NCBI GenBank assembly: GCA_963710375.1
Contig: CAVPZX010000002.1
Coordinates: forward strand, 512,001 to 576,000
DNA length: 64,000 bases
Source: Nitrospirota bacterium
GTDB lineage: Bacteria > Nitrospirota > Thermodesulfovibrionia > Thermodesulfovibrionales > Dissulfurispiraceae
Reading direction: 5' to 3'
Both the position numbers and the translations under genes were made by a program. This document shows, one piece after another, positions 1 to 64,000 of the stretch (position 1 is its first letter; every line of letters starts with the position of its first letter). The notes beneath the pieces were generated by a model. That model saw only the letters and a program-made list of their open reading frames with translations. It had not been told where the DNA came from and did no database searches.

Positions 1-845
1 GCTCCCGCTGCCGCGGCAACATTTCCTGCAATAATATCGATGCTGAATCTCTTTTTTATCGCTTTAAGAGTACTGATCACCGCCTTTGAATGTCCATGAG
101 CAGTATCAATAGCGATAATGTCAACTCCCGCCTTGATAAGTAGTTCGGCCCGGTGCAGTGCCTCGTTGCCGATGCCCACTGCGGCGCCGACCCTGAGCCT
201 TCCCATACGGTCTTTGCAAGCATGGGGGTATTTCTTCCTTTTCTCAATATCTTTGATCGTAATCAGCCCTTTTAAATTGAACTCGTCGTCAACAATAGGC
301 AGTTTTTCTATCTTGTATTCGTGCAAAAGCTTTTTTGCCTTATCAAGAGTAGTGCCGACAGCACCGGTAATAAGCCGCCCTTTTGTCATAATATCCGATA
401 CCTTCTTTGTAAAGTTGGTCTCGAACCGCATGTCCCTGTTGGTAAGGATCCCAACCAGCTTGCCCTTGATCGTGACAGGAACGCCGGATATCCTGTAATG
501 TTCCATCATGTGAAGGGCCTCTGAAATCAACGCATCCGGAGCAATGGTAATAGGATCCAGGATCATGCCGCTCTCCGATTTTTTGACCTTGTCAACTTCA
601 AGGGCCTGCTTTTCTGCCGACATTGCGCGGTGGATTATTCCAAGTCCCCCCTCGCGGGCAACAGAGATGGCGAGCCGGGCTTCGGTGACCGTGTCCATTG
701 CAGCACTGATAACAGGGATATTCAACTTTATGTTTCTGGTCAGTTTGGTGCTTATATCTACGTCTTTAGGAAGGACGTCGGACTTTGCCGGCAACAGGAG
801 GACATCATCAAATGTCAACCCGAGTGGCAATTCATCATCAAGCAT
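1..845 (-). CDS. guaB: IMP dehydrogenase, 5' part (runs off the window)
   Basis: Manual minus-strand translation from ATG 845: MLDDELPLGLTFDDVLLLP...PVISAAMDTVTE...GGLGIIH, a CBS pair, then RLRVGAAVG...IDTAHGHS...IIAGNV. Absent from the ORF track because it has no stop in the window. Confidence 0.96.
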   Translation of the reverse strand, partial: MLDDELPLGLTFDDVLLLPAKSDVLPKDVDISTKLTRNIKLNIPVISAAMDTVTEARLAISVAREGGLGIIHRAMSAEKQALEVDKVKKSESGMILDPITIAPDALISEALHMMEHYRISGVPVTIKGKLVGILTNRDMRFETNFTKKVSDIMTKGRLITGAVGTTLDKAKKLLHEYKIEKLPIVDDEFNLKGLITIKDIEKRKKYPHACKDRMGRLRVGAAVGIGNEALHRAELLIKAGVDIIAIDTAHGHSKAVISTLKAIKKRFSIDIIAGNVAAAAG

Positions 846-920
846 TCAGCTGCTCCTCATTAATTAGTGCTTGTGATTATACCATTTCTAGAACGCCCCA
901 GGCAAAAATTGAAAACAGAC

Positions 921-1020
921 TGTGAATAGTGAATGGTGAATAGTGAATAGTTAAAAACCAAAGATTTTTTGTTTTGAGTTTTGCCTTGAGCTGTTCACGA
1001 TTCACTATTCACAGTCACAG
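921..1020. repeat. Palindromic heptamer array (GTGAATA-type tandem plus inverted copy)
   Basis: tgtgaatagtgaatggtgaatagtgaatag at 921-950; inverted ctgttcacgattcactattcacag at about 991-1014. Confidence 0.85.
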
Positions 1021-1024
1021 TTTG

Positions 1025-1691
1025 TCAGGAAATGAGGTCTGCATTAATTTTTACATGCATCGTCTGCCTGATGCCGTTGACATATGATCCAAACGACTCA
1101 TGCCGGTTGCTCGATATTATAGCCTGCAATTTTTCATTAATAGTCTTCTCGTCGTCCGAAATATTCTTGAGATCAATAGGGTTTACCTCGGCAGAAGACC
1201 AGATAAGCTGTCTCATTCTGTCTGAAAGAAGCTGCTGACGCAGAGAACTTTCGAACATCTCCGGCGTTTGCCGCTGCAGACTGCAGAGCCCTGAAGTACA
1301 TATCACGATTGAAGACTCCGTTCCTCATAAAAGCCGGTTCGTGTATGATGACGTCCTGGAGTTCCTCGTCGGTTACCGTCAATCCGATGTCACCGGCAGC
1401 GACCGCGAGGACCCTGTCCGCTATCAAGCTGCTGAGCACCGCCTCTTTCAACTTAAGTTTCTTTTCCATCTCCTCGTTAAACTGGTCCTTGTATGTCTCA
1501 CGTAACTTCGTTCTCATCTGATCATATGCCTGCCAGTATTCTTCGGCGGTAATCCTTTCCTTGCCGATTTCAGCAACACTGGGCGCGCCGGATTTATCGA
1601 CCGTGCCTACCCCCCAGAATATAAACGACAGTATAACGATTATGAAAAGTACATAAAAAAACCGTGCATGTTTGCGCATCGACTTAAGCAT
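1025..1691 (-). pseudogene. SurA N-terminal domain / PpiD-like membrane chaperone, split by a +1 frameshift (possibly a sequencing error)
   Basis: MLKSMRK, a TM helix ending FIFWGVG, then VTDEELQDVI...F...GVFNRDMY. Frame changes at 1280 (CAG-a-CTG) into LQRQTPEMFESSLRQQLL of ORF 1025..1306. Confidence 0.8.
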
Positions 1692-1784
1692 TTATTTAAT
1701 ACCTCCCTGAAAAATAATCTTCAAGAATATTACCGTGGTCAAATCAGTAGTAAGAAGAGGATTTTTTAACGCGAACATTTGCCT

Positions 1785-2027
1785 TCAGTTGCTGTCGGTC
1801 GTCTCGATTTTCAGCTCCACGCTTTTTTCGGGCACAATGGTGGACACAGCGTGCTTGTAGATGAGTTGTTCATTCACGTCCTTGAGCAGAATAACAAAAC
1901 TATCGAATCCTTTTACAATTCCCTTTAATCTCACTCCGTTAGTGAGATAGAGTAATACCGGGATTTTCTCTTTCCTCAACTGGTTAAGGAAAAGATCCTG
2001 AAGCCCCTGCCCCTTGCCGTTTCCCAT
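1785..2027 (-). CDS. hfq: RNA chaperone Hfq
   Basis: [30 protein letters not shown] and [12 protein letters not shown]m motifs. Confidence 0.97.
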
Positions 2028-2044
2028 GCACCCTCCCTACTTAG

Positions 2045-2119
2045 AAATGTTGGATGTTGAATGTTGAATGTTGAATAAAAAGTCCATAATTTAACATTCA
2101 AAATTCAAAACTTAACATT
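2045..2119. repeat. Palindromic heptamer array (AATGTTG-type)
   Basis: aaatgttggatgttgaatgttgaatgttgaat followed by inverted aatttaacattcaaaattcaaaacttaacattt. Confidence 0.75.
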
Positions 2120-2233
2120 TGTTGTTTCAGTAGTGACCCTTTTACCATAAAGCATTTTTTCCAATAATTCAAGCACTATGTGCAACGCGGTAACGCATGT
2201 GCCATGCGGCTTGTGCAACAACGAACTGAAGTG

Positions 2234-2435
2234 AATTCAGACAGTGTAATGAAGGATATGTCTCTTGCGCTCAGGCGCTACGTCCTGACAGTTCTAACGG
2301 CTTGTTCGCTACAGTCGCAAAACTCGCCCTTCGGGCTCAGACATTGCGCCTGTTAGACGCTCACTTCGCCGAGAACTGTTACCAGGACTCCGCGATTCGC
2401 TTCAGAGACACATCCTTCATTACACTGTCTGAATT
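2234..2435. mobile_element. MITE/REP-like element, about 200 bp, with 32-bp terminal inverted repeats
   Basis: 2234-2265 aattcagacagtgtaatgaaggatatgtctct matches the reverse complement of 2404-2435 at 31/32; nested inner stems; no credible ORF. Confidence 0.7.
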
Positions 2436-2527
2436 GCGGCCATATGGAACCTGTCATTACTCTTCACTGCACCCTATGTTATAATAAAAAGCAGATGTAT
2501 TAGTTAGTATCCAACGGAGGTTTAAGT

Positions 2528-2731
2528 ATGCCTATTTTTGAATATACATGCGGAAAATGCGGACGGGATTTCGAAACGCTCGTTTTCGGCAACCGGAAAG
2601 TGACCTGTAGCGCATGCGGGTCTGAAGATGTAAAAAAAAGGTTTTCAGTATTCGGAATGAGCGGAGTAGAGCATCCCGCATCTTCCGGGTGCTCTTCCTG
2701 CAGTTCGGGTTCATGTAGTTCCTGCAAATAA
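2528..2731 (+). CDS. FmdB-family zinc ribbon protein
   Basis: MPIFEYTCGKCG...CSACGS plus a Cys/Ser-rich tail; RBS ggagg upstream. Confidence 0.9.
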   Translation: MPIFEYTCGKCGRDFETLVFGNRKVTCSACGSEDVKKRFSVFGMSGVEHPASSGCSSCSSGSCSSCK

Positions 2732-2734
2732 AAA

Positions 2735-2830
2735 CAATTACGAATTAGGAATGAGGAATTAAGAATTTGAGGATTAAAGACAATAGTATTTTTCCACAAT
2801 TCTTAATTCCTAATTCCTAATTCGTAATTA
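2735..2830. repeat. Palindromic heptamer array (AATTAGG-type)
   Basis: aattacgaattaggaatgaggaattaagaatt, then inverted aattcttaattcctaattcctaattcgtaatt. Confidence 0.85.
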
Positions 2831-2838
2831 ATTTAATT

Positions 2839-3147
2839 ATGGGCAACCAGACATTTGAAGCCGGTACCGAGGTAGATACCCGCCGGGAAACAAAAAAGCC
2901 GTCTCTTTACAGGGTAGTGCTTCTGAACGATGATTATACTCCGATGGACTTTGTAGTCCACATACTTGAGTCCGTGTTTCACAAGTCCACTATAGAAGCC
3001 ACTCAGATAATGCTGAACGTGCACAAAAAAGGTTCTGGACTGGCAGGCGTTTATACCCGTGAGATAGCCGAAACAAAGGTCAATACCGTCCAGGAACTTG
3101 CCCGCAAAAGCAAGTTCCCGCTAAAGTGCATCATGGAGAAAGAATGA
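2839..3147 (+). CDS. clpS: ATP-dependent Clp protease adaptor ClpS
   Basis: [37 protein letters not shown]. Confidence 0.97.
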
Positions 3148-3300
3148 TTGACGGTTTCGTAAAAAGCCCATATGCTGCGTTGCGCTGCACTCTTCGTCAC
3201 TGCGGCGTACCAAAAGTACGCCTCATTCCTCAGAATTTGCGCGCCTTGCCTATGGACTTTTTACGAAACCGTCCGCTTTGTGACTTTCTACGAGGTCGAC
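3148..3300. mobile_element. 153-bp MITE-like repeat, copy 1, at the clpS/clpA ATGA junction
   Basis: Near-identical to 60648-60800; inverted repeat gacggtttcgtaaaaag...ctttttacgaaaccgtc; flanked by a duplicated ATGA. Confidence 0.85.
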
Positions 3301-5565
3301 ATGATCAATAAGGCATTGGAGATGATACTCGAAGCCACAGTCCGTGATGCCGAAAAGAAGAGGCATGAGTACCTGACCGTGGAGCACATACTCTTCGCTG
3401 CGCTTCACGATGAATGGGGAGTTGAAATCATTTCCAGCTGCGGTGGCAATGTCGAACGCCTGAAGTCTCAAATCGAGAATTTTTTTGACGTCAATATTCC
3501 CAGGCTGCCGGACACTCAGGACGTATATTCAAAACCGACCGTTGCCTTTCAACGAGTTATTCAAAGAACCCTGAGCCATGTGCAATCAGCAGAAAAACAG
3601 GAGGCTGATGCCGGAGATATAATATCCTCGATTTTTCTCGAAGAGGACTCGTTCGCCGTCCACCTCCTGGAATCGGAGGGTATTACACGGTTTGATGTGC
3701 TCAATTACATTTCTCACGGAATATCCAAAATCCATGATGAATCCGGCAATGAAGGCGAAAATGATGATGAGCAGTCGCCCGATGCCTCGCCGAAAAGAGA
3801 CACCGAATCTCAGGCAAGAGATCCCCTCAGTCAGTTTGCCGTGGAATTAGTGGAGAAGGCCGCGCAGGGCAGGATAGATCCTCTGGTAGGCCGCGAGACC
3901 GAACTGAAGCGCACTATTCAGGTCCTGTGCAGGCGGAGAAAAAATAATATTATTTTTGTCGGCGAGCCCGGTGTGGGTAAAACAGCAATCGTCGAGGGGC
4001 TGGCGCTGAACATACAACAGGCGAAAGTTCCCGAGGCGCTCAAAAAGACAAAGATTTTTTCGGTTGACATGGGAGCGTTGCTTGCAGGCACGAAATATCG
4101 GGGAGACTTTGAAGCCCGCCTTAAAGCAACACTGAAACGTATCGAAAAAATTCCGGATGCTATTCTTTTTATTGATGAGATCCATACCGTAGTCGGGGCC
4201 GGCGCTACCAGCGGCGGTTCCATGGATGCCTCCAATATATTGAAGCCGTTGCTTAACTCGGGTGCGCTGCGTTGCATAGGGGCCACCACCTATGAGGAAT
4301 ACAAAAACCATTTTGAAAAAGACCGCGCCCTTTCGAGGCGGTTCCAGAAAATCGAGATACAGGAACCCGGTATAGATGAGACGGTACTAATCCTCAACGG
4401 TTTAAAAGACTATTATGGGGAATTCCATGGCGTTACATTCACCAGGAACGCTCTCAAAGCCGCAGCCGAGCTTTCTGCCAAATACATTAATGACCGCTAT
4501 CTTCCTGACAAGGCCATTGACGTTATTGATGAAGCAGGAGCAGCGCTGAAACTTGATCCTGCTTATAAGAACAAGCATTCAATCGGCGTTGCAGATATAG
4601 AAAAAGTGGTCTCAAGGATAGCAAGAATTCCTTCACGGTCTATTTCCGCATCGGACATGGACAGACTTAGAATGCTTGAGGACGAACTAAAGCAAGCGGT
4701 ATTCGGCCAGGATGATGCCATACACTCTCTTGCGTCCGCTATTAAGCGGGCACGGGCCGGATTAGGTTCGCCTGAGAGCACTATAGGGTCATTTTTGTTT
4801 ACGGGTCCTACGGGGGTAGGAAAGACAGAGGCTTCAAAACAACTGGCTTCAGTGCTCGGCGTCCAGTTCATCCGCTTTGATATGAGTGAATACATGGAAA
4901 AGCATACAGTAGCGCGCTTGATAGGAGCACCCCCTGGATATGTCGGGTTTGACCAGGGTGGGCTGCTGACCGACAGTATCAGGAAGCACCCTTACAGCGT
5001 TCTGCTCCTCGACGAGATCGAAAAAGCACACCCCGACATTTTCAGTATTCTCCTTCAGGTAATGGACTATGCGACATTGACCGACAATAACGGAAAAAAG
5101 GCTGATTTCAGAAATGTCATTCTTATTATGACCTCCAATGCAGGCGCTAAAGATATGGCAAAAAGCTCTATCGGCTTCGGCGACAGAAGCAAAGACACGC
5201 AATCAAAAAGCAAAGAGGCAATTGATAAATTATTCAGCCCTGAATTCAGGAACCGGCTCGATGCCATTATCAGCTTTGCCCATCTCACACCGCAGATAAT
5301 GGAAAGGGTAGTGGACAAATTCATAAAAGAACTCGAACGCCAGCTCAGCCGGAAAAAGGTATCTATCTCCCTTTCCCCTGATGCCCGACACTGGCTTGCC
5401 CAAAAGGGACATGACAGTATCTACGGCGCCCGGCCACTGGCACGGCTCATACAGACCGAAATAAAAGACATCCTGTCGGAAGAAGTTCTTTTCGGCAAAC
5501 TGAGCAGGGGCGGTACAGTGAGTATAGGCCTGGCTGAAGACCGTCTAACCTTCAACTACTCGTGA
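3301..5565 (+). CDS. clpA: ATP-dependent Clp protease ATP-binding subunit ClpA
   Basis: Clp-N domain (HEYLTVEHIL), two AAA+ modules (GEPGVGKT, GPTGVGKT), DMSEYMEKH, GAPPGYVG. True start taken as MINKALE at 3301. Confidence 0.97.
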   Translation: MINKALEMILEATVRDAEKKRHEYLTVEHILFAALHDEWGVEIISSCGGNVERLKSQIENFFDVNIPRLPDTQDVYSKPTVAFQRVIQRTLSHVQSAEKQEADAGDIISSIFLEEDSFAVHLLESEGITRFDVLNYISHGISKIHDESGNEGENDDEQSPDASPKRDTESQARDPLSQFAVELVEKAAQGRIDPLVGRETELKRTIQVLCRRRKNNIIFVGEPGVGKTAIVEGLALNIQQAKVPEALKKTKIFSVDMGALLAGTKYRGDFEARLKATLKRIEKIPDAILFIDEIHTVVGAGATSGGSMDASNILKPLLNSGALRCIGATTYEEYKNHFEKDRALSRRFQKIEIQEPGIDETVLILNGLKDYYGEFHGVTFTRNALKAAAELSAKYINDRYLPDKAIDVIDEAGAALKLDPAYKNKHSIGVADIEKVVSRIARIPSRSISASDMDRLRMLEDELKQAVFGQDDAIHSLASAIKRARAGLGSPESTIGSFLFTGPTGVGKTEASKQLASVLGVQFIRFDMSEYMEKHTVARLIGAPPGYVGFDQGGLLTDSIRKHPYSVLLLDEIEKAHPDIFSILLQVMDYATLTDNNGKKADFRNVILIMTSNAGAKDMAKSSIGFGDRSKDTQSKSKEAIDKLFSPEFRNRLDAIISFAHLTPQIMERVVDKFIKELERQLSRKKVSISLSPDARHWLAQKGHDSIYGARPLARLIQTEIKDILSEEVLFGKLSRGGTVSIGLAEDRLTFNYS

Positions 5566-5704
5566 AAAGTGAATAGTGAATAGTGAATCGAAAAAAAGGC
5601 CGTGAATGGTGAATAGTGAATGGTCAACATATGGTCACGATATTTGTATCTGTCTCTTTGTTTTTGTTCTTTTTCTATTCACTTTTCACTATTCACGTTT
5701 CACG
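5562..5704. repeat. Palindromic heptamer array (GTGAATA-type) starting in the clpA stop codon
   Basis: gtgaaaagtgaatagtgaatagtgaatcg...gtgaatggtgaatagtgaatgg; inverted ctattcacttttcactattcacgtttcacg. Confidence 0.85.
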
Positions 5705-5713
5705 GTTTTTTAA

Positions 5714-6409
5714 TTGCCTGTCTTTAAGCTGACAGATGATTTGATTTTTCCGCCTCCTGAACTCGCTGAAAGAGATGGCCTGCTCTGTGTTGGCGGAGAT
5801 TTGAGCGAGAGGCGTCTCTTACTCGCGTACTCAATGGGAATTTTCCCCTGGTATTCAGATGGCGACCCCATTTTATGGTGGTCACCCGACCCGCGTCTTG
5901 TCTTATTTCCCCGGGAATTAAAAGTTTCGAGAAGCCTCAGGCAGGTGCTCAAAAATAATATTTATGAAATCACCATGGATGCCGCATTCCCCGAAGTTAT
6001 CAGGAACTGTGCCGGTGTCCCAAGGCGGGGCGAGGCGGGCACATGGATTACGGCGGAAATGACCGATGCCTACATTCAACTGCACCGCTCAGGCCTTGCA
6101 CATTCCATCGAAAGCTGGCAGGACGGCGAGTTGGCAGGAGGGCTTTACGGGGTGGCGCTGGGGGGCGTATTCTTTGGGGAATCGATGTTTACGAAAAAAA
6201 ACAATGCCTCCAAGGTTGCTTTTGTGGCCCTTGTGCAGCAGTTGATCAAATGGGATTATGCCCTGGTCGACTGCCAGGTAACTACCAGACACCTTATAAG
6301 CTTCGGAGCGCGGGAAATCCCACGGGCTGAATTCATCCGGAAAATGAGAAAAGCACTCAAAATGCCGGGGGAAAAAGGCAACTGGCACAAAGGGTTCGCG
6401 AATAAATAA
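5714..6409 (+). CDS. aat: Leucyl/phenylalanyl-tRNA--protein transferase
   Basis: GLLCVGGDL, AYSMGIFPW, WWSPDPR, GTWIT, AHSIE, GGLYGV, FFGESMF, NASKVA; follows clpSA (N-degron pathway). Confidence 0.96.
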   Translation: MPVFKLTDDLIFPPPELAERDGLLCVGGDLSERRLLLAYSMGIFPWYSDGDPILWWSPDPRLVLFPRELKVSRSLRQVLKNNIYEITMDAAFPEVIRNCAGVPRRGEAGTWITAEMTDAYIQLHRSGLAHSIESWQDGELAGGLYGVALGGVFFGESMFTKKNNASKVAFVALVQQLIKWDYALVDCQVTTRHLISFGAREIPRAEFIRKMRKALKMPGEKGNWHKGFANK

Positions 6410-6561
6410 CTTGCACATTGATGCATCTCAGCTTCAGGCCATCTTTGCCCGATCCTCAGTCTCAAAATCCTCAACGTAGCTGTGCTACGCCTGCGGTTTT
6501 GCTCAGTCGGATCAGCCAAATCTGAGCGCCTGAATGTACGAGTTATTTATTCGCGAACCCT
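6391..6561. mobile_element. MITE-like element, 171 bp, with 29-bp inverted repeats, overlapping the aat 3' end
   Basis: 6391-6419 agggttcgcgaataaataacttgcacatt versus the reverse complement of 6533-6561: 27/29. Confidence 0.75.
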
Positions 6562-6608
6562 AAAGAATCTTCCGCACTTGACGATATGTAAGGTGAAAGG
6601 GGGCCGAC

Positions 6609-6773
6609 ATGGAACCGAGAAATCTCACTCCTTATGAGAAGCTTGCTATGCGCATGTTCGATGATTACGGTGTACTGGCTTGCAGCGGCTTTATGTACAA
6701 CTGCAAGCTGATCGTTAACCGTTCACCAAGCAATCTCGACATTAATTGCATCACGTGGGTGGGCATGAATTGA
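6609..6773 (+). CDS. Small hypothetical protein (54 aa)
   Basis: MEPRNLTPYEKLAMRMFDDYGVLACSGFMYNCKLIVNRSPSNLDINCITWVGMN with a purine-rich RBS (gaaaggggg); below the ORF-track cutoff. Confidence 0.5.
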   Translation: MEPRNLTPYEKLAMRMFDDYGVLACSGFMYNCKLIVNRSPSNLDINCITWVGMN

Positions 6774-6785
6774 ATAGCATGGCGG

Positions 6786-7214
6786 CTATTCGGGATATTT
6801 GAAGGGATTTGCCCTTAAAACGGCATCTACCTTCAAAGGCATGCCCTTTAAGACAAAGACAGCCATTCCCCTCTCTTGTGTCTTCTTTCCGTCCTTTGTC
6901 CAGGTCCCGGTCCATGAGACATTGTAGTTCACGGTGCCTTCCTCTATCTCAATCAACACAGGATTAAACTCCAGTTCGGCCGAATCAAAACTCTTCATAA
7001 GGCTGCTGATTTCCCTGAAACCATCCTTTGTCGTGTTATTCTCAATTTCTGACAGATCCTTATGAATGTATGCCTTTTTTATTGCATCAACTACAGCAAA
7101 GCTTTCTGTAGCTATTTTTGAATCTTCCGACACCCTCTTGACCGCTTTTTTCCCGCATGAGGCGGCAAGTACAGCCATAATGAGAACGACAGCCACAAAA
7201 AGAAGCCTTTTCAT
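6786..7214 (-). CDS. Lipoprotein, hypothetical
   Basis: Signal peptide with lipobox LAASC; RBS ggagg. Confidence 0.8.
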   Translation of the reverse strand: MKRLLFVAVVLIMAVLAASCGKKAVKRVSEDSKIATESFAVVDAIKKAYIHKDLSEIENNTTKDGFREISSLMKSFDSAELEFNPVLIEIEEGTVNYNVSWTGTWTKDGKKTQERGMAVFVLKGMPLKVDAVLRANPFKYPE

Positions 7215-7385
7215 ATAAACCCTCCGCCCAATATTGCGTTATAGCGTTCTGTGTTCAAAATCAGCGATAGAATACACAGCCGTCATGAATTATAGACGAT
7301 TTGCACCACTTTATTAAAGGAAAAATAAAGACAACCGGCCTTTTAACATTTGCCTTTAGCCTTTTGCCTTTACTATCATACGATT

Positions 7386-7838
7386 ATGAAATTAGTGGCC
7401 CAGAACAAAAAAGCCTACCATGACTACAGCATTGAAGATACCTTTGAGGCAGGCATGCAACTAGTTGGGACAGAGGTCAAATCGCTCAGAGACGGCAAGG
7501 CCAATCTGAAGGATAGCTACGTCCTAATCAAGGATACTCAGGTGTTCCTATTTAATTGCCACATCAGCCCATATGCTCACGGCAACATTATGAACCACGA
7601 ACCCCTCAGAACAAGGAAGCTCCTCCTCCACCGTAAGGAAATAGAAAGGCTGAAAGGCAAGGCACAGTTAAAAGGATATTCCCTTATACCGCTCAAAATC
7701 TACTTTAAGGGGCCTTTCGCAAAAGTGGAAATAGGACTCGGGAAAGGCAAAAGAGAATACGAGAAGAGAGAAACCATTAAAGAGCGCGAGGCAAAAAGAG
7801 ATATAGAGCGGGCCATGAGAAGCAAAAATAAAGGCTGA
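7386..7838 (+). CDS. smpB: SsrA-binding protein SmpB
   Basis: [33 protein letters not shown]; directly upstream of ssrA. Confidence 0.97.
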
Positions 7839-7931
7839 GGGTTAGGTTAAGGTTAAGATTTATGCTATAATATTATAGAAGTTGGGTCGAGTCTGTGTGT
7901 TATTCTCAACCTTAACCTCAGCCTTAACCTG
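7833..7931. repeat. Palindromic hexamer array (GGTTAA-type) with a putative ssrA extended -10 in its loop
   Basis: ggctgagggttaggttaaggttaag ... ctcaaccttaacctcagccttaacct; TGCTATAAT at about 7863-7871 lies between the arms. Confidence 0.75.
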
Positions 7932-7941
7932 CTTTTACATC

Positions 7942-8288
7942 GGGGGCGATAGGACTCGACGGGGGTTATGAGGCTCAAGTGGCATGCCGTGGCTCCATCA
8001 CCACGTAAAAAGGTGGAACAAACACAAACGCCAACAACGAACTGGCACTCGCTGCTTAACCAATAGCAGCACGCTCCTTTAGCGATGCCTGTGCGCTGAA
8101 AAGAGCGTCATACAGCAGGATGCCGCCGGAAGGGGTTCCCTTGATTCCGGCGAAAGACTAAAGGGATAGGATATCAGCAGGCCTGCCTGGCGGCAGACTG
8201 ATACCCGAGAATTAATAGACAGGATACGCATGTAGAAGCTTGAGAGTAGTGCTTTCGGACGCGGGTTCGATTCCCGCCGCCTCCACCA
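7942..8288 (+). ncRNA. ssrA: tmRNA
   Basis: 5' GGGGGCG...GACTCGAC; 3' GACGCGGGTTCGATTCCCGCCGCCTCCACCA; tag ORF 8030-8059 ANNELALAA*. Confidence 0.97.
8263..8288 (+). repeat. attL core (ssrA 3' end), 26-bp direct repeat
   Basis: gggttcgattcccgccgcctccacca is identical at 15378-15403. Confidence 0.95.
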
Positions 8289-8425
8289 AAAATATCTTTA
8301 TATTTCAGCATCATGCTGGCATATTATGTTGAAAACTTCCGTCATCAAACTGTCATTCGTTTTCCCCGCCGGACTGATTCTTTTGTGAGCTTTCGTTCAT
8401 GTGCTTCTGCGCGGAGGGGCTTCTA

Positions 8426-9130
8426 ATGTTGTCCTTCCGTACATTCAGGCACAAAGTTACAGGGCAAGTCCTCAGAATCCCTGCCGGGCGGTATGGCAAC
8501 TTTCAGAACGCAATTAAAAAAATCGTCAATTATGTCCATTACAATTATCGAAAATTTTATATTGTCCACCTGACCCTGACGGTTGCTGAGAACACTTCCG
8601 ATCTCGATTATAAGAATCTCCACAGGGTAGATACCTTCATCAAACAGCGCTTAAAGCGTGCCGGTGCAGAATGTAAGAATATAGCAGTGAAGGAACGCCA
8701 GGAAAGAGGAGCGGTTCATTATCATGTCCTCTATATTTACAACAGGCCTTATGTTTTTCCTTCGGTGCAGGAGATAGAGAAATCCTGGGGGTTGGGGTTC
8801 GTGAAAATATCAGCGCCGAAAATTCGCATGAGGCTCCGGAAAATAATAAATTATATCGGGAAGTATATCGGCAAGGGGTACGAGTTTGAGGCGCTCAATT
8901 TCAAGAAATCCTTCTCGGCAAGCCAGATAAAACAAATATACAAGCTTACTCCTCAAAGGCTGGCTCATGTTATGACCCAATTCGGCAAAGAGAGGGCTGA
9001 GGAACTAAGATGCACTTATAGGAAAGTCTTTGAGATAGTCACTATGGCTCCATTCCGGCCCTTTAAAAGTGTAATAATAGAGTTTCCAAGTGAATGGGTG
9101 TATGAGGGGATTTGTGATGAACCATTCTGA
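8426..9130 (+). CDS. Rolling-circle replication initiator (HUH endonuclease)
   Basis: Motif I HLTLT, motif II ERQERGAVHYHVL, WGLGFV, motif III YIGKY; RBS ggagggg before ATG 8426. Confidence 0.88.
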   Translation: MLSFRTFRHKVTGQVLRIPAGRYGNFQNAIKKIVNYVHYNYRKFYIVHLTLTVAENTSDLDYKNLHRVDTFIKQRLKRAGAECKNIAVKERQERGAVHYHVLYIYNRPYVFPSVQEIEKSWGLGFVKISAPKIRMRLRKIINYIGKYIGKGYEFEALNFKKSFSASQIKQIYKLTPQRLAHVMTQFGKERAEELRCTYRKVFEIVTMAPFRPFKSVIIEFPSEWVYEGICDEPF

Positions 9131-9142
9131 ACGGCTAAATCC

Positions 9143-10047
9143 TCAAGGTCTTAAGCCAGTGGGTGAGAGAGTTGGAAGTGACAATAATCCTGGGTTACGT
9201 AATACTGCGATTACAAAATAGTTGTCACGCAGTCCAAGTGTAGTGTCCGGCTTTACACTTATTCCGTTGCCCCAGCGTCCCTGTTGCATTAACGCTTTTG
9301 TGAGTGCACAAATAGCAGTGTTATCATCTGTACCATAATCGCAAATCTTTTTGCTTATGATTTCTATACCAGTTGTGCTATTTTTGATATTTAATAGTAG
9401 GTTTGAATCATTAATTTTAACGAAAGAAATCGGTTTTACCATGGTGACTGTCCATCCGGCCTGTATAAGCAGAGACAATATGTCGTGCACAAAAATAAGG
9501 GACTCTGGATCGTCGTCTTGGTACCATAGCTCTGCGGTGCCTTTGGGCTTCTCCTTTAATATGTCCAGAAATTGTTTTTCATCCAGAGTGCGTCGTCCAA
9601 GTTTTGAAGTTACAAAATTTAAATATTCCTTAAGGGCTAATTGGGACTTAATTTCCTCTGTCAGTGCGTATGCAGTTTTCTCGCCTTTCTTCATAAGGCT
9701 ATCTAATTTATCACTCTGATGCTCAAGTTTCTTTTGAGTATCCCCCGCACTGTAATCAAATCTCTTATTGATTTTTTTTGAATACCTATTTGAATTTCCA
9801 TCTGTTTTTTAAAATCATCGATAGTTGAATTTTTAATAGTTGTTACGTCACGTTGGAAATTTTCTATTTCAAAACCGCTCCATTTCAATTTCGCGATAGA
9901 ATTGATGTTTGTCATCAGGGCAAAGGCAACAAGTGAGAATGTTAGAAGAATAATGGTCAATGCGTTGGATATCTTCTTCGCTATCGCTAATGCCATTGCT
10001 CCAAAAGCAACAATTATAAAGAAGATGTAAGTGGCAACTTCTCTCAT
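9143..10047 (-). pseudogene. Hypothetical 2-TM plus coiled-coil membrane protein, split by a frameshift near 9750
   Basis: ORF 9703..10047 has two TM helices; an alternative frame SAGDTQKKLEHQSDKLDSL runs into MKKGEK of ORF 9143..9694. Confidence 0.6.
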
Positions 10048-10188
10048 AATCTCTCCTCAGTAAATCTACAGTTTTGGTGCAATCGATGTCAATGAGAGCT
10101 TTAGGGAGTGTCGATTTGCCTCATCGGAAATCTATTCTAAAGTGAATATTGCTTAGTCCCAAAGCAAACTGTTAAACTTAGAGTCAAA

Positions 10189-11358
10189 ATGGGAACGGTT
10201 AATAAAAGCGAGCCGGGGTCAGCAAAGTTATTTTATCGTACACGACATGGGCGCATTTTCCTCGGCGATTCGTTAGCGGTTTTGCGTGATGAAATCACCC
10301 CTCATACAGTTGACCTGATAATGACCAGTCCGCCTTTTGGTTTGGTTAGGAAAAAAGGGTACGGCAATGTGGCCGCCGACAAGTATGTTGAATGGTTTCG
10401 ACCATTTGCTAAAGCGTTTCACAGGGCTTTAAACCCGCATGGGTCATTGGTCATAGATATTGGCGGCTCTTGGATTCCTGGCCAGCCAACACGAAGTCTT
10501 TATCATTATGAACTTTTAGTCATGTTGTGCCGGGAATTTGGCTTTCATCTCGCGCAGGAGTTTTTCTGGTGGAATCCCGCTCGCTTGCCTACCCCGGCAG
10601 AGTGGGTAACGGTGCGTAGGATTCGCGTCAAAGACGCCATTAACTGTATATGGTGGCTTTCTCCGACCCCCTGGCCAAAAGCAAGTAATCGGCGCGTTTT
10701 GCAGCCCTATTCCGAAAGCATGAAGGAACTTCTGGTCAAGGGGTACAAGCCGAAAATGCGACCTTCAGGTCACGATATTTCGAATAAGTTCGGCACAGAT
10801 AACGGCGCTTCTATCCCGCCTAATCTGCTGGCTCTTGCCCACACTGAGAGTAATTCGCTCTACATTCGCTATTGTAAGGAACACGAAATAAAGCCTCACC
10901 CCGCCCGTTTCCCTGTAGATTTACCGGAATATTTTATCAGAATGCTGACTGACGCTCAGGACTTCGTTGTCGATCCATTCGCCGGCAGCTGCGTTACCGG
11001 CGAAGCCGCTGAAAAAACGAATCGCAGATGGATATGCTGTGAGCTTGTTCCTGAATACGTGGAAGGAGCCTTGGGCCGGTTCCAGCCCGGAGCAGAAAAT
11101 CGAACAACAAAAGTCGCGGAGGGCCAAGCGGAGAATTTTTACAGGGCTTTCAAGCTCGGGTTTAAGTGGAATGGCGCTGATGACGCTCTTCTTCCGGAAG
11201 ATGGTGGGGCGAAAAGGGTACCGCGGGAAAAAACCTCTGTAGGTTCAACAAACAAGTATAGGCCCAAAGAAGAAAAGCCAGCGCAGATGAAATTGCTGGA
11301 GAGTCGCAAGGCTTACGTCGCTAAGCAGCGCAGCGTGAAGAAAACTGGTGTCGATTGA
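10189..11358 (+). CDS. Beta-class N4-cytosine/N6-adenine DNA methyltransferase, M.PvuII-like
   Basis: TSPPF catalytic motif precedes the DPFAGS SAM motif; NPARLPTPAEWV...RIRVKDAIN, RPSGHDI, IPPNLL and HPARFP resemble M.PvuII as I recall it. Confidence 0.9.
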   Translation: MGTVNKSEPGSAKLFYRTRHGRIFLGDSLAVLRDEITPHTVDLIMTSPPFGLVRKKGYGNVAADKYVEWFRPFAKAFHRALNPHGSLVIDIGGSWIPGQPTRSLYHYELLVMLCREFGFHLAQEFFWWNPARLPTPAEWVTVRRIRVKDAINCIWWLSPTPWPKASNRRVLQPYSESMKELLVKGYKPKMRPSGHDISNKFGTDNGASIPPNLLALAHTESNSLYIRYCKEHEIKPHPARFPVDLPEYFIRMLTDAQDFVVDPFAGSCVTGEAAEKTNRRWICCELVPEYVEGALGRFQPGAENRTTKVAEGQAENFYRAFKLGFKWNGADDALLPEDGGAKRVPREKTSVGSTNKYRPKEEKPAQMKLLESRKAYVAKQRSVKKTGVD

Positions 11359-12362
11359 TGCCTGCCCGTTTAGGAAAAGAAGACCTCTTACAGCTGGTGC
11401 TTGCGGCTGTCCGGTCGTCAGGATGGAATGCTATTGTTCTGTCTCCAGCTTCACCTTTCCGACTGTCGATTTTTGAGGGCAATACCACTATTGTAGTCCT
11501 CTGCTACATCTGGAACATGACCCACGGAGGATTTCCGAGAAACCCTAATGAGCTTAGAATCCAGATTACTGGTGTCGATCGGTTCCAGGTCGAGGCCGGA
11601 GTCAAAACATTACTTCTTGGCTGGAGCGAGGAAGAAAAAATGTTTGCCGGTTTCGATGTCACGAAGCATCTCATTTCAATGAAGGGAAGATCACCCTCCC
11701 TTCAGGTGAGGCGCGAGACTTTGCAGACAGCAAAGATCAAGGACTTTTTCCCTCAGATTAGGGGTAATCAGGAAAATGTAATCGCGTTCAGACCGGAGTT
11801 CTTTGTAACCTATGTGCAGGAACTTGAGGACCTTCACGGTGCGGCGCAGCGCCCTGTTGACATAAAACGTCTGGAAAAGCTCGCAACGAGTGATATTGAA
11901 TGGCGGGTCAAAGATCTGCCTGCTGGCCCACGAAGAACAATCATGGAGAAAATAACGAGAAAAGTTCGCGACGCAAGGTTCAGAAAGAATGTTCTTGCAG
12001 CTTACGGATTCAGGTGTGCCATGAGCGACATACAACTCGATTTGCTCGATGCTGCGCATATTATTCCAGTGGAGCACCAGAAAGGCACGGATGAGACCAA
12101 GAACGGCCTGTGTCTGAGCGCACTTCATCACAGGGCTTTTGATCAAGGTCTTATCGGGATAAAGCGAAACTATTCGATAATTTTTAATGAAGAACGTTTC
12201 GGTCGTCTGAGAGCGCTTGGGTGGGATGGCGGAGAATCTGAGTTCAAAAAAACCTGCCGCGATGCGATAAATCTTCCTAAACGAAAAGAGTTTTATCCTG
12301 ATCGGGATTATTTGATTTTAGGACAAATCCTTCGTGGTTGGAATGCAAAAGTATTCACGTAG
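11358..12362 (+). CDS. HNH endonuclease with an uncharacterised N-terminal domain
   Basis: RDARFRKNVLAAYGFRCAMS, LDAAHIIP, NGLCLSALHHRAFDQGLI (HNH_2 type); start overlaps the MTase stop (TGATG). Confidence 0.88.
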   Translation: MPARLGKEDLLQLVLAAVRSSGWNAIVLSPASPFRLSIFEGNTTIVVLCYIWNMTHGGFPRNPNELRIQITGVDRFQVEAGVKTLLLGWSEEEKMFAGFDVTKHLISMKGRSPSLQVRRETLQTAKIKDFFPQIRGNQENVIAFRPEFFVTYVQELEDLHGAAQRPVDIKRLEKLATSDIEWRVKDLPAGPRRTIMEKITRKVRDARFRKNVLAAYGFRCAMSDIQLDLLDAAHIIPVEHQKGTDETKNGLCLSALHHRAFDQGLIGIKRNYSIIFNEERFGRLRALGWDGGESEFKKTCRDAINLPKRKEFYPDRDYLILGQILRGWNAKVFT

Positions 12363-12410
12363 TCTGGAATTTACGACGTGTGCTGACGTGGTTGAGCCGG
12401 ATTAAGCGTA

Positions 12411-13094
12411 ATGAGTCAGACATATGCCCCAGAAGTAGAAAAGGTGGCGCTTAAATTAAGGAAGGAATATGAGGACTTTGCCCACCATAACAAAAAGAAC
12501 CCCTTGGACGAACTATTCTTTATTCTGTGCAGTGTAAAAAGAAGCGAGAAGGTCTATCTCAAAGCCTACAAGTCTATAAAGCGAAACTTTCCAAGATATG
12601 AGCTGCTTGCCACGTCGTCCACTAAAAAGATAAGTAAAACTGTTTCTTGGGGCGGTCTGCAAAATCAAAAAGCAGCTATAGCCAAGGAAATTATCAGACA
12701 GCTGATAGTGAGTTTCGGAAAGCCAACTTTGGCCCCGCTCAAGAAAATGTCAGATGAAGAATGTGAGAGTTATCTTATGAGTCTCCCTGGCATAGGGAAA
12801 AAAGTCGCTCGATGTGTAATGCTTTATTCGCTTAATCGGCGAGTTTTCCCCGTGGATGCACACTGTTGGAGGATTTCACGTAGGATAGGATGGAATGTGA
12901 CGGGCCGGAACACCGACAGTTGCAGTAACAGAGCCATGGATCACTTGCAAGCGCGTATCCCTCCTGCACTGCGGTTTTCTTTACACGTAAACATGGTTTC
13001 ACACGGTCGCAAAATATGCACTGCCAGCAAGCCTAAATGCGGTGAGTGCGTCATAGTGTTTTTCTGTAAAAAGATCGGAGTAGCAAAAGGTTAG
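12411..13094 (+). CDS. HhH-GPD DNA glycosylase (endonuclease III-like) with a 4Fe-4S motif
   Basis: HhH LMSLPGIGKKVA, FPVDAH, C-terminal CTASKPKCGECVIVFFC. Confidence 0.9.
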   Translation: MSQTYAPEVEKVALKLRKEYEDFAHHNKKNPLDELFFILCSVKRSEKVYLKAYKSIKRNFPRYELLATSSTKKISKTVSWGGLQNQKAAIAKEIIRQLIVSFGKPTLAPLKKMSDEECESYLMSLPGIGKKVARCVMLYSLNRRVFPVDAHCWRISRRIGWNVTGRNTDSCSNRAMDHLQARIPPALRFSLHVNMVSHGRKICTASKPKCGECVIVFFCKKIGVAKG

Positions 13095-13231
13095 CGAGCC
13101 TTATTCTGAAGGACGAAGGCTTTCTATGCAGACGTTGTTAACTTGCAGTGGTTATCATCTGGAGCCAAATCCATGCTTAACATAGCTTCTTAGGATAAAT
13201 CCGTTTAACCTGACGCCAAACTGAGCGCAGC

Positions 13232-13286
13232 GAAGGCGGGAGGGAGGCAGGCACGGCGGCAGCCGGCCTGCCTCCCTCCCGCCTTC
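13232..13286. other. Perfect 21-bp GC-rich hairpin; candidate replication origin or terminator of the element
   Basis: gaaggcgggagggaggcaggc / gcctgcctccctcccgccttc with a 13-nt loop containing a cggc/gccg mini-stem. Confidence 0.6.
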
Positions 13287-13336
13287 TGATAACTTGATAT
13301 ATATTGGTTATAACTGCAACATGACTTCAAAATAAC

Positions 13337-13365
13337 TTGACATAATTTATTAACTATAGTAATAT
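13337..13365 (+). promoter_or_regulatory. Sigma70 promoter for the wHTH-wHTH-integrase operon, probably leaderless
   Basis: TTGACA (13337) - 17 nt - TAATAT (13360-65); ATG at 13372 with no SD; ATAACTTGA repeated at about 13289 and 13332. Confidence 0.6.
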
Positions 13366-13371
13366 TTAAGC

Positions 13372-13755
13372 ATGGTTAAGAGAATAATAGCTAAGATAAA
13401 TGAGGGGCAGGAAAGGACGCGATGGGGCAAAGGGACTATTGTATGTAAATCCATGGAAGAATTTGACAAGTATTTAAATCAATTTAAAGGGCAAATGGTC
13501 TCTCCTGGAACCGCTGCCTCAAGGTTAGGTGTTTCCCGTGCTTACATTAATCAGCTCGAAAAAGAGGGAAGAATAAGAGCGTATAGAATATGGAATGAAG
13601 ATATACATTGGGACAGTCTGCCTTTGAAGTGGAGGCCGTTTGTCGCTGTAAGGGATGTTTATATTTACATTCCTGATGAGGATATCGAGAGGATTAGAGA
13701 GGAGTTAATAAAAAAGGCCGAGAACAAGCTAAGAAAACTTAGAGGGAAAAAATGA
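13372..13755 (+). CDS. Winged-HTH DNA-binding protein (excisionase/regulator-like), paralog A
   Basis: VSPGTAASRLGVSRAYINQLEKEGRIRAYR; upstream of the integrase. Confidence 0.7.
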   Translation: MVKRIIAKINEGQERTRWGKGTIVCKSMEEFDKYLNQFKGQMVSPGTAASRLGVSRAYINQLEKEGRIRAYRIWNEDIHWDSLPLKWRPFVAVRDVYIYIPDEDIERIREELIKKAENKLRKLRGKK

Positions 13756-14117
13756 ACGAGCGCCATCTTACATATGAACTTGCTGAGAGGTTGAAAGTAT
13801 CTACTGAAACAAATATCTTCAGCAGGGGGACTATTGTTTGTAATTCCTGGGAAGAATTTGATGAGGCTATTAAGGATGTTGACTGTGGGCTTGTATCTCC
13901 GGGCGGCGCCGGTTTGCCGCGTTCTTATATTCATCAGCTTGAAAAAGATGGCTCGATAAGGGTGTTCAGAGTGATAGTTGATGGCAAGAGCTTTAAATAT
14001 TACCCTTCGCATGTACGCTTTTTGTATCCATCCAAAGATGTTTATGTTTTCATACCGGTGGATGATATTAACAGAATAAAAAGCATGATGAATAGGACGG
14101 AGGTGTCTTATGCCTGA
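13752..14117 (+). CDS. Winged-HTH protein, paralog B
   Basis: Aligns by eye to paralog A (GTIVCxSxEEFD, VSPG, RxYIxQLEKxGxIR, DVYxxIPxxDIxRI); ATGA coupled. Confidence 0.7.
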   Translation: MNERHLTYELAERLKVSTETNIFSRGTIVCNSWEEFDEAIKDVDCGLVSPGGAGLPRSYIHQLEKDGSIRVFRVIVDGKSFKYYPSHVRFLYPSKDVYVFIPVDDINRIKSMMNRTEVSYA

Positions 14118-15345
14118 AGGACAAGGCATAATAAGAGTTCCCAATAATCAGCGATGCCCTAAATGTAACGGAGTTTTCAAGCGCGTTATAGTGAAGGGCG
14201 CTTCCGGCATAGCCTATAGATGTCCTGATTGTTTGACCTTTCCTGACCGTTATTACCTGGATGTGCATCATAAGGGCGAAAGAATCCGAGTTTTTAGCGA
14301 TAAGCAGGGGAAGCCTTTAGATGCATTTCAGCGGGCCGTTGACCTTTTGAGTCATATTAATTATGAAATTGAAAATCATATTTTTGATTTTTCCAAATAT
14401 AAGAAATCGGAACAAAAAGAGTTTTATGTCTGTACGAAGCTTGATGAATATCTGGATCATAAGATAGACTCTCTTGCTCCGAGCTATCAGGCAGATTTTA
14501 GGAGGTATGTCGGCATTGCTAAAGACTTCTTCAAAACGACTGATGTCAGAGAAATAAAGAAGATCGATGTTATTAATTATCAAAAATATTTGAAGGAGAG
14601 TTTTAACATAGGCAATAAGACGATTAAAAATAATATCGATGTTTTTAAGGCTTTCCTAAACTATCTTAAAAACGATTTGGAAATAATATCCATTGTTCCA
14701 AGGTTTCCCGATATTGATATAGATATAAAACCTTTTAAATGGCTGACGCAAGAAGTACAGGTTAAGGCATATGAGTTGTGGCCTGATACTGATAAACCTA
14801 TCTTTGCTTTTTTAATGTTGCACGGTTGCCGTCCATCAGAAGCACGGGCTTTAAAATGTAAAAATATTGATCTTCAAAATCATACCATTACAATATGTGC
14901 GACCTTTTCAGGACATGTTTACAGGGAAAAAAGGAAGGGCAAAAAAGCGAGATTTGTAACAGTTCCAATTCATCCGGAATTATATGGATTCATTGTTGAG
15001 AGAGTTAAAAATAATTTACCTGAGGCTTTTGTTTTTATAAATCCTAATACCGGCAAGCATTATTGTGAAAATAGTTTACGGATCATATGGGCTACTGTTC
15101 GGAAAAGTACGGGACTCGATAATAGTGTCCGTTTGTATGATGCCACAAGGCATTCATTTGCAAGCAACCTTGTAAATAGTGGATCGTCTATATACAAGGT
15201 TTCAAAATTGCTTGGTCATAGCTCGGTAAAGATGACAGAGAAATATGCGCATTCAGAGATTGAGAGTCTGAGGGTTGATATAGAAAAGCTATCATTAAAC
15301 TGTCATCCTACTGTCATCAAAAAGGTTTCAGGTGATAAAAAATAA
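14110..15345 (+). CDS. Tyrosine recombinase/integrase with an N-terminal CxxC-CxxC motif
   Basis: HGCRPSEARAL, RLYDATRHSFAS, LLGHSSVKMTEKY; ends next to attR. Confidence 0.95.
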   Translation: MPEGQGIIRVPNNQRCPKCNGVFKRVIVKGASGIAYRCPDCLTFPDRYYLDVHHKGERIRVFSDKQGKPLDAFQRAVDLLSHINYEIENHIFDFSKYKKSEQKEFYVCTKLDEYLDHKIDSLAPSYQADFRRYVGIAKDFFKTTDVREIKKIDVINYQKYLKESFNIGNKTIKNNIDVFKAFLNYLKNDLEIISIVPRFPDIDIDIKPFKWLTQEVQVKAYELWPDTDKPIFAFLMLHGCRPSEARALKCKNIDLQNHTITICATFSGHVYREKRKGKKARFVTVPIHPELYGFIVERVKNNLPEAFVFINPNTGKHYCENSLRIIWATVRKSTGLDNSVRLYDATRHSFASNLVNSGSSIYKVSKLLGHSSVKMTEKYAHSEIESLRVDIEKLSLNCHPTVIKKVSGDKK

Positions 15346-15377
15346 TTACAATACAATTAGTTATATTTGGTTGTTGG

Positions 15378-15403
15378 GGGTTCGATTCCCGCCGCCTCCA
15401 CCA
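15378..15403 (+). repeat. attR core (duplicated ssrA 3' end)
   Basis: 26/26 identity with 8263-8288. Confidence 0.95.
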
Positions 15404-15458
15404 TAACTTTTTGATAGCAGTAGATTAATTTAACTCCTGATAGCTTTATTTGGATAAC

Positions 15459-15488
15459 AAAAAAGCCTCCGTTCCCGGAGGCATTTTT
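15459..15488. terminator. Bidirectional intrinsic terminator
   Basis: aaaaaa gcctcc gttccc ggaggc attttt. Confidence 0.7.
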
Positions 15489-15536
15489 ATGTATTGCATT
15501 CCTGCTGCTGAGATGCTTACTTTTAGAATGGAAATG

Positions 15537-15971
15537 TTATTTTACTACTGGATACCCTGCTTCTTTCCAGGCCTTGAGTCCTCCAGTCATATTTACAGCA
15601 CTTTTATACCCAAGGTCATTCAGCGTCTTTGTCGCCAACGGGCTTCTGCGGTCCGTCCCGCAATATACAATAATTTTTGCGTTTTTATCGGGTATGATTG
15701 TGGCCGCCTTAAACTCCAATGTGCCACGTGAAATATTTATCGCCCCGGGTAGATGTCCTTGTTCAAATTCCTGCTTGTCAGTTACATCAAGGAGCATGAT
15801 GTTCTCTTTTGACTCAATCATTTTTTTGACATTGTCTATTGATACTTCCGCAATCGACGCCTTTGCCTCCTTTACCAGTTGTTCCGGCGTCATATCTGCG
15901 GCCAAGGCAGGACTGATCATCGAAATCGCGAAAATCACGGCAACCAAAACCAGCGTTACTCTTTTAAGCAT
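15537..15971 (-). CDS. Secreted rhodanese-like domain protein
   Basis: Signal peptide, LLDV...EFEQGHLPGAINI, IIVYCGTDRRS, MTGGLKAW; RBS aaggagg. Confidence 0.9.
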   Translation of the reverse strand: MLKRVTLVLVAVIFAISMISPALAADMTPEQLVKEAKASIAEVSIDNVKKMIESKENIMLLDVTDKQEFEQGHLPGAINISRGTLEFKAATIIPDKNAKIIVYCGTDRRSPLATKTLNDLGYKSAVNMTGGLKAWKEAGYPVVK

Positions 15972-16143
15972 GTTTGCCTCCTTTAAAGTATTTGTTTCAA
16001 TAGTATCAGAATTGTGCGATTCCAACCACCTCCACCAAAGCTACCTGTCCGCTTTCTATCCGAAATTAAACATGCCGGCTGGCTTAGTGCAGATCAATTC
16101 TCAAGAAAAACAGCATTCGGCTTCTTCATATCCGTACCACAGG

Positions 16144-16788
16144 TCAAGTTTTGAAAATAGTTATCGCTTTTGCCGCCAAGCCCGCGTGAGCGACATCTTC
16201 CGGGGTAGTATTGGTTATGGGTATGTCATTGCCAAGGAAATCCCTTCCGGCTTCTTTGTAACAATACCGCACAAAACCACTGCAGTAAGTGGCGTGAGGA
16301 TCGTTCATGGGATTTTCCTGCCACTGCTTCTTGGTGATAATTGAGAACCACGTACCCATGAGTTCCTGTATCGGATAGAGAACCTGTTCGTTAACGAGTT
16401 CCAGCGCTGTAGCGAGAACTTGGTGCAGCTGGTCATCGGCGAGGCCGAAATCGATTGCTGCAGCATTTTCGACCTTGGAGTCGCTCCATTTGCCTATCCA
16501 GTTTTCCTGTGCTCCGTTTCTGACCTGGGGCTCGAAAAAGTTAATCTTCAGGTCGCTTTCGAATAGATAAGGGCTTTTTGTTACTGATTTACCTGGTCCG
16601 TGCCTGTCGAGCCGCAAGTCTCCCATGATGAAGCAGTGTGACCACAAAGATGGGGAATGGTCAGACGTAATAGCCCTTTGCGCATCCCTAATGGCAAGCC
16701 CCACGGCGTCTTTGGTGCCCACAAGACCGATGAGCCCCGGCTTATAATGAGCAGTGAAGAATTCAAGCAAAGCATCGTCAACTGCCAT
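16144..16788 (-). CDS. Permuted papain-like (YiiX/YaeF, NlpC/P60) cysteine hydrolase
   Basis: His before Cys: WSHCFI...YCSGFV...TTPEDV. Confidence 0.6.
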   Translation of the reverse strand: MAVDDALLEFFTAHYKPGLIGLVGTKDAVGLAIRDAQRAITSDHSPSLWSHCFIMGDLRLDRHGPGKSVTKSPYLFESDLKINFFEPQVRNGAQENWIGKWSDSKVENAAAIDFGLADDQLHQVLATALELVNEQVLYPIQELMGTWFSIITKKQWQENPMNDPHATYCSGFVRYCYKEAGRDFLGNDIPITNTTPEDVAHAGLAAKAITIFKT

Positions 16789-16919
16789 GGGACCCTCCTG
16801 TTATGATCTCGAAGTTCAGGTCAACTGCAAACCTGCGAACAAAGCCTTATCCTTGATGATGCAGAAAGTGCCAGATTCCTAGAAACAAAAAAAGTTTTGA
16901 TTAATCCGGTTTCATTCCG

Positions 16920-17312
16920 CTATATAGGGGAATGCCTGTACGCTTTTCCACCTAATGCCGAATTAACGATCCTGACAATATCTTCAGGTTTAAATGGCTT
17001 ATTGACGCAATCTACCGCGCCAAGGTCTCTGGCAGCCTGAAAAAAATCCATATTGCCCTGGTAGAAACCTGACATCGCAATAATTTTTGCTTCAGGAAAT
17101 TCTCTCATGATCTCGCGTATAGTTTCCAGCCCGTCTTTTCCCGGCATATATATGTCGGCAAGAACGATGTTTGTATTGGTTCGGCGGTAGGACTCTACGC
17201 CTTCTTTGCCGTTGGAGGCTACATAAACTTCATAATTCAGATGTTCGAAAATCTCTTTTAGAAGATTTCTCAAAGAGATGTCGTCGTCAATGATGAGGAT
17301 GCTTTTTGCCAA
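16920..17312 (-). CDS. Stand-alone response regulator receiver
   Basis: ILIIDDD, DIYMPGKDG, IIAMSG, KPF; TTG start after RBS aaggagggg. Confidence 0.9.
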   Translation of the reverse strand: MAKSILIIDDDISLRNLLKEIFEHLNYEVYVASNGKEGVESYRRTNTNIVLADIYMPGKDGLETIREIMREFPEAKIIAMSGFYQGNMDFFQAARDLGAVDCVNKPFKPEDIVRIVNSALGGKAYRHSPI

Positions 17313-17346
17313 TACCCCTCCTTGCCGAGTGAAATCAGTTAACTTT

Positions 17347-17392
17347 TTATAACAGATGCCTTGTATGGAAAACAATTACCCGAAAGTAGTAT
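17347..17392 (-). promoter_or_regulatory. Operator TACTTTCGGGTAAT + 20 nt + TGTTATAAA (copy 1)
   Basis: 17363-17392 is 28/30 identical to the reverse complement of 23911-23940; same spacing to TGTTATA. Confidence 0.75.
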
Positions 17393-17469
17393 ATGCTTGG
17401 AAATGCACTACGCGTTTTAAAAAAATCCCCACAAATTTGCAACTTCGCAATAATGGGAGCGCAGGCATT

Positions 17470-18042
17470 TTAATGCTTATCAGGTTGAATAATTCCCAGG
17501 CTAATAGCAGTATTCATGGCCTGGGCCCTGTTTGTGACATGAAGTTTCTTATATGAATGCTTCAGGTGGGCCTTTACAGTCGACTCGGATATGTTCAATA
17601 GTTCCCCTATTTCCTGATTGTTTTTACCCTCTTTGACCCAGCGTAAGATTTCAACCTCACGAGGGGAAAGGACGCCCTTGCAGGAATTTTCTATTGCTTT
17701 CTTTATCAGTTCCACCAATTCATCGTATGGAGCAGTTTTTTGTATGAAATCAAGTGCTCCTCCATGAACAGCTTTAACAGCATCGGGGATAGTACCATAA
17801 GCCGTGAGCATTATTATCGGCACACTGCTATTGATATGCTTTAATGCCTTAACTGTATCGATACCGTTTATCCCCGGTATTTTCATGTCTACAATGGCCA
17901 AATCAGGAATGAACTCCTTAAAAGAGTCTATAGCCTCAAATCCGTTCTTAGCCTCCAGCACCTTAAACCCCTCAAGCTGGAAAACTAACCTGGCCGCCCT
18001 TCTGAAATCATCGTCGTCATCAACGATCAGAATACTATGCAT
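17470..18042 (-). CDS. Response regulator, REC plus LuxR-type HTH
   Basis: ILIVDDD, DMKIPG, MLTA; LSPREVEILRWVKEGKNNQEIGELLNISESTVKAHL. Confidence 0.93.
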   Translation of the reverse strand: MHSILIVDDDDDFRRAARLVFQLEGFKVLEAKNGFEAIDSFKEFIPDLAIVDMKIPGINGIDTVKALKHINSSVPIIMLTAYGTIPDAVKAVHGGALDFIQKTAPYDELVELIKKAIENSCKGVLSPREVEILRWVKEGKNNQEIGELLNISESTVKAHLKHSYKKLHVTNRAQAMNTAISLGIIQPDKH

Positions 18043-18058
18043 AATCTCTCCCTTTCTT

Positions 18059-19435
18059 TCAGGCATCATTTTCAGTCTTCTGAGTCAGAAGTGGCAAATA
18101 TACTTTAAACGACGCACCCTCTCCCCTGATTGAATCGACGTTTATAAAACCATTGTGCTCTTTTATTATACCGTATACTATGGCAAGGCCTAGTCCCGTT
18201 CCCTTACCCATCTCTTTTGTTGTAAAAAACGGCTCGAATATCTTTGATTTTATTTCAGCGTCAATGCCCTCTCCGGTATCCTGTACCGTGATACAGGCAA
18301 AGCGTCCGCCTGCCCTCAGTCCGAACTTCTCTGCATCTTTCCTGTCAATAGTGACTTCCTCTGTTTGGATGGTAAGGGTGCCTCTCTTACTCATGGCATC
18401 CAGTGCATTGTTGACAAGGTTCATCACTACCTGTTCGAGTTGCAGCCTGTCTCCCTTAATCATAACATCCCCTTCAGACAGTATTTCTCTGTATTCATGC
18501 CGCTCTGCAATAAGCGGCTCCACCGTTTGTCTGAGCGATTTCACCACGCTGTTTATATCAAGAATAGCAAATTTGTTTCTTTCCGTGTTGCTGAAAGCCA
18601 GCAGGGATTCAACGAGTTTCTTCGCTCTATCAAGAGAGCCCTCGGTAAATGTGACGTATTCAGACAGGTTATTGTCTTGCAGCTTCTTTCTCAACACGTA
18701 CAGATACCCCTTTGCAGCACCCAAAACGCTGTTGAAGTCGTGAGCGATGCCGCGCGCAAGAGTCCCGACAGCTTCCATTTTTTCCATCTCAGCCATTCTG
18801 CGTTCGAACGGCACTGTAATTCTCTTAACCGTAAAATAAATTCCCAAAGCTATCGAAACAATGAAAAGAACAGCAATAGCAGCGTTTAACAAAAGCACCT
18901 TTTTTAGAGCGGCATTTAATTTTACCTTATCAATAACAAGATACACGTAACCAATGGTCTTTTTAATTTTTTTGGATTTTTCGGCGAAAAGGGCTACCTC
19001 GCTGTTATCGGGGACTTCAATTGCTATAGACCTGTTGAATTCAAAAAAATTCTTCGACTCTGTCATGGAGGACACGGGGGGGAAAGGCGCGCAGCTGCCA
19101 GCATGCCCATGCATTTTGCTCCATAGGAAAAGGACTTTGCCGTTGTCATTTAAAACAGTTACGGACACGACGCCTTCCTGCATAATAATTCCCTGCACAA
19201 CTGTTTCGATCATCCCTTTATCTTCAGCAAACACCGCAGTCCTAAGGCTTTCGGAGCATATAGCCGCAAGCGACAGTCCTTCTTTGATCAATGATTCCTT
19301 TATCTCGTCCTGCTCCCTGTGCACTATAATGACTGTAGAAAGTATAGACAAAAGTATCGTAATCGATGTCAACCATATAAAGAGCCGCAAACCGATACCA
19401 TGGCGGGATGAACGTGCACGGCTATCGGTCCTCAT
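18059..19435 (-). CDS. Membrane sensor histidine kinase
   Basis: Two TMs with a periplasmic loop; GIAHDFN, QVVMNLVNNALDAM, DTGEG, FEPFFTTK, GTGLGL. Confidence 0.95.
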   Translation of the reverse strand: MRTDSRARSSRHGIGLRLFIWLTSITILLSILSTVIIVHREQDEIKESLIKEGLSLAAICSESLRTAVFAEDKGMIETVVQGIIMQEGVVSVTVLNDNGKVLFLWSKMHGHAGSCAPFPPVSSMTESKNFFEFNRSIAIEVPDNSEVALFAEKSKKIKKTIGYVYLVIDKVKLNAALKKVLLLNAAIAVLFIVSIALGIYFTVKRITVPFERRMAEMEKMEAVGTLARGIAHDFNSVLGAAKGYLYVLRKKLQDNNLSEYVTFTEGSLDRAKKLVESLLAFSNTERNKFAILDINSVVKSLRQTVEPLIAERHEYREILSEGDVMIKGDRLQLEQVVMNLVNNALDAMSKRGTLTIQTEEVTIDRKDAEKFGLRAGGRFACITVQDTGEGIDAEIKSKIFEPFFTTKEMGKGTGLGLAIVYGIIKEHNGFINVDSIRGEGASFKVYLPLLTQKTENDA

Positions 19436-20403
19436 TGCAAGACCTCCGTCTTTCTAAAAACACGGTTAGGGATCCGTATGCCGAGTTTTGAAGCTATTTT
19501 ATGGTTAATGACCAGGAGCGCCTTTCTTGCATAGTAAACAGGGGCGGGCTTCACATCACCGTTTTTAAGAACGGACCATGCCATCTCCCCGGTCTGTTTG
19601 CCTATGTCAAAAGGGTCTATCTCAAGGGACAAAAGTGCACCCATTTCGAGAAATTTGCGGGAAAAAGTCATCAGCGGTATTTTGTTTTGATAAGAAAACG
19701 AAACCATTGACAGTACAGAATCATCAGCGGCAACAGTGGTGTCCGGTATCATCATAAGAAGGTCTACCCTTCCTGTAAGAGATGTGAGCGCGGCAGGCAC
19801 ATCTCTTGCCGAAGGTACGTCTTTCAGAATAATTTGCAGCCCTTTTTCTCTTCCTGCTTTTAACAGCTCTTGCGAATAAGCTCCGGACAGTGCGGGATTG
19901 ATTATGAGCCCTATCCTGCTGATGTGAGGTAAAATCTCAGCAGCGGCATCCAGATATTTGTCAGGGTCGACATCTGTGCTGACCCACCATATGTTATCTT
20001 CTTTGGCCTGCTTGTAAGGATAGACAAGCATTGTGAAGAGGCGGACCGTTTTTAATGATTTGACTGCTTTGTATGCTTTAGACCCGATGGCGACCACTGC
20101 ATCAGGGGACGAATCGAGGATATTGCCCACAATATTATTGACGTTTCCCCTCGAAAGATCGATGACTTTGACAGAGCAGTTGCAGGAGTTTTCAAATCCT
20201 TCAAGGGCATCATTATACAGTTTGATATTATCGCTTTTTACTACGGTTATATCGTAAGCGCTAGCCTCCCCTGCCGCAAGAACCTGCAAAAGCAGACATA
20301 TTGCACAGAATGCAATGGGGAAGGCCCGGTGAAGGGCAAAAGGTATCTTACCGATGTCTGAACTCGATATCCTGCAAAACAAACGCCTTAAGAGAAGCAT
20401 CAT
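19432..20403 (-). CDS. Periplasmic ABC-type substrate-binding protein with no permease nearby
   Basis: Signal peptide ending ASA-YD; PDAVVAIG, RIGLIINP, MIPDTTV, GALLSL...IGKQTG, LVINHKIASKLGI. Confidence 0.85.
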   Translation of the reverse strand: MMLLLRRLFCRISSSDIGKIPFALHRAFPIAFCAICLLLQVLAAGEASAYDITVVKSDNIKLYNDALEGFENSCNCSVKVIDLSRGNVNNIVGNILDSSPDAVVAIGSKAYKAVKSLKTVRLFTMLVYPYKQAKEDNIWWVSTDVDPDKYLDAAAEILPHISRIGLIINPALSGAYSQELLKAGREKGLQIILKDVPSARDVPAALTSLTGRVDLLMMIPDTTVAADDSVLSMVSFSYQNKIPLMTFSRKFLEMGALLSLEIDPFDIGKQTGEMAWSVLKNGDVKPAPVYYARKALLVINHKIASKLGIRIPNRVFRKTEVLQ

Positions 20404-21637
20404 AATAATCCTTGCGGCAGTCTACTCCGGCAACGTCTCCTTTCGCAATAAAGCGCATATACCTGCAACCGCCGAAGCAAAGCGGGAGATAGCAGCATGA
20501 AAGGCACTGCTCATTTTTCCAGATGTCCAGCGCATAAGTATCATTGTATTTTTTGCACCCTTCTTTCAACGTTCCTATCTTAAAGTCTTCCCTCCCGATA
20601 AAACCAGGACACTTATAGAGGTCGCCGTTATAGTTGACTACAAAAAAATTTCCGCTCTCTATCACACACAGGGACGGCTTGATAAATTGTGTTTTGAAGC
20701 CGCGTTTCATTATGGCTTCCCTCAAAAAAACGCCTGCTTCAATTACCCATTGCTCACTATTGGACGTGCACCACTCGGCGTAGTCCGGAATAACAAATGC
20801 CTTGTTAACTGCTGTAACAGGGTCGAATTTAACAGATTTGATTACATCGGGCGTAAGCCCTTCGTCAATAAGATAATCGAGCAGTTTGGGGAATTCAGTA
20901 TAATTGTTGCGGGCATAATTACCGCCGATCTGTATGCTGATATCCCGGCAAACCTGCTTGAGATTCTCAATAATTATATCAAAAGAGCCCTTGCCTGATC
21001 GAAAGGGGCGTGAAACATTATGGGTGGCACGGGGACCGTCGAGGGTCACCTTTGCTCCCACAAGTCCCAAAGGTTTTAGCTGCTGCACAACCTGGCTGGT
21101 CAGCAGTGTGCCGTTTGTTACAAGATTAAAGCTGTAGCGCAATCCCTTATTTGCCGCGAGGTCTTTGAGCCCACCGGACATGCGGACTATCGATTTAATG
21201 CTCAATAGCGGTTCTCCGCCGTAAAAAGTTACGAAGATCTCTTTCTTATTATCATCAATGTTTGCTTCGATAAAGTTGACTAAATCACTCTCTGTCTCCT
21301 CTGACATAAAGTGGTGGCCTTTGACAGCGCCTTCGAAACAATAAGGACATGCCAGGTTGCAGGATAGGTTCAAAACCACGATTAGCGAGAGTTTATTGTT
21401 CAACTCATCGCGACCCTTCATGTAATCCTTCATTGCCGCTGATTCCTGCTCAATGCTGGGCACCATGAAGCCAAGCCTATCCAGAGCAGAGCGGATATCA
21501 GGGCTTACGTCACCGCCGAGCACATCCTGAAGAACAGAATCTTTGAGCGCTATGGTTGCTGCATTCTTTGTGGAATAAAGAATGTTGCGGTCTTCTTTAA
21601 GACTATAAATTTTGCAATATTGGGATAGTTCGCTCAT
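20348..21637 (-). CDS. Radical SAM/SPASM peptide maturase (geopeptide maturase-like)
   Basis: CNLACPYC, FYGGEPLL, VTNGTLL, TLDG; SPASM C...GDLYKC...CLSCCYLPLCFGGC...C; N-terminal RRE-like region. Confidence 0.9.
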   Translation of the reverse strand: MSELSQYCKIYSLKEDRNILYSTKNAATIALKDSVLQDVLGGDVSPDIRSALDRLGFMVPSIEQESAAMKDYMKGRDELNNKLSLIVVLNLSCNLACPYCFEGAVKGHHFMSEETESDLVNFIEANIDDNKKEIFVTFYGGEPLLSIKSIVRMSGGLKDLAANKGLRYSFNLVTNGTLLTSQVVQQLKPLGLVGAKVTLDGPRATHNVSRPFRSGKGSFDIIIENLKQVCRDISIQIGGNYARNNYTEFPKLLDYLIDEGLTPDVIKSVKFDPVTAVNKAFVIPDYAEWCTSNSEQWVIEAGVFLREAIMKRGFKTQFIKPSLCVIESGNFFVVNYNGDLYKCPGFIGREDFKIGTLKEGCKKYNDTYALDIWKNEQCLSCCYLPLCFGGCRYMRFIAKGDVAGVDCRKDYYDASLKAFVLQDIEFRHR

Positions 21638-21648
21638 AAAAATTAGAG

Positions 21649-21672
21649 TGGAGGGGCGCTATGGCCCCTCCA
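21649..21672 (-). terminator. Stem-loop between the precursor and maturase genes
   Basis: 9-bp stem tggaggggc/gcccctcca, 10 nt after the peptide stop codon. Confidence 0.6.
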
Positions 21673-21682
21673 GAATTCTTTG

Positions 21683-21772
21683 TTAATCAAGAAGTGGCAC
21701 CAGAGATCCTACGCAGCAAAACTGACCAGCATCGATTTGCTCCTTTGTATAACCCTCGAATAACACCTCCAT
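21683..21772 (-). CDS. RiPP precursor peptide, 29 aa (geopeptide-like)
   Basis: MEVLFEGYTKEQIDAGQFCCVGSLVPLLD*; RBS AGGAGG with 8-nt spacing; directly upstream of the rSAM/SPASM gene. Confidence 0.85.
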   Translation of the reverse strand: MEVLFEGYTKEQIDAGQFCCVGSLVPLLD

Positions 21773-21822
21773 GTGATATCCCTCCTGCTATTGAACTGGT
21801 CCTTCTAATGAAGGACTTGAGG

Positions 21823-23703
21823 CTAGAACGACATCCTTACCCCTCCCTCCACCCAGCGGTGGGGGTTTCTGTACAAACCGATAGCATATTGGTCGCCGTT
21901 AAATATATTGTTTACTGCAAAGAATCCCTCCCAGACAACCCACTTGTTTCTTGCCAATACTTTTGATATATTGGCATCCACGATTAGGGCATTATAATTG
22001 CCGCCATTTGAAGCTTCAGAGGTCCACCAGATGTAGTGTCCCTTCACCAATGCTTTCAGGGAATCCCTATCATCGTATTTCAGTCCAAAATCGTACGTAC
22101 ATGTAGGCGTATTCAGGATAATGGAATTGGTGTTGATATTACGGGCCCCGATAAAAGAGGCGCCTGCTGTAAGGGAGATATTATAGATTGGCGTTGTGCT
22201 GATCTCGGATTCTATGCCTTGCCGCCTGTCCTTGTCCCTGTTGACTAACACCGATGTGGTGGAAGTCACAGGCTCTAAGGCAATGGCATTGCTGACTATG
22301 TGGTGGAACATCATCACCTTCAAATTCGTGAAAGGGATAACTGTGGTCTCAATCCCGGCCTGGTAGGAAGTGACCCCCTCAACTTTGAGATTAGGGTTTG
22401 AAATGATAGAACTGCCATTGCCATATGTGTAAGACAACGGGGGCACATTAAACCCCCTGGCAGCATCCGCGCGCAGAAGGAAAACATCGCTAAACTTGTA
22501 TGTCGCGCCGAATGAAGGGCTTATAAAATCGCCGTTGGTGTTGGTGTAGTCATATCGAAGGCCGGGCGTAACAGTAAGACGGGGAACTGCCGTGATAGAA
22601 TCATTTACGAACACGGCGGCCTTGTCAAGGCCCTTCTTAAGACCTGATACGCCATTCGAACGAAGTATGCCGGAGTCATAATCACTGCCAAAAACAACAT
22701 TATGGACATCGGATTTCCAATTAGCTTTAATGGTACCCCCTATATCGGTATCATTGAAGTAATTTCTCAGAATATCCTGACCCGATGAAATGAGGGAATA
22801 GTCCTGGTGGCGCTGCTGCTTCAAGGCATGCAGGGCGAGGCTGAAATCGATACTGTCGGCCACTTTTGTATTGAATGACAGAGACGAACGCAGGTAAGTG
22901 AAAGCGTCTCCAATATCCAGTCCGTCTGGTTGATCTTCCAGGATGCCGCGGCTTCCCTCAGTGTAGCTCAAGCTAAGGACCACATCAGAGACGCCTTCAT
23001 GATAACTTAATTTTGTGAAAACATTGTTATTCTCAGTTGCATTGTTCAGCCTGAACCCGTCTGATACAAAGCGGCCGGCGTAAAAATAGTAGCCGAATTG
23101 CGAGAGCCTGCCATATATTTCGGCCCGCGAATCGTTAGTGGTGCGTTCCCCGTACATAATGTCAAGCTCGCCTTTCGCTTTCTTTGTGGTGTCAGCCGAC
23201 TTTGTTATGATGTTGATAATTCCACCAAGAGCAGAGCCCCACGCCGATGATGCAGGCCCCTTGATGATCTCGATACGCTCGATATTTTGAACAGGGATCG
23301 CAGCTATGTCAGCAGTGTTATCCGATAAATTATTGATAATCACACCGTCTATTGCTACAGTGACGTGCCTCGAATCAGAGCCCTGCAAAGACACTGATGC
23401 AATACTGCCGGGCCCTCCCGTAACCAGGACCTGCACACCTGTTATGTTATTAAGCACATCGACGAGAGTATGCGCCCCTGACAGTTTAATGTCCTCAGCG
23501 GTAATAACAGTCACATTCTCGGCTGTCTGTGACAGCGGTTTGGATGATCTTGTAGCGGTTACAACAGACTGGTCACTAAACATGCTGACAAAGGCCTTTT
23601 CCTGCTCGTCGTCAGTCTGCGCTAATACATGCATCGGAAGACCTATATGAAGCACTAATAATAAAAAGAGCGAAAGGGTAAAAGGCGACACACCCGACTC
23701 CAT
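21823..23703 (-). CDS. TonB-dependent receptor (start codon uncertain)
   Basis: VVTATRS, VTVITAEDI, VAIDGV, IERIEIIKGPASSAWGSALGGIINIITK, C-terminal Phe. Confidence 0.93.
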   Translation of the reverse strand: MESGVSPFTLSLFLLLVLHIGLPMHVLAQTDDEQEKAFVSMFSDQSVVTATRSSKPLSQTAENVTVITAEDIKLSGAHTLVDVLNNITGVQVLVTGGPGSIASVSLQGSDSRHVTVAIDGVIINNLSDNTADIAAIPVQNIERIEIIKGPASSAWGSALGGIINIITKSADTTKKAKGELDIMYGERTTNDSRAEIYGRLSQFGYYFYAGRFVSDGFRLNNATENNNVFTKLSYHEGVSDVVLSLSYTEGSRGILEDQPDGLDIGDAFTYLRSSLSFNTKVADSIDFSLALHALKQQRHQDYSLISSGQDILRNYFNDTDIGGTIKANWKSDVHNVVFGSDYDSGILRSNGVSGLKKGLDKAAVFVNDSITAVPRLTVTPGLRYDYTNTNGDFISPSFGATYKFSDVFLLRADAARGFNVPPLSYTYGNGSSIISNPNLKVEGVTSYQAGIETTVIPFTNLKVMMFHHIVSNAIALEPVTSTTSVLVNRDKDRRQGIESEISTTPIYNISLTAGASFIGARNINTNSIILNTPTCTYDFGLKYDDRDSLKALVKGHYIWWTSEASNGGNYNALIVDANISKVLARNKWVVWEGFFAVNNIFNGDQYAIGLYRNPHRWVEGGVRMSF

Positions 23704-23841
23704 CGAAAGTGACGTTGAAATCATTAATATGATACATGTTCCCCACCGTAAAAGTATATGTACTCTTTTTTTAAAAAACTGTACAGTCAAACCCCTTATT
23801 TTACAGCAAAATTCCACCACTTTTAACCATATTAATAGTTA

Positions 23842-23890
23842 TTTTATAACACATCGAATGTCCATCTGGATATTACCCGAAAGTAGCATG
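23842..23890 (-). promoter_or_regulatory. Operator CTACTTTCGGGTAAT + 20 nt + TGTTATAAA (copy 2), pointing into the receptor-peptide operon
   Basis: Minus strand reads catg CTACTTTCGGGTAAT atccagatggacattcgatg TGTTATAAAAT. Confidence 0.75.
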
Positions 23891-23910
23891 CCAAATAAGA
23901 TTTAACATCC

Positions 23911-23958
23911 ATAGTACTTTAGGGTAATTGTTTTCCATACTGAAAACCTGTTATATGT
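23911..23958 (+). promoter_or_regulatory. Operator TACTTTAGGGTAAT + 20 nt + TGTTATATG (copy 3), pointing into a small ORF
   Basis: atag TACTTTAGGGTAAT tgttttccatactgaaaacc TGTTATATG. Confidence 0.72.
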
Positions 23959-24046
23959 TAACAAACCGGCAAATGATGGGAACTGCCGGATAATGGGCAT
24001 TTCGAGAAACGAGCAAAAACCGGGTATTAAGTTTGAGGAGGTTCTC

Positions 24047-24211
24047 ATGATAGTTGAAAGGGTATTAAACGACATTCCAGACAGTGATGTGGCTCAGGTA
24101 GTAATTAATATTGAGAGTGAAGGTTGCAGTGCAATTAAGATACAACAAGCAGATGGAAATTGGACAATAATAGCTACCTGTCCAGTAAATCAGCATCCAA
24201 CAACGCGCTGA
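24047..24211 (+). CDS. Small hypothetical protein (54 aa)
   Basis: RBS gaggagg before ATG 24047; MIVERVLNDIPDSDVAQVV...GNWTIIATCP. Confidence 0.65.
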   Translation: MIVERVLNDIPDSDVAQVVINIESEGCSAIKIQQADGNWTIIATCPVNQHPTTR

Positions 24212-24347
24212 AGATAGCTGACCACTATATGATATGTCTTTTACCGGAACACTGCTGCTTTTTTGCTATTGGGATTAGTTGGTTTGATTACCACCGCCAG
24301 CACCAATAATCTGATTATAAATCTATACAATTTCAGCTTTCCCTTAA

Positions 24348-24384
24348 CGCTGAAAACCGCGTGACCCGTATGCGGTTTTCAGCG
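24348..24384. terminator. 13-bp hairpin downstream of sodC
   Basis: cgctgaaaaccgc / gcggttttcagcg. Confidence 0.6.
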
Positions 24385-24397
24385 CTGCTACCGAATA

Positions 24398-24919
24398 TTA
24401 TTTAATGACACCGCAGGCAACACGGTCACCACCGCCGCCAAGTTTTTGAGGGCTGTCGGAGTAATTGTCGCCGCCGGCGTGTATCATAAGCGCGCGGCCC
24501 TTGAGATCATCTAATTTCAGGCGCGGAGCAAGCACCGGTAGAGTCGCATTCCCCATGGCATCGACACAGAGCGCCGGGAGATCGCCGAGGTGTCCCTCTC
24601 CATAAGGGCCCTCATGTTTGCCCGTTCCGGCAGGGTCATAGTGGCCGCCTGCAGCCATGCCGACCATTTTTTTGCCGTCTTTTTCGACCATACCGCAATC
24701 AGCGTTTTGATGCACATGGAAACCGTGCAAGCCGGGGGTAAGACCGCTCAGTTTGGGACTGAAAATAATGCCGTAAGGACTTTCAGACGCGGTCACCGTA
24801 CCTATAGGCTTGCCGATCCCCCCGCTGTCGATCAGATTAACCTGGATCACCATATCTGCCGCGTAAGCCGAAACAATACCCAGAAGCAAACAGAGCACAA
24901 TCAATAACACTGTCTTCAT
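24398..24919 (-). CDS. sodC: Cu/Zn superoxide dismutase, periplasmic
   Basis: [44 protein letters not shown]. Confidence 0.96.
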
Positions 24920-25031
24920 AATTATACCCTCCTTTTTTTCGCCCTTGCGTGTTATAAGGCGCTCTTTGACAATTGTACAGCAATCCCGGGACGAAATCTA
25001 TTCAGCTGGTTGCCTCATCAAAAAAAATCAT

Positions 25032-26201
25032 TCAGCTCGCCCTCAAGGCATCCACAATATTCATGCGTGACGCCCTGACAGCCGGCAGCACACCGCCCAC
25101 GAAACCCATTATAAGCGAAAAAAACATGGACTGATAAATGATCTTTATAGTCAGTGAGAAGGAGAAAGCAAGCTCTGAAAAGGTTTGGAAATTCATGGTT
25201 GAAATCGTAATTAGCTGCATAAAAGAAGCGAAAAACAGCCCTATGCAACCGCCGGCAAGGCCTAGCAGCAGGGATTCCATGAGAAAGGCAGTTAGGATAT
25301 TGCGCCTTTGAAAACCGAGGGCCCTCAATGTGCCGATTTCATTGGTCCTGTTCGCCACCGCAGCATACATGGTTATCATTGCGCCGATTGTGGCCCCTGT
25401 CGAAAATATGATTGTTAGCGAGAGCCCCAGAACTCTGAGAAACTTCGCCATAACCCTGGATTGCTCTTCATAATACACACTCTCCCTTTTCACCTCGACA
25501 GTCATGCGTGGATCATTCTCGAGGCGTAACTTAATCTTGTCGAAATCCGCGGGATCACTCAACTTAAATGTAACCGAGGAATAGACAGGCCTGCGAAAGG
25601 CTTGCATGAGCTGGTCCACATCTCCCCATATTTCGGAGCTGAAACCGGTGTTTCCTGCGTCGAATATGCCTACGACATTCCAGTCCCGCATGCCGAAACG
25701 GAGTGTTTCGCCAAGGCCTCCTCCCTTGAACCTCCTGGCTATACTTTGTCCAGCCATGATTTCTGAGGAGCCCGGTCGCGGCATGCTCCCTGCCGCGAGT
25801 TTTACCTGTGGTCTCAGCAAGAGTGAATTTTCAGTTGTCCCCCTTATAACAACATTGGACGGTTTGTTGCTGCCGCGTTTAGGAAGGTTTATAAGCACAA
25901 CCAATTCCCTGGCAACCAGGCGGTTGCCGTTCACCCCTATGGCTATTTCAGGCTGCGTCTCGACTATGGAAGCGGAAAGTCTGTCAATCCCGCTCTGCAC
26001 CTCGGAATCTGACCCTTTTCTGATAACTATGCAATTGTCATAGGAGCCCGTATTTACAAGGGTTTTCTTCAGCCCCTCGGCAAGCATCAATATGGAAGCA
26101 AAAACAAATACCACAAGCGCCATGCCTAATATCGTAAGCACATTCGTCAGCCTTCGCGTCCAGAGGTTGCGGATACTGTATGAAAAAGGGATTCTCCCCA
26201 T
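25032..26201 (-). CDS. ABC transporter permease (MacB/FtsX family)
   Basis: N-terminal TM, periplasmic domain, RTNEIGTLRALGF, PAVRASRMNIVDALR. Confidence 0.92.
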   Translation of the reverse strand: MGRIPFSYSIRNLWTRRLTNVLTILGMALVVFVFASILMLAEGLKKTLVNTGSYDNCIVIRKGSDSEVQSGIDRLSASIVETQPEIAIGVNGNRLVARELVVLINLPKRGSNKPSNVVIRGTTENSLLLRPQVKLAAGSMPRPGSSEIMAGQSIARRFKGGGLGETLRFGMRDWNVVGIFDAGNTGFSSEIWGDVDQLMQAFRRPVYSSVTFKLSDPADFDKIKLRLENDPRMTVEVKRESVYYEEQSRVMAKFLRVLGLSLTIIFSTGATIGAMITMYAAVANRTNEIGTLRALGFQRRNILTAFLMESLLLGLAGGCIGLFFASFMQLITISTMNFQTFSELAFSFSLTIKIIYQSMFFSLIMGFVGGVLPAVRASRMNIVDALRAS

Positions 26202-27359
26202 TTAGCCTATACTCCTCAGTCCGTCAGCTATACGTATGTGTACGCAACGCCAGGCCGGCACAATAGCAGCGACCACCCCAACCAGCAGCGCGGCTGCGAT
26301 ATCCATATAAATAGTTGTGGTTGCCACATTGAACACCGGGAAATAGTCGCCCATGGCCTCGCCGAACGCCTTAGCAACAGGAAATGTGGCTGCAATGCCT
26401 GCTGCGCCGCCTATAATAGCGATGACGATTGATTCTCCAAATATCAGGCCGGCCAGGTGCGATCCGCCGAACCCGAGTGCTTTAAATACTGCATATTCCC
26501 CAAGCCGCTCGCGGGCATTCATAGCCATTGTATTAGCCATAACAGCCATGATTATAATGATTACCACAAAGGACACTAACTGGATAGCAACGACTATAGC
26601 CTCCGACATGGAGATAAACCCCAGCGCGAAAGCCTTTTCCGTTTCGGTCAATGTTTCTGCAAGTGAGTTTTTGAACATTTTATCTACTGTCTGTGAGACC
26701 TCGGCTGCAAGGCCGGGGTTTTTAATACCGATCAAATAGAAACCGACCTGATCTGCTCTGAGCGACGCAGTTTTTTTGAGTGATTCATTGAGATAATCCC
26801 AGTGGAACAGGAATTCCGTTTCATCAGTGCTTTTTTCCCTGCCGTGATAAATGGCACGCAGCACAAATTCCCAGTTGCCTGGGAAGATGGTACCCTTCAG
26901 CGTAATCGTATCACCTATTTTCCAGTGGTATTTCTCTGCGATTTTTCGGCCGGCGACCGCGGCCTTGCGGTCCCGGACAAAAGCCTCCTGCTGGTCAGGG
27001 GGGATCAAAAACTCGGGGACCAGCGCGAGATAGCTTTTAGGTTCTACAGCGAAATTAGGGAAAAAGTGTTTCTCGTCAATGTAAATACCGCCAAACCAGT
27101 TTGCACGTGCCACGGTTTTCACTCCCTGTACATGGCTAATCTGTTCCTCATACGAGAGGGGAAGCGTAAAGACCAGTGAGATCGCATTCCTTGTTACAAG
27201 ACGGGTCGCCGAAGAGGCCTCAACTCCTGCATACCAGGCGCTTACAACTGTCCTGAGAAGACCGAAGGCAAGTATGGCGACAGTGATGCCGACAATAGTG
27301 AGCCATGTCCGGAGTTTGTGACGAAAAGCGTTCTTAAAAATGAGCTTCAGGATGAACAT
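26202..27359 (-). CDS. ABC transporter permease (MacB/FtsX family)
   Basis: RERLGEYAVFKALGF and the FtsX-type C-terminal TMs. Confidence 0.92.
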   Translation of the reverse strand: MFILKLIFKNAFRHKLRTWLTIVGITVAILAFGLLRTVVSAWYAGVEASSATRLVTRNAISLVFTLPLSYEEQISHVQGVKTVARANWFGGIYIDEKHFFPNFAVEPKSYLALVPEFLIPPDQQEAFVRDRKAAVAGRKIAEKYHWKIGDTITLKGTIFPGNWEFVLRAIYHGREKSTDETEFLFHWDYLNESLKKTASLRADQVGFYLIGIKNPGLAAEVSQTVDKMFKNSLAETLTETEKAFALGFISMSEAIVVAIQLVSFVVIIIIMAVMANTMAMNARERLGEYAVFKALGFGGSHLAGLIFGESIVIAIIGGAAGIAATFPVAKAFGEAMGDYFPVFNVATTTIYMDIAAALLVGVVAAIVPAWRCVHIRIADGLRSIG

Positions 27360-28038
27360 TTAATACACCTTTTTCCAGATGCTTTATTACATGGGCCTTT
27401 TCAGCAGCTCGAGGGTCGTGCGTTACCATGACGATAGTCTTGCCTGACTCGGCATTGAGGCGTTCCATCAAATCAAGTATCTCTCGTGCGGAAACACGGT
27501 CAAGATCACCTGTCGGCTCATCGGCCACTAGTATGGCCGGGTCGGTTATTACGGCACGTGCTATGGCTACGCGCTGCTGCTGACCGCCGGAGAGCTGTCC
27601 CGGGTAGTGGTCCATCCTGTCGGCAAGACCTACTATTGAAAGAGCGACTTCCGCATGTTCGCGCCGCTCACTTCGCGAGAGCCCGGTCAACAGAAGCGGC
27701 AACGCAACATTCTCGAAAGCGGTAAGAACCGGGATAAGATTGTAAAACTGAAAGATAAAACCCACATTGTCAGCCCGCCAGCGTGCAAGCTCAGTTTCGG
27801 TCAGAGTCGTTATATCGATAGCTCCCACTTTGATAGTACCGCTGTCAGCCTTGTCAATGCCGGCAATAAGATTGAGCAGGGTGCTCTTGCCGGAGCCTGA
27901 CGGTCCCATAAGAGCCAGGAACTCGCCGTCTTTGATATCAAATGTGAGGTCGTTCAGCACAGGCACTATTTGGGAGCCTTTATGGTATGATTTGCTCAGA
28001 TTCTGTATTTCAACAATCGGCCGTGGTTCTGCTTCCAT
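27334..28038 (-). CDS. ABC transporter ATP-binding protein (LolD/MacB-like)
   Basis: GPSGSGKS, LSGGQQQRV, ADEPTG, VTHD. Confidence 0.96.
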   Translation of the reverse strand: MEAEPRPIVEIQNLSKSYHKGSQIVPVLNDLTFDIKDGEFLALMGPSGSGKSTLLNLIAGIDKADSGTIKVGAIDITTLTETELARWRADNVGFIFQFYNLIPVLTAFENVALPLLLTGLSRSERREHAEVALSIVGLADRMDHYPGQLSGGQQQRVAIARAVITDPAILVADEPTGDLDRVSAREILDLMERLNAESGKTIVMVTHDPRAAEKAHVIKHLEKGVLNVHPEAHF

Positions 28039-29256
28039 CTATTTTTCTACAACTTTTATCTTCGTGCCGTTTCTTAATCCGGACGGCGGATTGGCTGCTA
28101 ATTTGTCCCCTGCCTGTACTCCTCCGGTCACCTCCAGCATATCGCCTCTCTTCGCGCCGATCGTTACCGGAGTCTCTATCGCCCGGTTGCCCCTGATAAT
28201 AAAAACAACCTTTCGATCAGAACGGCTTACAACGGATGCAGGGTTAAGGGCGGTGAACGGCGTTTGCTCATCCCGTCCTGCCGGCCTGGAGAGAAATGCG
28301 ACTTTCGCGCTCATTTCCGGCAATATGCGTTTGTCCTCGTCAATAAAACGCACCTTCACCAATACGGTCGCCTTGCTCCGGTCAGCGGTAGGGACAACCG
28401 TGCTGACCTCTCCCCTGAAGCGGGATTCCGGCAATGCATCGAGCTGAAGCACGCACGGCTGTCCCACCCTGACCTGCTGCAGGTTGGATTCCGATACATC
28501 AGCCTCCACTTCGAGAGAACTCATATCAGCAATAGTTACCACTGCGGCCTTCGCATTTACGGCAGCACCTATCGGAGTAACGATATCACCTACATCGGCA
28601 TCTTTCGTTAAAACCACAGCATCAAAAGGTGCGCGTATCAGCGTGTATTCAATAGCAACGTTCGCGCCGTTGAGCGTAGCGATTGCAGCCTTGATGGCAG
28701 CTTCAGCACCTTCCACCGCAGCCTTTGCCTTCTTGTATCGAGCTTCAGCAGTATCATAGTCAGCCTGGGCCACGTACCCTTTTGACAGAAGATCCCGCTC
28801 TCTGTTCAGCTCGAGCGTTGCATCATTCAATTCCGCCTTCGCCTGTTCAAGGTTTGAGCGGGCAACATTAAGATTGGCAGCAGCCTGGTTCTTTTGAGCA
28901 GTAACGTCCTCGTTCTCGAGTCGTGCGATAAGCTGACCTTTTTTCACTACACTACCTTCCTGAACACCCAGCCATACCAGTGTGCCGGTGACCTTTGAAG
29001 CAACAGCAGCTTTGCGTTGGGCCACTACATAGCCGCTTGCATTTAAAAGCGTAAAGGCCTGAGATGGATACATCTTTGACACTGTCACCGCCTCTACTTC
29101 CACCGACGGGGTAAGAGCTCCCTGAAAATAGAGGAACAACAATACAAAAAGCACAACCACAGCTGCTATCAGGGCAGGAGGAATCCTGCGCCGTGAGCGT
29201 CGGGGCGTTTCAGCAACCTTTTGTATCTTCAATTTTGAGAGATCTTCCTGCGCCAT
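28039..29256 (-). CDS. Efflux periplasmic adaptor (membrane fusion protein, MacA-like)
   Basis: TM anchor, lipoyl-like halves (VKKGQLIARLE; IRAPFDAVV), coiled coil. Confidence 0.92.
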   Translation of the reverse strand: MAQEDLSKLKIQKVAETPRRSRRRIPPALIAAVVVLFVLLFLYFQGALTPSVEVEAVTVSKMYPSQAFTLLNASGYVVAQRKAAVASKVTGTLVWLGVQEGSVVKKGQLIARLENEDVTAQKNQAAANLNVARSNLEQAKAELNDATLELNRERDLLSKGYVAQADYDTAEARYKKAKAAVEGAEAAIKAAIATLNGANVAIEYTLIRAPFDAVVLTKDADVGDIVTPIGAAVNAKAAVVTIADMSSLEVEADVSESNLQQVRVGQPCVLQLDALPESRFRGEVSTVVPTADRSKATVLVKVRFIDEDKRILPEMSAKVAFLSRPAGRDEQTPFTALNPASVVSRSDRKVVFIIRGNRAIETPVTIGAKRGDMLEVTGGVQAGDKLAANPPSGLRNGTKIKVVEK

Positions 29257-29341
29257 TGTCAGTTATTATATCAAAGGTTATAGATAATTAGGTTACCTAT
29301 TGCCTATTGTCAACCGGACACTGTCTATATATTTGATAACT

Positions 29342-29369
29342 TGTAACCTTTCCGAAGAAATCTACGACT
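29342..29369 (+). promoter_or_regulatory. Putative ECF-sigma promoter
   Basis: TGTAACC-N16-CGACT upstream of the ECF sigma gene. Confidence 0.5.
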
Positions 29370-29557
29370 AAAATATCAAGAAGCAAGGCAAAGCATAACA
29401 AAAACAGGTGTCCCCCTGGTTGAGCCAGGAGGGAGGAGGTGTTTTTCCTGGCGGCCATGAATGCCCGGTTGCTGATATTTGTCCTATGAGTTATGGTACA
29501 GTGAAAACAGAGGGATTACAACAATCTTTCTCATTATTCCTAGGGGTGCAGCATACA

Positions 29558-30152
29558 TTGGACGATCGGAACGACAATGAGATAATCAAAAGCATTTTGA
29601 GCGGTAACACAGACGAATTCGAAGTTATTTTAAAGCGGTATGATCAATATATATTTAATATTATATCAAAGCATTTACCACGGGAAATGGTTGAGGAGGC
29701 GGCCCATGAAGTCTTTATCCGGATTTATAAGGCGCTGCCTTCGTTCAGGGCCGAGGCACCTTTTAAGTATTGGATCTCTAGGATAGCCGAGAGATACTGC
29801 TATGATTATTGGAGAGAACATTACAAATCGAAAGAGATGCCCATGGCCTCAGCTGACGGATGATCACAGCCAATGGGTTGAGACAGTCATATCAGAGCAA
29901 TCGCAGAAATATTTTGAAAAGGAACAGCTGCTAAAGGAATCAAAAGAGGTACTGCAGTGGGCCCTTAATAAGTTGACAGCAGAGGATAGGATGGTAATAA
30001 CATTGCTATACTTGCAAGAACTTTCGGTAAAAGAAGCTGCCGATCTCCTGGGGTGGAGCATTATCAATGTTAAAGTGAGAGCCCACCGTTCACGGAACAA
30101 ACTTCGCAAGATAATATCGTCATTGTTAGGGCGGGAAGGGGGCCACCAATGA
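29558..30152 (+). pseudogene. ECF sigma factor split by a +1 frameshift near 29850 (possibly a sequencing error)
   Basis: Region 2 (EVFIRIYKAL...FKYWISRIA) in ORF 29408..29863; region 4 (LSVKEAADLLGWSIINVKVRAHR) in ORF 29802..30152. Confidence 0.85.
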
Positions 30153-30469
30153 AACCACATGATGAAAAAGTAGAGAAAATCGAAAAGGCATTGAAATCCG
30201 CTTACAGAAATAGCGGCCAGATTCGAGTGAACCCCGAATGGGAAAGAGAGGTCATGTACCATATCCTTAGTCTCCCCGCAACCCCGTTGCGTACTATTAC
30301 CATATGGGATGGCCCCGCTATGTGGAGAACAGCAACAGCGGTCAGCATAAGTGCGCTTATTTTGCTATTCTTCACGTTCATTAACAATATCGGCCCTGAA
30401 TTTGAGGCAGCACGTTTAATGCTTGAAGATCCTTCGGGATTTACATTTGCTCAGCTTTTGTTCCCATAA
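30149..30469 (+). CDS. Putative membrane anti-sigma factor
   Basis: Small single-TM protein, ATGA-coupled to the ECF sigma gene. Confidence 0.65.
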   Translation: MKPHDEKVEKIEKALKSAYRNSGQIRVNPEWEREVMYHILSLPATPLRTITIWDGPAMWRTATAVSISALILLFFTFINNIGPEFEAARLMLEDPSGFTFAQLLFP

Positions 30470-30504
30470 GACAGGCAATAGGTCATGGGTAAAAGGAGTT
30501 AACT

Positions 30505-30906
30505 ATGAAAGCATGGAAAACCTGGTTGGTAATAGTAGCCGTATTCGTCTCAGGGGTTATCATAGGCGCCGCTGCCGGGGGATTATATATGAAGCACAGA
30601 ATCGGCGGTATCCTTCATGGGGGCCTGCCGGCTATGCGGAAGGTTATCATGAAAAATCTGACTGCTGAATTAAACCTGACAGCCGACCAGCAGGATGAGA
30701 TAGAAGAAATCGTAGAGGAAACGCAATTACAGCTCCAGCAGCTTCGTGCCCAATACCGTCCCAAAATGGAAGCCATAGTCAACACAGGCGTTGCCACTAT
30801 GAAGACAAGACTTTCAGAAGAGCAGCAAAAGAAACTGGACGCACTCTATGCGAAAGTGAAAAAACGCTGGAGCATGAGAAGAAGCATGGGAGAGAGTGAA
30901 CATTAG
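30505..30906 (+). CDS. Periplasmic CpxP/Spy- or heavy-metal-sensor-like helical protein
   Basis: TM anchor; ELNLTADQQ and LSEEQQ motifs. Confidence 0.65.
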   Translation: MKAWKTWLVIVAVFVSGVIIGAAAGGLYMKHRIGGILHGGLPAMRKVIMKNLTAELNLTADQQDEIEEIVEETQLQLQQLRAQYRPKMEAIVNTGVATMKTRLSEEQQKKLDALYAKVKKRWSMRRSMGESEH

Positions 30907-30958
30907 ACATATGTCTCTTTTCTCTTGCTTTTGCACCCTTTTTGTTTCATAATTTTGC

Positions 30959-32173
30959 ATGGTAACAACGTTCGTGTGGGCTGGAAAGACATCTTCAGGC
31001 GCAATCAGAACCGGCGAGATGCCTGCCGGCAGCAAGGATGAACTAATCTCTCTCCTCAAAAAACAGGGAATAATACCGACTTCCATCTCTGAGAAAAAAG
31101 CGGGTCTTAAACTCTTCGGTCACAAAAAACGAAAAATAACCGAGAAGGACCTTGTGATCTTTACCAGGCAATTTTCGACCATGTTCACTGCAGGCATTCC
31201 CATTGTACAGGGCCTTGAAATTTTAGCAAAGCAGATTGAGAACAGATCTATGGGAGAGGTTATAGGCCAAATTAAGAGCGATGTCGAAACCGGCTCAAGC
31301 CTTGCCGATGCCCTGAAAAAACATAAAAACCTTTTTGACGATCTATATGTAAACCTTGTCGCGGCGGGAGAAGTAGGCGGAGTTCTTGACGACGTCCTCC
31401 TGAGACTCGCGGGGTATATTGAAAAAAATATGAAGCTGAAGAAAAAAGTGAAAGGCGCAATGATCTACCCGATTATCGTTATGTCGGTAGCCGTATTGGT
31501 AATCGCTATAATAATGGTATTTGTTATCCCCGTCTTTGCCAAAATTTTTGCCGATATGGGTGCCAAGCTCCCGGCTCCGACAAGGAGCGTTATCTGGCTG
31601 AGCCACTTCCTGGTCGGTATTGGTGGAGTCAGCCTGGGCAGCGGGCTTCTCGCCGGAAGTTTCTTACTTAAACGATGGAGAAAAACCGAGGCCGGACATA
31701 AAAAAACTGACGAGATCATGCTGAAGCTCCCCATCTTTGGTGATTTATTAAAAAAGGTAGCTGTAGCCCGGTTTACAAGGACACTGGGCACGCTTTTGAC
31801 CAGCGGTGTTCCAATCTTGGACGGTCTCGAGATATGCGCCAAATCATCGGGAAACAAGGTCGTCGAAGAAACCGTTATGGGGGTCAGGGGTGATGTCGCC
31901 GCAGGCAAAACGGTTTCCGAGCCCCTTTCACAATCGCCGGTGTTCTCTCCCATGGTCTGCCAGATGATAAGCGTCGGCGAAGCAACAGGCGCACTCGACC
32001 AGATGCTTATTAAGATCGCCGATTTCTATGACGATGAAGTGGATACTGCCGTCACAAACCTTACCACCATGCTCGAGCCGATGCTGATGATTTTTTTAGG
32101 CGTTACCATAGGCTACATTGTTGTGTCACTTTACTTGCCCATATTCAAGATGGGCGAGGCGATAGGACAGTAA
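30959..32173 (+). CDS. pilC: Type IV pilus inner-membrane platform protein PilC
   Basis: FTRQFSTM, AGEVGGVL, KVKGAMIYP, RFTRTLGTLLTSGVP, GEATGALD, LEP. Confidence 0.95.
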   Translation: MVTTFVWAGKTSSGAIRTGEMPAGSKDELISLLKKQGIIPTSISEKKAGLKLFGHKKRKITEKDLVIFTRQFSTMFTAGIPIVQGLEILAKQIENRSMGEVIGQIKSDVETGSSLADALKKHKNLFDDLYVNLVAAGEVGGVLDDVLLRLAGYIEKNMKLKKKVKGAMIYPIIVMSVAVLVIAIIMVFVIPVFAKIFADMGAKLPAPTRSVIWLSHFLVGIGGVSLGSGLLAGSFLLKRWRKTEAGHKKTDEIMLKLPIFGDLLKKVAVARFTRTLGTLLTSGVPILDGLEICAKSSGNKVVEETVMGVRGDVAAGKTVSEPLSQSPVFSPMVCQMISVGEATGALDQMLIKIADFYDDEVDTAVTNLTTMLEPMLMIFLGVTIGYIVVSLYLPIFKMGEAIGQ

Positions 32174-32176
32174 GAA

Positions 32177-32278
32177 GCGAATAGTGAAACGTGAATAGTG
32201 AATGGTAAAGAGTTAAGAAGTGAAAATCAATATACTTGCTTCCAGTCTTTCTTCACCATTCACTTTTCACTATTCACG
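32177..32278. repeat. Palindromic heptamer array (GTGAATA-type) between convergent genes
   Basis: gcgaatagtgaaacgtgaatagtgaatgg ... ttcaccattcacttttcactattcacg. Confidence 0.8.
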
Positions 32279-33623
32279 TTCCTTTATCCTTCTTATGTTT
32301 AGACAGCCGGTAGCGGAATTCTCTGAAAGACAGTCCGAGTAGTTGAGCTGCTTTTGTCTTCACCCCTCCGGCCTTTTCAAGCGCCTTCTCAAGAAAACTC
32401 CTTTCCAAAGCACCTAAATATTCATTGATGTTTACTCCGGTATCCGGCAGGTGAGCTACTGAACTGCCCTGGCCCGAAGGTTCCTTGCAGGAAGTACATT
32501 TAAGGTAACCATCTTCCGAAAGAATAATTTCCCTTTCAATCATGTTCTTTAGTTCCCTAACATTGCCCCTCAGTTCGTGCTGCAAAACATAATCCACAAA
32601 TGCGGGATCAATTTTAAGAATTGTTTTTTGAAACTTTTGGGACAGTCCCCTTGCAAAGTGATCAATGAGGAGAGGAATATCTTCCCTGCGTTCTCTCAGA
32701 GAAGGCAATCGGATCTCAAATGTCGAGAGCCGGTAATAAAGGTCCTCCCTGAACTCGTTCTTTTCCGAGAGCTCAGTCAGGTTCTTATTGGTCGCGACAA
32801 TTATTCGCACATCCACCTCTATTTCATTGCCGCTGCCGAGCGGCCGCATTTTTTTGTCTTCAAGAAACCGGAGCAATTTTGACTGCAACGGCAACGGCAT
32901 CTCTCCGATTTCGTCAAGCAGGAGCGTACCGCCGTCTGCCTCAGCGATGAGCCCTCTCTTGGATTCATAGGCTCCGGTGAAGGCCCCTTTTTTATACCCG
33001 AACAGTTCGCTTTCGAGAAGTTCTGAAGGCAGGCTTGCGCAGTTAATAGCAATAAACGGCTTATCGTTCCTTTTACTCCTGTTGTGAATCGCCTTTGCAA
33101 CAAGCTCCTTGCCTGTGCCGCTTTCACCTGTTATAAGAACATTTGTGTCAAAAGGCGCTATTTTGTCTATTAAGGAAAAGACGGTTTGCATTGCTACAGA
33201 TTTGCCTACAATGCTTTGGTAAACATCAGCATATTGCTGAAGCTCTTTTACCTTTGTCTGCAAAAATATTTTTTCTTTTATGTTTTTTAAAGCAATGCGA
33301 ATCTCATCGATATTAAATGGTTTGGTGACATAATCATAGGCCCCAAGCTTCATGGCGCTTATTGCTGTTTCCGTTGATGCAAATGCCGTTATTATAAGGA
33401 CAACGGTATCAGGGCTGATATCCTTCAGTTCCTTGAGAAGGTCGATGCCTGATCCGTCGCCAAGCCGGAGATCAATAATTGCCAGATCAAAATAGTGCTG
33501 TGCAATCAGCGGCCCTGCTTCAGCGAAACATGACCCCTGATATGTTTCAAAACCGGTTTCGTCCAGAAGGAGTTTTAACGCCTTTCTGATATTCGCTTCA
33601 TCATCGACTATAAGTGCGCGCAT
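32274..33623 (-). CDS. pilR: Sigma54-dependent response regulator, PilR-like
   Basis: REC, GESGTGKE, ESELFG, GAFTGA, FREDLYYRL, Fis HTH ending FREFRYRL; next to pilS and pilA. Confidence 0.88.
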   Translation of the reverse strand: MRALIVDDEANIRKALKLLLDETGFETYQGSCFAEAGPLIAQHYFDLAIIDLRLGDGSGIDLLKELKDISPDTVVLIITAFASTETAISAMKLGAYDYVTKPFNIDEIRIALKNIKEKIFLQTKVKELQQYADVYQSIVGKSVAMQTVFSLIDKIAPFDTNVLITGESGTGKELVAKAIHNRSKRNDKPFIAINCASLPSELLESELFGYKKGAFTGAYESKRGLIAEADGGTLLLDEIGEMPLPLQSKLLRFLEDKKMRPLGSGNEIEVDVRIIVATNKNLTELSEKNEFREDLYYRLSTFEIRLPSLRERREDIPLLIDHFARGLSQKFQKTILKIDPAFVDYVLQHELRGNVRELKNMIEREIILSEDGYLKCTSCKEPSGQGSSVAHLPDTGVNINEYLGALERSFLEKALEKAGGVKTKAAQLLGLSFREFRYRLSKHKKDKGT

Positions 33624-33645
33624 GTTAGTATCTCCTTAGAAAATT

Positions 33646-33732
33646 GAAGGTGAGCAGATGGGAAGTTGAGAAGTTGAGTAAAGAAATCTTGACAAGTTCA
33701 CACCCTCTCACCTTCTCAACTTCTCAACTTCT
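33646..33732. repeat. Palindromic heptamer array (GAAGTTG-type) overlapping the pilS 3' end
   Basis: gaagttgagaagttgag ... ctcaccttctcaacttctcaacttc. Confidence 0.75.
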
Positions 33733-34871
33733 GTAGTTGTTGGAAAGCTGATCGAAAATCGTGCTCCGCCTAGTGGAGAAGAACCGGCCAAAACTGTTCC
33801 GCCAAAGTTCGTTATTATTCTATAGGCTATTGCGAGTCCCAGACCTGTGCCGTTTGTTTTTGTCGTAAAAAAAGGTTCGAAAATCTTGTCCTGCGCCTCA
33901 TCACTAATGCCGGGGCCGTCATCTTCTATCTCTATACTTGTCTCCTTCCGGTTCTTTCTGAGTACCACCTTAACGGTGCTCCGTGCTGCCTCGACCGCGT
34001 TCTTAATAATATTATTCAGGGCTATTTCGATAAAGGTCCTGTTGGCCATAATTATCGTATCCGCTACAGAAGTTAAAATTATTTTTTTGTCGTTCCTCTT
34101 GTCTTCAACCAGCATCTTAAGCATTGCAGAAAGGTCAACGTCTTCCTTTAAGGCATCTGCCGGCCTCGAAAATAAGAGGAAATCATTAACCAGACTGGTT
34201 AGGCGTTTTGTCTCGGTCATGAGTATATCGACAAACTCTCTGTCAGTCCTTCCCTCATTCAGGAATTGAACTGCAGCCGATATTGAGGCCAAAGGATTCC
34301 TCAGTTCGTGCGCAAGATCTGCGCTTACTCTGTAAAGCCGTTCTAACCCCTGGATTTTTATCCTTTCTTCTTCAAGCCGCCTGATGTAATGTTCCTGCTG
34401 TTCCATCCTTGTTTTCAGGTTATCGCCTGCAAGAGCTATAAGAGAAAAGGCAAAAAGGTGCAGTGAAACATTAAGTATCCCCTCCCTTTCAAATAGAATG
34501 CCATAACTGTAATACACCGTCCCATAAAGAATTGCAGCAATTATTGGAAACAGAAAGATTTTTTTTGTTTTTATCAGAACGGAGGAGAAAAATATCGGGA
34601 ATAGATAAATAAAGGTCAGATATGAATAAATGCCAAAACTTATATATGCTATTGCCGATATAAAGACTATATCAAGCAAAAAGTCGAAATAATTTATTTT
34701 TTCAGTGGCGACGACAAGCCTCAGGAGAACAATAAATATATAAATGACCAAAATGTTTCTAAGACTCGGATTAGCATAAGGCAGGCCAGCTATCTGAAAA
34801 CCTATCAGCAGCGCCAGTGCAAAAATAAAACGCCCGATGCGGTAATAATTGAAAAAAGATGAGGCATACAT
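33708..34871 (-). CDS. pilS: Sensor histidine kinase, PilS-like
   Basis: Multiple N-terminal TMs; LAHELRNPL, NIIKNA, DDGPG, FFTTK, GTGLGL. Confidence 0.85.
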   Translation of the reverse strand: MYASSFFNYYRIGRFIFALALLIGFQIAGLPYANPSLRNILVIYIFIVLLRLVVATEKINYFDFLLDIVFISAIAYISFGIYSYLTFIYLFPIFFSSVLIKTKKIFLFPIIAAILYGTVYYSYGILFEREGILNVSLHLFAFSLIALAGDNLKTRMEQQEHYIRRLEEERIKIQGLERLYRVSADLAHELRNPLASISAAVQFLNEGRTDREFVDILMTETKRLTSLVNDFLLFSRPADALKEDVDLSAMLKMLVEDKRNDKKIILTSVADTIIMANRTFIEIALNNIIKNAVEAARSTVKVVLRKNRKETSIEIEDDGPGISDEAQDKIFEPFFTTKTNGTGLGLAIAYRIITNFGGTVLAGSSPLGGARFSISFPTTTEVEKLRR

Positions 34872-34892
34872 TTGATAATTAGTGTAGGGCTG

Positions 34893-34934
34893 GTGACATT
34901 TTTTGTCAATGCCAGAGTGACAACAATTGTCACT
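34893..34934. promoter_or_regulatory. Two TGACA-N5-TGTCA palindromes, candidate PilR enhancer sites
   Basis: gtgacattttttgtcaa (34893) and agtgacaacaattgtcact (34916), 70-110 bp upstream of the sigma54 promoter. Confidence 0.65.
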
Positions 34935-35003
34935 AAATTCCTCGCCATTACTCGCATCTCAATAAAATAATTAAAAAACAAGCTGTAACGGTAGAACCAT
35001 CAA

Positions 35004-35019
35004 TGGCATGAAAGATGCT
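35004..35019 (+). promoter_or_regulatory. Sigma54 (-24/-12) promoter of pilA
   Basis: TGGCATGAAAGATGCT, GG-N10-GC. Confidence 0.8.
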
Positions 35020-35114
35020 TTACTATGATAGCTTGATAACATCTGACAGTGTCAGTATAATGAGTACACATGACATCCGCCGTTGGCGGGCAAGCTTACA
35101 TAAGGAGGTAATAT

Positions 35115-35546
35115 ATGTCTAAGGTTATTCAGAAAATGAGAACAATCGACGAAAGGGGCTTTACCCTTGTCGAACTGCTCATAGTTATCGCGATCATAGC
35201 TATTCTCGCAGCTATCGCTATCCCTCAGTTCTCAAGCTACCAACAGAGAGGCATCAGGGCCAGCATGCAGTCTGATGCGAGAAATACTGCAACCGTGGAG
35301 GAAGCATATTTTGGAGATAACCAGAGCTATACGGCGATTGGGCCTATGGCCGGGGCATCCCCGGGCGTGTCCTTCGTGATCGGTTCACAGACAGCAAGGA
35401 TGACTGCCCATAACGGCATTCAGGTGCAACAAATGAATAACGGCGGCAACAGCGGATACAACATTCAGGTTTTTAATCCCAATGGAGGATCAGGCTCCAA
35501 CACCTTCTACCAGGATAATACGGGAGTTATGAGCTGGGCTCCTTAA
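35115..35546 (+). CDS. pilA: Type IV major pilin
   Basis: G|FTLVELLIVIAIIAILAAIAIP; RBS taaggaggt; sigma54 promoter upstream. Confidence 0.92.
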   Translation: MSKVIQKMRTIDERGFTLVELLIVIAIIAILAAIAIPQFSSYQQRGIRASMQSDARNTATVEEAYFGDNQSYTAIGPMAGASPGVSFVIGSQTARMTAHNGIQVQQMNNGGNSGYNIQVFNPNGGSGSNTFYQDNTGVMSWAP

Positions 35547-35572
35547 GTTCCTCTGACACTGCAAATACATCT

Positions 35573-37567
35573 GTGCTTAAAGTGGGCGCAAACAGCGCCC
35601 ACTTTAAGTCTCTCTCGAAATCAAAGAATCTCACGTTGCAGCTCTCTACAATCTTTTTATCCACCTTTGCAATCTTCTTATTTTTTCTAACACCCAATGT
35701 GAATACCGGAGACGCTGGGGACCTTATCACTTCCTCTTATTATCTCGGCCTGGCCCACCCTTCCGGTTATCCATTATACCTGCTTGTTGCCAAAACAGTT
35801 ACTCTCTTGCCGTTCGGCAATATAGCCTTTAAAGTTGCCCTTGTATCAGCCTTGTTCAGTTCTCTTTCCCTGACATTATTGTACTGGCTGATATCCTGGC
35901 TGACCTGCAGCCGCGTTGCCGGGTTATTTGCAGCAGCATTGCTACTCGTATCTTATTCTTTTTTTACCCAGTCATTAGTAGCTAAATTTTATTCTCTCAA
36001 TCTGTTTCTGATCTTATCCATATGCGCTGTCTGGCTGTTGCGGATGCGTGATACAGACTTATTCGATGACGAACAAGGTCTTTACGTAACAGCCTTTATT
36101 TTCGGGCTGAGCACAGCCAATCACCACACCGGAATATTGTTGTTGGCTCCTGTGGCGATTGCCCTGTTTACAAGAAAATCAACTTTTAAATTAAAAACAA
36201 TAATAATTGCGATTTCGCTGTTGTTTGCAGGATTTATTATTAATGCATATCTTTTTCTGAGAGGCGGTGAAGACAGATTTTTCACTATTTCATATGTGCG
36301 GGACCTGAGCGATTTTTACGGTGTATTTTTCAGGCAGGTTTATGGAGGCAGCGGCACGCTTACTGCTGCGGCGTCCGCTTTTCAGAATGTTTCCCTATTT
36401 TGGAACGCTATTAAGAATTTCATCTTTGTTTTAACCGCAAATTTCAGTCTGCTTTCATTTCCTCTTTTTTTCGCGGGCATTTATCGACTTCTGAAAAGAG
36501 AGCTTAAGATATTGTTTTTCATGATGTCAGGCCTGCTTGTTTATGGTCCTTTACTAGCAAAGCTCACACTGAGCGAAAAAAATGTATCTGAAAGAGATTA
36601 TTATATTATTGCGCATCAGTATTTTATACCCGCACTTGTTTTTTACGTTTTTTTCGTGGCCATCGGTTTTTATCAAACTGCCGAATGGCTCAAAAAACTG
36701 CCGTTGAAACTTCTTCCAAAAGCCTTACCTGTCATTTTCGCCTTTTTCCCTTTAGTCTTCCTCGTTTCAAGGGCAACCGACAGCGATTATAGAACCAATT
36801 ATGTTCCATACCAATTTACAAAAGACATGTATTCCGTTTTACCCGTAGACAGCGTCTTTTTGACCTTTGGAGACGATCAGGTATTTCAGAGTTTTTACCT
36901 AAAAGAGATCGGCAGGTATCGTGACGATGCATGTCAGCTTGCCGCTGCTGTCAAAAGAGACACCGTATGGAAATTTCAGGGGTGCAACAGAAAAATTTAT
37001 GCCGGCATTTTTCCGGCTGTCTTTACGAAGAATGTAAGAAAGATGGTGCCCCTTATGCTGAAAAACAGATTTTATTCTCCGGATTCGATAACAAAAGACT
37101 TCACCTACAGTAATTATCTATACAGCAGACCGGCATCTTTAATTTATGAATATCTGCCCAAAAAACCTTACGTCGAGAATCAGGAACTTAATGATAGCAG
37201 CATCGATCGGCACATAACCGGTCAAATGAAAAATTCCGCGGACTTAATTAACTATAGCGTTTGCCTGGAGCACTATACCGACGATTACATTACAAGGGCC
37301 AACCAATGTATGAGGTATTTTACTTACTTATTGGAATTTGCAAAGGTATACTCGGGCAAGGAATATGGCAAAACAGGGGAGCGGCTAAAACTCAAATACC
37401 ACATTATTGAGGACCATAAAGACAAAGAGATACGTTCTTATGATATAGCTGTAACAGAAAGAAACCAGCCATATTTAACTGATGCCCTGGATATTAATAA
37501 GCACAATGACTGGAAACTATTCTACATCAGGAGACAGGAACTGGAAGACAACAGATCAGTATTTTAA
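35573..37567 (+). CDS. DUF2723/TMEM260-like GT-C membrane glycosyltransferase
   Basis: GDAGDL...LGLAHPSGYPLY, many TMs, ANHH, GDD motif; start uncertain. Confidence 0.75.
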   Translation: MLKVGANSAHFKSLSKSKNLTLQLSTIFLSTFAIFLFFLTPNVNTGDAGDLITSSYYLGLAHPSGYPLYLLVAKTVTLLPFGNIAFKVALVSALFSSLSLTLLYWLISWLTCSRVAGLFAAALLLVSYSFFTQSLVAKFYSLNLFLILSICAVWLLRMRDTDLFDDEQGLYVTAFIFGLSTANHHTGILLLAPVAIALFTRKSTFKLKTIIIAISLLFAGFIINAYLFLRGGEDRFFTISYVRDLSDFYGVFFRQVYGGSGTLTAAASAFQNVSLFWNAIKNFIFVLTANFSLLSFPLFFAGIYRLLKRELKILFFMMSGLLVYGPLLAKLTLSEKNVSERDYYIIAHQYFIPALVFYVFFVAIGFYQTAEWLKKLPLKLLPKALPVIFAFFPLVFLVSRATDSDYRTNYVPYQFTKDMYSVLPVDSVFLTFGDDQVFQSFYLKEIGRYRDDACQLAAAVKRDTVWKFQGCNRKIYAGIFPAVFTKNVRKMVPLMLKNRFYSPDSITKDFTYSNYLYSRPASLIYEYLPKKPYVENQELNDSSIDRHITGQMKNSADLINYSVCLEHYTDDYITRANQCMRYFTYLLEFAKVYSGKEYGKTGERLKLKYHIIEDHKDKEIRSYDIAVTERNQPYLTDALDINKHNDWKLFYIRRQELEDNRSVF

Positions 37568-37568
37568 A

Positions 37569-38177
37569 ATGAACCGAAACCGAATTATATCAGCCATGCT
37601 TATATCAGGCACAATAGTGCTCCTGATCATTTTGCGCCTCAGCCTCGACCAGTGGCAGGGGTACGGTAATGGTGTGGAGAGTTTGGGGAAAGAGGATTAT
37701 AAGAGCGCTGTCATGTATTTTGACAGGGTCCTCAATGCCCATATACCATTCAGCCCTCTCGAAAAAAAAGCAAAACTCCGTTTAACCGAGCTTGCATTAA
37801 AATTTGAGAAAGAAAAAAAATATGAACTGGCCCTGGTGTGTTATGAGACAATAAGGACATCAAGATATCTGACACGCCATGTTGCCATTCCTGACAGCAA
37901 GGATATTCCATTTTTGAATGACAGAATTGCTTCTATAAAGGCGCAGCTTCTTGTTAAAGATGGCATGGTTAAGGATTTCAAAGAGGGATACGACCAGCAG
38001 ATGGGTATAATGAACAAGGATTTTTCTCCGTCAGTTTTCTGGTCTGCAGTTGCAGTTGCCGCTTTCTGGGCTTATATTGGATTTATCGTACTTTGGATAT
38101 TCAAAAGAAAGAGGGCTTACATATACATATTCTGCCTGGCACTTATTGTATGGATAACCGGTTTATATTTTGCTTAG
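37569..38177 (+). CDS. Membrane protein with a TPR-like helical segment
   Basis: N-terminal TM, helical repeat region, C-terminal TMs. Confidence 0.6.
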   Translation: MNRNRIISAMLISGTIVLLIILRLSLDQWQGYGNGVESLGKEDYKSAVMYFDRVLNAHIPFSPLEKKAKLRLTELALKFEKEKKYELALVCYETIRTSRYLTRHVAIPDSKDIPFLNDRIASIKAQLLVKDGMVKDFKEGYDQQMGIMNKDFSPSVFWSAVAVAAFWAYIGFIVLWIFKRKRAYIYIFCLALIVWITGLYFA

Positions 38178-38279
38178 AATAGACTCCTGGGCTTTTGAAA
38201 GAGGAGGGTCTGCTGGAATGAAAGATGTACTCCGGGACAAAAGCTATACCGGACCGTTACACTTCAGTGCGGCCAGCTC

Positions 38280-39341
38280 ATGAAGAGAGTTTTGATTCTA
38301 AACAGACGCTGCATAAAACATCCGGAAAGAGGGGGGGCGGAGGTCTATACATTTGAGTGTGCAAAGGCGTTGATAGAGCATGGGTACAATGTCGTGTGGT
38401 TTTCTTCGAGGTCCAGTGGACTAGCCGATAAAGAAGAATTAGAGGGGATAACTTTTGTCAGAAAAGGCAATGAACTTACAACACATTTCCATGGTTTTTT
38501 ATATGCCCTGAAAGAGAAAGATTGTTTTATCATAGACGCATTTAATGGCATTGGGTTCTTTACTTTTTTCATGAAAAACTCGATAATCCTGATCCACCAG
38601 ACTTATAATGAATTCTGGACATCTGAATTGGGGTTACTCGGTTATCCATTCAAGTACCTCGAAAAAATCCTGTTACATTTATATAGCGGCAGGCCGGCAA
38701 TCACTGTTTCAGATTCAACATGCCGGGATTTAAAGGAGATCGGATTCAAAAACATCGAAATTATACATAATGGCATTGATATTAAACCATTGGACCATAT
38801 ACCTGAGAAGGAAAGCGCCTTAACGCTGATTTACCTCGGAAGACTTAAGAAAACCAAAAATCCTGAAGATGCAATTAGAGCATTCCTCCGTATAAGAAAC
38901 ACGATTAAAGATGCAAAACTTTGGATCGCAGGAGACGGCCCCCTTTATGGATACCTGACAAAAAAGTATGGACAGTATAGTGATATACATTTTTGGGGAT
39001 TCGTGGAAGACCGGGTGAAGCATGACCTTTTACGGAGGGCCCATTTCCTCCTGGTTCCCAGCATACGCGAGGGATGGGGACTGGTGGTCATAGAGGCCAA
39101 TGCGGCAGGCACCCCTGCAATTGGATACAGGGTCAAAGGGCTCATTGACAGCATTCGGGATGGCCGGACAGGAATACTGGTTGATGACCCTGTCTCCATG
39201 GCGACTCAAGCCATAGTATACTGGCAGGATAAAAAAACGTATGACTCACTTTGCATACAGGCGCTTGAATGGGCAAAGGAGTTTTCCTGGACTAAAACAA
39301 GGAAGCAATTCATTCTCCGCCTTGAGCGAGGGTTATCATGA
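38280..39341 (+). CDS. Glycosyltransferase family 4
   Basis: GGAEVY, YLGRLKKTK, PSIREGWGLVVIEA. Confidence 0.93.
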   Translation: MKRVLILNRRCIKHPERGGAEVYTFECAKALIEHGYNVVWFSSRSSGLADKEELEGITFVRKGNELTTHFHGFLYALKEKDCFIIDAFNGIGFFTFFMKNSIILIHQTYNEFWTSELGLLGYPFKYLEKILLHLYSGRPAITVSDSTCRDLKEIGFKNIEIIHNGIDIKPLDHIPEKESALTLIYLGRLKKTKNPEDAIRAFLRIRNTIKDAKLWIAGDGPLYGYLTKKYGQYSDIHFWGFVEDRVKHDLLRRAHFLLVPSIREGWGLVVIEANAAGTPAIGYRVKGLIDSIRDGRTGILVDDPVSMATQAIVYWQDKKTYDSLCIQALEWAKEFSWTKTRKQFILRLERGLS

Positions 39342-40054
39342 AGGCGCTTGTTGTCATACCAACTTACAATGAAGCAAGCACCATTGAAAAAGTCCTGACA
39401 ATGACTCTTAATGCCATGAACTGCCACATTCTTGTTGTGGACGACAATTCATCGGACATGACAAGAGATATTGTCAGACGCTTTTTTGATACTGGGGAAG
39501 TCTCTATGCTGGAACGCCACTCAAAACTGGGGCTCGGCACAGCCTATGTGGAAGGTTTCCAATGGGGTCTTCAAAACGGGCATGATCTTTTTTTTGAGAT
39601 GGATGCTGACAATTCTCACAATCCCGACTCCCTTCCTTCCTTTGTCGAAAAGATAAGAGAAGGATACGACATTGTTGTCGGCTCACGGTATCTCAATCAT
39701 ACTATCAGTGTTGTCGGTTGGGATTTTCGCAGGCTGCTGATCTCCAAGTTCGGAAACTGGTATGCATCCACTCTGCTGGGGTTGAAACAATTTACCGATT
39801 TGACTAGCGGGTACAGGTGTTATACGAGTACGGCACTGAAGACCATCGGTCTTGAAACGATACGATCAAACGGTTACGCATTCCAGATCGAAATGGTATA
39901 TCGCGGCTATAATAAGGGGCTAAGAGTGGCAGAGATACCTATAATATTCTATGAGCGTGGAGGCGGGGGATCGAAAATGAACCGGAAGATCGTACGGGAG
40001 GCAGTGATGTTGCCCTTTAAACTCAGACTAGATGCTATCAGGCATCATTTATAG
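39338..40054 (+). CDS. Polyprenol monophosphomannose synthase (GT2, Dpm1/Ppm1-like)
   Basis: IPTYNE, VVDDNS, KLGLGTAY, EMDADNSH, DLTSGYR, SNGYAFQIE. Confidence 0.9.
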   Translation: MKALVVIPTYNEASTIEKVLTMTLNAMNCHILVVDDNSSDMTRDIVRRFFDTGEVSMLERHSKLGLGTAYVEGFQWGLQNGHDLFFEMDADNSHNPDSLPSFVEKIREGYDIVVGSRYLNHTISVVGWDFRRLLISKFGNWYASTLLGLKQFTDLTSGYRCYTSTALKTIGLETIRSNGYAFQIEMVYRGYNKGLRVAEIPIIFYERGGGGSKMNRKIVREAVMLPFKLRLDAIRHHL

Positions 40055-40100
40055 AGAGCCTTCTGCCAAAATTGCCGAAAACCATGGGAAACAGATAACA

Positions 40101-41663
40101 ATGTCCGATATTGTAAACTCATCTTTAAAAACAGCTGCAAAAGGCACTGTAGTTATCCTGTTCGGTACAGCGGCCAGCAACATCCTATGGTTTACCACAA
40201 AGTTATTGATAATCAGAAGTACGACAGTGGACCAATTGGGCATCTATTCTCTGGTGATCGCCATTATCGGCGTGAGCACGCTAATTGCCAGTCTCGGGAT
40301 CCATGAAGGCGCAACAAAATATATTTCCCAGTTCATCAGTGAGAACAAATTATTCGATGCCGAATCCATACGGAAAACATCTGTTCAAATAGGCATACTA
40401 TCCGGTATAACAGTCTGTACACTGCTTATTCTGCTGGCCGCTCCCATATCCAGATTCGTTTTTTGCAAGCCTGCCCTTTCAAGCCCCTTAAAGGTCGCAG
40501 CTCTTTTCATACCCTTTAATGTCATAACTATCATTATCATCTGGATTCTTAGAGGATATGGATTAATCAGGGCTAAGGTATATTATATTGACATAGGGAT
40601 ACCGCTGGTTTTTCTTTTTTTCCTCTCTATTTTCCTTTACTTCGAACTTCCATTTATCAGTATTCTTTATGCTTATGTCCTGTCTTCAATCATTGTACTA
40701 TGTTCGACCGGCTACTATGGATACAGGGCAATTGGATTAAACCCGCTTTCATTAGGTGGGGGATCACACTACTCTTCACTCTTGAAATTCTCCGGCTCTG
40801 CTTTTCTCCTCAGCTTGATGCAGACTATCTTCTGTTGGACAGACACGCTTATGTTGGGAAGATATGCCGGCCCCGCAGAAGTAGGGATATACAATATTAG
40901 TGTCGTGCTTGCCACCATGCTGACGTTTCCTTTTATAGCGCTTGGATTCGTGTTCATGCCTATCGCCGGAGAAATGTTTGTAAAAAGACAGCTGCCCGAG
41001 CTTAAAAGGACATACCAGGTGCTTACAAAGTGGATATTTACAGCAAGTCTTCCACTTTTTTTCATACTCTTCTTCTTTCCCGAAATGACTATAACATTTC
41101 TTTTTGGAAACCGATTTCTTGATTCTGCACTGCCCCTTCGCATTCTATCCCTGGGTTTTTTGCTTCAGACTCTTATGGGAACAAGTGTCGTCCTTATGAT
41201 GGTTGCAGGCCTTTCTCAGGAAATCAGGAATATTTCAATATTTGGAACTCTTCTGAATCTTGCGCTGAACTATATGCTTATCAAACGCCTCAATTTAGGT
41301 CTTGTGGGAGCGTCGGCAGCGACCATGCTTTCCTATGTCACAATCAGCACCATCAATTTAATCATCCTTCATAAGAGATATGGAATCGAACCTTTTACAT
41401 TCAGGTATATAAGACCTGTTTTCGGCTCAATGTTTGTCGGAGTGATTATATACATTATTGCAAAGGCGCTCCCCCTCTACTTATGGATGCTTCCCCTATA
41501 TTTAATTTTATTTATGACCGGCTATCTTCTCTCATTAATATTGCTGAAAGGCCTTGACAGCGACGATATCTCTATTTTTGAACTAATTTCTGAAAAAACT
41601 GGTTTGAAAATGCAAGGCCTGAGAAGCTTTCTTCATTTGCTGACAGTCAAAAGGACACTTTGA
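40101..41663 (+). CDS. Polysaccharide flippase (Wzx/MOP family)
   Basis: Many TMs; WTDTLMLG...VGIY, GASAAT. Confidence 0.9.
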   Translation: MSDIVNSSLKTAAKGTVVILFGTAASNILWFTTKLLIIRSTTVDQLGIYSLVIAIIGVSTLIASLGIHEGATKYISQFISENKLFDAESIRKTSVQIGILSGITVCTLLILLAAPISRFVFCKPALSSPLKVAALFIPFNVITIIIIWILRGYGLIRAKVYYIDIGIPLVFLFFLSIFLYFELPFISILYAYVLSSIIVLCSTGYYGYRAIGLNPLSLGGGSHYSSLLKFSGSAFLLSLMQTIFCWTDTLMLGRYAGPAEVGIYNISVVLATMLTFPFIALGFVFMPIAGEMFVKRQLPELKRTYQVLTKWIFTASLPLFFILFFFPEMTITFLFGNRFLDSALPLRILSLGFLLQTLMGTSVVLMMVAGLSQEIRNISIFGTLLNLALNYMLIKRLNLGLVGASAATMLSYVTISTINLIILHKRYGIEPFTFRYIRPVFGSMFVGVIIYIIAKALPLYLWMLPLYLILFMTGYLLSLILLKGLDSDDISIFELISEKTGLKMQGLRSFLHLLTVKRTL

Positions 41664-41726
41664 TATACTATTCATATAAAATTCAAAACAATTTGCAAAC
41701 CTGAAGATGCAGTATAATGATTCGAC

Positions 41727-42482
41727 ATGACAATTTCAGATAAACTTAAGCGATTTGGCAGAAGCTTATATAGTGCTCCTTTGAACTATCCATTGTCTTT
41801 TCAACTTAAGGATCTGCCGCAAAATATATTTGTGCGGACTGTCAAGGCGATGATTTACAGCTTCCTGGAAAAAGGCTATGAAGTCGTGACAAATGAAAGG
41901 ATTGTCGAGATACCATTTGTTTTTCAAAATCTGGACTTGTCGCAAAAGTCCACCATTCTAGATTTTGGTTGCTGTGAAAGTATGGTGTCCATAGAACTTG
42001 CAAGCTTAGGACATAACGTTACAGGAGTAGACATGAATGAGTATATTTATGAACATCCCAATTTTAACTTTATAAAAATCAATTTCTTGAATAATACGTT
42101 TCATGATGAATACTTTGATGCTATTATTGCTATTTCTGCGATTGAACACTGTGGTCTTCCGGCTTATGGGTTGCAGGAATTTTCAGACGGTGACCATATG
42201 GTCATTAATGAGATGTATAGAATTCTTAAAAAGGATGGGAAAATTGCCCTGACTGTTCCATTCGGGGAAAAAGGGTTGATTGAAGGGCACGTGGGGCAAA
42301 GAATTTATGATTATGATTCATTAATGACGCTGTTAAGCAAATTTAAGATTATTAAGGAAGCCTACTTTATCGGGATAGACAAAAAATATTGGCTGCCATC
42401 TACCAAAGCAGATTTACGCGATTTAAACTCTGCTTCAAAAGGATTTGCGCAAGGGGTCGCGTGTATATATGCGTCAAAATAA
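41727..42482 (+). CDS. Class I SAM-dependent methyltransferase
   Basis: ILDFGC, VTGVD, ISAIEH, RILKKDG. Confidence 0.85.
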   Translation: MTISDKLKRFGRSLYSAPLNYPLSFQLKDLPQNIFVRTVKAMIYSFLEKGYEVVTNERIVEIPFVFQNLDLSQKSTILDFGCCESMVSIELASLGHNVTGVDMNEYIYEHPNFNFIKINFLNNTFHDEYFDAIIAISAIEHCGLPAYGLQEFSDGDHMVINEMYRILKKDGKIALTVPFGEKGLIEGHVGQRIYDYDSLMTLLSKFKIIKEAYFIGIDKKYWLPSTKADLRDLNSASKGFAQGVACIYASK

Positions 42483-42508
42483 ACTTATAAATAACCCGGA
42501 GTGAACTC

Positions 42509-43996
42509 TTGGCCGGCAACCCTTCTATTAATAAGCGAGTGTTATTTGTAAATCCTGCAAAAGAAAACGGGTACTATGCTGACCGCATTCATATGGGCTT
42601 TTCACTTCTGGGGCAAATATTGTTAGAGTCAGGTTGCCAGGTAAAGGTAGTAGACTACTCTTTTTTGAAAAGCATTGAATCCGAAACAATGACAATCCCG
42701 CAAATTGAGGATATTATTAAGGATTTTAAACCGGATGTCATAGGAATATCGATTTTCTCATATTTATATGATGAGTCGCAAAAAATGATAGAGCAGGTCG
42801 TCAGATGCTGCAATACTCCAATTATTGTAGGTGGTCCACATGTAACCTTATTTCCCGAAGATTTTTCTAATGATACACGCGTTAGTTACATCGTTAGAGG
42901 TGAAGCTGAAGCCATTATAACCACATTGGTAAATTCCGCCACCCGGGAACTATCGCCGGTATTAATAAACAGCCCTGTCCCAACTCCCGAACAAATACCC
43001 GCAATAAATCTTGATATTGTTCATGAAAGCCGCCATTTAAGAAATTATCAAATACAATTAAGCAGAGGGTGTCCGTTTAATTGCAGTTTTTGCACTATAG
43101 ATTCAATAGCAGGCCGAAAAATGCGCGCACGCGACCTGGACTATTGTCTTGATCAGGTCGTGGAGGCGAAGAGGCGTTACCCTAATATACAGTGTATAGC
43201 AATAACCGATGATTGTCCCACATTTAACGGGGAAAGGTTTAAAGAGTTCTTAAACAAAATCGCTGAAAGAAGGGTTGACGCCTTTCTCACAGTTGATAAT
43301 ATGCGAGCGGATCTTATTGACGAAGAAATGCTCCAACTATATATTAAAGCTGGCGGCCAAAATATTTGTTTGGGTGTTGAGAGTGCGGATCCTGAAGTGT
43401 TTAAAATGGTACATAAAGGTGAATCGCTTGATAAGATAATATATGCAGCCAAGCTGGTTCACAAGTATAATCTCCAATTAGGCCTTTGTTTTGTTATCGG
43501 TTTGCCGGGGGACACTTTGGAAAAAAATAAGGAATCTGTCAAACTGGCAAAAAAATTGAAAGCCGATTACATATTTTGGAATGTATGTGTGCCATGGCCT
43601 GGAACAGAGGTCTATGAGTGGTTCAAAAAAAACGGCAAAATAGGGGATATTCGTAACTTTTCGCCTCTTATCGATTCAAAAATAAATTTTAAAGACCCCC
43701 CTGCCGAATCTAACATCTTCAAAAAAGAGGATATAGTTAAAGCATGGCTGACCGCAAATATGGAAACCTGCAATATCCCAATAATTGCTCTGCGCAACGC
43801 TCGTACCATTCCGGCATTTATGCTGAGATTATTATATTTGACCCGTAGATATAACCTCTATAAATCATCATTTATTTTCATATGGAAACTATTCACGTCT
43901 AAAATGTGGTTTGAGATAAAAAAGAGGCTAAAGGTTTATGTGTGGAAGAGAAGAAGAGAAAAGTTTGCAAAAAATATTCTGTTAAGGATCCCATAA
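42509..43996 (+). CDS. B12-binding radical SAM protein
   Basis: PDVIGIS, IIVGGPH, GEAE, SRGCPFNCSFC, LGVES. Confidence 0.9.
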   Translation: MAGNPSINKRVLFVNPAKENGYYADRIHMGFSLLGQILLESGCQVKVVDYSFLKSIESETMTIPQIEDIIKDFKPDVIGISIFSYLYDESQKMIEQVVRCCNTPIIVGGPHVTLFPEDFSNDTRVSYIVRGEAEAIITTLVNSATRELSPVLINSPVPTPEQIPAINLDIVHESRHLRNYQIQLSRGCPFNCSFCTIDSIAGRKMRARDLDYCLDQVVEAKRRYPNIQCIAITDDCPTFNGERFKEFLNKIAERRVDAFLTVDNMRADLIDEEMLQLYIKAGGQNICLGVESADPEVFKMVHKGESLDKIIYAAKLVHKYNLQLGLCFVIGLPGDTLEKNKESVKLAKKLKADYIFWNVCVPWPGTEVYEWFKKNGKIGDIRNFSPLIDSKINFKDPPAESNIFKKEDIVKAWLTANMETCNIPIIALRNARTIPAFMLRLLYLTRRYNLYKSSFIFIWKLFTSKMWFEIKKRLKVYVWKRRREKFAKNILLRIP

Positions 43997-44000
43997 AGGC

Positions 44001-45122
44001 ATGAACATCGCCGTAGACGCGTTCCCTCTCTCAATGACATTATCTGCGGGAATCTCGAATTATTTAAATAGCATATTGGACAACCTGTTAAGTATTGACA
44101 AAAAAAACCTCTACTTTCTTTTTTGCAAAAATCATTTCCAATTTAATGAGAGAATAAATTTGAGGTTGAGATTCGGGCCTAAGACCGGAAAAAAATCCTT
44201 GTCCTATGTAAACACCTTGTGGCTTTTCAGTATTGGTGTGCGAATGATGAAGAGAGACAAGATTGATATTTTCTGGGGAACAAGGCAAATGCTTCCCCCA
44301 TTTCTTCCAGCCCATACACGAAAGGTGCTTACTGTATATGATATGGTATGGCATTATTTCCCGGAAACGATGGGGAATTACAACCGGCTGGTTTCAGATT
44401 TGCTGGCAATGCGATCCATTAAATCAGCTGACCACATCATAACGATATCTAAAGCCACGGCAGGGGCTCTGACAGAAATTGCAGAAGTTCCACCCCAAAA
44501 GATAAGCGTTGTTTATCCTGCAGCTGATAGCTATAAACCGCTGGATAAGTCAGCCGCAGCCGATTATATTGCAGGGAAGTACAGAACCTCTCTGAAGTAT
44601 ATTCTCACTGTAAGCACTGTAGAGCCTCGGAAAAATTTGATAACTCTGCTCAAGGCATTCGCAGCACTAAAAAATGAGAACGTCCAGCTTCTCATAGCAG
44701 GTGCATCAGGCTGGAAAAATTCAACTATATACTCCGCATATGAAAGACTCGGCTTTTCAGAAAGACAGGTTAAATTCCTAGGATATGTGCCCTACAAAGA
44801 CATGAATAACTTATACTCGGGCGCCTCCCTGTTTGTCTTCCCTTCGATATATGAAGGTTTTGGCATACCGCCTCTTGAAGCCATGGCATCGGGTACGCCT
44901 ATCATCGTATCGAATTCGTCTTCCCTCCCGGAGGTGGCTGGTGAGGCAGGCATACTCCCTGAGCCAATGGATGAAACAGGCTGGCGGAACAGTATACTAA
45001 AAGTGTTGTCGGACGCGTCTCTTCAGGAAGAGATGATAAAAAAAGGCCTTAAGCAGGCAAGTATTTTTTCATGGAAAGAGGCCGCACTACATACTTTGAA
45101 AGTCTTTGAGAAATTTGTTTGA
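44001..45122 (+). CDS. Glycosyltransferase (GT4, mannosyltransferase-like)
   Basis: TVEPRKN, FVFPSIYEGFGIPPLEAM. Confidence 0.93.
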   Translation: MNIAVDAFPLSMTLSAGISNYLNSILDNLLSIDKKNLYFLFCKNHFQFNERINLRLRFGPKTGKKSLSYVNTLWLFSIGVRMMKRDKIDIFWGTRQMLPPFLPAHTRKVLTVYDMVWHYFPETMGNYNRLVSDLLAMRSIKSADHIITISKATAGALTEIAEVPPQKISVVYPAADSYKPLDKSAAADYIAGKYRTSLKYILTVSTVEPRKNLITLLKAFAALKNENVQLLIAGASGWKNSTIYSAYERLGFSERQVKFLGYVPYKDMNNLYSGASLFVFPSIYEGFGIPPLEAMASGTPIIVSNSSSLPEVAGEAGILPEPMDETGWRNSILKVLSDASLQEEMIKKGLKQASIFSWKEAALHTLKVFEKFV

Positions 45123-45152
45123 ATATATAATCTGATCATTGGGGAGGCTAAT

Positions 45153-46175
45153 TTGATCAAAAAAGCACTTATAACAGGAATCACCGGTCAGGACGGAGCA
45201 TATCTGTCAAAGCTGCTGCTCGAAAAAGGCTATGAGGTGTATGGCGCATTCAGGCGCACTTCTGATCTGAATATGGGCCGCATGAAGTTTCTCGGCATCG
45301 ACAACAATATAGAGTTTGTGCCTCTTGAACTCCTTGAGTTTACCAATATTCAAAAGACACTCGAAGCCATAAAGCCCGACGAGGTCTATAACCTGGGCGC
45401 GCAGAGTTTTGTAGCACTTTCTTTTGAGCAGCCTATTTTTACCGCTGATGTCACAGGCCTTGGCGTACTCAGGATGCTGGAGGCTATACGCGCCGTCAAT
45501 CCCCAGATACGGTTTTATCAGGCATCGAGCAGCGAGATGTTCGGCAAGGTAAGGGAGACTCCCCAGAATGAACAGACACCATTTCATCCGCGGAGCCCTT
45601 ATGCGGCATCGAAACTTTTCGGGCACTGTATGGCTGTAAATTACCGTGAATCATATGACATGTTCGCCTGCTCCGGCATTCTTTTTAATCATGAGTCTCC
45701 CCTGCGGGGACTTGAGTTTGTTACTCGAAAAGTCACTCATGCGGTCGCAAGAATAAAACTGCGACTTCAGGAAAAACTTTCTCTTGGCAATCTGGATTCG
45801 ATGCGTGACTGGGGATATGCCGCAGAATACGTGGAGGCAATGTGGCTTATGCTTCAGCAGTCCAGGCCTGACGATTATGTAATTGCCACGGGTGAAACGC
45901 ACAGCGTCAGGGAGTTTGTGGTGACGGCATTCAGGGAGGCCGGGATCGAGCTGGAATGGACTGGACATGGTATTCACGAAAAAGGTGTAGAAAGGGCGAC
46001 AGGCAAGACTCTCGTTGAAATAGCACCGCAATTCTTCAGACCTGCTGAAGTAGATGTCCTGACAGGGGATTATTCCAAGGCAAAGGCAAAACTAGGATGG
46101 GAACCTAAAACCACTTTTAATGATCTCGTTAAAATTATGGTGCATCATGACATAAGTATTACGGAAAAAGGTTAA
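45153..46175 (+). CDS. gmd: GDP-mannose 4,6-dehydratase
   Basis: [43 protein letters not shown]. Confidence 0.97.
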
Positions 46176-46194
46176 CCTGCATGTATCCTTCCTT

Positions 46195-47297
46195 ATGAAG
46201 ATTCTTCATCTCATTTATGATCATAACAACAATCCCTGGGTCGGCGGCGGGGGAGCAGTAAGGGTCTATGAGATATGCAAAAGGCTTGCCAAACAAGGGC
46301 ATGAAATAACTATCATCAGCGGAAACTATCCAGGCGCTGCCAACTATATTGAAGACGGATTACGGTTCTTGTTTGTGGGCAGCAATAAAAATTACATGTT
46401 GAGCACCTTTTCCTATGCATGGGAAAGCGCTTCGCTGGTTAAAAAAAGGGGGCAAGAATTCGACATTATCATCGAGGATTTTGCCCCCTGGAATCCGGTT
46501 TTCTCAGCATTCCTGACAAAAAAACCTGTTGTGCTTCATATCAATCACCGTGAAGGAATAAATATTCTTAGAAGATGGCGGCTTGTGGGATTACCGTTCT
46601 TTTTGATCGAAAGGTTTTATCCGTTTTTTTTCAAAAACGTGGCTGCCCTCTCGGAGGAGACAAGAAAAAAAATACGTATTGCCGGCGCGAAAATAGTGCC
46701 CGCCGGCATTGATGAAAATTTTTTTATCAATAATAGCGATGTTGCAAACATGATAGGACGATATTTGCTTTACGTTGGAAGACTCCATATCAAAAACAAA
46801 GGGCTCGATACTCTTCTTTGCTCCATGATAGGCCATGATGCTAGATTGCTTATAGCAGGCCGTGGCAAAGATGAGGATTCTCTGAAACAAATGGCCCAAA
46901 GTTTTGGGGTCGAAAACGTGGCTTTTCGCGGTTTTGTCGGAGAGGAAGAAAAAGAGACCTGCTGCGGAACTGTCAGGCACTGGTCTTACCGTCGAGATTT
47001 GAGGGCTGGGGTATTGTTGTTCTTGAGGCCGCTGCGTGCGGAAAACCGGTTATAGTAAGCGATATCCCTGAACTGGGGTATGCTGTTGAAGCAGGGTTCG
47101 GCATATCATTCAAGACAGGGGATTCGAAAGACCTTGCCCAGAAAATAAAATTTCTCATCGAAAATGAACCTCTGAGAACGGAGATGGGGCGGAAAGCTCG
47201 CGAATATGCTAAGGACTACACATGGGACAAGATATCGCTCGATTATGAACGGTTTCTGCTGAAAATAATAAAAGACAGGCAAATGACAAAAGGCTAA
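46195..47297 (+). pseudogene. Glycosyltransferase family 4, frameshifted in an A-run near 46950 (likely a sequencing error)
   Basis: GGGAVRV, YVGRL; the shifted frame continues LLRNCQALVLPSRFEGWGIVVLEA to TAA 47295-47297. Confidence 0.85.
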
Positions 47298-47421
47298 GGG
47301 CTAAAGGAAAAGCAGGAGACAAAAAATTAAGAATGGAACCCTGTGTTTTTTTCTCTGTTTCACTTTCGCCTTTTGCCATTAGCCTTTTGCCTTCTTGGCC
47401 TTTTGACATTTGCCTTTAGGC
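47277..47421. repeat. Palindromic heptamer array (GGCTAAA/GGCAAAA-type)
   Basis: ggcaaatgacaaaaggctaagggctaaagg ... ccttttgccattagccttttgcc. Confidence 0.75.
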
Positions 47422-47535
47422 TATTTCCTATTATGAGTCTTTTTTATGCTATACTACCCGTCAGTGCAAAATAAGCTTTAGCCTTTTACAGAGGCTTAAG
47501 CCGGGGCGTAAAATAAAGCTGCTGGAGAGATTTGC

Positions 47536-49797
47536 GTGAAAGGTGCTCTGATTAGTTGTTTTATTTTAAGTCTTTTTTTAGTGTCCATTAATCTGTTTTG
47601 CGGACCCGCCTATTCTCAAGAAGTCCCTGTCGTTACCGCCATAGAGGTAAAGGGCGTAAAACGCATTGAAGAAGGCTCGGTAAAAGCAAAAATATCCCAG
47701 AAAATAGGGGAGCCTCTGTCTGATGAAAAGACCTCTGATGACATAAAAGCCATTTTCAAAATGGGCTATTTCGATGATGTAAAAGTTAATATGGAGCCCT
47801 TTGAGGGCGGCCTTAAGCTGATCTATATGGTTGAAGAAAAACCAACCATTATTAAGGTAGACTTTCAGGGAAACAAGGAATTCGATGACAGTAGACTTAA
47901 GGAAAAGACTACAATTACTGCCGGGGCAATATCAGATATAAACCTTATCAACGATAATGCAATAAAACTAAGGGCTTTTTATGAAGATGAGGGTTACTAT
48001 CTCGCAAAGGTGGTTCCAGTTGTGAGAAAAGCCGGTAAGGGTGAAGTTGTGTTGACCTTCCAGATTAACGAGGGCGAGAAGGTCAAAATCAGAGATATCA
48101 GGATAGAAGGGAATAAAGCGATCTCTGCCGGTAAAATCAAAGCGGCCATGAAGACTAAAGTGAGGGGGTGGCTATCCTTTATCTTCGGCACCGGTTACTA
48201 CAAAAAAGACGAGATGAGGGCCGATATCGATCGCATAAGGGACGTCTATTATGATAAAGGTTACATTAAGGTCACCGTAGGCGAACCGGTTTTGCAGCTC
48301 ACAGATGATAAAAAAGGGATGAAAATTACCATATCGGTTTCCGAGGGAGATCAGTTCAAAGTATCTTCAGTCGAGATTGCCGGCAACAAGGCTTACAAAG
48401 AAGATGAAGTGAGGAAACTTATCAAGATCTCGCCCGGAAAGGTCTTCGATAAATCGGTTCTGTCTCAGGATGTAGTCGCTATCAGCGATAAATATGCAAA
48501 CAACGGCTTTGCGCTTGTATCAGTATTCCCCGACCTTATCCCCGATGAAGAAAAGAAAACAGTGCGGGTTGTCTTCAGGATTACCGAAGGCGATAAATAT
48601 ACTGTTGGTAAAATCTCCATAACCGGCAACACGAAAACAAGAGACAAAGTAATACGCAGGGAAATCAGACTTGACGAGGGAGATACATTTGATGCATCTT
48701 CTCTGAAACGCACTTACGAACGTTTGAAGAACCTGCAGTTTTTCGAAACAGTCAACATTCAGCCAAAACCACTGCATGATGAAAAAATAGTAGACCTCGA
48801 TGTTGCTGTAAAAGAGAAGTCTACCGGCTCCATAAGCGTTGGCGGCGGATATAGCACTCTTGACCACTTCATGGTCATGTTTGATGTAACCCAGAGCAAT
48901 CTTGATGGCTCGGGACGGGGTCTGAGGTTAAAGGCACAGCTCGGCAGCAAAAGTTCTTTTTACGAAATATCCTACAAGGACCCCTGGTTTATGGATAAAC
49001 CTTATTATTTGAACGCCAGCGTTTATAAAACGTACCGGGTATACGGAGACTTTGACAGCAAAGCAACCGGCTTTAGCGTGTCCTTGGCTAAAAACCTGTC
49101 GGAATACTGGGTAGCCTCGTTAGGATACAATCTGGAGCAGGCGAATATTTATAATGTCGCCACCACTGCCTCCTCAATCATAACAGATCAGGAGGGGACA
49201 AAACTAACCAGCGCCATCAGCCCTGCAATAGCCAGGGATACCCGGGACAACTATCTGGATCCGACAACTGGCTCCCGTAACTCAATTGGGTTCACCTTTG
49301 CCGGATTAGGGGGGTCAAATGACTTCATAAAGGCACTTGCTGACTCTTCCTGGTATTTCCCTGTTCCCTTTTCATCAACATTCATGTTGAGAGGCAGATT
49401 TGGATATGAGGTGGGTTTGTTCGGCAAAGAAGTGCCATTATACCAGCGGTTTTTTCTCGGTGACATTAATACCATCCGGGGAATCAACTATGGGGATGCG
49501 GGACCTAAGGATGTTAATAGCCAGCCGTTCGGTGGACTAAGTGAGCTTATATTCAATGCCGAGTATGTTTTTCCTGTTGTACCTGAATATAAGTTCAAAG
49601 GGGTTGTCTTTGCAGACGCGGGCAGAGCGTATGGCATAGATGAAGTTATCGGCAGTAACCTCACATACACGACCGGGTTCGGGATACGATGGGTTTCCCC
49701 TATGGGTCCGATAAGGGTTGAGTGGGGCTATAATCTAAACAGGTATCACGGTGAGGCATCAAGCAAGCTCGGATTTACTTTTGGCGCTGCTTTTTAA
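47536..49797 (+). CDS. bamA: Outer membrane protein assembly factor BamA
   Basis: POTRA repeats (GNTKTRDKVIRRE), IRG motif, GFGIRWVSPMGP, C-terminal Phe. Confidence 0.96.
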   Translation: MKGALISCFILSLFLVSINLFCGPAYSQEVPVVTAIEVKGVKRIEEGSVKAKISQKIGEPLSDEKTSDDIKAIFKMGYFDDVKVNMEPFEGGLKLIYMVEEKPTIIKVDFQGNKEFDDSRLKEKTTITAGAISDINLINDNAIKLRAFYEDEGYYLAKVVPVVRKAGKGEVVLTFQINEGEKVKIRDIRIEGNKAISAGKIKAAMKTKVRGWLSFIFGTGYYKKDEMRADIDRIRDVYYDKGYIKVTVGEPVLQLTDDKKGMKITISVSEGDQFKVSSVEIAGNKAYKEDEVRKLIKISPGKVFDKSVLSQDVVAISDKYANNGFALVSVFPDLIPDEEKKTVRVVFRITEGDKYTVGKISITGNTKTRDKVIRREIRLDEGDTFDASSLKRTYERLKNLQFFETVNIQPKPLHDEKIVDLDVAVKEKSTGSISVGGGYSTLDHFMVMFDVTQSNLDGSGRGLRLKAQLGSKSSFYEISYKDPWFMDKPYYLNASVYKTYRVYGDFDSKATGFSVSLAKNLSEYWVASLGYNLEQANIYNVATTASSIITDQEGTKLTSAISPAIARDTRDNYLDPTTGSRNSIGFTFAGLGGSNDFIKALADSSWYFPVPFSSTFMLRGRFGYEVGLFGKEVPLYQRFFLGDINTIRGINYGDAGPKDVNSQPFGGLSELIFNAEYVFPVVPEYKFKGVVFADAGRAYGIDEVIGSNLTYTTGFGIRWVSPMGPIRVEWGYNLNRYHGEASSKLGFTFGAAF

Positions 49798-49799
49798 AA

Positions 49800-49929
49800 A
49801 AGGCTAAAGGCAAAGGGCAAATGGCTAATGGCGCAAGGCTAAAAAAACAGAATACAGAAAATTAAAGTCTGATCCTGATTTTTTGTTTTTTTATTTAACC
49901 TTTTGCCTTTAGCCCTTTGCCTTTAGCCT
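49800..49929. repeat. Palindromic heptamer array (GGCTAAA-type)
   Basis: aaggctaaaggcaaagggcaaatggctaatgg ... ccttttgcctttagccctttgcctttagcctt. Confidence 0.8.
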
Positions 49930-49952
49930 TAAAATAAAATTTGGAGGGTTCG

Positions 49953-50486
49953 ATGAAAAAAGTTATTCTGGTAATGATCGTTGGATTTGCGGTGCTCTTA
50001 AACGGCGCCTTGTCTCGTGTTAACGCAGCTGATATCAAATTAGGTTTTGTTGATATAGACAGAGCTGCAAACGACTCTGAAGAGGGTAAAAAAGCGGTAG
50101 GCGGATTGAAAGACTTTATGGCTTCAAGGCAATCTGCAATCACTGAAAAAGGCAAGGCGATCGACAAGATGAAGAGCGATCTGGAGAAACAGGGGGGGAT
50201 CATGTCTCCGGATGCGAAAAAGTCGAAAATAGAAGAATTGGAGCGCTCGGAAAGAGAATTTCAGAGGATGGTGTCTGATGCGAATCAGGAGTTCGAGAAA
50301 AAAAGGAGAGAATTGACGGAGTCGGTATATAAAGAAATAATTGAAATAGTCGGGAAATTCGGGCAGGAGCAGAAATACACCGTCATTCTGCCGGTCCAAT
50401 CGGTGCTTTTTAGTGATAAATCGCTTGATATTACCGATATCATAATAAAGCAATTCAATGAGTCCAAAGGTCATAAGAGTAAATGA
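49953..50486 (+). CDS. skp: Periplasmic chaperone Skp/OmpH
   Basis: Signal peptide, KLGFVD, coiled coils, DITD; between bamA and lpxD. Confidence 0.92.
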   Translation: MKKVILVMIVGFAVLLNGALSRVNAADIKLGFVDIDRAANDSEEGKKAVGGLKDFMASRQSAITEKGKAIDKMKSDLEKQGGIMSPDAKKSKIEELERSEREFQRMVSDANQEFEKKRRELTESVYKEIIEIVGKFGQEQKYTVILPVQSVLFSDKSLDITDIIIKQFNESKGHKSK

Positions 50487-50565
50487 TTTTACGGGTTTGC
50501 GGGTATATGAGTAAATGGGTGGAATTCTCGTACGATCATATACCCATCCACCCTAAAGGGATCAT

Positions 50566-51582
50566 ATGACATTGCAAGAACTTACCGAACTGCTTGCAGG
50601 GGAAATCAATGGCGATGGGTCCACTGAAATAACCGGGGTTGCAGGCATTCCCGATGCCCGGGAAGGAGATATTACTTTTCTTTCTAGCACAAAACTAATT
50701 CCAGAACTGAGTACGAGCACGGCAGCGGCTGTACTGGTTAAGGACTTTATTCCAGAACTCCAGAAGCCGCAGGTCAAGACAAGAAATCCTCTCTATTCCT
50801 TTGCGAAGCTCCTGGAGCATTTTTACGCCAAGAGCATACAGCACAGAGGGATCAGCGAAAATGCGTTTATTGCGGTAGGGGCTGAGATAGCCCCGGATGT
50901 CACTATTTATGATTTCAGCTATATTTCGGAAAAGGTAAGAATCGGCCCGGGTTCCGTAATCTTTCCCGGAGTATTTATAGGTGAAGCTTGCAGTATCGGT
51001 GAAAAGTGTACTATTTACCCAAATGTGACTATCAGGGAAAACACCGTTATCGGCAACAGGGTAATTATTCATCCAAACGCTGTCCTGGGCTCCGACGGGT
51101 TCGGATATGTTTTTGAGGAAGGAAGGCATAATAAGATACCCCAGGTTGGGAATGTACTGATAGAAGATGATGTGGAAATAGGCGCCGGCGTTACAATTGA
51201 CAGGGCCACAACCGGAACGACAATTATAGGCAAAGGGACCAAGATTGACAACCTGGTACAGATCGGTCACAACGTACGCGTCGGCAGTAATGTTATATTA
51301 GTGGCCCAGGTTGGAATAGCAGGGAGTTCCTCTATTGGCGACGGCGCCGTGCTTGGAGGACAGGTAGGGGTAGCAGACCATGCTGTTATTGAAGCCGGAA
51401 CAATGGTAGCCGCTCAGTCGGGGATTATGAGTATAGGAAAGGTCAAACAAGGCGTCTATGCCGGATATCCTATAATTGCTCATAGAGACTGGCTTAAAGC
51501 GTCAGCGCTTTTTGCCAGGTTGCCTGAATTGAAGAAACGAATTGAAGCGCTTGAAAAAAAGTTAAAAGACCGTGAAACGTGA
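50566..51582 (+). CDS. lpxD: UDP-3-O-acylglucosamine N-acyltransferase
   Basis: Hexapeptide repeats, GSDGFGY, KIPQVG, TIDRA, KIDNLVQIGHN. Confidence 0.97.
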   Translation: MTLQELTELLAGEINGDGSTEITGVAGIPDAREGDITFLSSTKLIPELSTSTAAAVLVKDFIPELQKPQVKTRNPLYSFAKLLEHFYAKSIQHRGISENAFIAVGAEIAPDVTIYDFSYISEKVRIGPGSVIFPGVFIGEACSIGEKCTIYPNVTIRENTVIGNRVIIHPNAVLGSDGFGYVFEEGRHNKIPQVGNVLIEDDVEIGAGVTIDRATTGTTIIGKGTKIDNLVQIGHNVRVGSNVILVAQVGIAGSSSIGDGAVLGGQVGVADHAVIEAGTMVAAQSGIMSIGKVKQGVYAGYPIIAHRDWLKASALFARLPELKKRIEALEKKLKDRET

Positions 51583-51646
51583 AAGGTGAAACGAAAAAGC
51601 CGTTCTTTAATTCTTTACTGTTCACTATTCACCATTCACGTCTCAC
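51571..51646. repeat. Palindromic heptamer array (GTGAAAC-type) overlapping the lpxD stop
   Basis: cgtgaaacgtgaaaggtgaaacg ... ttcactattcaccattcacgtctcac. Confidence 0.75.
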
Positions 51647-51667
51647 TGCTTTTTTAGTGGAGGAGAA

Positions 51668-52099
51668 ATGATGGACATTAAGGAAATCTTGGCCGTTCTG
51701 CCTCATCGCTATCCTTTTTTGATGGTTGACAAGGTAATTGAGCTGGAGACTGAAGTCAAGGCAGTCGGGATAAAAAATGTTTCTGTGAACGAGCCTTTCT
51801 TTCAGGGCCATTTCCCCGGCAATCCGGTAATGCCCGGCGTTCTCATCGTTGAGGCATTGGCACAGCTGGCTGGAATACTTGCTTTCCAATCAGGCGTTCA
51901 GGGGAAAACAGTATATTTTATGAGCATAGAAAAGGTGAAGTTCAGAAAGATTGTTATACCGGGCGACCAGCTCAGGCTTGAAGTCAATGTCATGCACAAG
52001 AGAGGCAATGTCTGGAAATTTTCGGGGAATGCGTTTGTCGGAGACAAATTGACGTCAGAGGCTGAGTTTACAGCTATGGTTTCTGATAAAGACCTTTAG
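51668..52099 (+). CDS. fabZ: 3-hydroxyacyl-ACP dehydratase
   Basis: LPHRYPFLMVD, NEPFFQGHFP, PGVLIVEALAQ. Confidence 0.97.
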   Translation: MMDIKEILAVLPHRYPFLMVDKVIELETEVKAVGIKNVSVNEPFFQGHFPGNPVMPGVLIVEALAQLAGILAFQSGVQGKTVYFMSIEKVKFRKIVIPGDQLRLEVNVMHKRGNVWKFSGNAFVGDKLTSEAEFTAMVSDKDL

Positions 52100-52107
52100 G
52101 AGGATGG

Positions 52108-52887
52108 ATGCCAAGAGAAATTCATAAGACAGCAATTGTCAGCCCTAAAGCAGAGATTGCCGATAATGTTTCGATCGGTCCCTTTTGTCTGATAGGTGAA
52201 GGTGTAACTATCAAGAAGGGCTCAAAGCTTATTTCAAATGTGATTATCGAAGGAAACACCGAAATCGGCGAGCACTGCACAATTTACCCTTTTGCCACTA
52301 TCGGCTTGCCGCCGCAAGACCTTAAATACAAGAACGAAAAGACCGGTGTTAAAATCGGCAAACAAAATATCATCAGAGAATACGCATCAATACATAGGGC
52401 TTCTGTCGGTGGCAATGGGATGACTGAGATCGGAGATTCAAACTTCATTATGGCCTATGTCCATATTGCTCACGACTGCAAAATCGGTTCTTCAATTGCA
52501 TTGGTTAATGCCGCAACCCTCGCAGGACATGTTGTTGTAGAGGATTTTGCGACCATAGGGGGCATTGTAGCCATCCACCAGTTTACACGTATAGGCGCTT
52601 ATTCAATGGTCGGGGGATTCAGCGGCATAGGACAGGATATACCCCCCTATACCATGGCTTCTGGATCCCGTGCAAAACTCTATGGGCTCAATGTGATAGG
52701 TTTAAAAAGGCACGGGTTTTCAGATGAGACAATTAACAATCTCAAGAAGGCCTATAAAATCCTCTTCAGAGAGAAACGGACACTGAAGGACGCTCTAAAA
52801 AGAATCAAGGCAGAGCTTTCCGGAATAAAAGAGGTTGAGAGGCTCGTGGAGTTTGTGGAGAAAAATAAAAGAGGCATATGCAGATAG
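52108..52887 (+). CDS. lpxA: UDP-N-acetylglucosamine acyltransferase
   Basis: PQDLKY, HIAHDC, LAGHV, IHQF. Confidence 0.97.
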   Translation: MPREIHKTAIVSPKAEIADNVSIGPFCLIGEGVTIKKGSKLISNVIIEGNTEIGEHCTIYPFATIGLPPQDLKYKNEKTGVKIGKQNIIREYASIHRASVGGNGMTEIGDSNFIMAYVHIAHDCKIGSSIALVNAATLAGHVVVEDFATIGGIVAIHQFTRIGAYSMVGGFSGIGQDIPPYTMASGSRAKLYGLNVIGLKRHGFSDETINNLKKAYKILFREKRTLKDALKRIKAELSGIKEVERLVEFVEKNKRGICR

Positions 52888-53696
52888 GTATCATTGCCGG
52901 GGCCGGTGAACTCCCTGAGATTATAGCAAGAGATGCAAAAGAACGCGGCTACAAAGTTATTACCATAGCGCTGGAGAATCTGGCCTCTTCAGTGCTCAAT
53001 GACCTTTCAGATGAGATACAATGGATCAATGTCGGCAAATTAGGCGCTCTTATAGATTCATTTAAGACTTCCGGGGTCTGCGAAGCCATTATGGCCGGGA
53101 AAGTACCCAAGTCACTCCTTTACAAATCAAAAATCACACCTGATCTGAGGGCGATCAAGCTCCTGTTTTCTCTTAAAGACAAGAGCGACGATGCAATCCT
53201 AAACGCACTCGCCAATGAACTGGCAAAAGAGGGAATTACCATCATAAATACGGCATCCTTCAGCCCTCACCTTCAGACACCCGAAGGGGTCCTGACCCAA
53301 GAGCCCCCTTCAAAAGAGGAATGGGCTGACATCGAGTTCGGATGGAAAATTGCAAAGGCAATTGGGGAGATGGATATCGGACAGACCGTTGTCGTAAAAG
53401 GACAGGCAGTGATGGCGGTGGAGGCTATCGAGGGCACTGACGAGGCTATACGCAGAGGAGGGAAATGGGCAGGCGATGGGGTAGTCGTGGTTAAAGTGAG
53501 CAAGCCCCAGCAGGACATGAGACTCGATGTGCCGGTCATAGGTCCCACCACCTTGCAGGCAATGATTGACGTCAGGGCGCGCGTCCTTGCTATAGAAGCG
53601 GAAAGAAGTATAATAATACATAGAGACAAATTAATTAAGGAGGCAGAAGAATCCGGCATCTCAGTTGTCGGGTTGTCGGCGCTAAAGACAAAGTGA
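52878..53696 (+). CDS. lpxI: UDP-2,3-diacylglucosamine hydrolase LpxI
   Basis: GIIAGAGELP, DIGQ, AVEAIEGTD, KPQQDMRLDVP. Confidence 0.93.
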   Translation: MQIGIIAGAGELPEIIARDAKERGYKVITIALENLASSVLNDLSDEIQWINVGKLGALIDSFKTSGVCEAIMAGKVPKSLLYKSKITPDLRAIKLLFSLKDKSDDAILNALANELAKEGITIINTASFSPHLQTPEGVLTQEPPSKEEWADIEFGWKIAKAIGEMDIGQTVVVKGQAVMAVEAIEGTDEAIRRGGKWAGDGVVVVKVSKPQQDMRLDVPVIGPTTLQAMIDVRARVLAIEAERSIIIHRDKLIKEAEESGISVVGLSALKTK

Positions 53697-54700
53697 CCCA
53701 TATAGCCGCCATTAAAGCGGGCATACATACAGTGAATAAAAACTGGCAGTTGCTTTTTGTACAGTTTATAGCATTCGTACTGAGCGGTTTGAGCTTTTTT
53801 ATTATTGTAGGTATGCCCATAGCCATCGCCTTTATCATATTCGGTCTTGATCTGACGGAAATACTGCGACTTAAAGATTTGATAAGCGTATTCCGCGGAT
53901 CTGCGGAACTGTTGAACAAATATTTTGCAATGGCACTAATCATACTTTTCAGTCTTCTTATTTATCTTTCGGTTATCCTTGTCGCATGGGTCTTTGCTCT
54001 GGGCGGAACAATCGGAATCCTTGCCAAATCAATCCTTAACGAGATCACTAAATTCAGTCTAAAAACCTTTTTCTCCGAGGGAAGACGTCTCTTTCTTCCT
54101 TTGTCCCTTTTTTCATCCATAATCGCGATCATGTTCCTGCTTATTGCCTTCTTACTCGGAATTTTAGTCGGGGGAGCGTCAACGATCATTGATATTGCCA
54201 AGGGCTACGAAGCAACTTTCGGCCTCTTTATCGGGTTTTTCTGCTCGCTGGTTCTCATGTCGGTCGGAATTGCCCTGATTCTGCTGACGCTCTCGGTAGC
54301 AACATACGGAGTAGCACACCTTGTCTTTGGCCAGGAGGCCGGTTCTGTAACAACAATAAAAGAGACTGTAAGGTATCTTTATTCAAAACCGGCTGCTATA
54401 GGTTTTTACACTCTTGTACTGCTCGGATATATGGTAATCGGATTTATCGTGATTCTGATAGGAGCTCCCCTGACCTTTGTTCCTGTCGTGGGACCGCTGA
54501 TTTCACTGCCCTACCAGTTGTTTACGTATATGTGCCAGGGGTATTTAAGTCTTGTTATGCTGGCAGCTGTATTCCATTATTACAAAGGGGCTCCGTACGC
54601 AGTTTCCCAGCCGTCCACAGGGGTTGACGATATTTCTGGGCACACAGAAGATGCGCCTGCGCCACCTCCTGATCAGCCGGAAGAGTCTCAAGCAGGCTGA
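53693..54700 (+). CDS. Integral membrane protein, hypothetical
   Basis: About 6 hydrophobic helices; GTGA coupling to lpxI. Confidence 0.75.
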   Translation: MTHIAAIKAGIHTVNKNWQLLFVQFIAFVLSGLSFFIIVGMPIAIAFIIFGLDLTEILRLKDLISVFRGSAELLNKYFAMALIILFSLLIYLSVILVAWVFALGGTIGILAKSILNEITKFSLKTFFSEGRRLFLPLSLFSSIIAIMFLLIAFLLGILVGGASTIIDIAKGYEATFGLFIGFFCSLVLMSVGIALILLTLSVATYGVAHLVFGQEAGSVTTIKETVRYLYSKPAAIGFYTLVLLGYMVIGFIVILIGAPLTFVPVVGPLISLPYQLFTYMCQGYLSLVMLAAVFHYYKGAPYAVSQPSTGVDDISGHTEDAPAPPPDQPEESQAG

Positions 54701-55421
54701 CGCCGAACAGGATTTCAAAAGATTGCTTTATATACACCTTGAACACTCGCGGACTGAAATCACGAATCAGATCCTTTAATCCCGTGAAATCCCCCTCTTC
54801 GCCCCGTCCGCCTCGGGCAGAGCAGCCCCTTTGCCCTTTATTTTTAAATACAGCGGCAAGCGCAGTATAATCTACAGCGTAAGGTATCGAACCCTGCTGT
54901 AAGAAACCATCCGCCCATCGTTTCTGGGCTGAGCCTATCAGTTTTTTCCCGTTAATGGTCAGCTCCCCGTAGGATGTGGATTGAAAACAGAGCGGACTTC
55001 TCTCAAGATTGCTTCTCCTCTCACGCCGGGTTTTCATCTCAACGGAAAGTCCCAGCCGTTGAAGTCCGAGAGAAAATGCAGTGCTGATATTCTTGTAGGC
55101 ATCGAGAAGGCCCTGAGAAAATAAACCCTCGTTTCTCGATGAGAAACTGTAGGTAAGCTCCTCGCCGTGGAGAATACCCCTGCCCCCGGTTGGCCTTCTC
55201 ACAACCTGCACATCATTGGCAGCGCAGTAGCTGGTGTCGACATCTGTGATTTTCTGAAATGCCCCCAGGCTGACCGAAGGGTGACACCAGCCGTAAAGCC
55301 GCAGCGTCGGAGGCGAGTCGCTTCTGCGAACGGCAGCAGCGATGGACTCATCAAGCGCCATATTATAAGCGGCGTCGCAGGGGCCGGAGTCGATGAACCT
55401 CCATTCACTCAAAGTCGGCAT
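54555..55421 (-). CDS. Lipoate-protein ligase / octanoyltransferase family protein
   Basis: NMALDE, PTLRLY, VVRRPTGG, KKLIGSAQ. Confidence 0.92.
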   Translation of the reverse strand: MPTLSEWRFIDSGPCDAAYNMALDESIAAAVRRSDSPPTLRLYGWCHPSVSLGAFQKITDVDTSYCAANDVQVVRRPTGGRGILHGEELTYSFSSRNEGLFSQGLLDAYKNISTAFSLGLQRLGLSVEMKTRRERRSNLERSPLCFQSTSYGELTINGKKLIGSAQKRWADGFLQQGSIPYAVDYTALAAVFKNKGQRGCSARGGRGEEGDFTGLKDLIRDFSPRVFKVYIKQSFEILFGVSLLETLPADQEVAQAHLLCAQKYRQPLWTAGKLRTEPLCNNGIQLPA

Positions 55422-56593
55422 AAATTTCGCTGAATTTTATTCCGGCTATCATTGAATCTTTGTATTTGACCTTCAGGTAATTTTTTGACTCAAACAGTTC
55501 ATTTGATTTTATGCCGTTTTCCAGACCCAGGTATGCCTCGACAAAAGCTGCAAGGTCATCGGTTGCCTTGATGAGTTCTCCATCCCTCGGATTGTATTCA
55601 TCATTGTTGAATTCTTCGCTGATTTCCCTGGAAGTCATGGCCTTGATCTTTCCATTTATCACTGCAATACTCGAAAATTCGTTCTCGGTAAACATTCTCA
55701 TTTCCTCATGCCACGATTCAGGAATCAGGGCATAAACCTCTTTTTCCATCTGCTCTTTCTCATATTCCTTGATGAGAGCCTCCAGCCCCCCGACAGACCT
55801 TTTAACAGGAGAAATAATATCGCGTGTAAGCACCTCCGGCAGGTCATGGAACAGGCCGGTAAAATAATTGTTGATGCATCGCCTTCTGCAAGCCGATATC
55901 CCACGCGAGAACAAGTAAGACAGCACTGCAACGATGAGCATATGGCCGATCACAGACGTTTTGGGGACCCTGTGGATATGGCTCCATCGCAATTGGAATC
56001 TCAGTTGGCCGCACAGATCGATGAAGTTTCTGTATTGTGAATACATGGCGAGTTGCTGTATGCCCCTGAGGTCGTAATATTTCTCCTGCTCGCTCTGCAG
56101 GTTACTTTTGATCTGCGGGATTTCAAAACCTGAGGGATTTGTACGCTCGATAATGTCGAACTCCCATTTAGTGGCATAAAAATGGGCAGCCCTTAAAATC
56201 TTACGGTTCAGGGTATCAGGAGAATCCGCAAAGTAGTCCCTGAATTTATTGCAGAAGGCATCTCCCAGGGGCGATATGACAGGCTTCAGTTTATCATAAA
56301 CCCATGCATTCAGCTCCCCGTATTTAGCCCTATCTTCTTTTATTTTATAAAAAATCTGGGGTTTCAGATCGGTGATAACAAGGCGCTGCAAAAATTCGAA
56401 GATACCACCCTCTATAATCTCTATCCAGTCAAACCCCTGCTGTTCCTCCTCAAATTTTCCCAAAAAATACGCCAGCATCATCTTATGGGCCTGCTTGTCC
56501 AGTTCTCTCAGACTCGACAGGGCGTATCTTGTCGTTCCACCGCTGCATATTGGCAGCATCAAAAATTTTCAGCAACAGCGATTTTCTGATCAT
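55405..56593 (-). pseudogene. HD-domain protein, +1 frameshift at 56512 (possibly a sequencing error)
   Basis: MIRKSLLLKIFDAANMQRWNDKIRPVE-(extra T)-LRELDKQAHK; later TSVIGH, LFHDLPEVLTRDIISPVK. Confidence 0.85.
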
Positions 56594-56615
56594 ATTCTAC
56601 CGCAATCCGCGGCAA

Positions 56616-56807
56616 TCACTTCTTCTCTTCTAGCAGTATCTTATGCCTGAGCAGCGATATTTCTTTTACATGTCCCTCGAATGTTTTCTGCTCACCGAAA
56701 AGGTTCTTGAGGAAAACAGTGGCACCCTCCGGAACCAGGACATCCACATTTTCCAGGTAAAGACTTTCTTGCCCGTCTTTATAGACATATGCATTTGCCT
56801 CACACAT
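56616..56807 (-). CDS. CooT-family nickel-binding protein
   Basis: MCEANAY...LKNLFGE...HKI. Confidence 0.85.
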   Translation of the reverse strand: MCEANAYVYKDGQESLYLENVDVLVPEGATVFLKNLFGEQKTFEGHVKEISLLRHKILLEEKK

Positions 56808-57216
56808 GGGCAACCTCCTTTATTCGTTCAACGAGTTTTTCTATTAAATGAGGAAGAGGCTCTTTTGTAATGCCGAGCACTTCTATATCTTCCTGGTTCA
56901 GCGGGAGCAGGATTTTTTTAGAGGGAGAAGACGCTATTGCCTCAGACATTTTAGCGGTAAGTTCCCCCATCATGCCATTTGCGAGCATTATGCTGAGCGG
57001 TCCCGTGATAATATCAACCCTGCCTGCATTCCATTGTATCGCGTTCTCTCCGGTAGCGCCCTTGTTGGCCCGCGCCTTAATCATCGCCGTGGTGGCGGTG
57101 GAATTAGTGCCGAGGGCGATAATTTCAATTCTGTCTCCCAGTTCTTCTTTTAATCGCTTGATTATAAGGCTTCCGATACCTCCGCCCTGCCCGTCAATTA
57201 CCGCTACTCTTACCAT
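56800..57216 (-). CDS. DUF3842-family protein
   Basis: VIDGQGGGIG, ALGTNSTAT, ATGENAI, MMGELT. Confidence 0.85.
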   Translation of the reverse strand: MVRVAVIDGQGGGIGSLIIKRLKEELGDRIEIIALGTNSTATTAMIKARANKGATGENAIQWNAGRVDIITGPLSIMLANGMMGELTAKMSEAIASSPSKKILLPLNQEDIEVLGITKEPLPHLIEKLVERIKEVAHV

Positions 57217-57256
57217 GATTGTAAGTATACCTCAATGCCTTGCGAAATTACGACTT

Positions 57257-57295
57257 GGAAACCAAGTGCGGCTAAAACAGCCGCACTTGGTTTCC
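57257..57295. terminator. 17-bp hairpin after dodecin
   Basis: ggaaaccaagtgcggct / agccgcacttggtttcc. Confidence 0.7.
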
Positions 57296-57314
57296 CCTCA
57301 AAAAAAACAATGCG

Positions 57315-57530
57315 TCAGTCTTTAAGGTGATACTTGAATGACACCTTTACTTTTGCTCTGTATGCGGAGACCTTACCGTTCTCGACATGCATATCCAGTT
57401 GCACCACTTCTGCAATCCTCAAGTCCTTCAGTGATTTTGATGCGGCTTCAACAGCTGTGGCAGCAGCTTTTTCCCATGACTCAGTACTCGTACCGACCAG
57501 TTCGATAATCTTATAAACACTTTCAGGCAT
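57315..57530 (-). CDS. Dodecin
   Basis: VYKIIELVGTS.ESWE, YRAKVKVSF. Confidence 0.92.
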   Translation of the reverse strand: MPESVYKIIELVGTSTESWEKAAATAVEAASKSLKDLRIAEVVQLDMHVENGKVSAYRAKVKVSFKYHLKD

Positions 57531-57639
57531 CGTTCCTCCCCTCTCGGCAAGATCATCCAGCCATATGCCTCAGATGATATGCCAACTTCAAGATTTAATA
57601 ACTACGGCAACGCCGCTATGATAACTAGCATAGAATATT

Positions 57640-58905
57640 TTATTTTATAACATCCATCCCCATGTAGTGTGTCAGTGCCTCCGGCACCGCTACCGTGCCG
57701 TCATTCTGTTGATAATTTTCGAGGATGGCAACAAGCGTGCGGCCGATTGCAAGACTGGAGCCGTTTAGCGTATGGACGAATTCTGTTCCCTTTTTAGCTT
57801 CTCTTTTAAACCTGATGTTTGCCCTCCGCGCTTGAAAATCCCCAAAATTCGAGCAGGAAGATATCTCGCGGTACCGGTTCTGGCCGGGCAGCCAGACCTC
57901 TATGTCATAGGTCTTGGCTGATGAAAATCCCATATCTCCCGTACAAAGAACTATTACCCGGTATGGTAGCCCCAGTCTCTGTAATATATCCTCCGCGTTA
58001 GCTGTCAGTTTTTCAAGTTCGTCATAGGAGTTTTCAGGCTTTACGAATTTCACCAGTTCCACTTTATTAAACTGATGCTGCCGGATGAGTCCGCGAACAT
58101 CTTTTCCGTATGAGCCGGCCTCGCGCCTGAAGCAGGGAGTATAGGCAGTATAATAGATTGGGAGCTGGTCTTCCCTCAAAATTTCATCTCTATGTATGTT
58201 GGTCACAGGCACTTCGGCGGTAGGGATAAGGTAAAACTCGGGATCAACTGTCCTGAACAGTTCTGCCTCAAACTTCGGCAATTGTCCGGTCCCGGTCATA
58301 CTTTCCCTATTTACAAGAAGCGGCGGGAATATCTCCTCATAGCCCTTCTCAGTATTTAAATGGAGCATAAAATTCATCAGGGCCCTTTCAAGACGTGCGC
58401 CTGCCCCTTTCATTAATGAAAACCGTGCTCCGGCAATTTTGGCGCCCCGCTCAAAATCGATGATTCCAAGTGTCTCGGCAATGTCCCAGTGGTTCAGCGG
58501 CTCAAAACCAAACACCCTAGGCTCTCCCCATTTTCTAATTTCCACATTTCCGGTCTCGTCTTTGCCAACAGGTACAGAATCATGGGGGATATTGGGGATA
58601 TTAAGCAGGAACAGCCCTGTTTTCTCCTCAATGCCTTTAAGCACCTCATCGATCTCCTTAATTCTTTCAGAGACGCCTTTCATTTCAGAAACCAGGCGGT
58701 CCGCATCCTGTTTTTGTCTCTTTAATCTTCCAATCTCCTCCGATACAATATTTCTCTTATTTCTGAGTTCTTCTGATTCCCTCAGCAATCCGAGCCTTTC
58801 CTCTTCCATGCTGAGGAACCCCGAAAGGTCAATATAGTAATCCCTTTTTTCCAAAGCGATTTTTAGTGTATCGATGTTCTCCCTTACAAATCGCGCATCA
58901 AGCAT
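57640..58905 (-). CDS. serS: Serine--tRNA ligase
   Basis: MLD start, coiled arm, [31 protein letters not shown]. Confidence 0.97.
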
Positions 58906-58934
58906 ATAGTCTCCCTTAAAAGGATATTTAAACA

Positions 58935-59010
58935 AAGGTTAAGGCATAGGCAAAGGTAAAGACTAAAACGGTGTTTTATGATTGCTTTACCTCAACCTCA
59001 ACCTTTACCT
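58935..59010. repeat. Palindromic hexamer array (AGGTTA-type)
   Basis: aaaggttaaggcataggcaaaggtaaag ... ctttacctcaacctcaacctttacct. Confidence 0.7.
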
Positions 59011-59087
59011 GGTTTTCAGCGCTTCATTTTTTTAGAAAATCCCCGAAAAAATAAAGAAATGTTAATGATATAATAATAGAACGCGCC

Positions 59088-60647
59088 ATGATTAATTTCA
59101 AGATTACAAGTCTGCTCGACGGGAACCTCACAATTGATAAGTCCCAGGGCAAGCCTATAACTCTCACGCCAGGGGAAACTATAAAAGCAGAAATCGCAAA
59201 TATCCTGTCATCAGGAAATGCGGTTCTCAAGATAAAAGGCGAACTCATTGCGGCCAAAACCCAGGTGCCTCTGCAACCGGGAGAAACAGCTTTTTTTAAA
59301 GTGTCCGATTCCCAGTCCTCTGCCAATGAACTCAAGCTGCAGTTTCTTGGCTATGAAGACACTTCTGAGGACGCATCGGTACTCAAAAACTTCATGACTA
59401 CCCCTGAAGGGCAGACCCTTGCAGGACTCATTCAGGAGTTATCGGATAGTCTGTTAAAGCAGAGCGCAACCTCCACTTCACAAAACCAAAGCATCGGCTC
59501 AACTCTTACGCAGGGCGGAGGGGCCCCGGCCGGGAGCGGTGCATCAGATAGTTTTCCACTGGACAAACTTGAAAGCCTTTTGAAAGCGCTGCCGGCCAAT
59601 ATTAATGCATTGCCGACAGATATAAAAACGCAACTGCACGACCTTCTGCTTTCAAGCCTAAGATCAACGGGTCAGAGCATTCAATCCCGGCTTGAGACAG
59701 TGCTGAGTCAGCTTTCCGATACATTGAATAACTCCCCTGATACCGGGACTTTAAAATCCGATATAATGCTCAACATGGAAAGGCTCCTTTCGGGACCACT
59801 TAAAAATGCCTTTCTTAATAGCGGGGTTGTTCTCGAAGCAAAGCTGAAATCGACAGCTTTGTCAATGATGCTCGATGCTGCCGAGGTCGAAAACGAACCA
59901 GCAGGGCAGGCCGCGAGTCCGGCGTTGCAGCAGGACGAGGCAACTTCCGGCAAAGAACTGATAACAGCACGAACTGAGACACAAGCTCCAATGGATGAGA
60001 AGACTGGACAGACTCAGCCGGCCCCTCTGGATGAAAAGACGGTAAAGACGCAGCCGGCTCTTATTCCAGCGCTCAAGAATGACCTGAAAGCGGTGCTCCT
60101 GGAATTGAAACAGCGCGTTTCCGCTCCTCTAGAGAACAGCCCGGCTGCACAAGATTCAAAAGCGCCTGTTGCTGCAAAAGAGACTGTCGACAATGCTGCT
60201 GCTTTAAAAACCCTGCAAGGCAAGGTTGAAGGTCTCCTGAAGGATGTTGAAACATTCCAGGCCCTTTCCAAAACTACCGACTCATTCTATACCTTTCTGC
60301 CGGTTAACTGGAAAGAATTAAAGGACGGCGATGTGGCATTCAAGCAGGGTCGCGAAGGTGCGACAGGGGGCACAACGTCCTCATGCAGAATAAATCTCAA
60401 TCTCGCCGGGTTCGGGTCGCTTTCGATAATGGTCCTAATGAATAACAAAGATTTTTTTGTCTCTTTCAAGGCCGACAGGCCGGAATCCCATTCTCTGATA
60501 AGCGCCAACCTGGACGAGCTTAAATCTTCGTTCGCAGAAAAAGGGCTGAGCCTCAAAGCAGCCCATGTCCTCGATAAAACCGACACTACAATGGAACATC
60601 TCGACAAACTCGGCTCCTCTGACAGGATAATAAACATTACGACATGA
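59088..60647 (+). CDS. FliK-like flagellar hook-length control protein
   Basis: Low-complexity middle, SGVVLEAKL motif, C-terminal T3S4-like domain; upstream of an FlhB-C gene. Confidence 0.6.
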   Translation: MINFKITSLLDGNLTIDKSQGKPITLTPGETIKAEIANILSSGNAVLKIKGELIAAKTQVPLQPGETAFFKVSDSQSSANELKLQFLGYEDTSEDASVLKNFMTTPEGQTLAGLIQELSDSLLKQSATSTSQNQSIGSTLTQGGGAPAGSGASDSFPLDKLESLLKALPANINALPTDIKTQLHDLLLSSLRSTGQSIQSRLETVLSQLSDTLNNSPDTGTLKSDIMLNMERLLSGPLKNAFLNSGVVLEAKLKSTALSMMLDAAEVENEPAGQAASPALQQDEATSGKELITARTETQAPMDEKTGQTQPAPLDEKTVKTQPALIPALKNDLKAVLLELKQRVSAPLENSPAAQDSKAPVAAKETVDNAAALKTLQGKVEGLLKDVETFQALSKTTDSFYTFLPVNWKELKDGDVAFKQGREGATGGTTSSCRINLNLAGFGSLSIMVLMNNKDFFVSFKADRPESHSLISANLDELKSSFAEKGLSLKAAHVLDKTDTTMEHLDKLGSSDRIINITT

Positions 60648-60800
60648 ATGACGGTCTCGTAAAAAGTCCATATGCTGCGTTGCGCTGCACACTTCGTCAC
60701 TGCGGCGTACAGAAAGTACGCCTCATTCCTCAGTATTTGCACGCCTTGCCTATGAACTTCTTACGAAACCGTCTAATTTCTGACTTTTTGCGAGTTCATC
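60648..60800. mobile_element. 153-bp MITE-like repeat, copy 2, at an ATGA junction
   Basis: Same length as and near-identical to 3148-3300; flanked by ATGA. Confidence 0.85.
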
Positions 60801-61067
60801 ATGAATGACAAGCGCAAGAAAGCTGCGGCGTTGCGGTACATTCCTGAAAAAGATGTCGCCCCGAGGGTTGTTGCAAAGGGAACAGGATACATTGCCGAAA
60901 AAATACTCGCTATCGCAAAAGAGCATAACATTCCTTTGAGGGACGATCCACAGCTTGTAGAGGTGCTTTCAGCACTCGACCTCTACCAGGAGATTCCACC
61001 CGATCTGTACAAGGCAGTTGCCGAAGTGTTGGCTTTTGTGTACAAAATGACGAAGAAACACGTGTGA
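60801..61067 (+). CDS. FlhB C-terminal-like (EscU/YscU/HrcU family) small protein
   Basis: [27 protein letters not shown]. Confidence 0.9.
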
Positions 61068-61735
61068 GAGTGGCCCCTAAAAGTAAAAAAAGTACCCTGC
61101 TCGAAATTTATGATAAACTTTACGCTTTTTACGGGCCCCAGCATTGGTGGCCTGGAGATAGCCCGTTTGAAGTCGCCGTAGGAGCAATCCTCACCCAGAA
61201 CACCAATTGGTCGAATGTTGAAAAAGTGATCGCAAATCTTAAAGCTGCACGTGTGCTCAGTGCCCGTGCATTGCACAAGGTGCCGGTGGCAGAGCTTGCA
61301 TTGCTTATTCGACCGTCAGGGTACTTCAATATTAAAGCAGGGAGACTCAAGGCCTTCCTCGCTTTTTTATTGACAGCATATCGCGGCAGCATGAAAAAGA
61401 TGGGCAAGGGAGACTCGGCCTCACTCAGGCAGGAACTCCTGAATGTTCACGGCATCGGGCCTGAAACAGCTGACTCAATCCTCCTCTATGCCCTGGACAA
61501 ACCTGTATTCGTTATTGATGCCTATACAAAACGGGTCATGTCCAGGCACGGCGTATTAGACCGTGGCGCGTCATATGATGAATACCAGCGGATGTTTCAC
61601 AAGTTGCTGGGAAATGGTATCGGCCTCTTCAACGAATACCACGCCCTTCTTGTCATGGTTGGAAAAGACTACTGCAAACCGAAACCCCGTTGCGTAAACT
61701 GTCCGCTATACGACCTGCCACAGGTCATTGGTTAG
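61064..61735 (+). CDS. Endonuclease III domain-containing protein (HhH-GPD)
   Basis: [39 protein letters not shown]. Confidence 0.92.
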
Positions 61736-61748
61736 AGATCTGCATCAT

Positions 61749-61943
61749 TTAAATTTTTGGTAGAGGGCCAGTTTGTTTTTGCTTTGTATCACCTGGGTCA
61801 TCAGTAGTGGGCGAGTAACGCCGAGCCCACATATATAGAAGTGGCGACCACACATAATGCTCAATACAGGCCGGTGATTGAATTGAATTGAACGGCTAAT
61901 TGATACAGAGTAGAAACAAACTGGCCCTCTACCAAAAATTTAA
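61749..61943 (+). repeat. 195-nt element closed by a 43-bp inverted repeat (MITE or structured RNA)
   Basis: 61749-61791 versus the reverse complement of 61901-61943: 40/43, with the first 30 identical. Confidence 0.75.
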
Positions 61944-62104
61944 TACTTTTGTAACATAATTTATGCAATAATATATTGAAAGATGGAATGTAATAATCGT
62001 GACATTCTAATCGTAAAAACCTCTTGCAACCCTATCCAGTCCCTTATCGTCGCATTCAACACTTTGCCATTGCCGATAACTCATATACCTTTGGAGGGCA
62101 GCAG

Positions 62105-63388
62105 ATGAAAAAAATTTTTGTGCTGGACACCAATGTCTTGATCCATGACCCTACCTCGATCTATAAATTCGACAACAATGATATTACTATTCCTTTTGTA
62201 GTAATAGAGGAACTGGACAGCCTGAAAAAGGGGCGGGGAGAGATCGCTGCCTCTGCCAGACAGGCATTGAGGATAGTGGACGAATTAAGAGAAAAGGGTT
62301 CTCTTTCTTCAGGAGTCACAATGGAATCGGGCGGCACTATGACAGTATGCCTGCCGGAAAACAACTCTTCGCCGAAATTCCTTGACAATGGGACAGAAGA
62401 CAACCAGATCATTAAAACCGCTCTGACTATCACAAAAAAAGAGCCCAGAGATGAAGACGGGAATCCTCTTCCCGTAATACTGGTTTCTAAAGATACCGCC
62501 GTGAGAATAAAGGCCGAATCGCTGGGGATTCCTGTCGAGGACTATAAGAATGATAAGACCTCGCTGTTCAAGCAGTACGGCAAGGTACTCACAAATGGCG
62601 ATAGTACCAACGGAATCTTTTCCCAGCGCTATTTATTGTCTGAAGACAGCCTGTATAAACTGACAGGGAAAGACAGGCTTAAAGTTGTGAAGCGGGCCAA
62701 GGAGTTGATGGGGATAGCGCCTCGAAACCTGGAGCAGGAGTGCGCCGTGGATGCCCTTATAGATCCTTTGATAGAAATAGTGGCGCTTATAGGAAATGCA
62801 GGCACAGGCAAAACCCTTTTCGCTCTTGCCGCTGGGCTACATCAGACATCCCAGATCACCAGGAAATCCGCGCTTTACGAACAGGTGATCGTGTCAAGGC
62901 CGATCGTCCCTATGGGTAATGATCTCGGCTACCTGCCTGGAGATATCGAGGAGAAGCTGACTCCCTGGATGCAGCCGATTTTCGATAATTTGGAGGTCAT
63001 CGTCAACACGCCAAAGGGAATGATAAAAGACAGGACCAATGCCTCATCGATAAGAAGCTATCAGTACCTTATAGACGCGGACCTTTTGCAGGTGGAACCG
63101 CTGACTTACATAAGAGGCCGCAGCCTGCCCAAGCGTTATTTTATTATCGATGAGGCCCAAAACCTCAGGCCTATCGATGTCAAAACTATTGTCACCCGTT
63201 GCGGCGAGGGAACAAAAATAGTTTTTACCGGCGACCTCAATCAGATCGACACGCCTTATCTTGACAAGGCAAGCAACGGCCTTGCGTACTTGATAAGCCG
63301 CTTCATCAACGAGGAAAACTTCTGTTTTATAAATCTGAAATCAAGCGTAAGGTCTAAGCTGGCAGAACAAGGGGCTCAACTTTTGTAA
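62105..63388 (+). CDS. PIN-PhoH (PhoH2-type) protein
   Basis: VLDTNVL, VIEELD (PIN); GNAGTGKT, LGYLPG, IRGRS, DEAQN (PhoH). Confidence 0.93.
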   Translation: MKKIFVLDTNVLIHDPTSIYKFDNNDITIPFVVIEELDSLKKGRGEIAASARQALRIVDELREKGSLSSGVTMESGGTMTVCLPENNSSPKFLDNGTEDNQIIKTALTITKKEPRDEDGNPLPVILVSKDTAVRIKAESLGIPVEDYKNDKTSLFKQYGKVLTNGDSTNGIFSQRYLLSEDSLYKLTGKDRLKVVKRAKELMGIAPRNLEQECAVDALIDPLIEIVALIGNAGTGKTLFALAAGLHQTSQITRKSALYEQVIVSRPIVPMGNDLGYLPGDIEEKLTPWMQPIFDNLEVIVNTPKGMIKDRTNASSIRSYQYLIDADLLQVEPLTYIRGRSLPKRYFIIDEAQNLRPIDVKTIVTRCGEGTKIVFTGDLNQIDTPYLDKASNGLAYLISRFINEENFCFINLKSSVRSKLAEQGAQLL

Positions 63389-63398
63389 GATAAAGGGC

Positions 63399-63908
63399 CT
63401 ATGACGGAATTGCATTTATTCTTTTTAATTCTTCAACTACCAACTCCCTGACCCTCGGGAGAACGGCTGCTACTTCATCGCTTAATTCAAGCGACCATGA
63501 CGAGGCATCCTTTGGTTGTACTCCTATTATAATGGTGTCCGGCTTTGCGCCTGTCATTTCAGCCATTTGAAGTATGTCGATAAGATTCATCTCATGAAGC
63601 GACCACTTATACTCTGTCGGGAAGAAATTTAAATCATCAGGGGAAAACCTGTATATTGACCCGGGAACATCGTTGGCACTTACAGCGTCAACAAGAATGA
63701 GATAATCTGTTTCATGAAACAGCGGGATCAACTGGTGGCTCACAGTGCCTGCATCTATCAGTTGAACATTGTCAGGAAAAGGAGTTTCACGAAGTGCATT
63801 AATCAAATGCACACCGACCCCATCATCTTTAAGCAGGAGATTCCCAACGCCCAGGACTAAAACTTTGGGGGGAGGCGGGCCTCCCCCCATTTCATTTTCA
63901 ACCGTCAT
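63399..63908 (-). CDS. Hydrogenase maturation protease
   Basis: VLGVGNLLLKDDGVG, DAGT, ILVDAV, SLHE. Confidence 0.93.
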   Translation of the reverse strand: MTVENEMGGGPPPPKVLVLGVGNLLLKDDGVGVHLINALRETPFPDNVQLIDAGTVSHQLIPLFHETDYLILVDAVSANDVPGSIYRFSPDDLNFFPTEYKWSLHEMNLIDILQMAEMTGAKPDTIIIGVQPKDASSWSLELSDEVAAVLPRVRELVVEELKRINAIPS

Positions 63909-64000
63909 GCAGATTTCTTGACTTTATACCCCGTAAATATAGCTGTGAAGGACTTATCTTTCTTGGCAATAGAGGCAATCAGGCTCAGATAGACATGCAC
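63905..64000 (-). CDS. C-terminus of a probable Ni/Fe-hydrogenase cytochrome b subunit (partial)
   Basis: VHVYLSLIAS...SFTAIFTGYKVKKSA*; ATGA-coupled to the maturation protease. Confidence 0.6.
   Translation of the reverse strand: MHVYLSLIASIAKKDKSFTAIFTGYKVKKSA

Follow-up and report, generated by a model that had tools for sequence, protein, structure and literature searches.

Peptide quorum sensing is textbook biology for Gram-positive bacteria, where agr and ComQXPA form peptide autoinduction loops in monoderm cells, and SCIFF peptides reportedly take part in clostridial quorum sensing. Periplasmic relays are represented by LuxP/LuxQ and YfiB/YfiR/YfiN. A Gram-negative counterpart combining a radical-SAM peptide with a TonB-dependent receptor was not found described in the literature searched, which leaves out most subscription papers. 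Closest to the locus presented here is the geopeptide system, a hypothetical equivalog in NCBIfam made up of a precursor (TIGR04229) and a maturase (TIGR04280). Its family description covers the peptide and the enzyme only, and no paper was found under the geopeptide name or either accession. As to the statement of our first-pass annotation that no characterised system of this type is known, the peptide/enzyme pair already is a named NCBIfam family.

The window, i.e. the whole 64,000-nucleotide stretch of a Nitrospirota contig that was analysed, contains such a locus at 16920-23890. All seven genes that had been called there are real, co-oriented open reading frames on the minus strand. The features are:

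21823-23820, minus strand: TonB-dependent receptor of the geopeptide-linked clade (PF07715 and PF00593)
21683-21772, minus strand: geopeptide-type precursor, 29 aa, with Cys-Cys (open reading frame with homologues upstream of maturases)
21649-21672, minus strand: 9-bp terminator-like hairpin in the precursor/maturase spacer (z -4.4)
20348-21637, minus strand: geopeptide radical SAM/SPASM maturase (TIGR04280)
19432-20403, minus strand: periplasmic binder without permease, PF04392, two-lobed type I fold
18059-19435, minus strand: membrane histidine kinase with a single-Cache periplasmic domain
17470-18042, minus strand: REC-LuxR response regulator, likely the protein that binds the box
16920-17312, minus strand: single-domain (lone) receiver
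23874-23885, minus strand: 12-bp operator-like box, an imperfect TAC-N6-GTA palindrome, in the operon promoter
23843-23851, minus strand: extended -10 element (TGn-TATAAA), 22 nt past the operon box
23915-23926, plus strand: second copy of the box in the opposite orientation, followed by a -10-like element that belongs to it; divergent promoter
24047-24211, plus strand: 54-aa open reading frame under the divergent box, of no Pfam family
17377-17388, minus strand: third box, before the lone receiver gene, with an extended -10 at 17346-17354

As described at first, none of the seven genes encodes a permease. Real overlaps are fewer than the longest-frame calls imply: binder and kinase share 4 nt, maturase and binder overlap only if the first ATG is used, and the kinase/regulator overlap disappears because the regulator start with a ribosome site lies at 18042. 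The lone receiver start at 17312 is also preceded by a ribosome site, and the true start of the receptor may be internal (ATG at 23703).

We tentatively read this operon as a peptide autoinduction loop, in which a Cys-Cys peptide and its maturase are joined to a chain of receptor, binder, kinase and regulator. That the modified peptide is the signal, by one relay route or another, we consider probable; the exact route, in which the receptor recognises the peptide and the binder catches the receptor tail and relays to the kinase, we hold with somewhat less than even confidence.

The maturase matches TIGR04280 over its full length and above the cut-off (539.5 bits; cut-off 400), while its scores on the PapB (143 of 340 bits) and SCIFF (106 of 425 bits) models are both below cut-off. 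It has the CxxxCxxC motif (C93/97/100), and its likeness to ranthipeptide enzymes (CteA/CteB, PapA/PapB) lies in CteB being the best match among solved structures (5WGG, E 4.8e-37) and in seven invariant SPASM cysteines. Of six active-site-proximal positions, four add to the likeness, reading F/Y/T/T (F/F/T/S in CteB), and the last two, P/G instead of H/Q, set the enzyme apart. The two-cysteine peptide, a linker cysteine (C290, present in 26 of 29), the diderm host and the dedicated outer-membrane receptor are further differences. By analogy to SuiB, the linker cysteine could fill the first auxiliary cluster. The enzyme likely cross-links the Cys-Cys peptide encoded directly upstream, and would form one or more thioether rings from the cysteine pair.

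The precursor consists of a leader with the family V-L-x-x-G motif, the Cys-Cys pair and a hydrophobic tail of nine residues, and homologues lie upstream of 64 of the 67 maturases collected. It has no match to TIGR04229 (cut-off 30 bits), on which the second precursor of this genome reaches 12.8 bits. We regard this 22-position model as narrow, because a homologue from the Geobacterales-side search (L077) misses it too; the context, a short Cys-Cys reading frame directly upstream of a TIGR04280 enzyme, fits a geopeptide. Around the fixed Cys-Cys, all 59 tails compared are different. Relatives from the same genus with maturase identities of 70-84% have almost the same leader but different cores, in a manner that resembles pherotypes; this diversification suggests recognition. 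For the spacer hairpin, 40 of the 55 homologous spacers likewise give z values lower than -2. It likely gives surplus precursor transcript, which would keep the peptide in excess over its enzyme.

The grouping of these genes is far beyond chance, since receptor, binder and kinase are all retained at 38 of 44 fully flanked maturase loci from two phyla, where the genes occur in several orders and orientations. The concern that peptide/maturase pairs might usually occur without the sensing genes is thereby answered. Over all 67 maturases, a receptor adjoins 63, a binder 59 and a kinase sensor domain 54, with all three present at 51. Could the peptide/enzyme pair and the sensing genes nevertheless be unrelated neighbours? 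One maturase (L064) does stand without any of the partner genes, and the sensing genes also occur alone, but the linkage persists through inversions and reorderings in both phyla; together with the receptor-side search and the clade split described below, this largely refutes the idea, and we give it hardly any credence. Of the sensing circuit first proposed, the receptor, binder and kinase stand as linked parts, while the LuxR-type regulator, found at only 15 of 44 loci (a sigma-54 regulator at 11 of 44), and the lone receiver do not belong to the core.

The gene tied most tightly to the peptide is the receptor, including at loci without binder and kinase. Its clade (support 100) comprises 60 maturase-linked, 2 sub-cut-off-linked and 7 unlinked rows, with 35 unlinked rows on the other side, and of the 40 top matches in the receptor-side search, 31 adjoin a geopeptide-type maturase (hand count). 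This dedicated clade would recognise the variable peptide core outside the cell. Ahead of the TonB-box strand, the receptor has an acidic-hydrophobic tail. In a survey in which 40 of 121 receptors were not parsed, the tail motif appeared in 38/40 binder-linked clade receptors, 21/21 binder-linked distant receptors and 0/11 BtuB-like receptors. This distribution raises the prospect that the binder may read the receptor tail and not the peptide; speaking against it, all six clade receptors that have no binder nearby possess the tail as well.

The receptor also brings up a different role for the peptide, that of a metal or cofactor carrier which, once taken up with its load, would switch on its own production; pyoverdine and methanobactin systems work in this way. 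The near-invariant Cys-Cys pair would suit a carrier, and in NCBIfam the receptor comes closest to models for B12, haem and siderophore receptors, without approaching the cut-off of any. Judged by eye, the receptor group nearest to it in these genomes resembles BtuB, although the window receptor itself falls far short of the BtuB model (TIGR01779; 138 of 599.7 bits). Fur-consensus matches of 13/19 are reached by 19 of 66 receptor upstream regions, against 15% of shuffles; the best match in the window, however, is 12/19, and no riboswitch was found there, cobalamin riboswitches included. Hypervariable tails, the lack of a recurring inner-membrane uptake system near maturases and box-linked genes that are not involved in metal handling all speak against carriage, which we consider improbable.

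For an autoinduction loop, the next component is the binder. Its predicted structure is an intact two-lobed fold (pLDDT 93.9), with the Trp/Phe/Tyr binders 3LFT, 3LKV and 6HNI as best matches. It shares this fold with the PF04392 aromatic amino-acid binders (SP1069, VC_1101, CD0873, TrpX) at 20-23% identity but differs in having no permease and in its binding motifs: the polar motifs common to 3LKV and 6HNI, whose residues presumably grip the amino acid, are replaced by conserved hydrophobic residues, which would suit a hydrophobic peptide tail. On the TrpX model (NF041285) it scores 86 bits, with a cut-off of 390, and the gene that follows encodes a kinase and not a permease. In this kinase, two hydrophobic segments flank a periplasmic single-Cache domain related to the detector domain of GacS; no HAMP match was obtained, unlike in most homologues. 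The pairing of a periplasmic protein that lacks a permease with a neighbouring Cache-type membrane sensor is reminiscent of LuxP/LuxQ and YfiB/YfiR/YfiN, from which the locus differs by its PF04392 binder and by input from a TonB-dependent receptor. The binder has no significant profile match to the YfiR-like protein of the second geopeptide locus in this genome, and the window contains no PF13689 protein and only a CHASE8 match at E 0.002, so that a YfiR/YfiN relay as such is not what is encoded here.

These features would also fit the same loop with another relay, closer to LuxP/LuxQ: after import through the receptor, the modified peptide would be bound in the periplasm by the binder, which would present it to the kinase. 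Besides the hydrophobic residues in an intact fold, 34 of the 36 rows in the clade of the window binder are maturase-linked, and relatives of the maturase that score below the cut-off are accompanied by a kinase and a family-5 binding protein (PF00496). Against direct presentation, the same binder family serves receptors without a peptide, and at the second geopeptide locus of this genome, which keeps receptor, peptide and maturase, a PF13689 YfiR-like protein beside a CHASE8 kinase takes the binder's place, and the receptor tail is different. Moreover, binders of relatives remain 82-83% identical, with divergence no greater than that of the maturase, though in the sole one of these relatives whose precursor could be read, the core is different. 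We regard import and presentation as fairly unlikely. In the route that we favour, the binder would catch the acidic-hydrophobic N-terminal tail of the receptor and then contact the Cache domain of the kinase, whose His231 would phosphorylate the REC-LuxR protein.

The initial view of the binder as a peptide sensor is further weakened by how often binder and kinase occur without the peptide: binder homologues were found in 146/301 and 93/301 genomes, against maturases in 32 and 22. Of 60 binder loci that were retrieved and have no maturase, 49 (counted by eye) still carry the sensor domain, and this peptide-less trio, whose receptor usually belongs to another clade, leads into kinases, chemoreceptors and GGDEF-EAL proteins. 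Six genomes of 98-100% completeness (G031, G086, G106, G217, G244, G197), in which no maturase was found, have close relatives of binder and kinase, most with a clade receptor. It is thus conceivable that, in the manner of YfiB/YfiR/YfiN, the chain senses another outside ligand or the state of the envelope. The peptide would then either be made as one of the outputs of the regulon or stay inside the cell, modulating the chain from the periplasm or membrane. The missing export machinery agrees with this: neither an exporter nor a protease is seen repeatedly near maturases, an MFS protein of half the usual size comes after the maturase in only 6 loci (with no tblastn match in the genome of the window), and this genome has one C39-domain match elsewhere. 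On the other hand, it is the receptor and not the binder or kinase that is bound most closely to the peptide, core diversification points to recognition, and one locus (L130) retains peptide, receptor, binder and kinase even though its maturase is located elsewhere in the genome. On balance we judge such an alternative input unlikely.

What is new, and what suggests positive feedback, is a candidate box that links the regulator to the operon's own promoter. The box is at the class II activator position in the operon promoter and in five others; in the operon its centre is at roughly -43.5 relative to where transcription is predicted to begin, next to the extended -10, and LuxR sites are centred near -42.5 (PMC4471428). 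The window has 3 boxes where 0.06 are expected, and the genome 7 exact copies, all intergenic (0-1 in shuffles), with TGnTATA exactly 22 nt downstream of 6 of the 7 (background 3e-4 per position). At least 7 boxes occur only in G000, G604, G611 and G612 among 111 relatives, the others having 0-2, and the same four genomes are those in which the DNA-binding domain of the regulator was matched. Upstream of the receptor, the box is found at equal spacing in G611 (the same as G302 and L001), G604 and G612, and both L001 and G604 retain the inverted pair. At 7/7 loci with the regulator's helix-turn-helix type, and at 0/59 others, the receptor gene is preceded by the arm CGGGTA at 24-25 nt ahead of TATA. 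In another family, whose DNA-binding domain is similar, a related palindrome is placed identically. These findings are to be read knowing that the box patterns were derived from the very loci they fit and that kin are not independent. Less favourable is a second lineage, in which the strict box occurs in only 6/9 genomes with a full-length regulator and in 4/52 without.

Other observations count against such regulation by the peptide. The genome has four further LuxR-type domains, in G024 the regulator and the box are present while the maturase search gave no match, and no sigma-54 site was found upstream of the receptor at 9 of 10 sigma-54 loci. The lone receiver, preceded by a box in the same arrangement in G604 and absent from the corresponding position in L001, is a regulon output and not a core part. 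Box-linked genes comprise regulators, PilZ, HDOD, chemoreceptor, Cas6 and RHS genes. We envisage that the REC-LuxR protein would activate the operon together with a Crp-type regulator, a PilZ protein, a sigma-54 regulator/chemoreceptor cluster and the lone receiver. The position of the box and its enrichment with the regulator suggest that the regulator acts on its own operon in a positive feedback, a hallmark of autoinduction. Many two-component systems activate their own genes, however, and such feedback does not identify the ligand. The genes for candidate signal, sensor and regulator are linked and conserved, as expected for autoinduction. For the earlier proposal of peptide quorum sensing, the candidate autoregulatory box is a gain, and the lack of a conserved export or processing gene near the maturases a mark against it.

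Finally, we would like to place the locus beside the monoderm systems. With agr, ComQXPA and the shp/rgg-controlled RaS-RiPPs it shares a modified small peptide, a variable core, a kinase and regulator in the operon, and candidate positive feedback. It differs in having no dedicated exporter or peptidase and in that an outer membrane would be crossed, or signalled through, with the help of a TonB-dependent receptor and a binder in the periplasm. Streptococci use an unmodified peptide as the autoinducer, and their RaS-RiPP is the output (PMC9389541). It is possible, if short of probable, that geopeptides, cyclised by radical SAM enzymes, are quorum-sensing pheromones of anaerobic Nitrospirota and Thermodesulfobacteriota, with strain-specific cores that are read by the TonB-dependent receptor and relayed to the kinase by a repurposed binding protein, so closing a positive feedback on the operon, and with maturase-less relatives that eavesdrop through the receptor chain they have kept. 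The box offers a ready reporter and binding target that requires no prior product structure, making this reading directly testable. If true, an orphan RiPP family would gain a function and the widespread receptor-binder-sensor trio a role, and anaerobes of sediments, Geobacterales included, would be credited with a signalling language.

All seven co-oriented genes described in the first-pass annotation are present on the minus strand, and the system they form belongs to the geopeptide maturase family. The maturase is a member of TIGR04280, the NCBIfam geopeptide radical SAM maturase model (539.5 bits versus a cut-off of 400). The precursor model TIGR04229 gives no score for the window's 29-aa Cys-Cys ORF; because it likewise misses or barely touches four tested homologues, we name this ORF geopeptide-type from its position and motif. 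The best solved-structure match of the maturase is CteB (E 4.8e-37). Seven SPASM cysteines are invariant among 29 homologues, and the linker cysteine is present in 26 of them; the first auxiliary cluster has an open site in CteB, which in SuiB is filled by a linker cysteine (excerpt of PMC6231123). At six active-site-proximal positions, described in a passage of PMC10288494, the window enzyme reads F/Y/T/T/P/G versus F/F/T/S/H/Q in CteB. The product likely contains a thioether. The maturases of loci L086 and L087 (693 and 726 aa) carry ~260-300 additional C-terminal residues.

TIGR04280 matches above cut-off come from 32 of the 301 genomes in the window's phylum and from 22 of 301 in the phylum to which a Geobacterales record belongs. 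Wide flanks were taken for all 61 such matches and six further loci. Near these 67 maturases lie a receptor in 63 cases, a binder in 59, a kinase sensor domain in 54 and all three in 51, where many absent partners are contig ends and the scores are partly circular, the partner profiles having been built from these same loci. With full flanks, the three occur together at 38 of 44 loci; the exceptions comprise two loci with receptor and binder without kinase, two with the receptor alone, one with none and one YfiR variant. Gene order and orientation differ between loci. The proposed synteny therefore holds for receptor, peptide, maturase, binder and kinase, but not for the LuxR-type regulator, found at only 15 of 44 fully flanked loci (sigma-54 regulators: 11/44). 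Since 38 of 44 loci keep receptor, binder and kinase, peptide-maturase pairs are not usually devoid of sensing genes.

A precursor was identified for 64 of the 67 maturases (62 script picks, two of them wrong-frame and corrected on inspection, plus two added): 63 are Cys-Cys and one is Cys-x-Cys. All 59 precursor tails compared are different, and at 40 of 55 loci the spacer between precursor and maturase has a more stable fold than its shuffled versions. The leader is expanded to histone H1-like lysine/alanine repeats ahead of Cys-Cys in the precursors of L036, L039, L040, L042, L047, L052, L103 and L107. No exporter or protease recurs near the maturases; a half-size MFS protein follows the maturase at six loci. 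Locus L130 of genome G539 has a Cys-x-Cys precursor together with receptor, binder and kinase but no maturase; maturases are encoded elsewhere in that genome.

On the sensing side, the binder has the two-lobed PF04392 fold, and its closest matches in structure comparison are proteins that bind Trp, Phe or Tyr (described in part of PMC6816091), whose polar motifs are replaced here by conserved hydrophobic residues. The periplasmic domain of the kinase matches 5O7J (E 6e-8), the GacS detector domain (PMC8639471, in excerpt), and is predicted by modelling to adopt a single Cache fold. Three of the closest non-orthologous matches to the regulator's receiver domain are sigma-54 regulators at other geopeptide loci, consistent with a cognate kinase pairing in which the output domain has been exchanged.

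These sensing proteins are also used without a maturase. Homologues of the binder are present in 146 of the 301 genomes from the window's phylum and in 93 of the 301 from the Geobacterales record's phylum. Among 60 regions fetched around high-scoring binders away from known maturases, a score-selected set, the sensor domain is found in 49 and a receptor in 37 (counted by eye); the kinase-type sensor domain also forms the N-terminal part of chemoreceptors and GGDEF-EAL proteins. Receptor, binder and sensor thus form a general module. Within it, the peptide-linked receptors form a distinct group: a FastTree phylogeny with midpoint root splits, with support 100, 35 peptide-less rows from 69 rows, 62 of which adjoin a maturase or close relative. 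Forty receptor-profile matches exceed 550 bits, 31 adjoining a geopeptide-type maturase and nine not, and the next full-length match scores ~330 bits. Of the 36 rows in the clade that includes the window's binder, 34 are maturase-linked. Several near-complete genomes retain clade members with no maturase found, in a search partly run without a positive control; either such genomes listen in on the signal or the ligand is something other than the peptide.

But which protein reads the peptide? We consider it moderately probable that the modified peptide is the signal. Among binder-linked receptors, an acidic-hydrophobic stretch precedes the TonB-box strand in 38 of 40 from the clade and in 21 of 21 distant ones. 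It is present in 0 of 11 BtuB-like receptors and is kept in 6 of 6 clade receptors that have no binder close by; 40 of the 121 receptors surveyed were left unparsed, and the motif rule is loose and was fixed after data inspection. The YfiR-linked receptor has a tail of a different kind. The window's genome holds a second geopeptide locus (L073) of its own:

G000:C2:1055994-1064476: whole locus, including receptor, Cys-Cys peptide and maturase

Within the locus, these three are preceded by genes for a YfiR-like protein, a CHASE8 hybrid kinase and a sigma-54 regulator, the last apparently split in two ORFs. That the receptor imports the peptide and the binder binds it, as first proposed, seems unlikely to us: a YfiR-like protein can stand in the binder's place, and peptide-less loci use the binder as well, although a variant with a family-5 binding protein at sub-cut-off maturase loci speaks for import. 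At these loci (L069, L070, L072, L098, L108) the maturase relative is paired with that protein, usually followed by a kinase; a precursor was looked for and not found at four. The tail pattern, the YfiR swap and binder use without peptide lead us to prefer, tentatively and at somewhat less than even chances, that the receptor reads the peptide and would signal via its short N-terminal tail.

The operon's promoter carries an operator-like box, an imperfect TAC-N6-GTA palindrome, whose 14-nt motif has three copies in the window versus 0.06 expected:

two divergently oriented copies, upstream of the receptor gene (one at 23874..23885, minus strand)
third copy, ahead of the lone receiver gene

The genome has seven exact copies, all intergenic (shuffles: 0-1), and TGnTATA follows exactly 22 nt after the box in six of them (background rate 3e-4 per position). 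This offset places the box centre near -43.5; LuxR-type activators bind at about -42.5 (PMC4471428, in part). Among 111 relatives, the window's genome (G000) has 7 copies, G604 18, G611 8 and G612 15, and all others 0-2, the level of the reversed control. The regulator is matched through its DNA-binding domain only in these four genomes (67-86% identity), where the box precedes the receptor gene at identical spacing; G604 and G612 also have the maturase. Six same-genus genomes have neither box nor regulator match. A caveat on the box is that the window's genome encodes four further LuxR-type domains. The regulators with the most similar helix-turn-helix belong to five loci of another family; upstream of the receptor, 24 nt before TATA, these loci carry a palindrome that has the arm CGGGTA in common with the box. 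The combined pattern occurs at 7 of 7 loci with such regulators and 0 of 59 others, the patterns being drawn from the very loci fitted and related genomes not being independent. Genome-wide, the box profile is weaker in this second lineage (strict box: 6/9 genomes with the regulator, 4/52 without, controls 6/61). No matching promoter signal was seen at sigma-54 loci. At L038, a NarL-type locus, a different perfect palindrome is centred at ~-43 upstream of the receptor gene and is absent from other NarL-type loci.

In the window's genome, the boxes stand ahead of genes for a Crp-type regulator, a PilZ protein and the lone receiver, of small ORFs, and of a sigma-54 regulator gene accompanied by a chemoreceptor cluster; in G611, a same-genus genome whose coordinates are identical to those of G302/L001, they precede genes that include HDOD, receiver, Cas6, RHS and PAS genes. 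A two-mismatch copy lies upstream of the YfiR-like gene of the second geopeptide locus, and in G604 a YfiR-like gene follows the box-driven receiver gene. A duplicated promoter fragment lies at G000:C2:449690, where a box stands before a degenerate copy of the first part of the lone receiver gene.

The operon's surroundings include the following features:

7942-8288: tmRNA gene
14110-15345: tyrosine integrase
15321-15403: weak tmRNA-like fragment
15537-16025: rhodanese

The tmRNA gene and the fragment flank an HNH/MTaX1 nuclease, an HhH-GPD glycosylase and the integrase; 7942-15403 probably represents an element that inserted at tmRNA and whose end lies ~1.5 kb away from the operon. Between the rhodanese and the lone receiver lies a 214-aa ORF (16144-16788) with no family above cut-off. 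Upstream, on the operon's strand, 24398-29256 encodes a Cu-Zn superoxide dismutase and a four-gene MacB/FtsX-type ABC exporter with an HlyD-type adaptor.

Finally, we would like to place the operon among known systems. The agr and ComQXPA systems are monoderm peptide autoinduction loops, and LuxPQ and YfiRN are periplasmic relays. By analogy, the operon would work like such a loop joined to a LuxPQ- or YfiRN-like relay, but the dedicated exporter of quorum-sensing systems has no counterpart in it. Ranthipeptides reportedly act in clostridial quorum sensing, according to one paper; here, a ranthipeptide or quorum-sensing assignment is putative only. Our searches found no paper under the geopeptide family name and accessions, and by topic none on the peptide-maturase-receptor-binder-kinase architecture. 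Precedents exist in quorum-controlled RaS-RiPPs and in RiPP uptake through TonB-dependent receptors (excerpts of PMC9389541 and PMC8183687). The operon is a real, conserved and uncharacterised peptide-making and sensing unit with a candidate self-activation box, and this candidate feedback box is the new element here.
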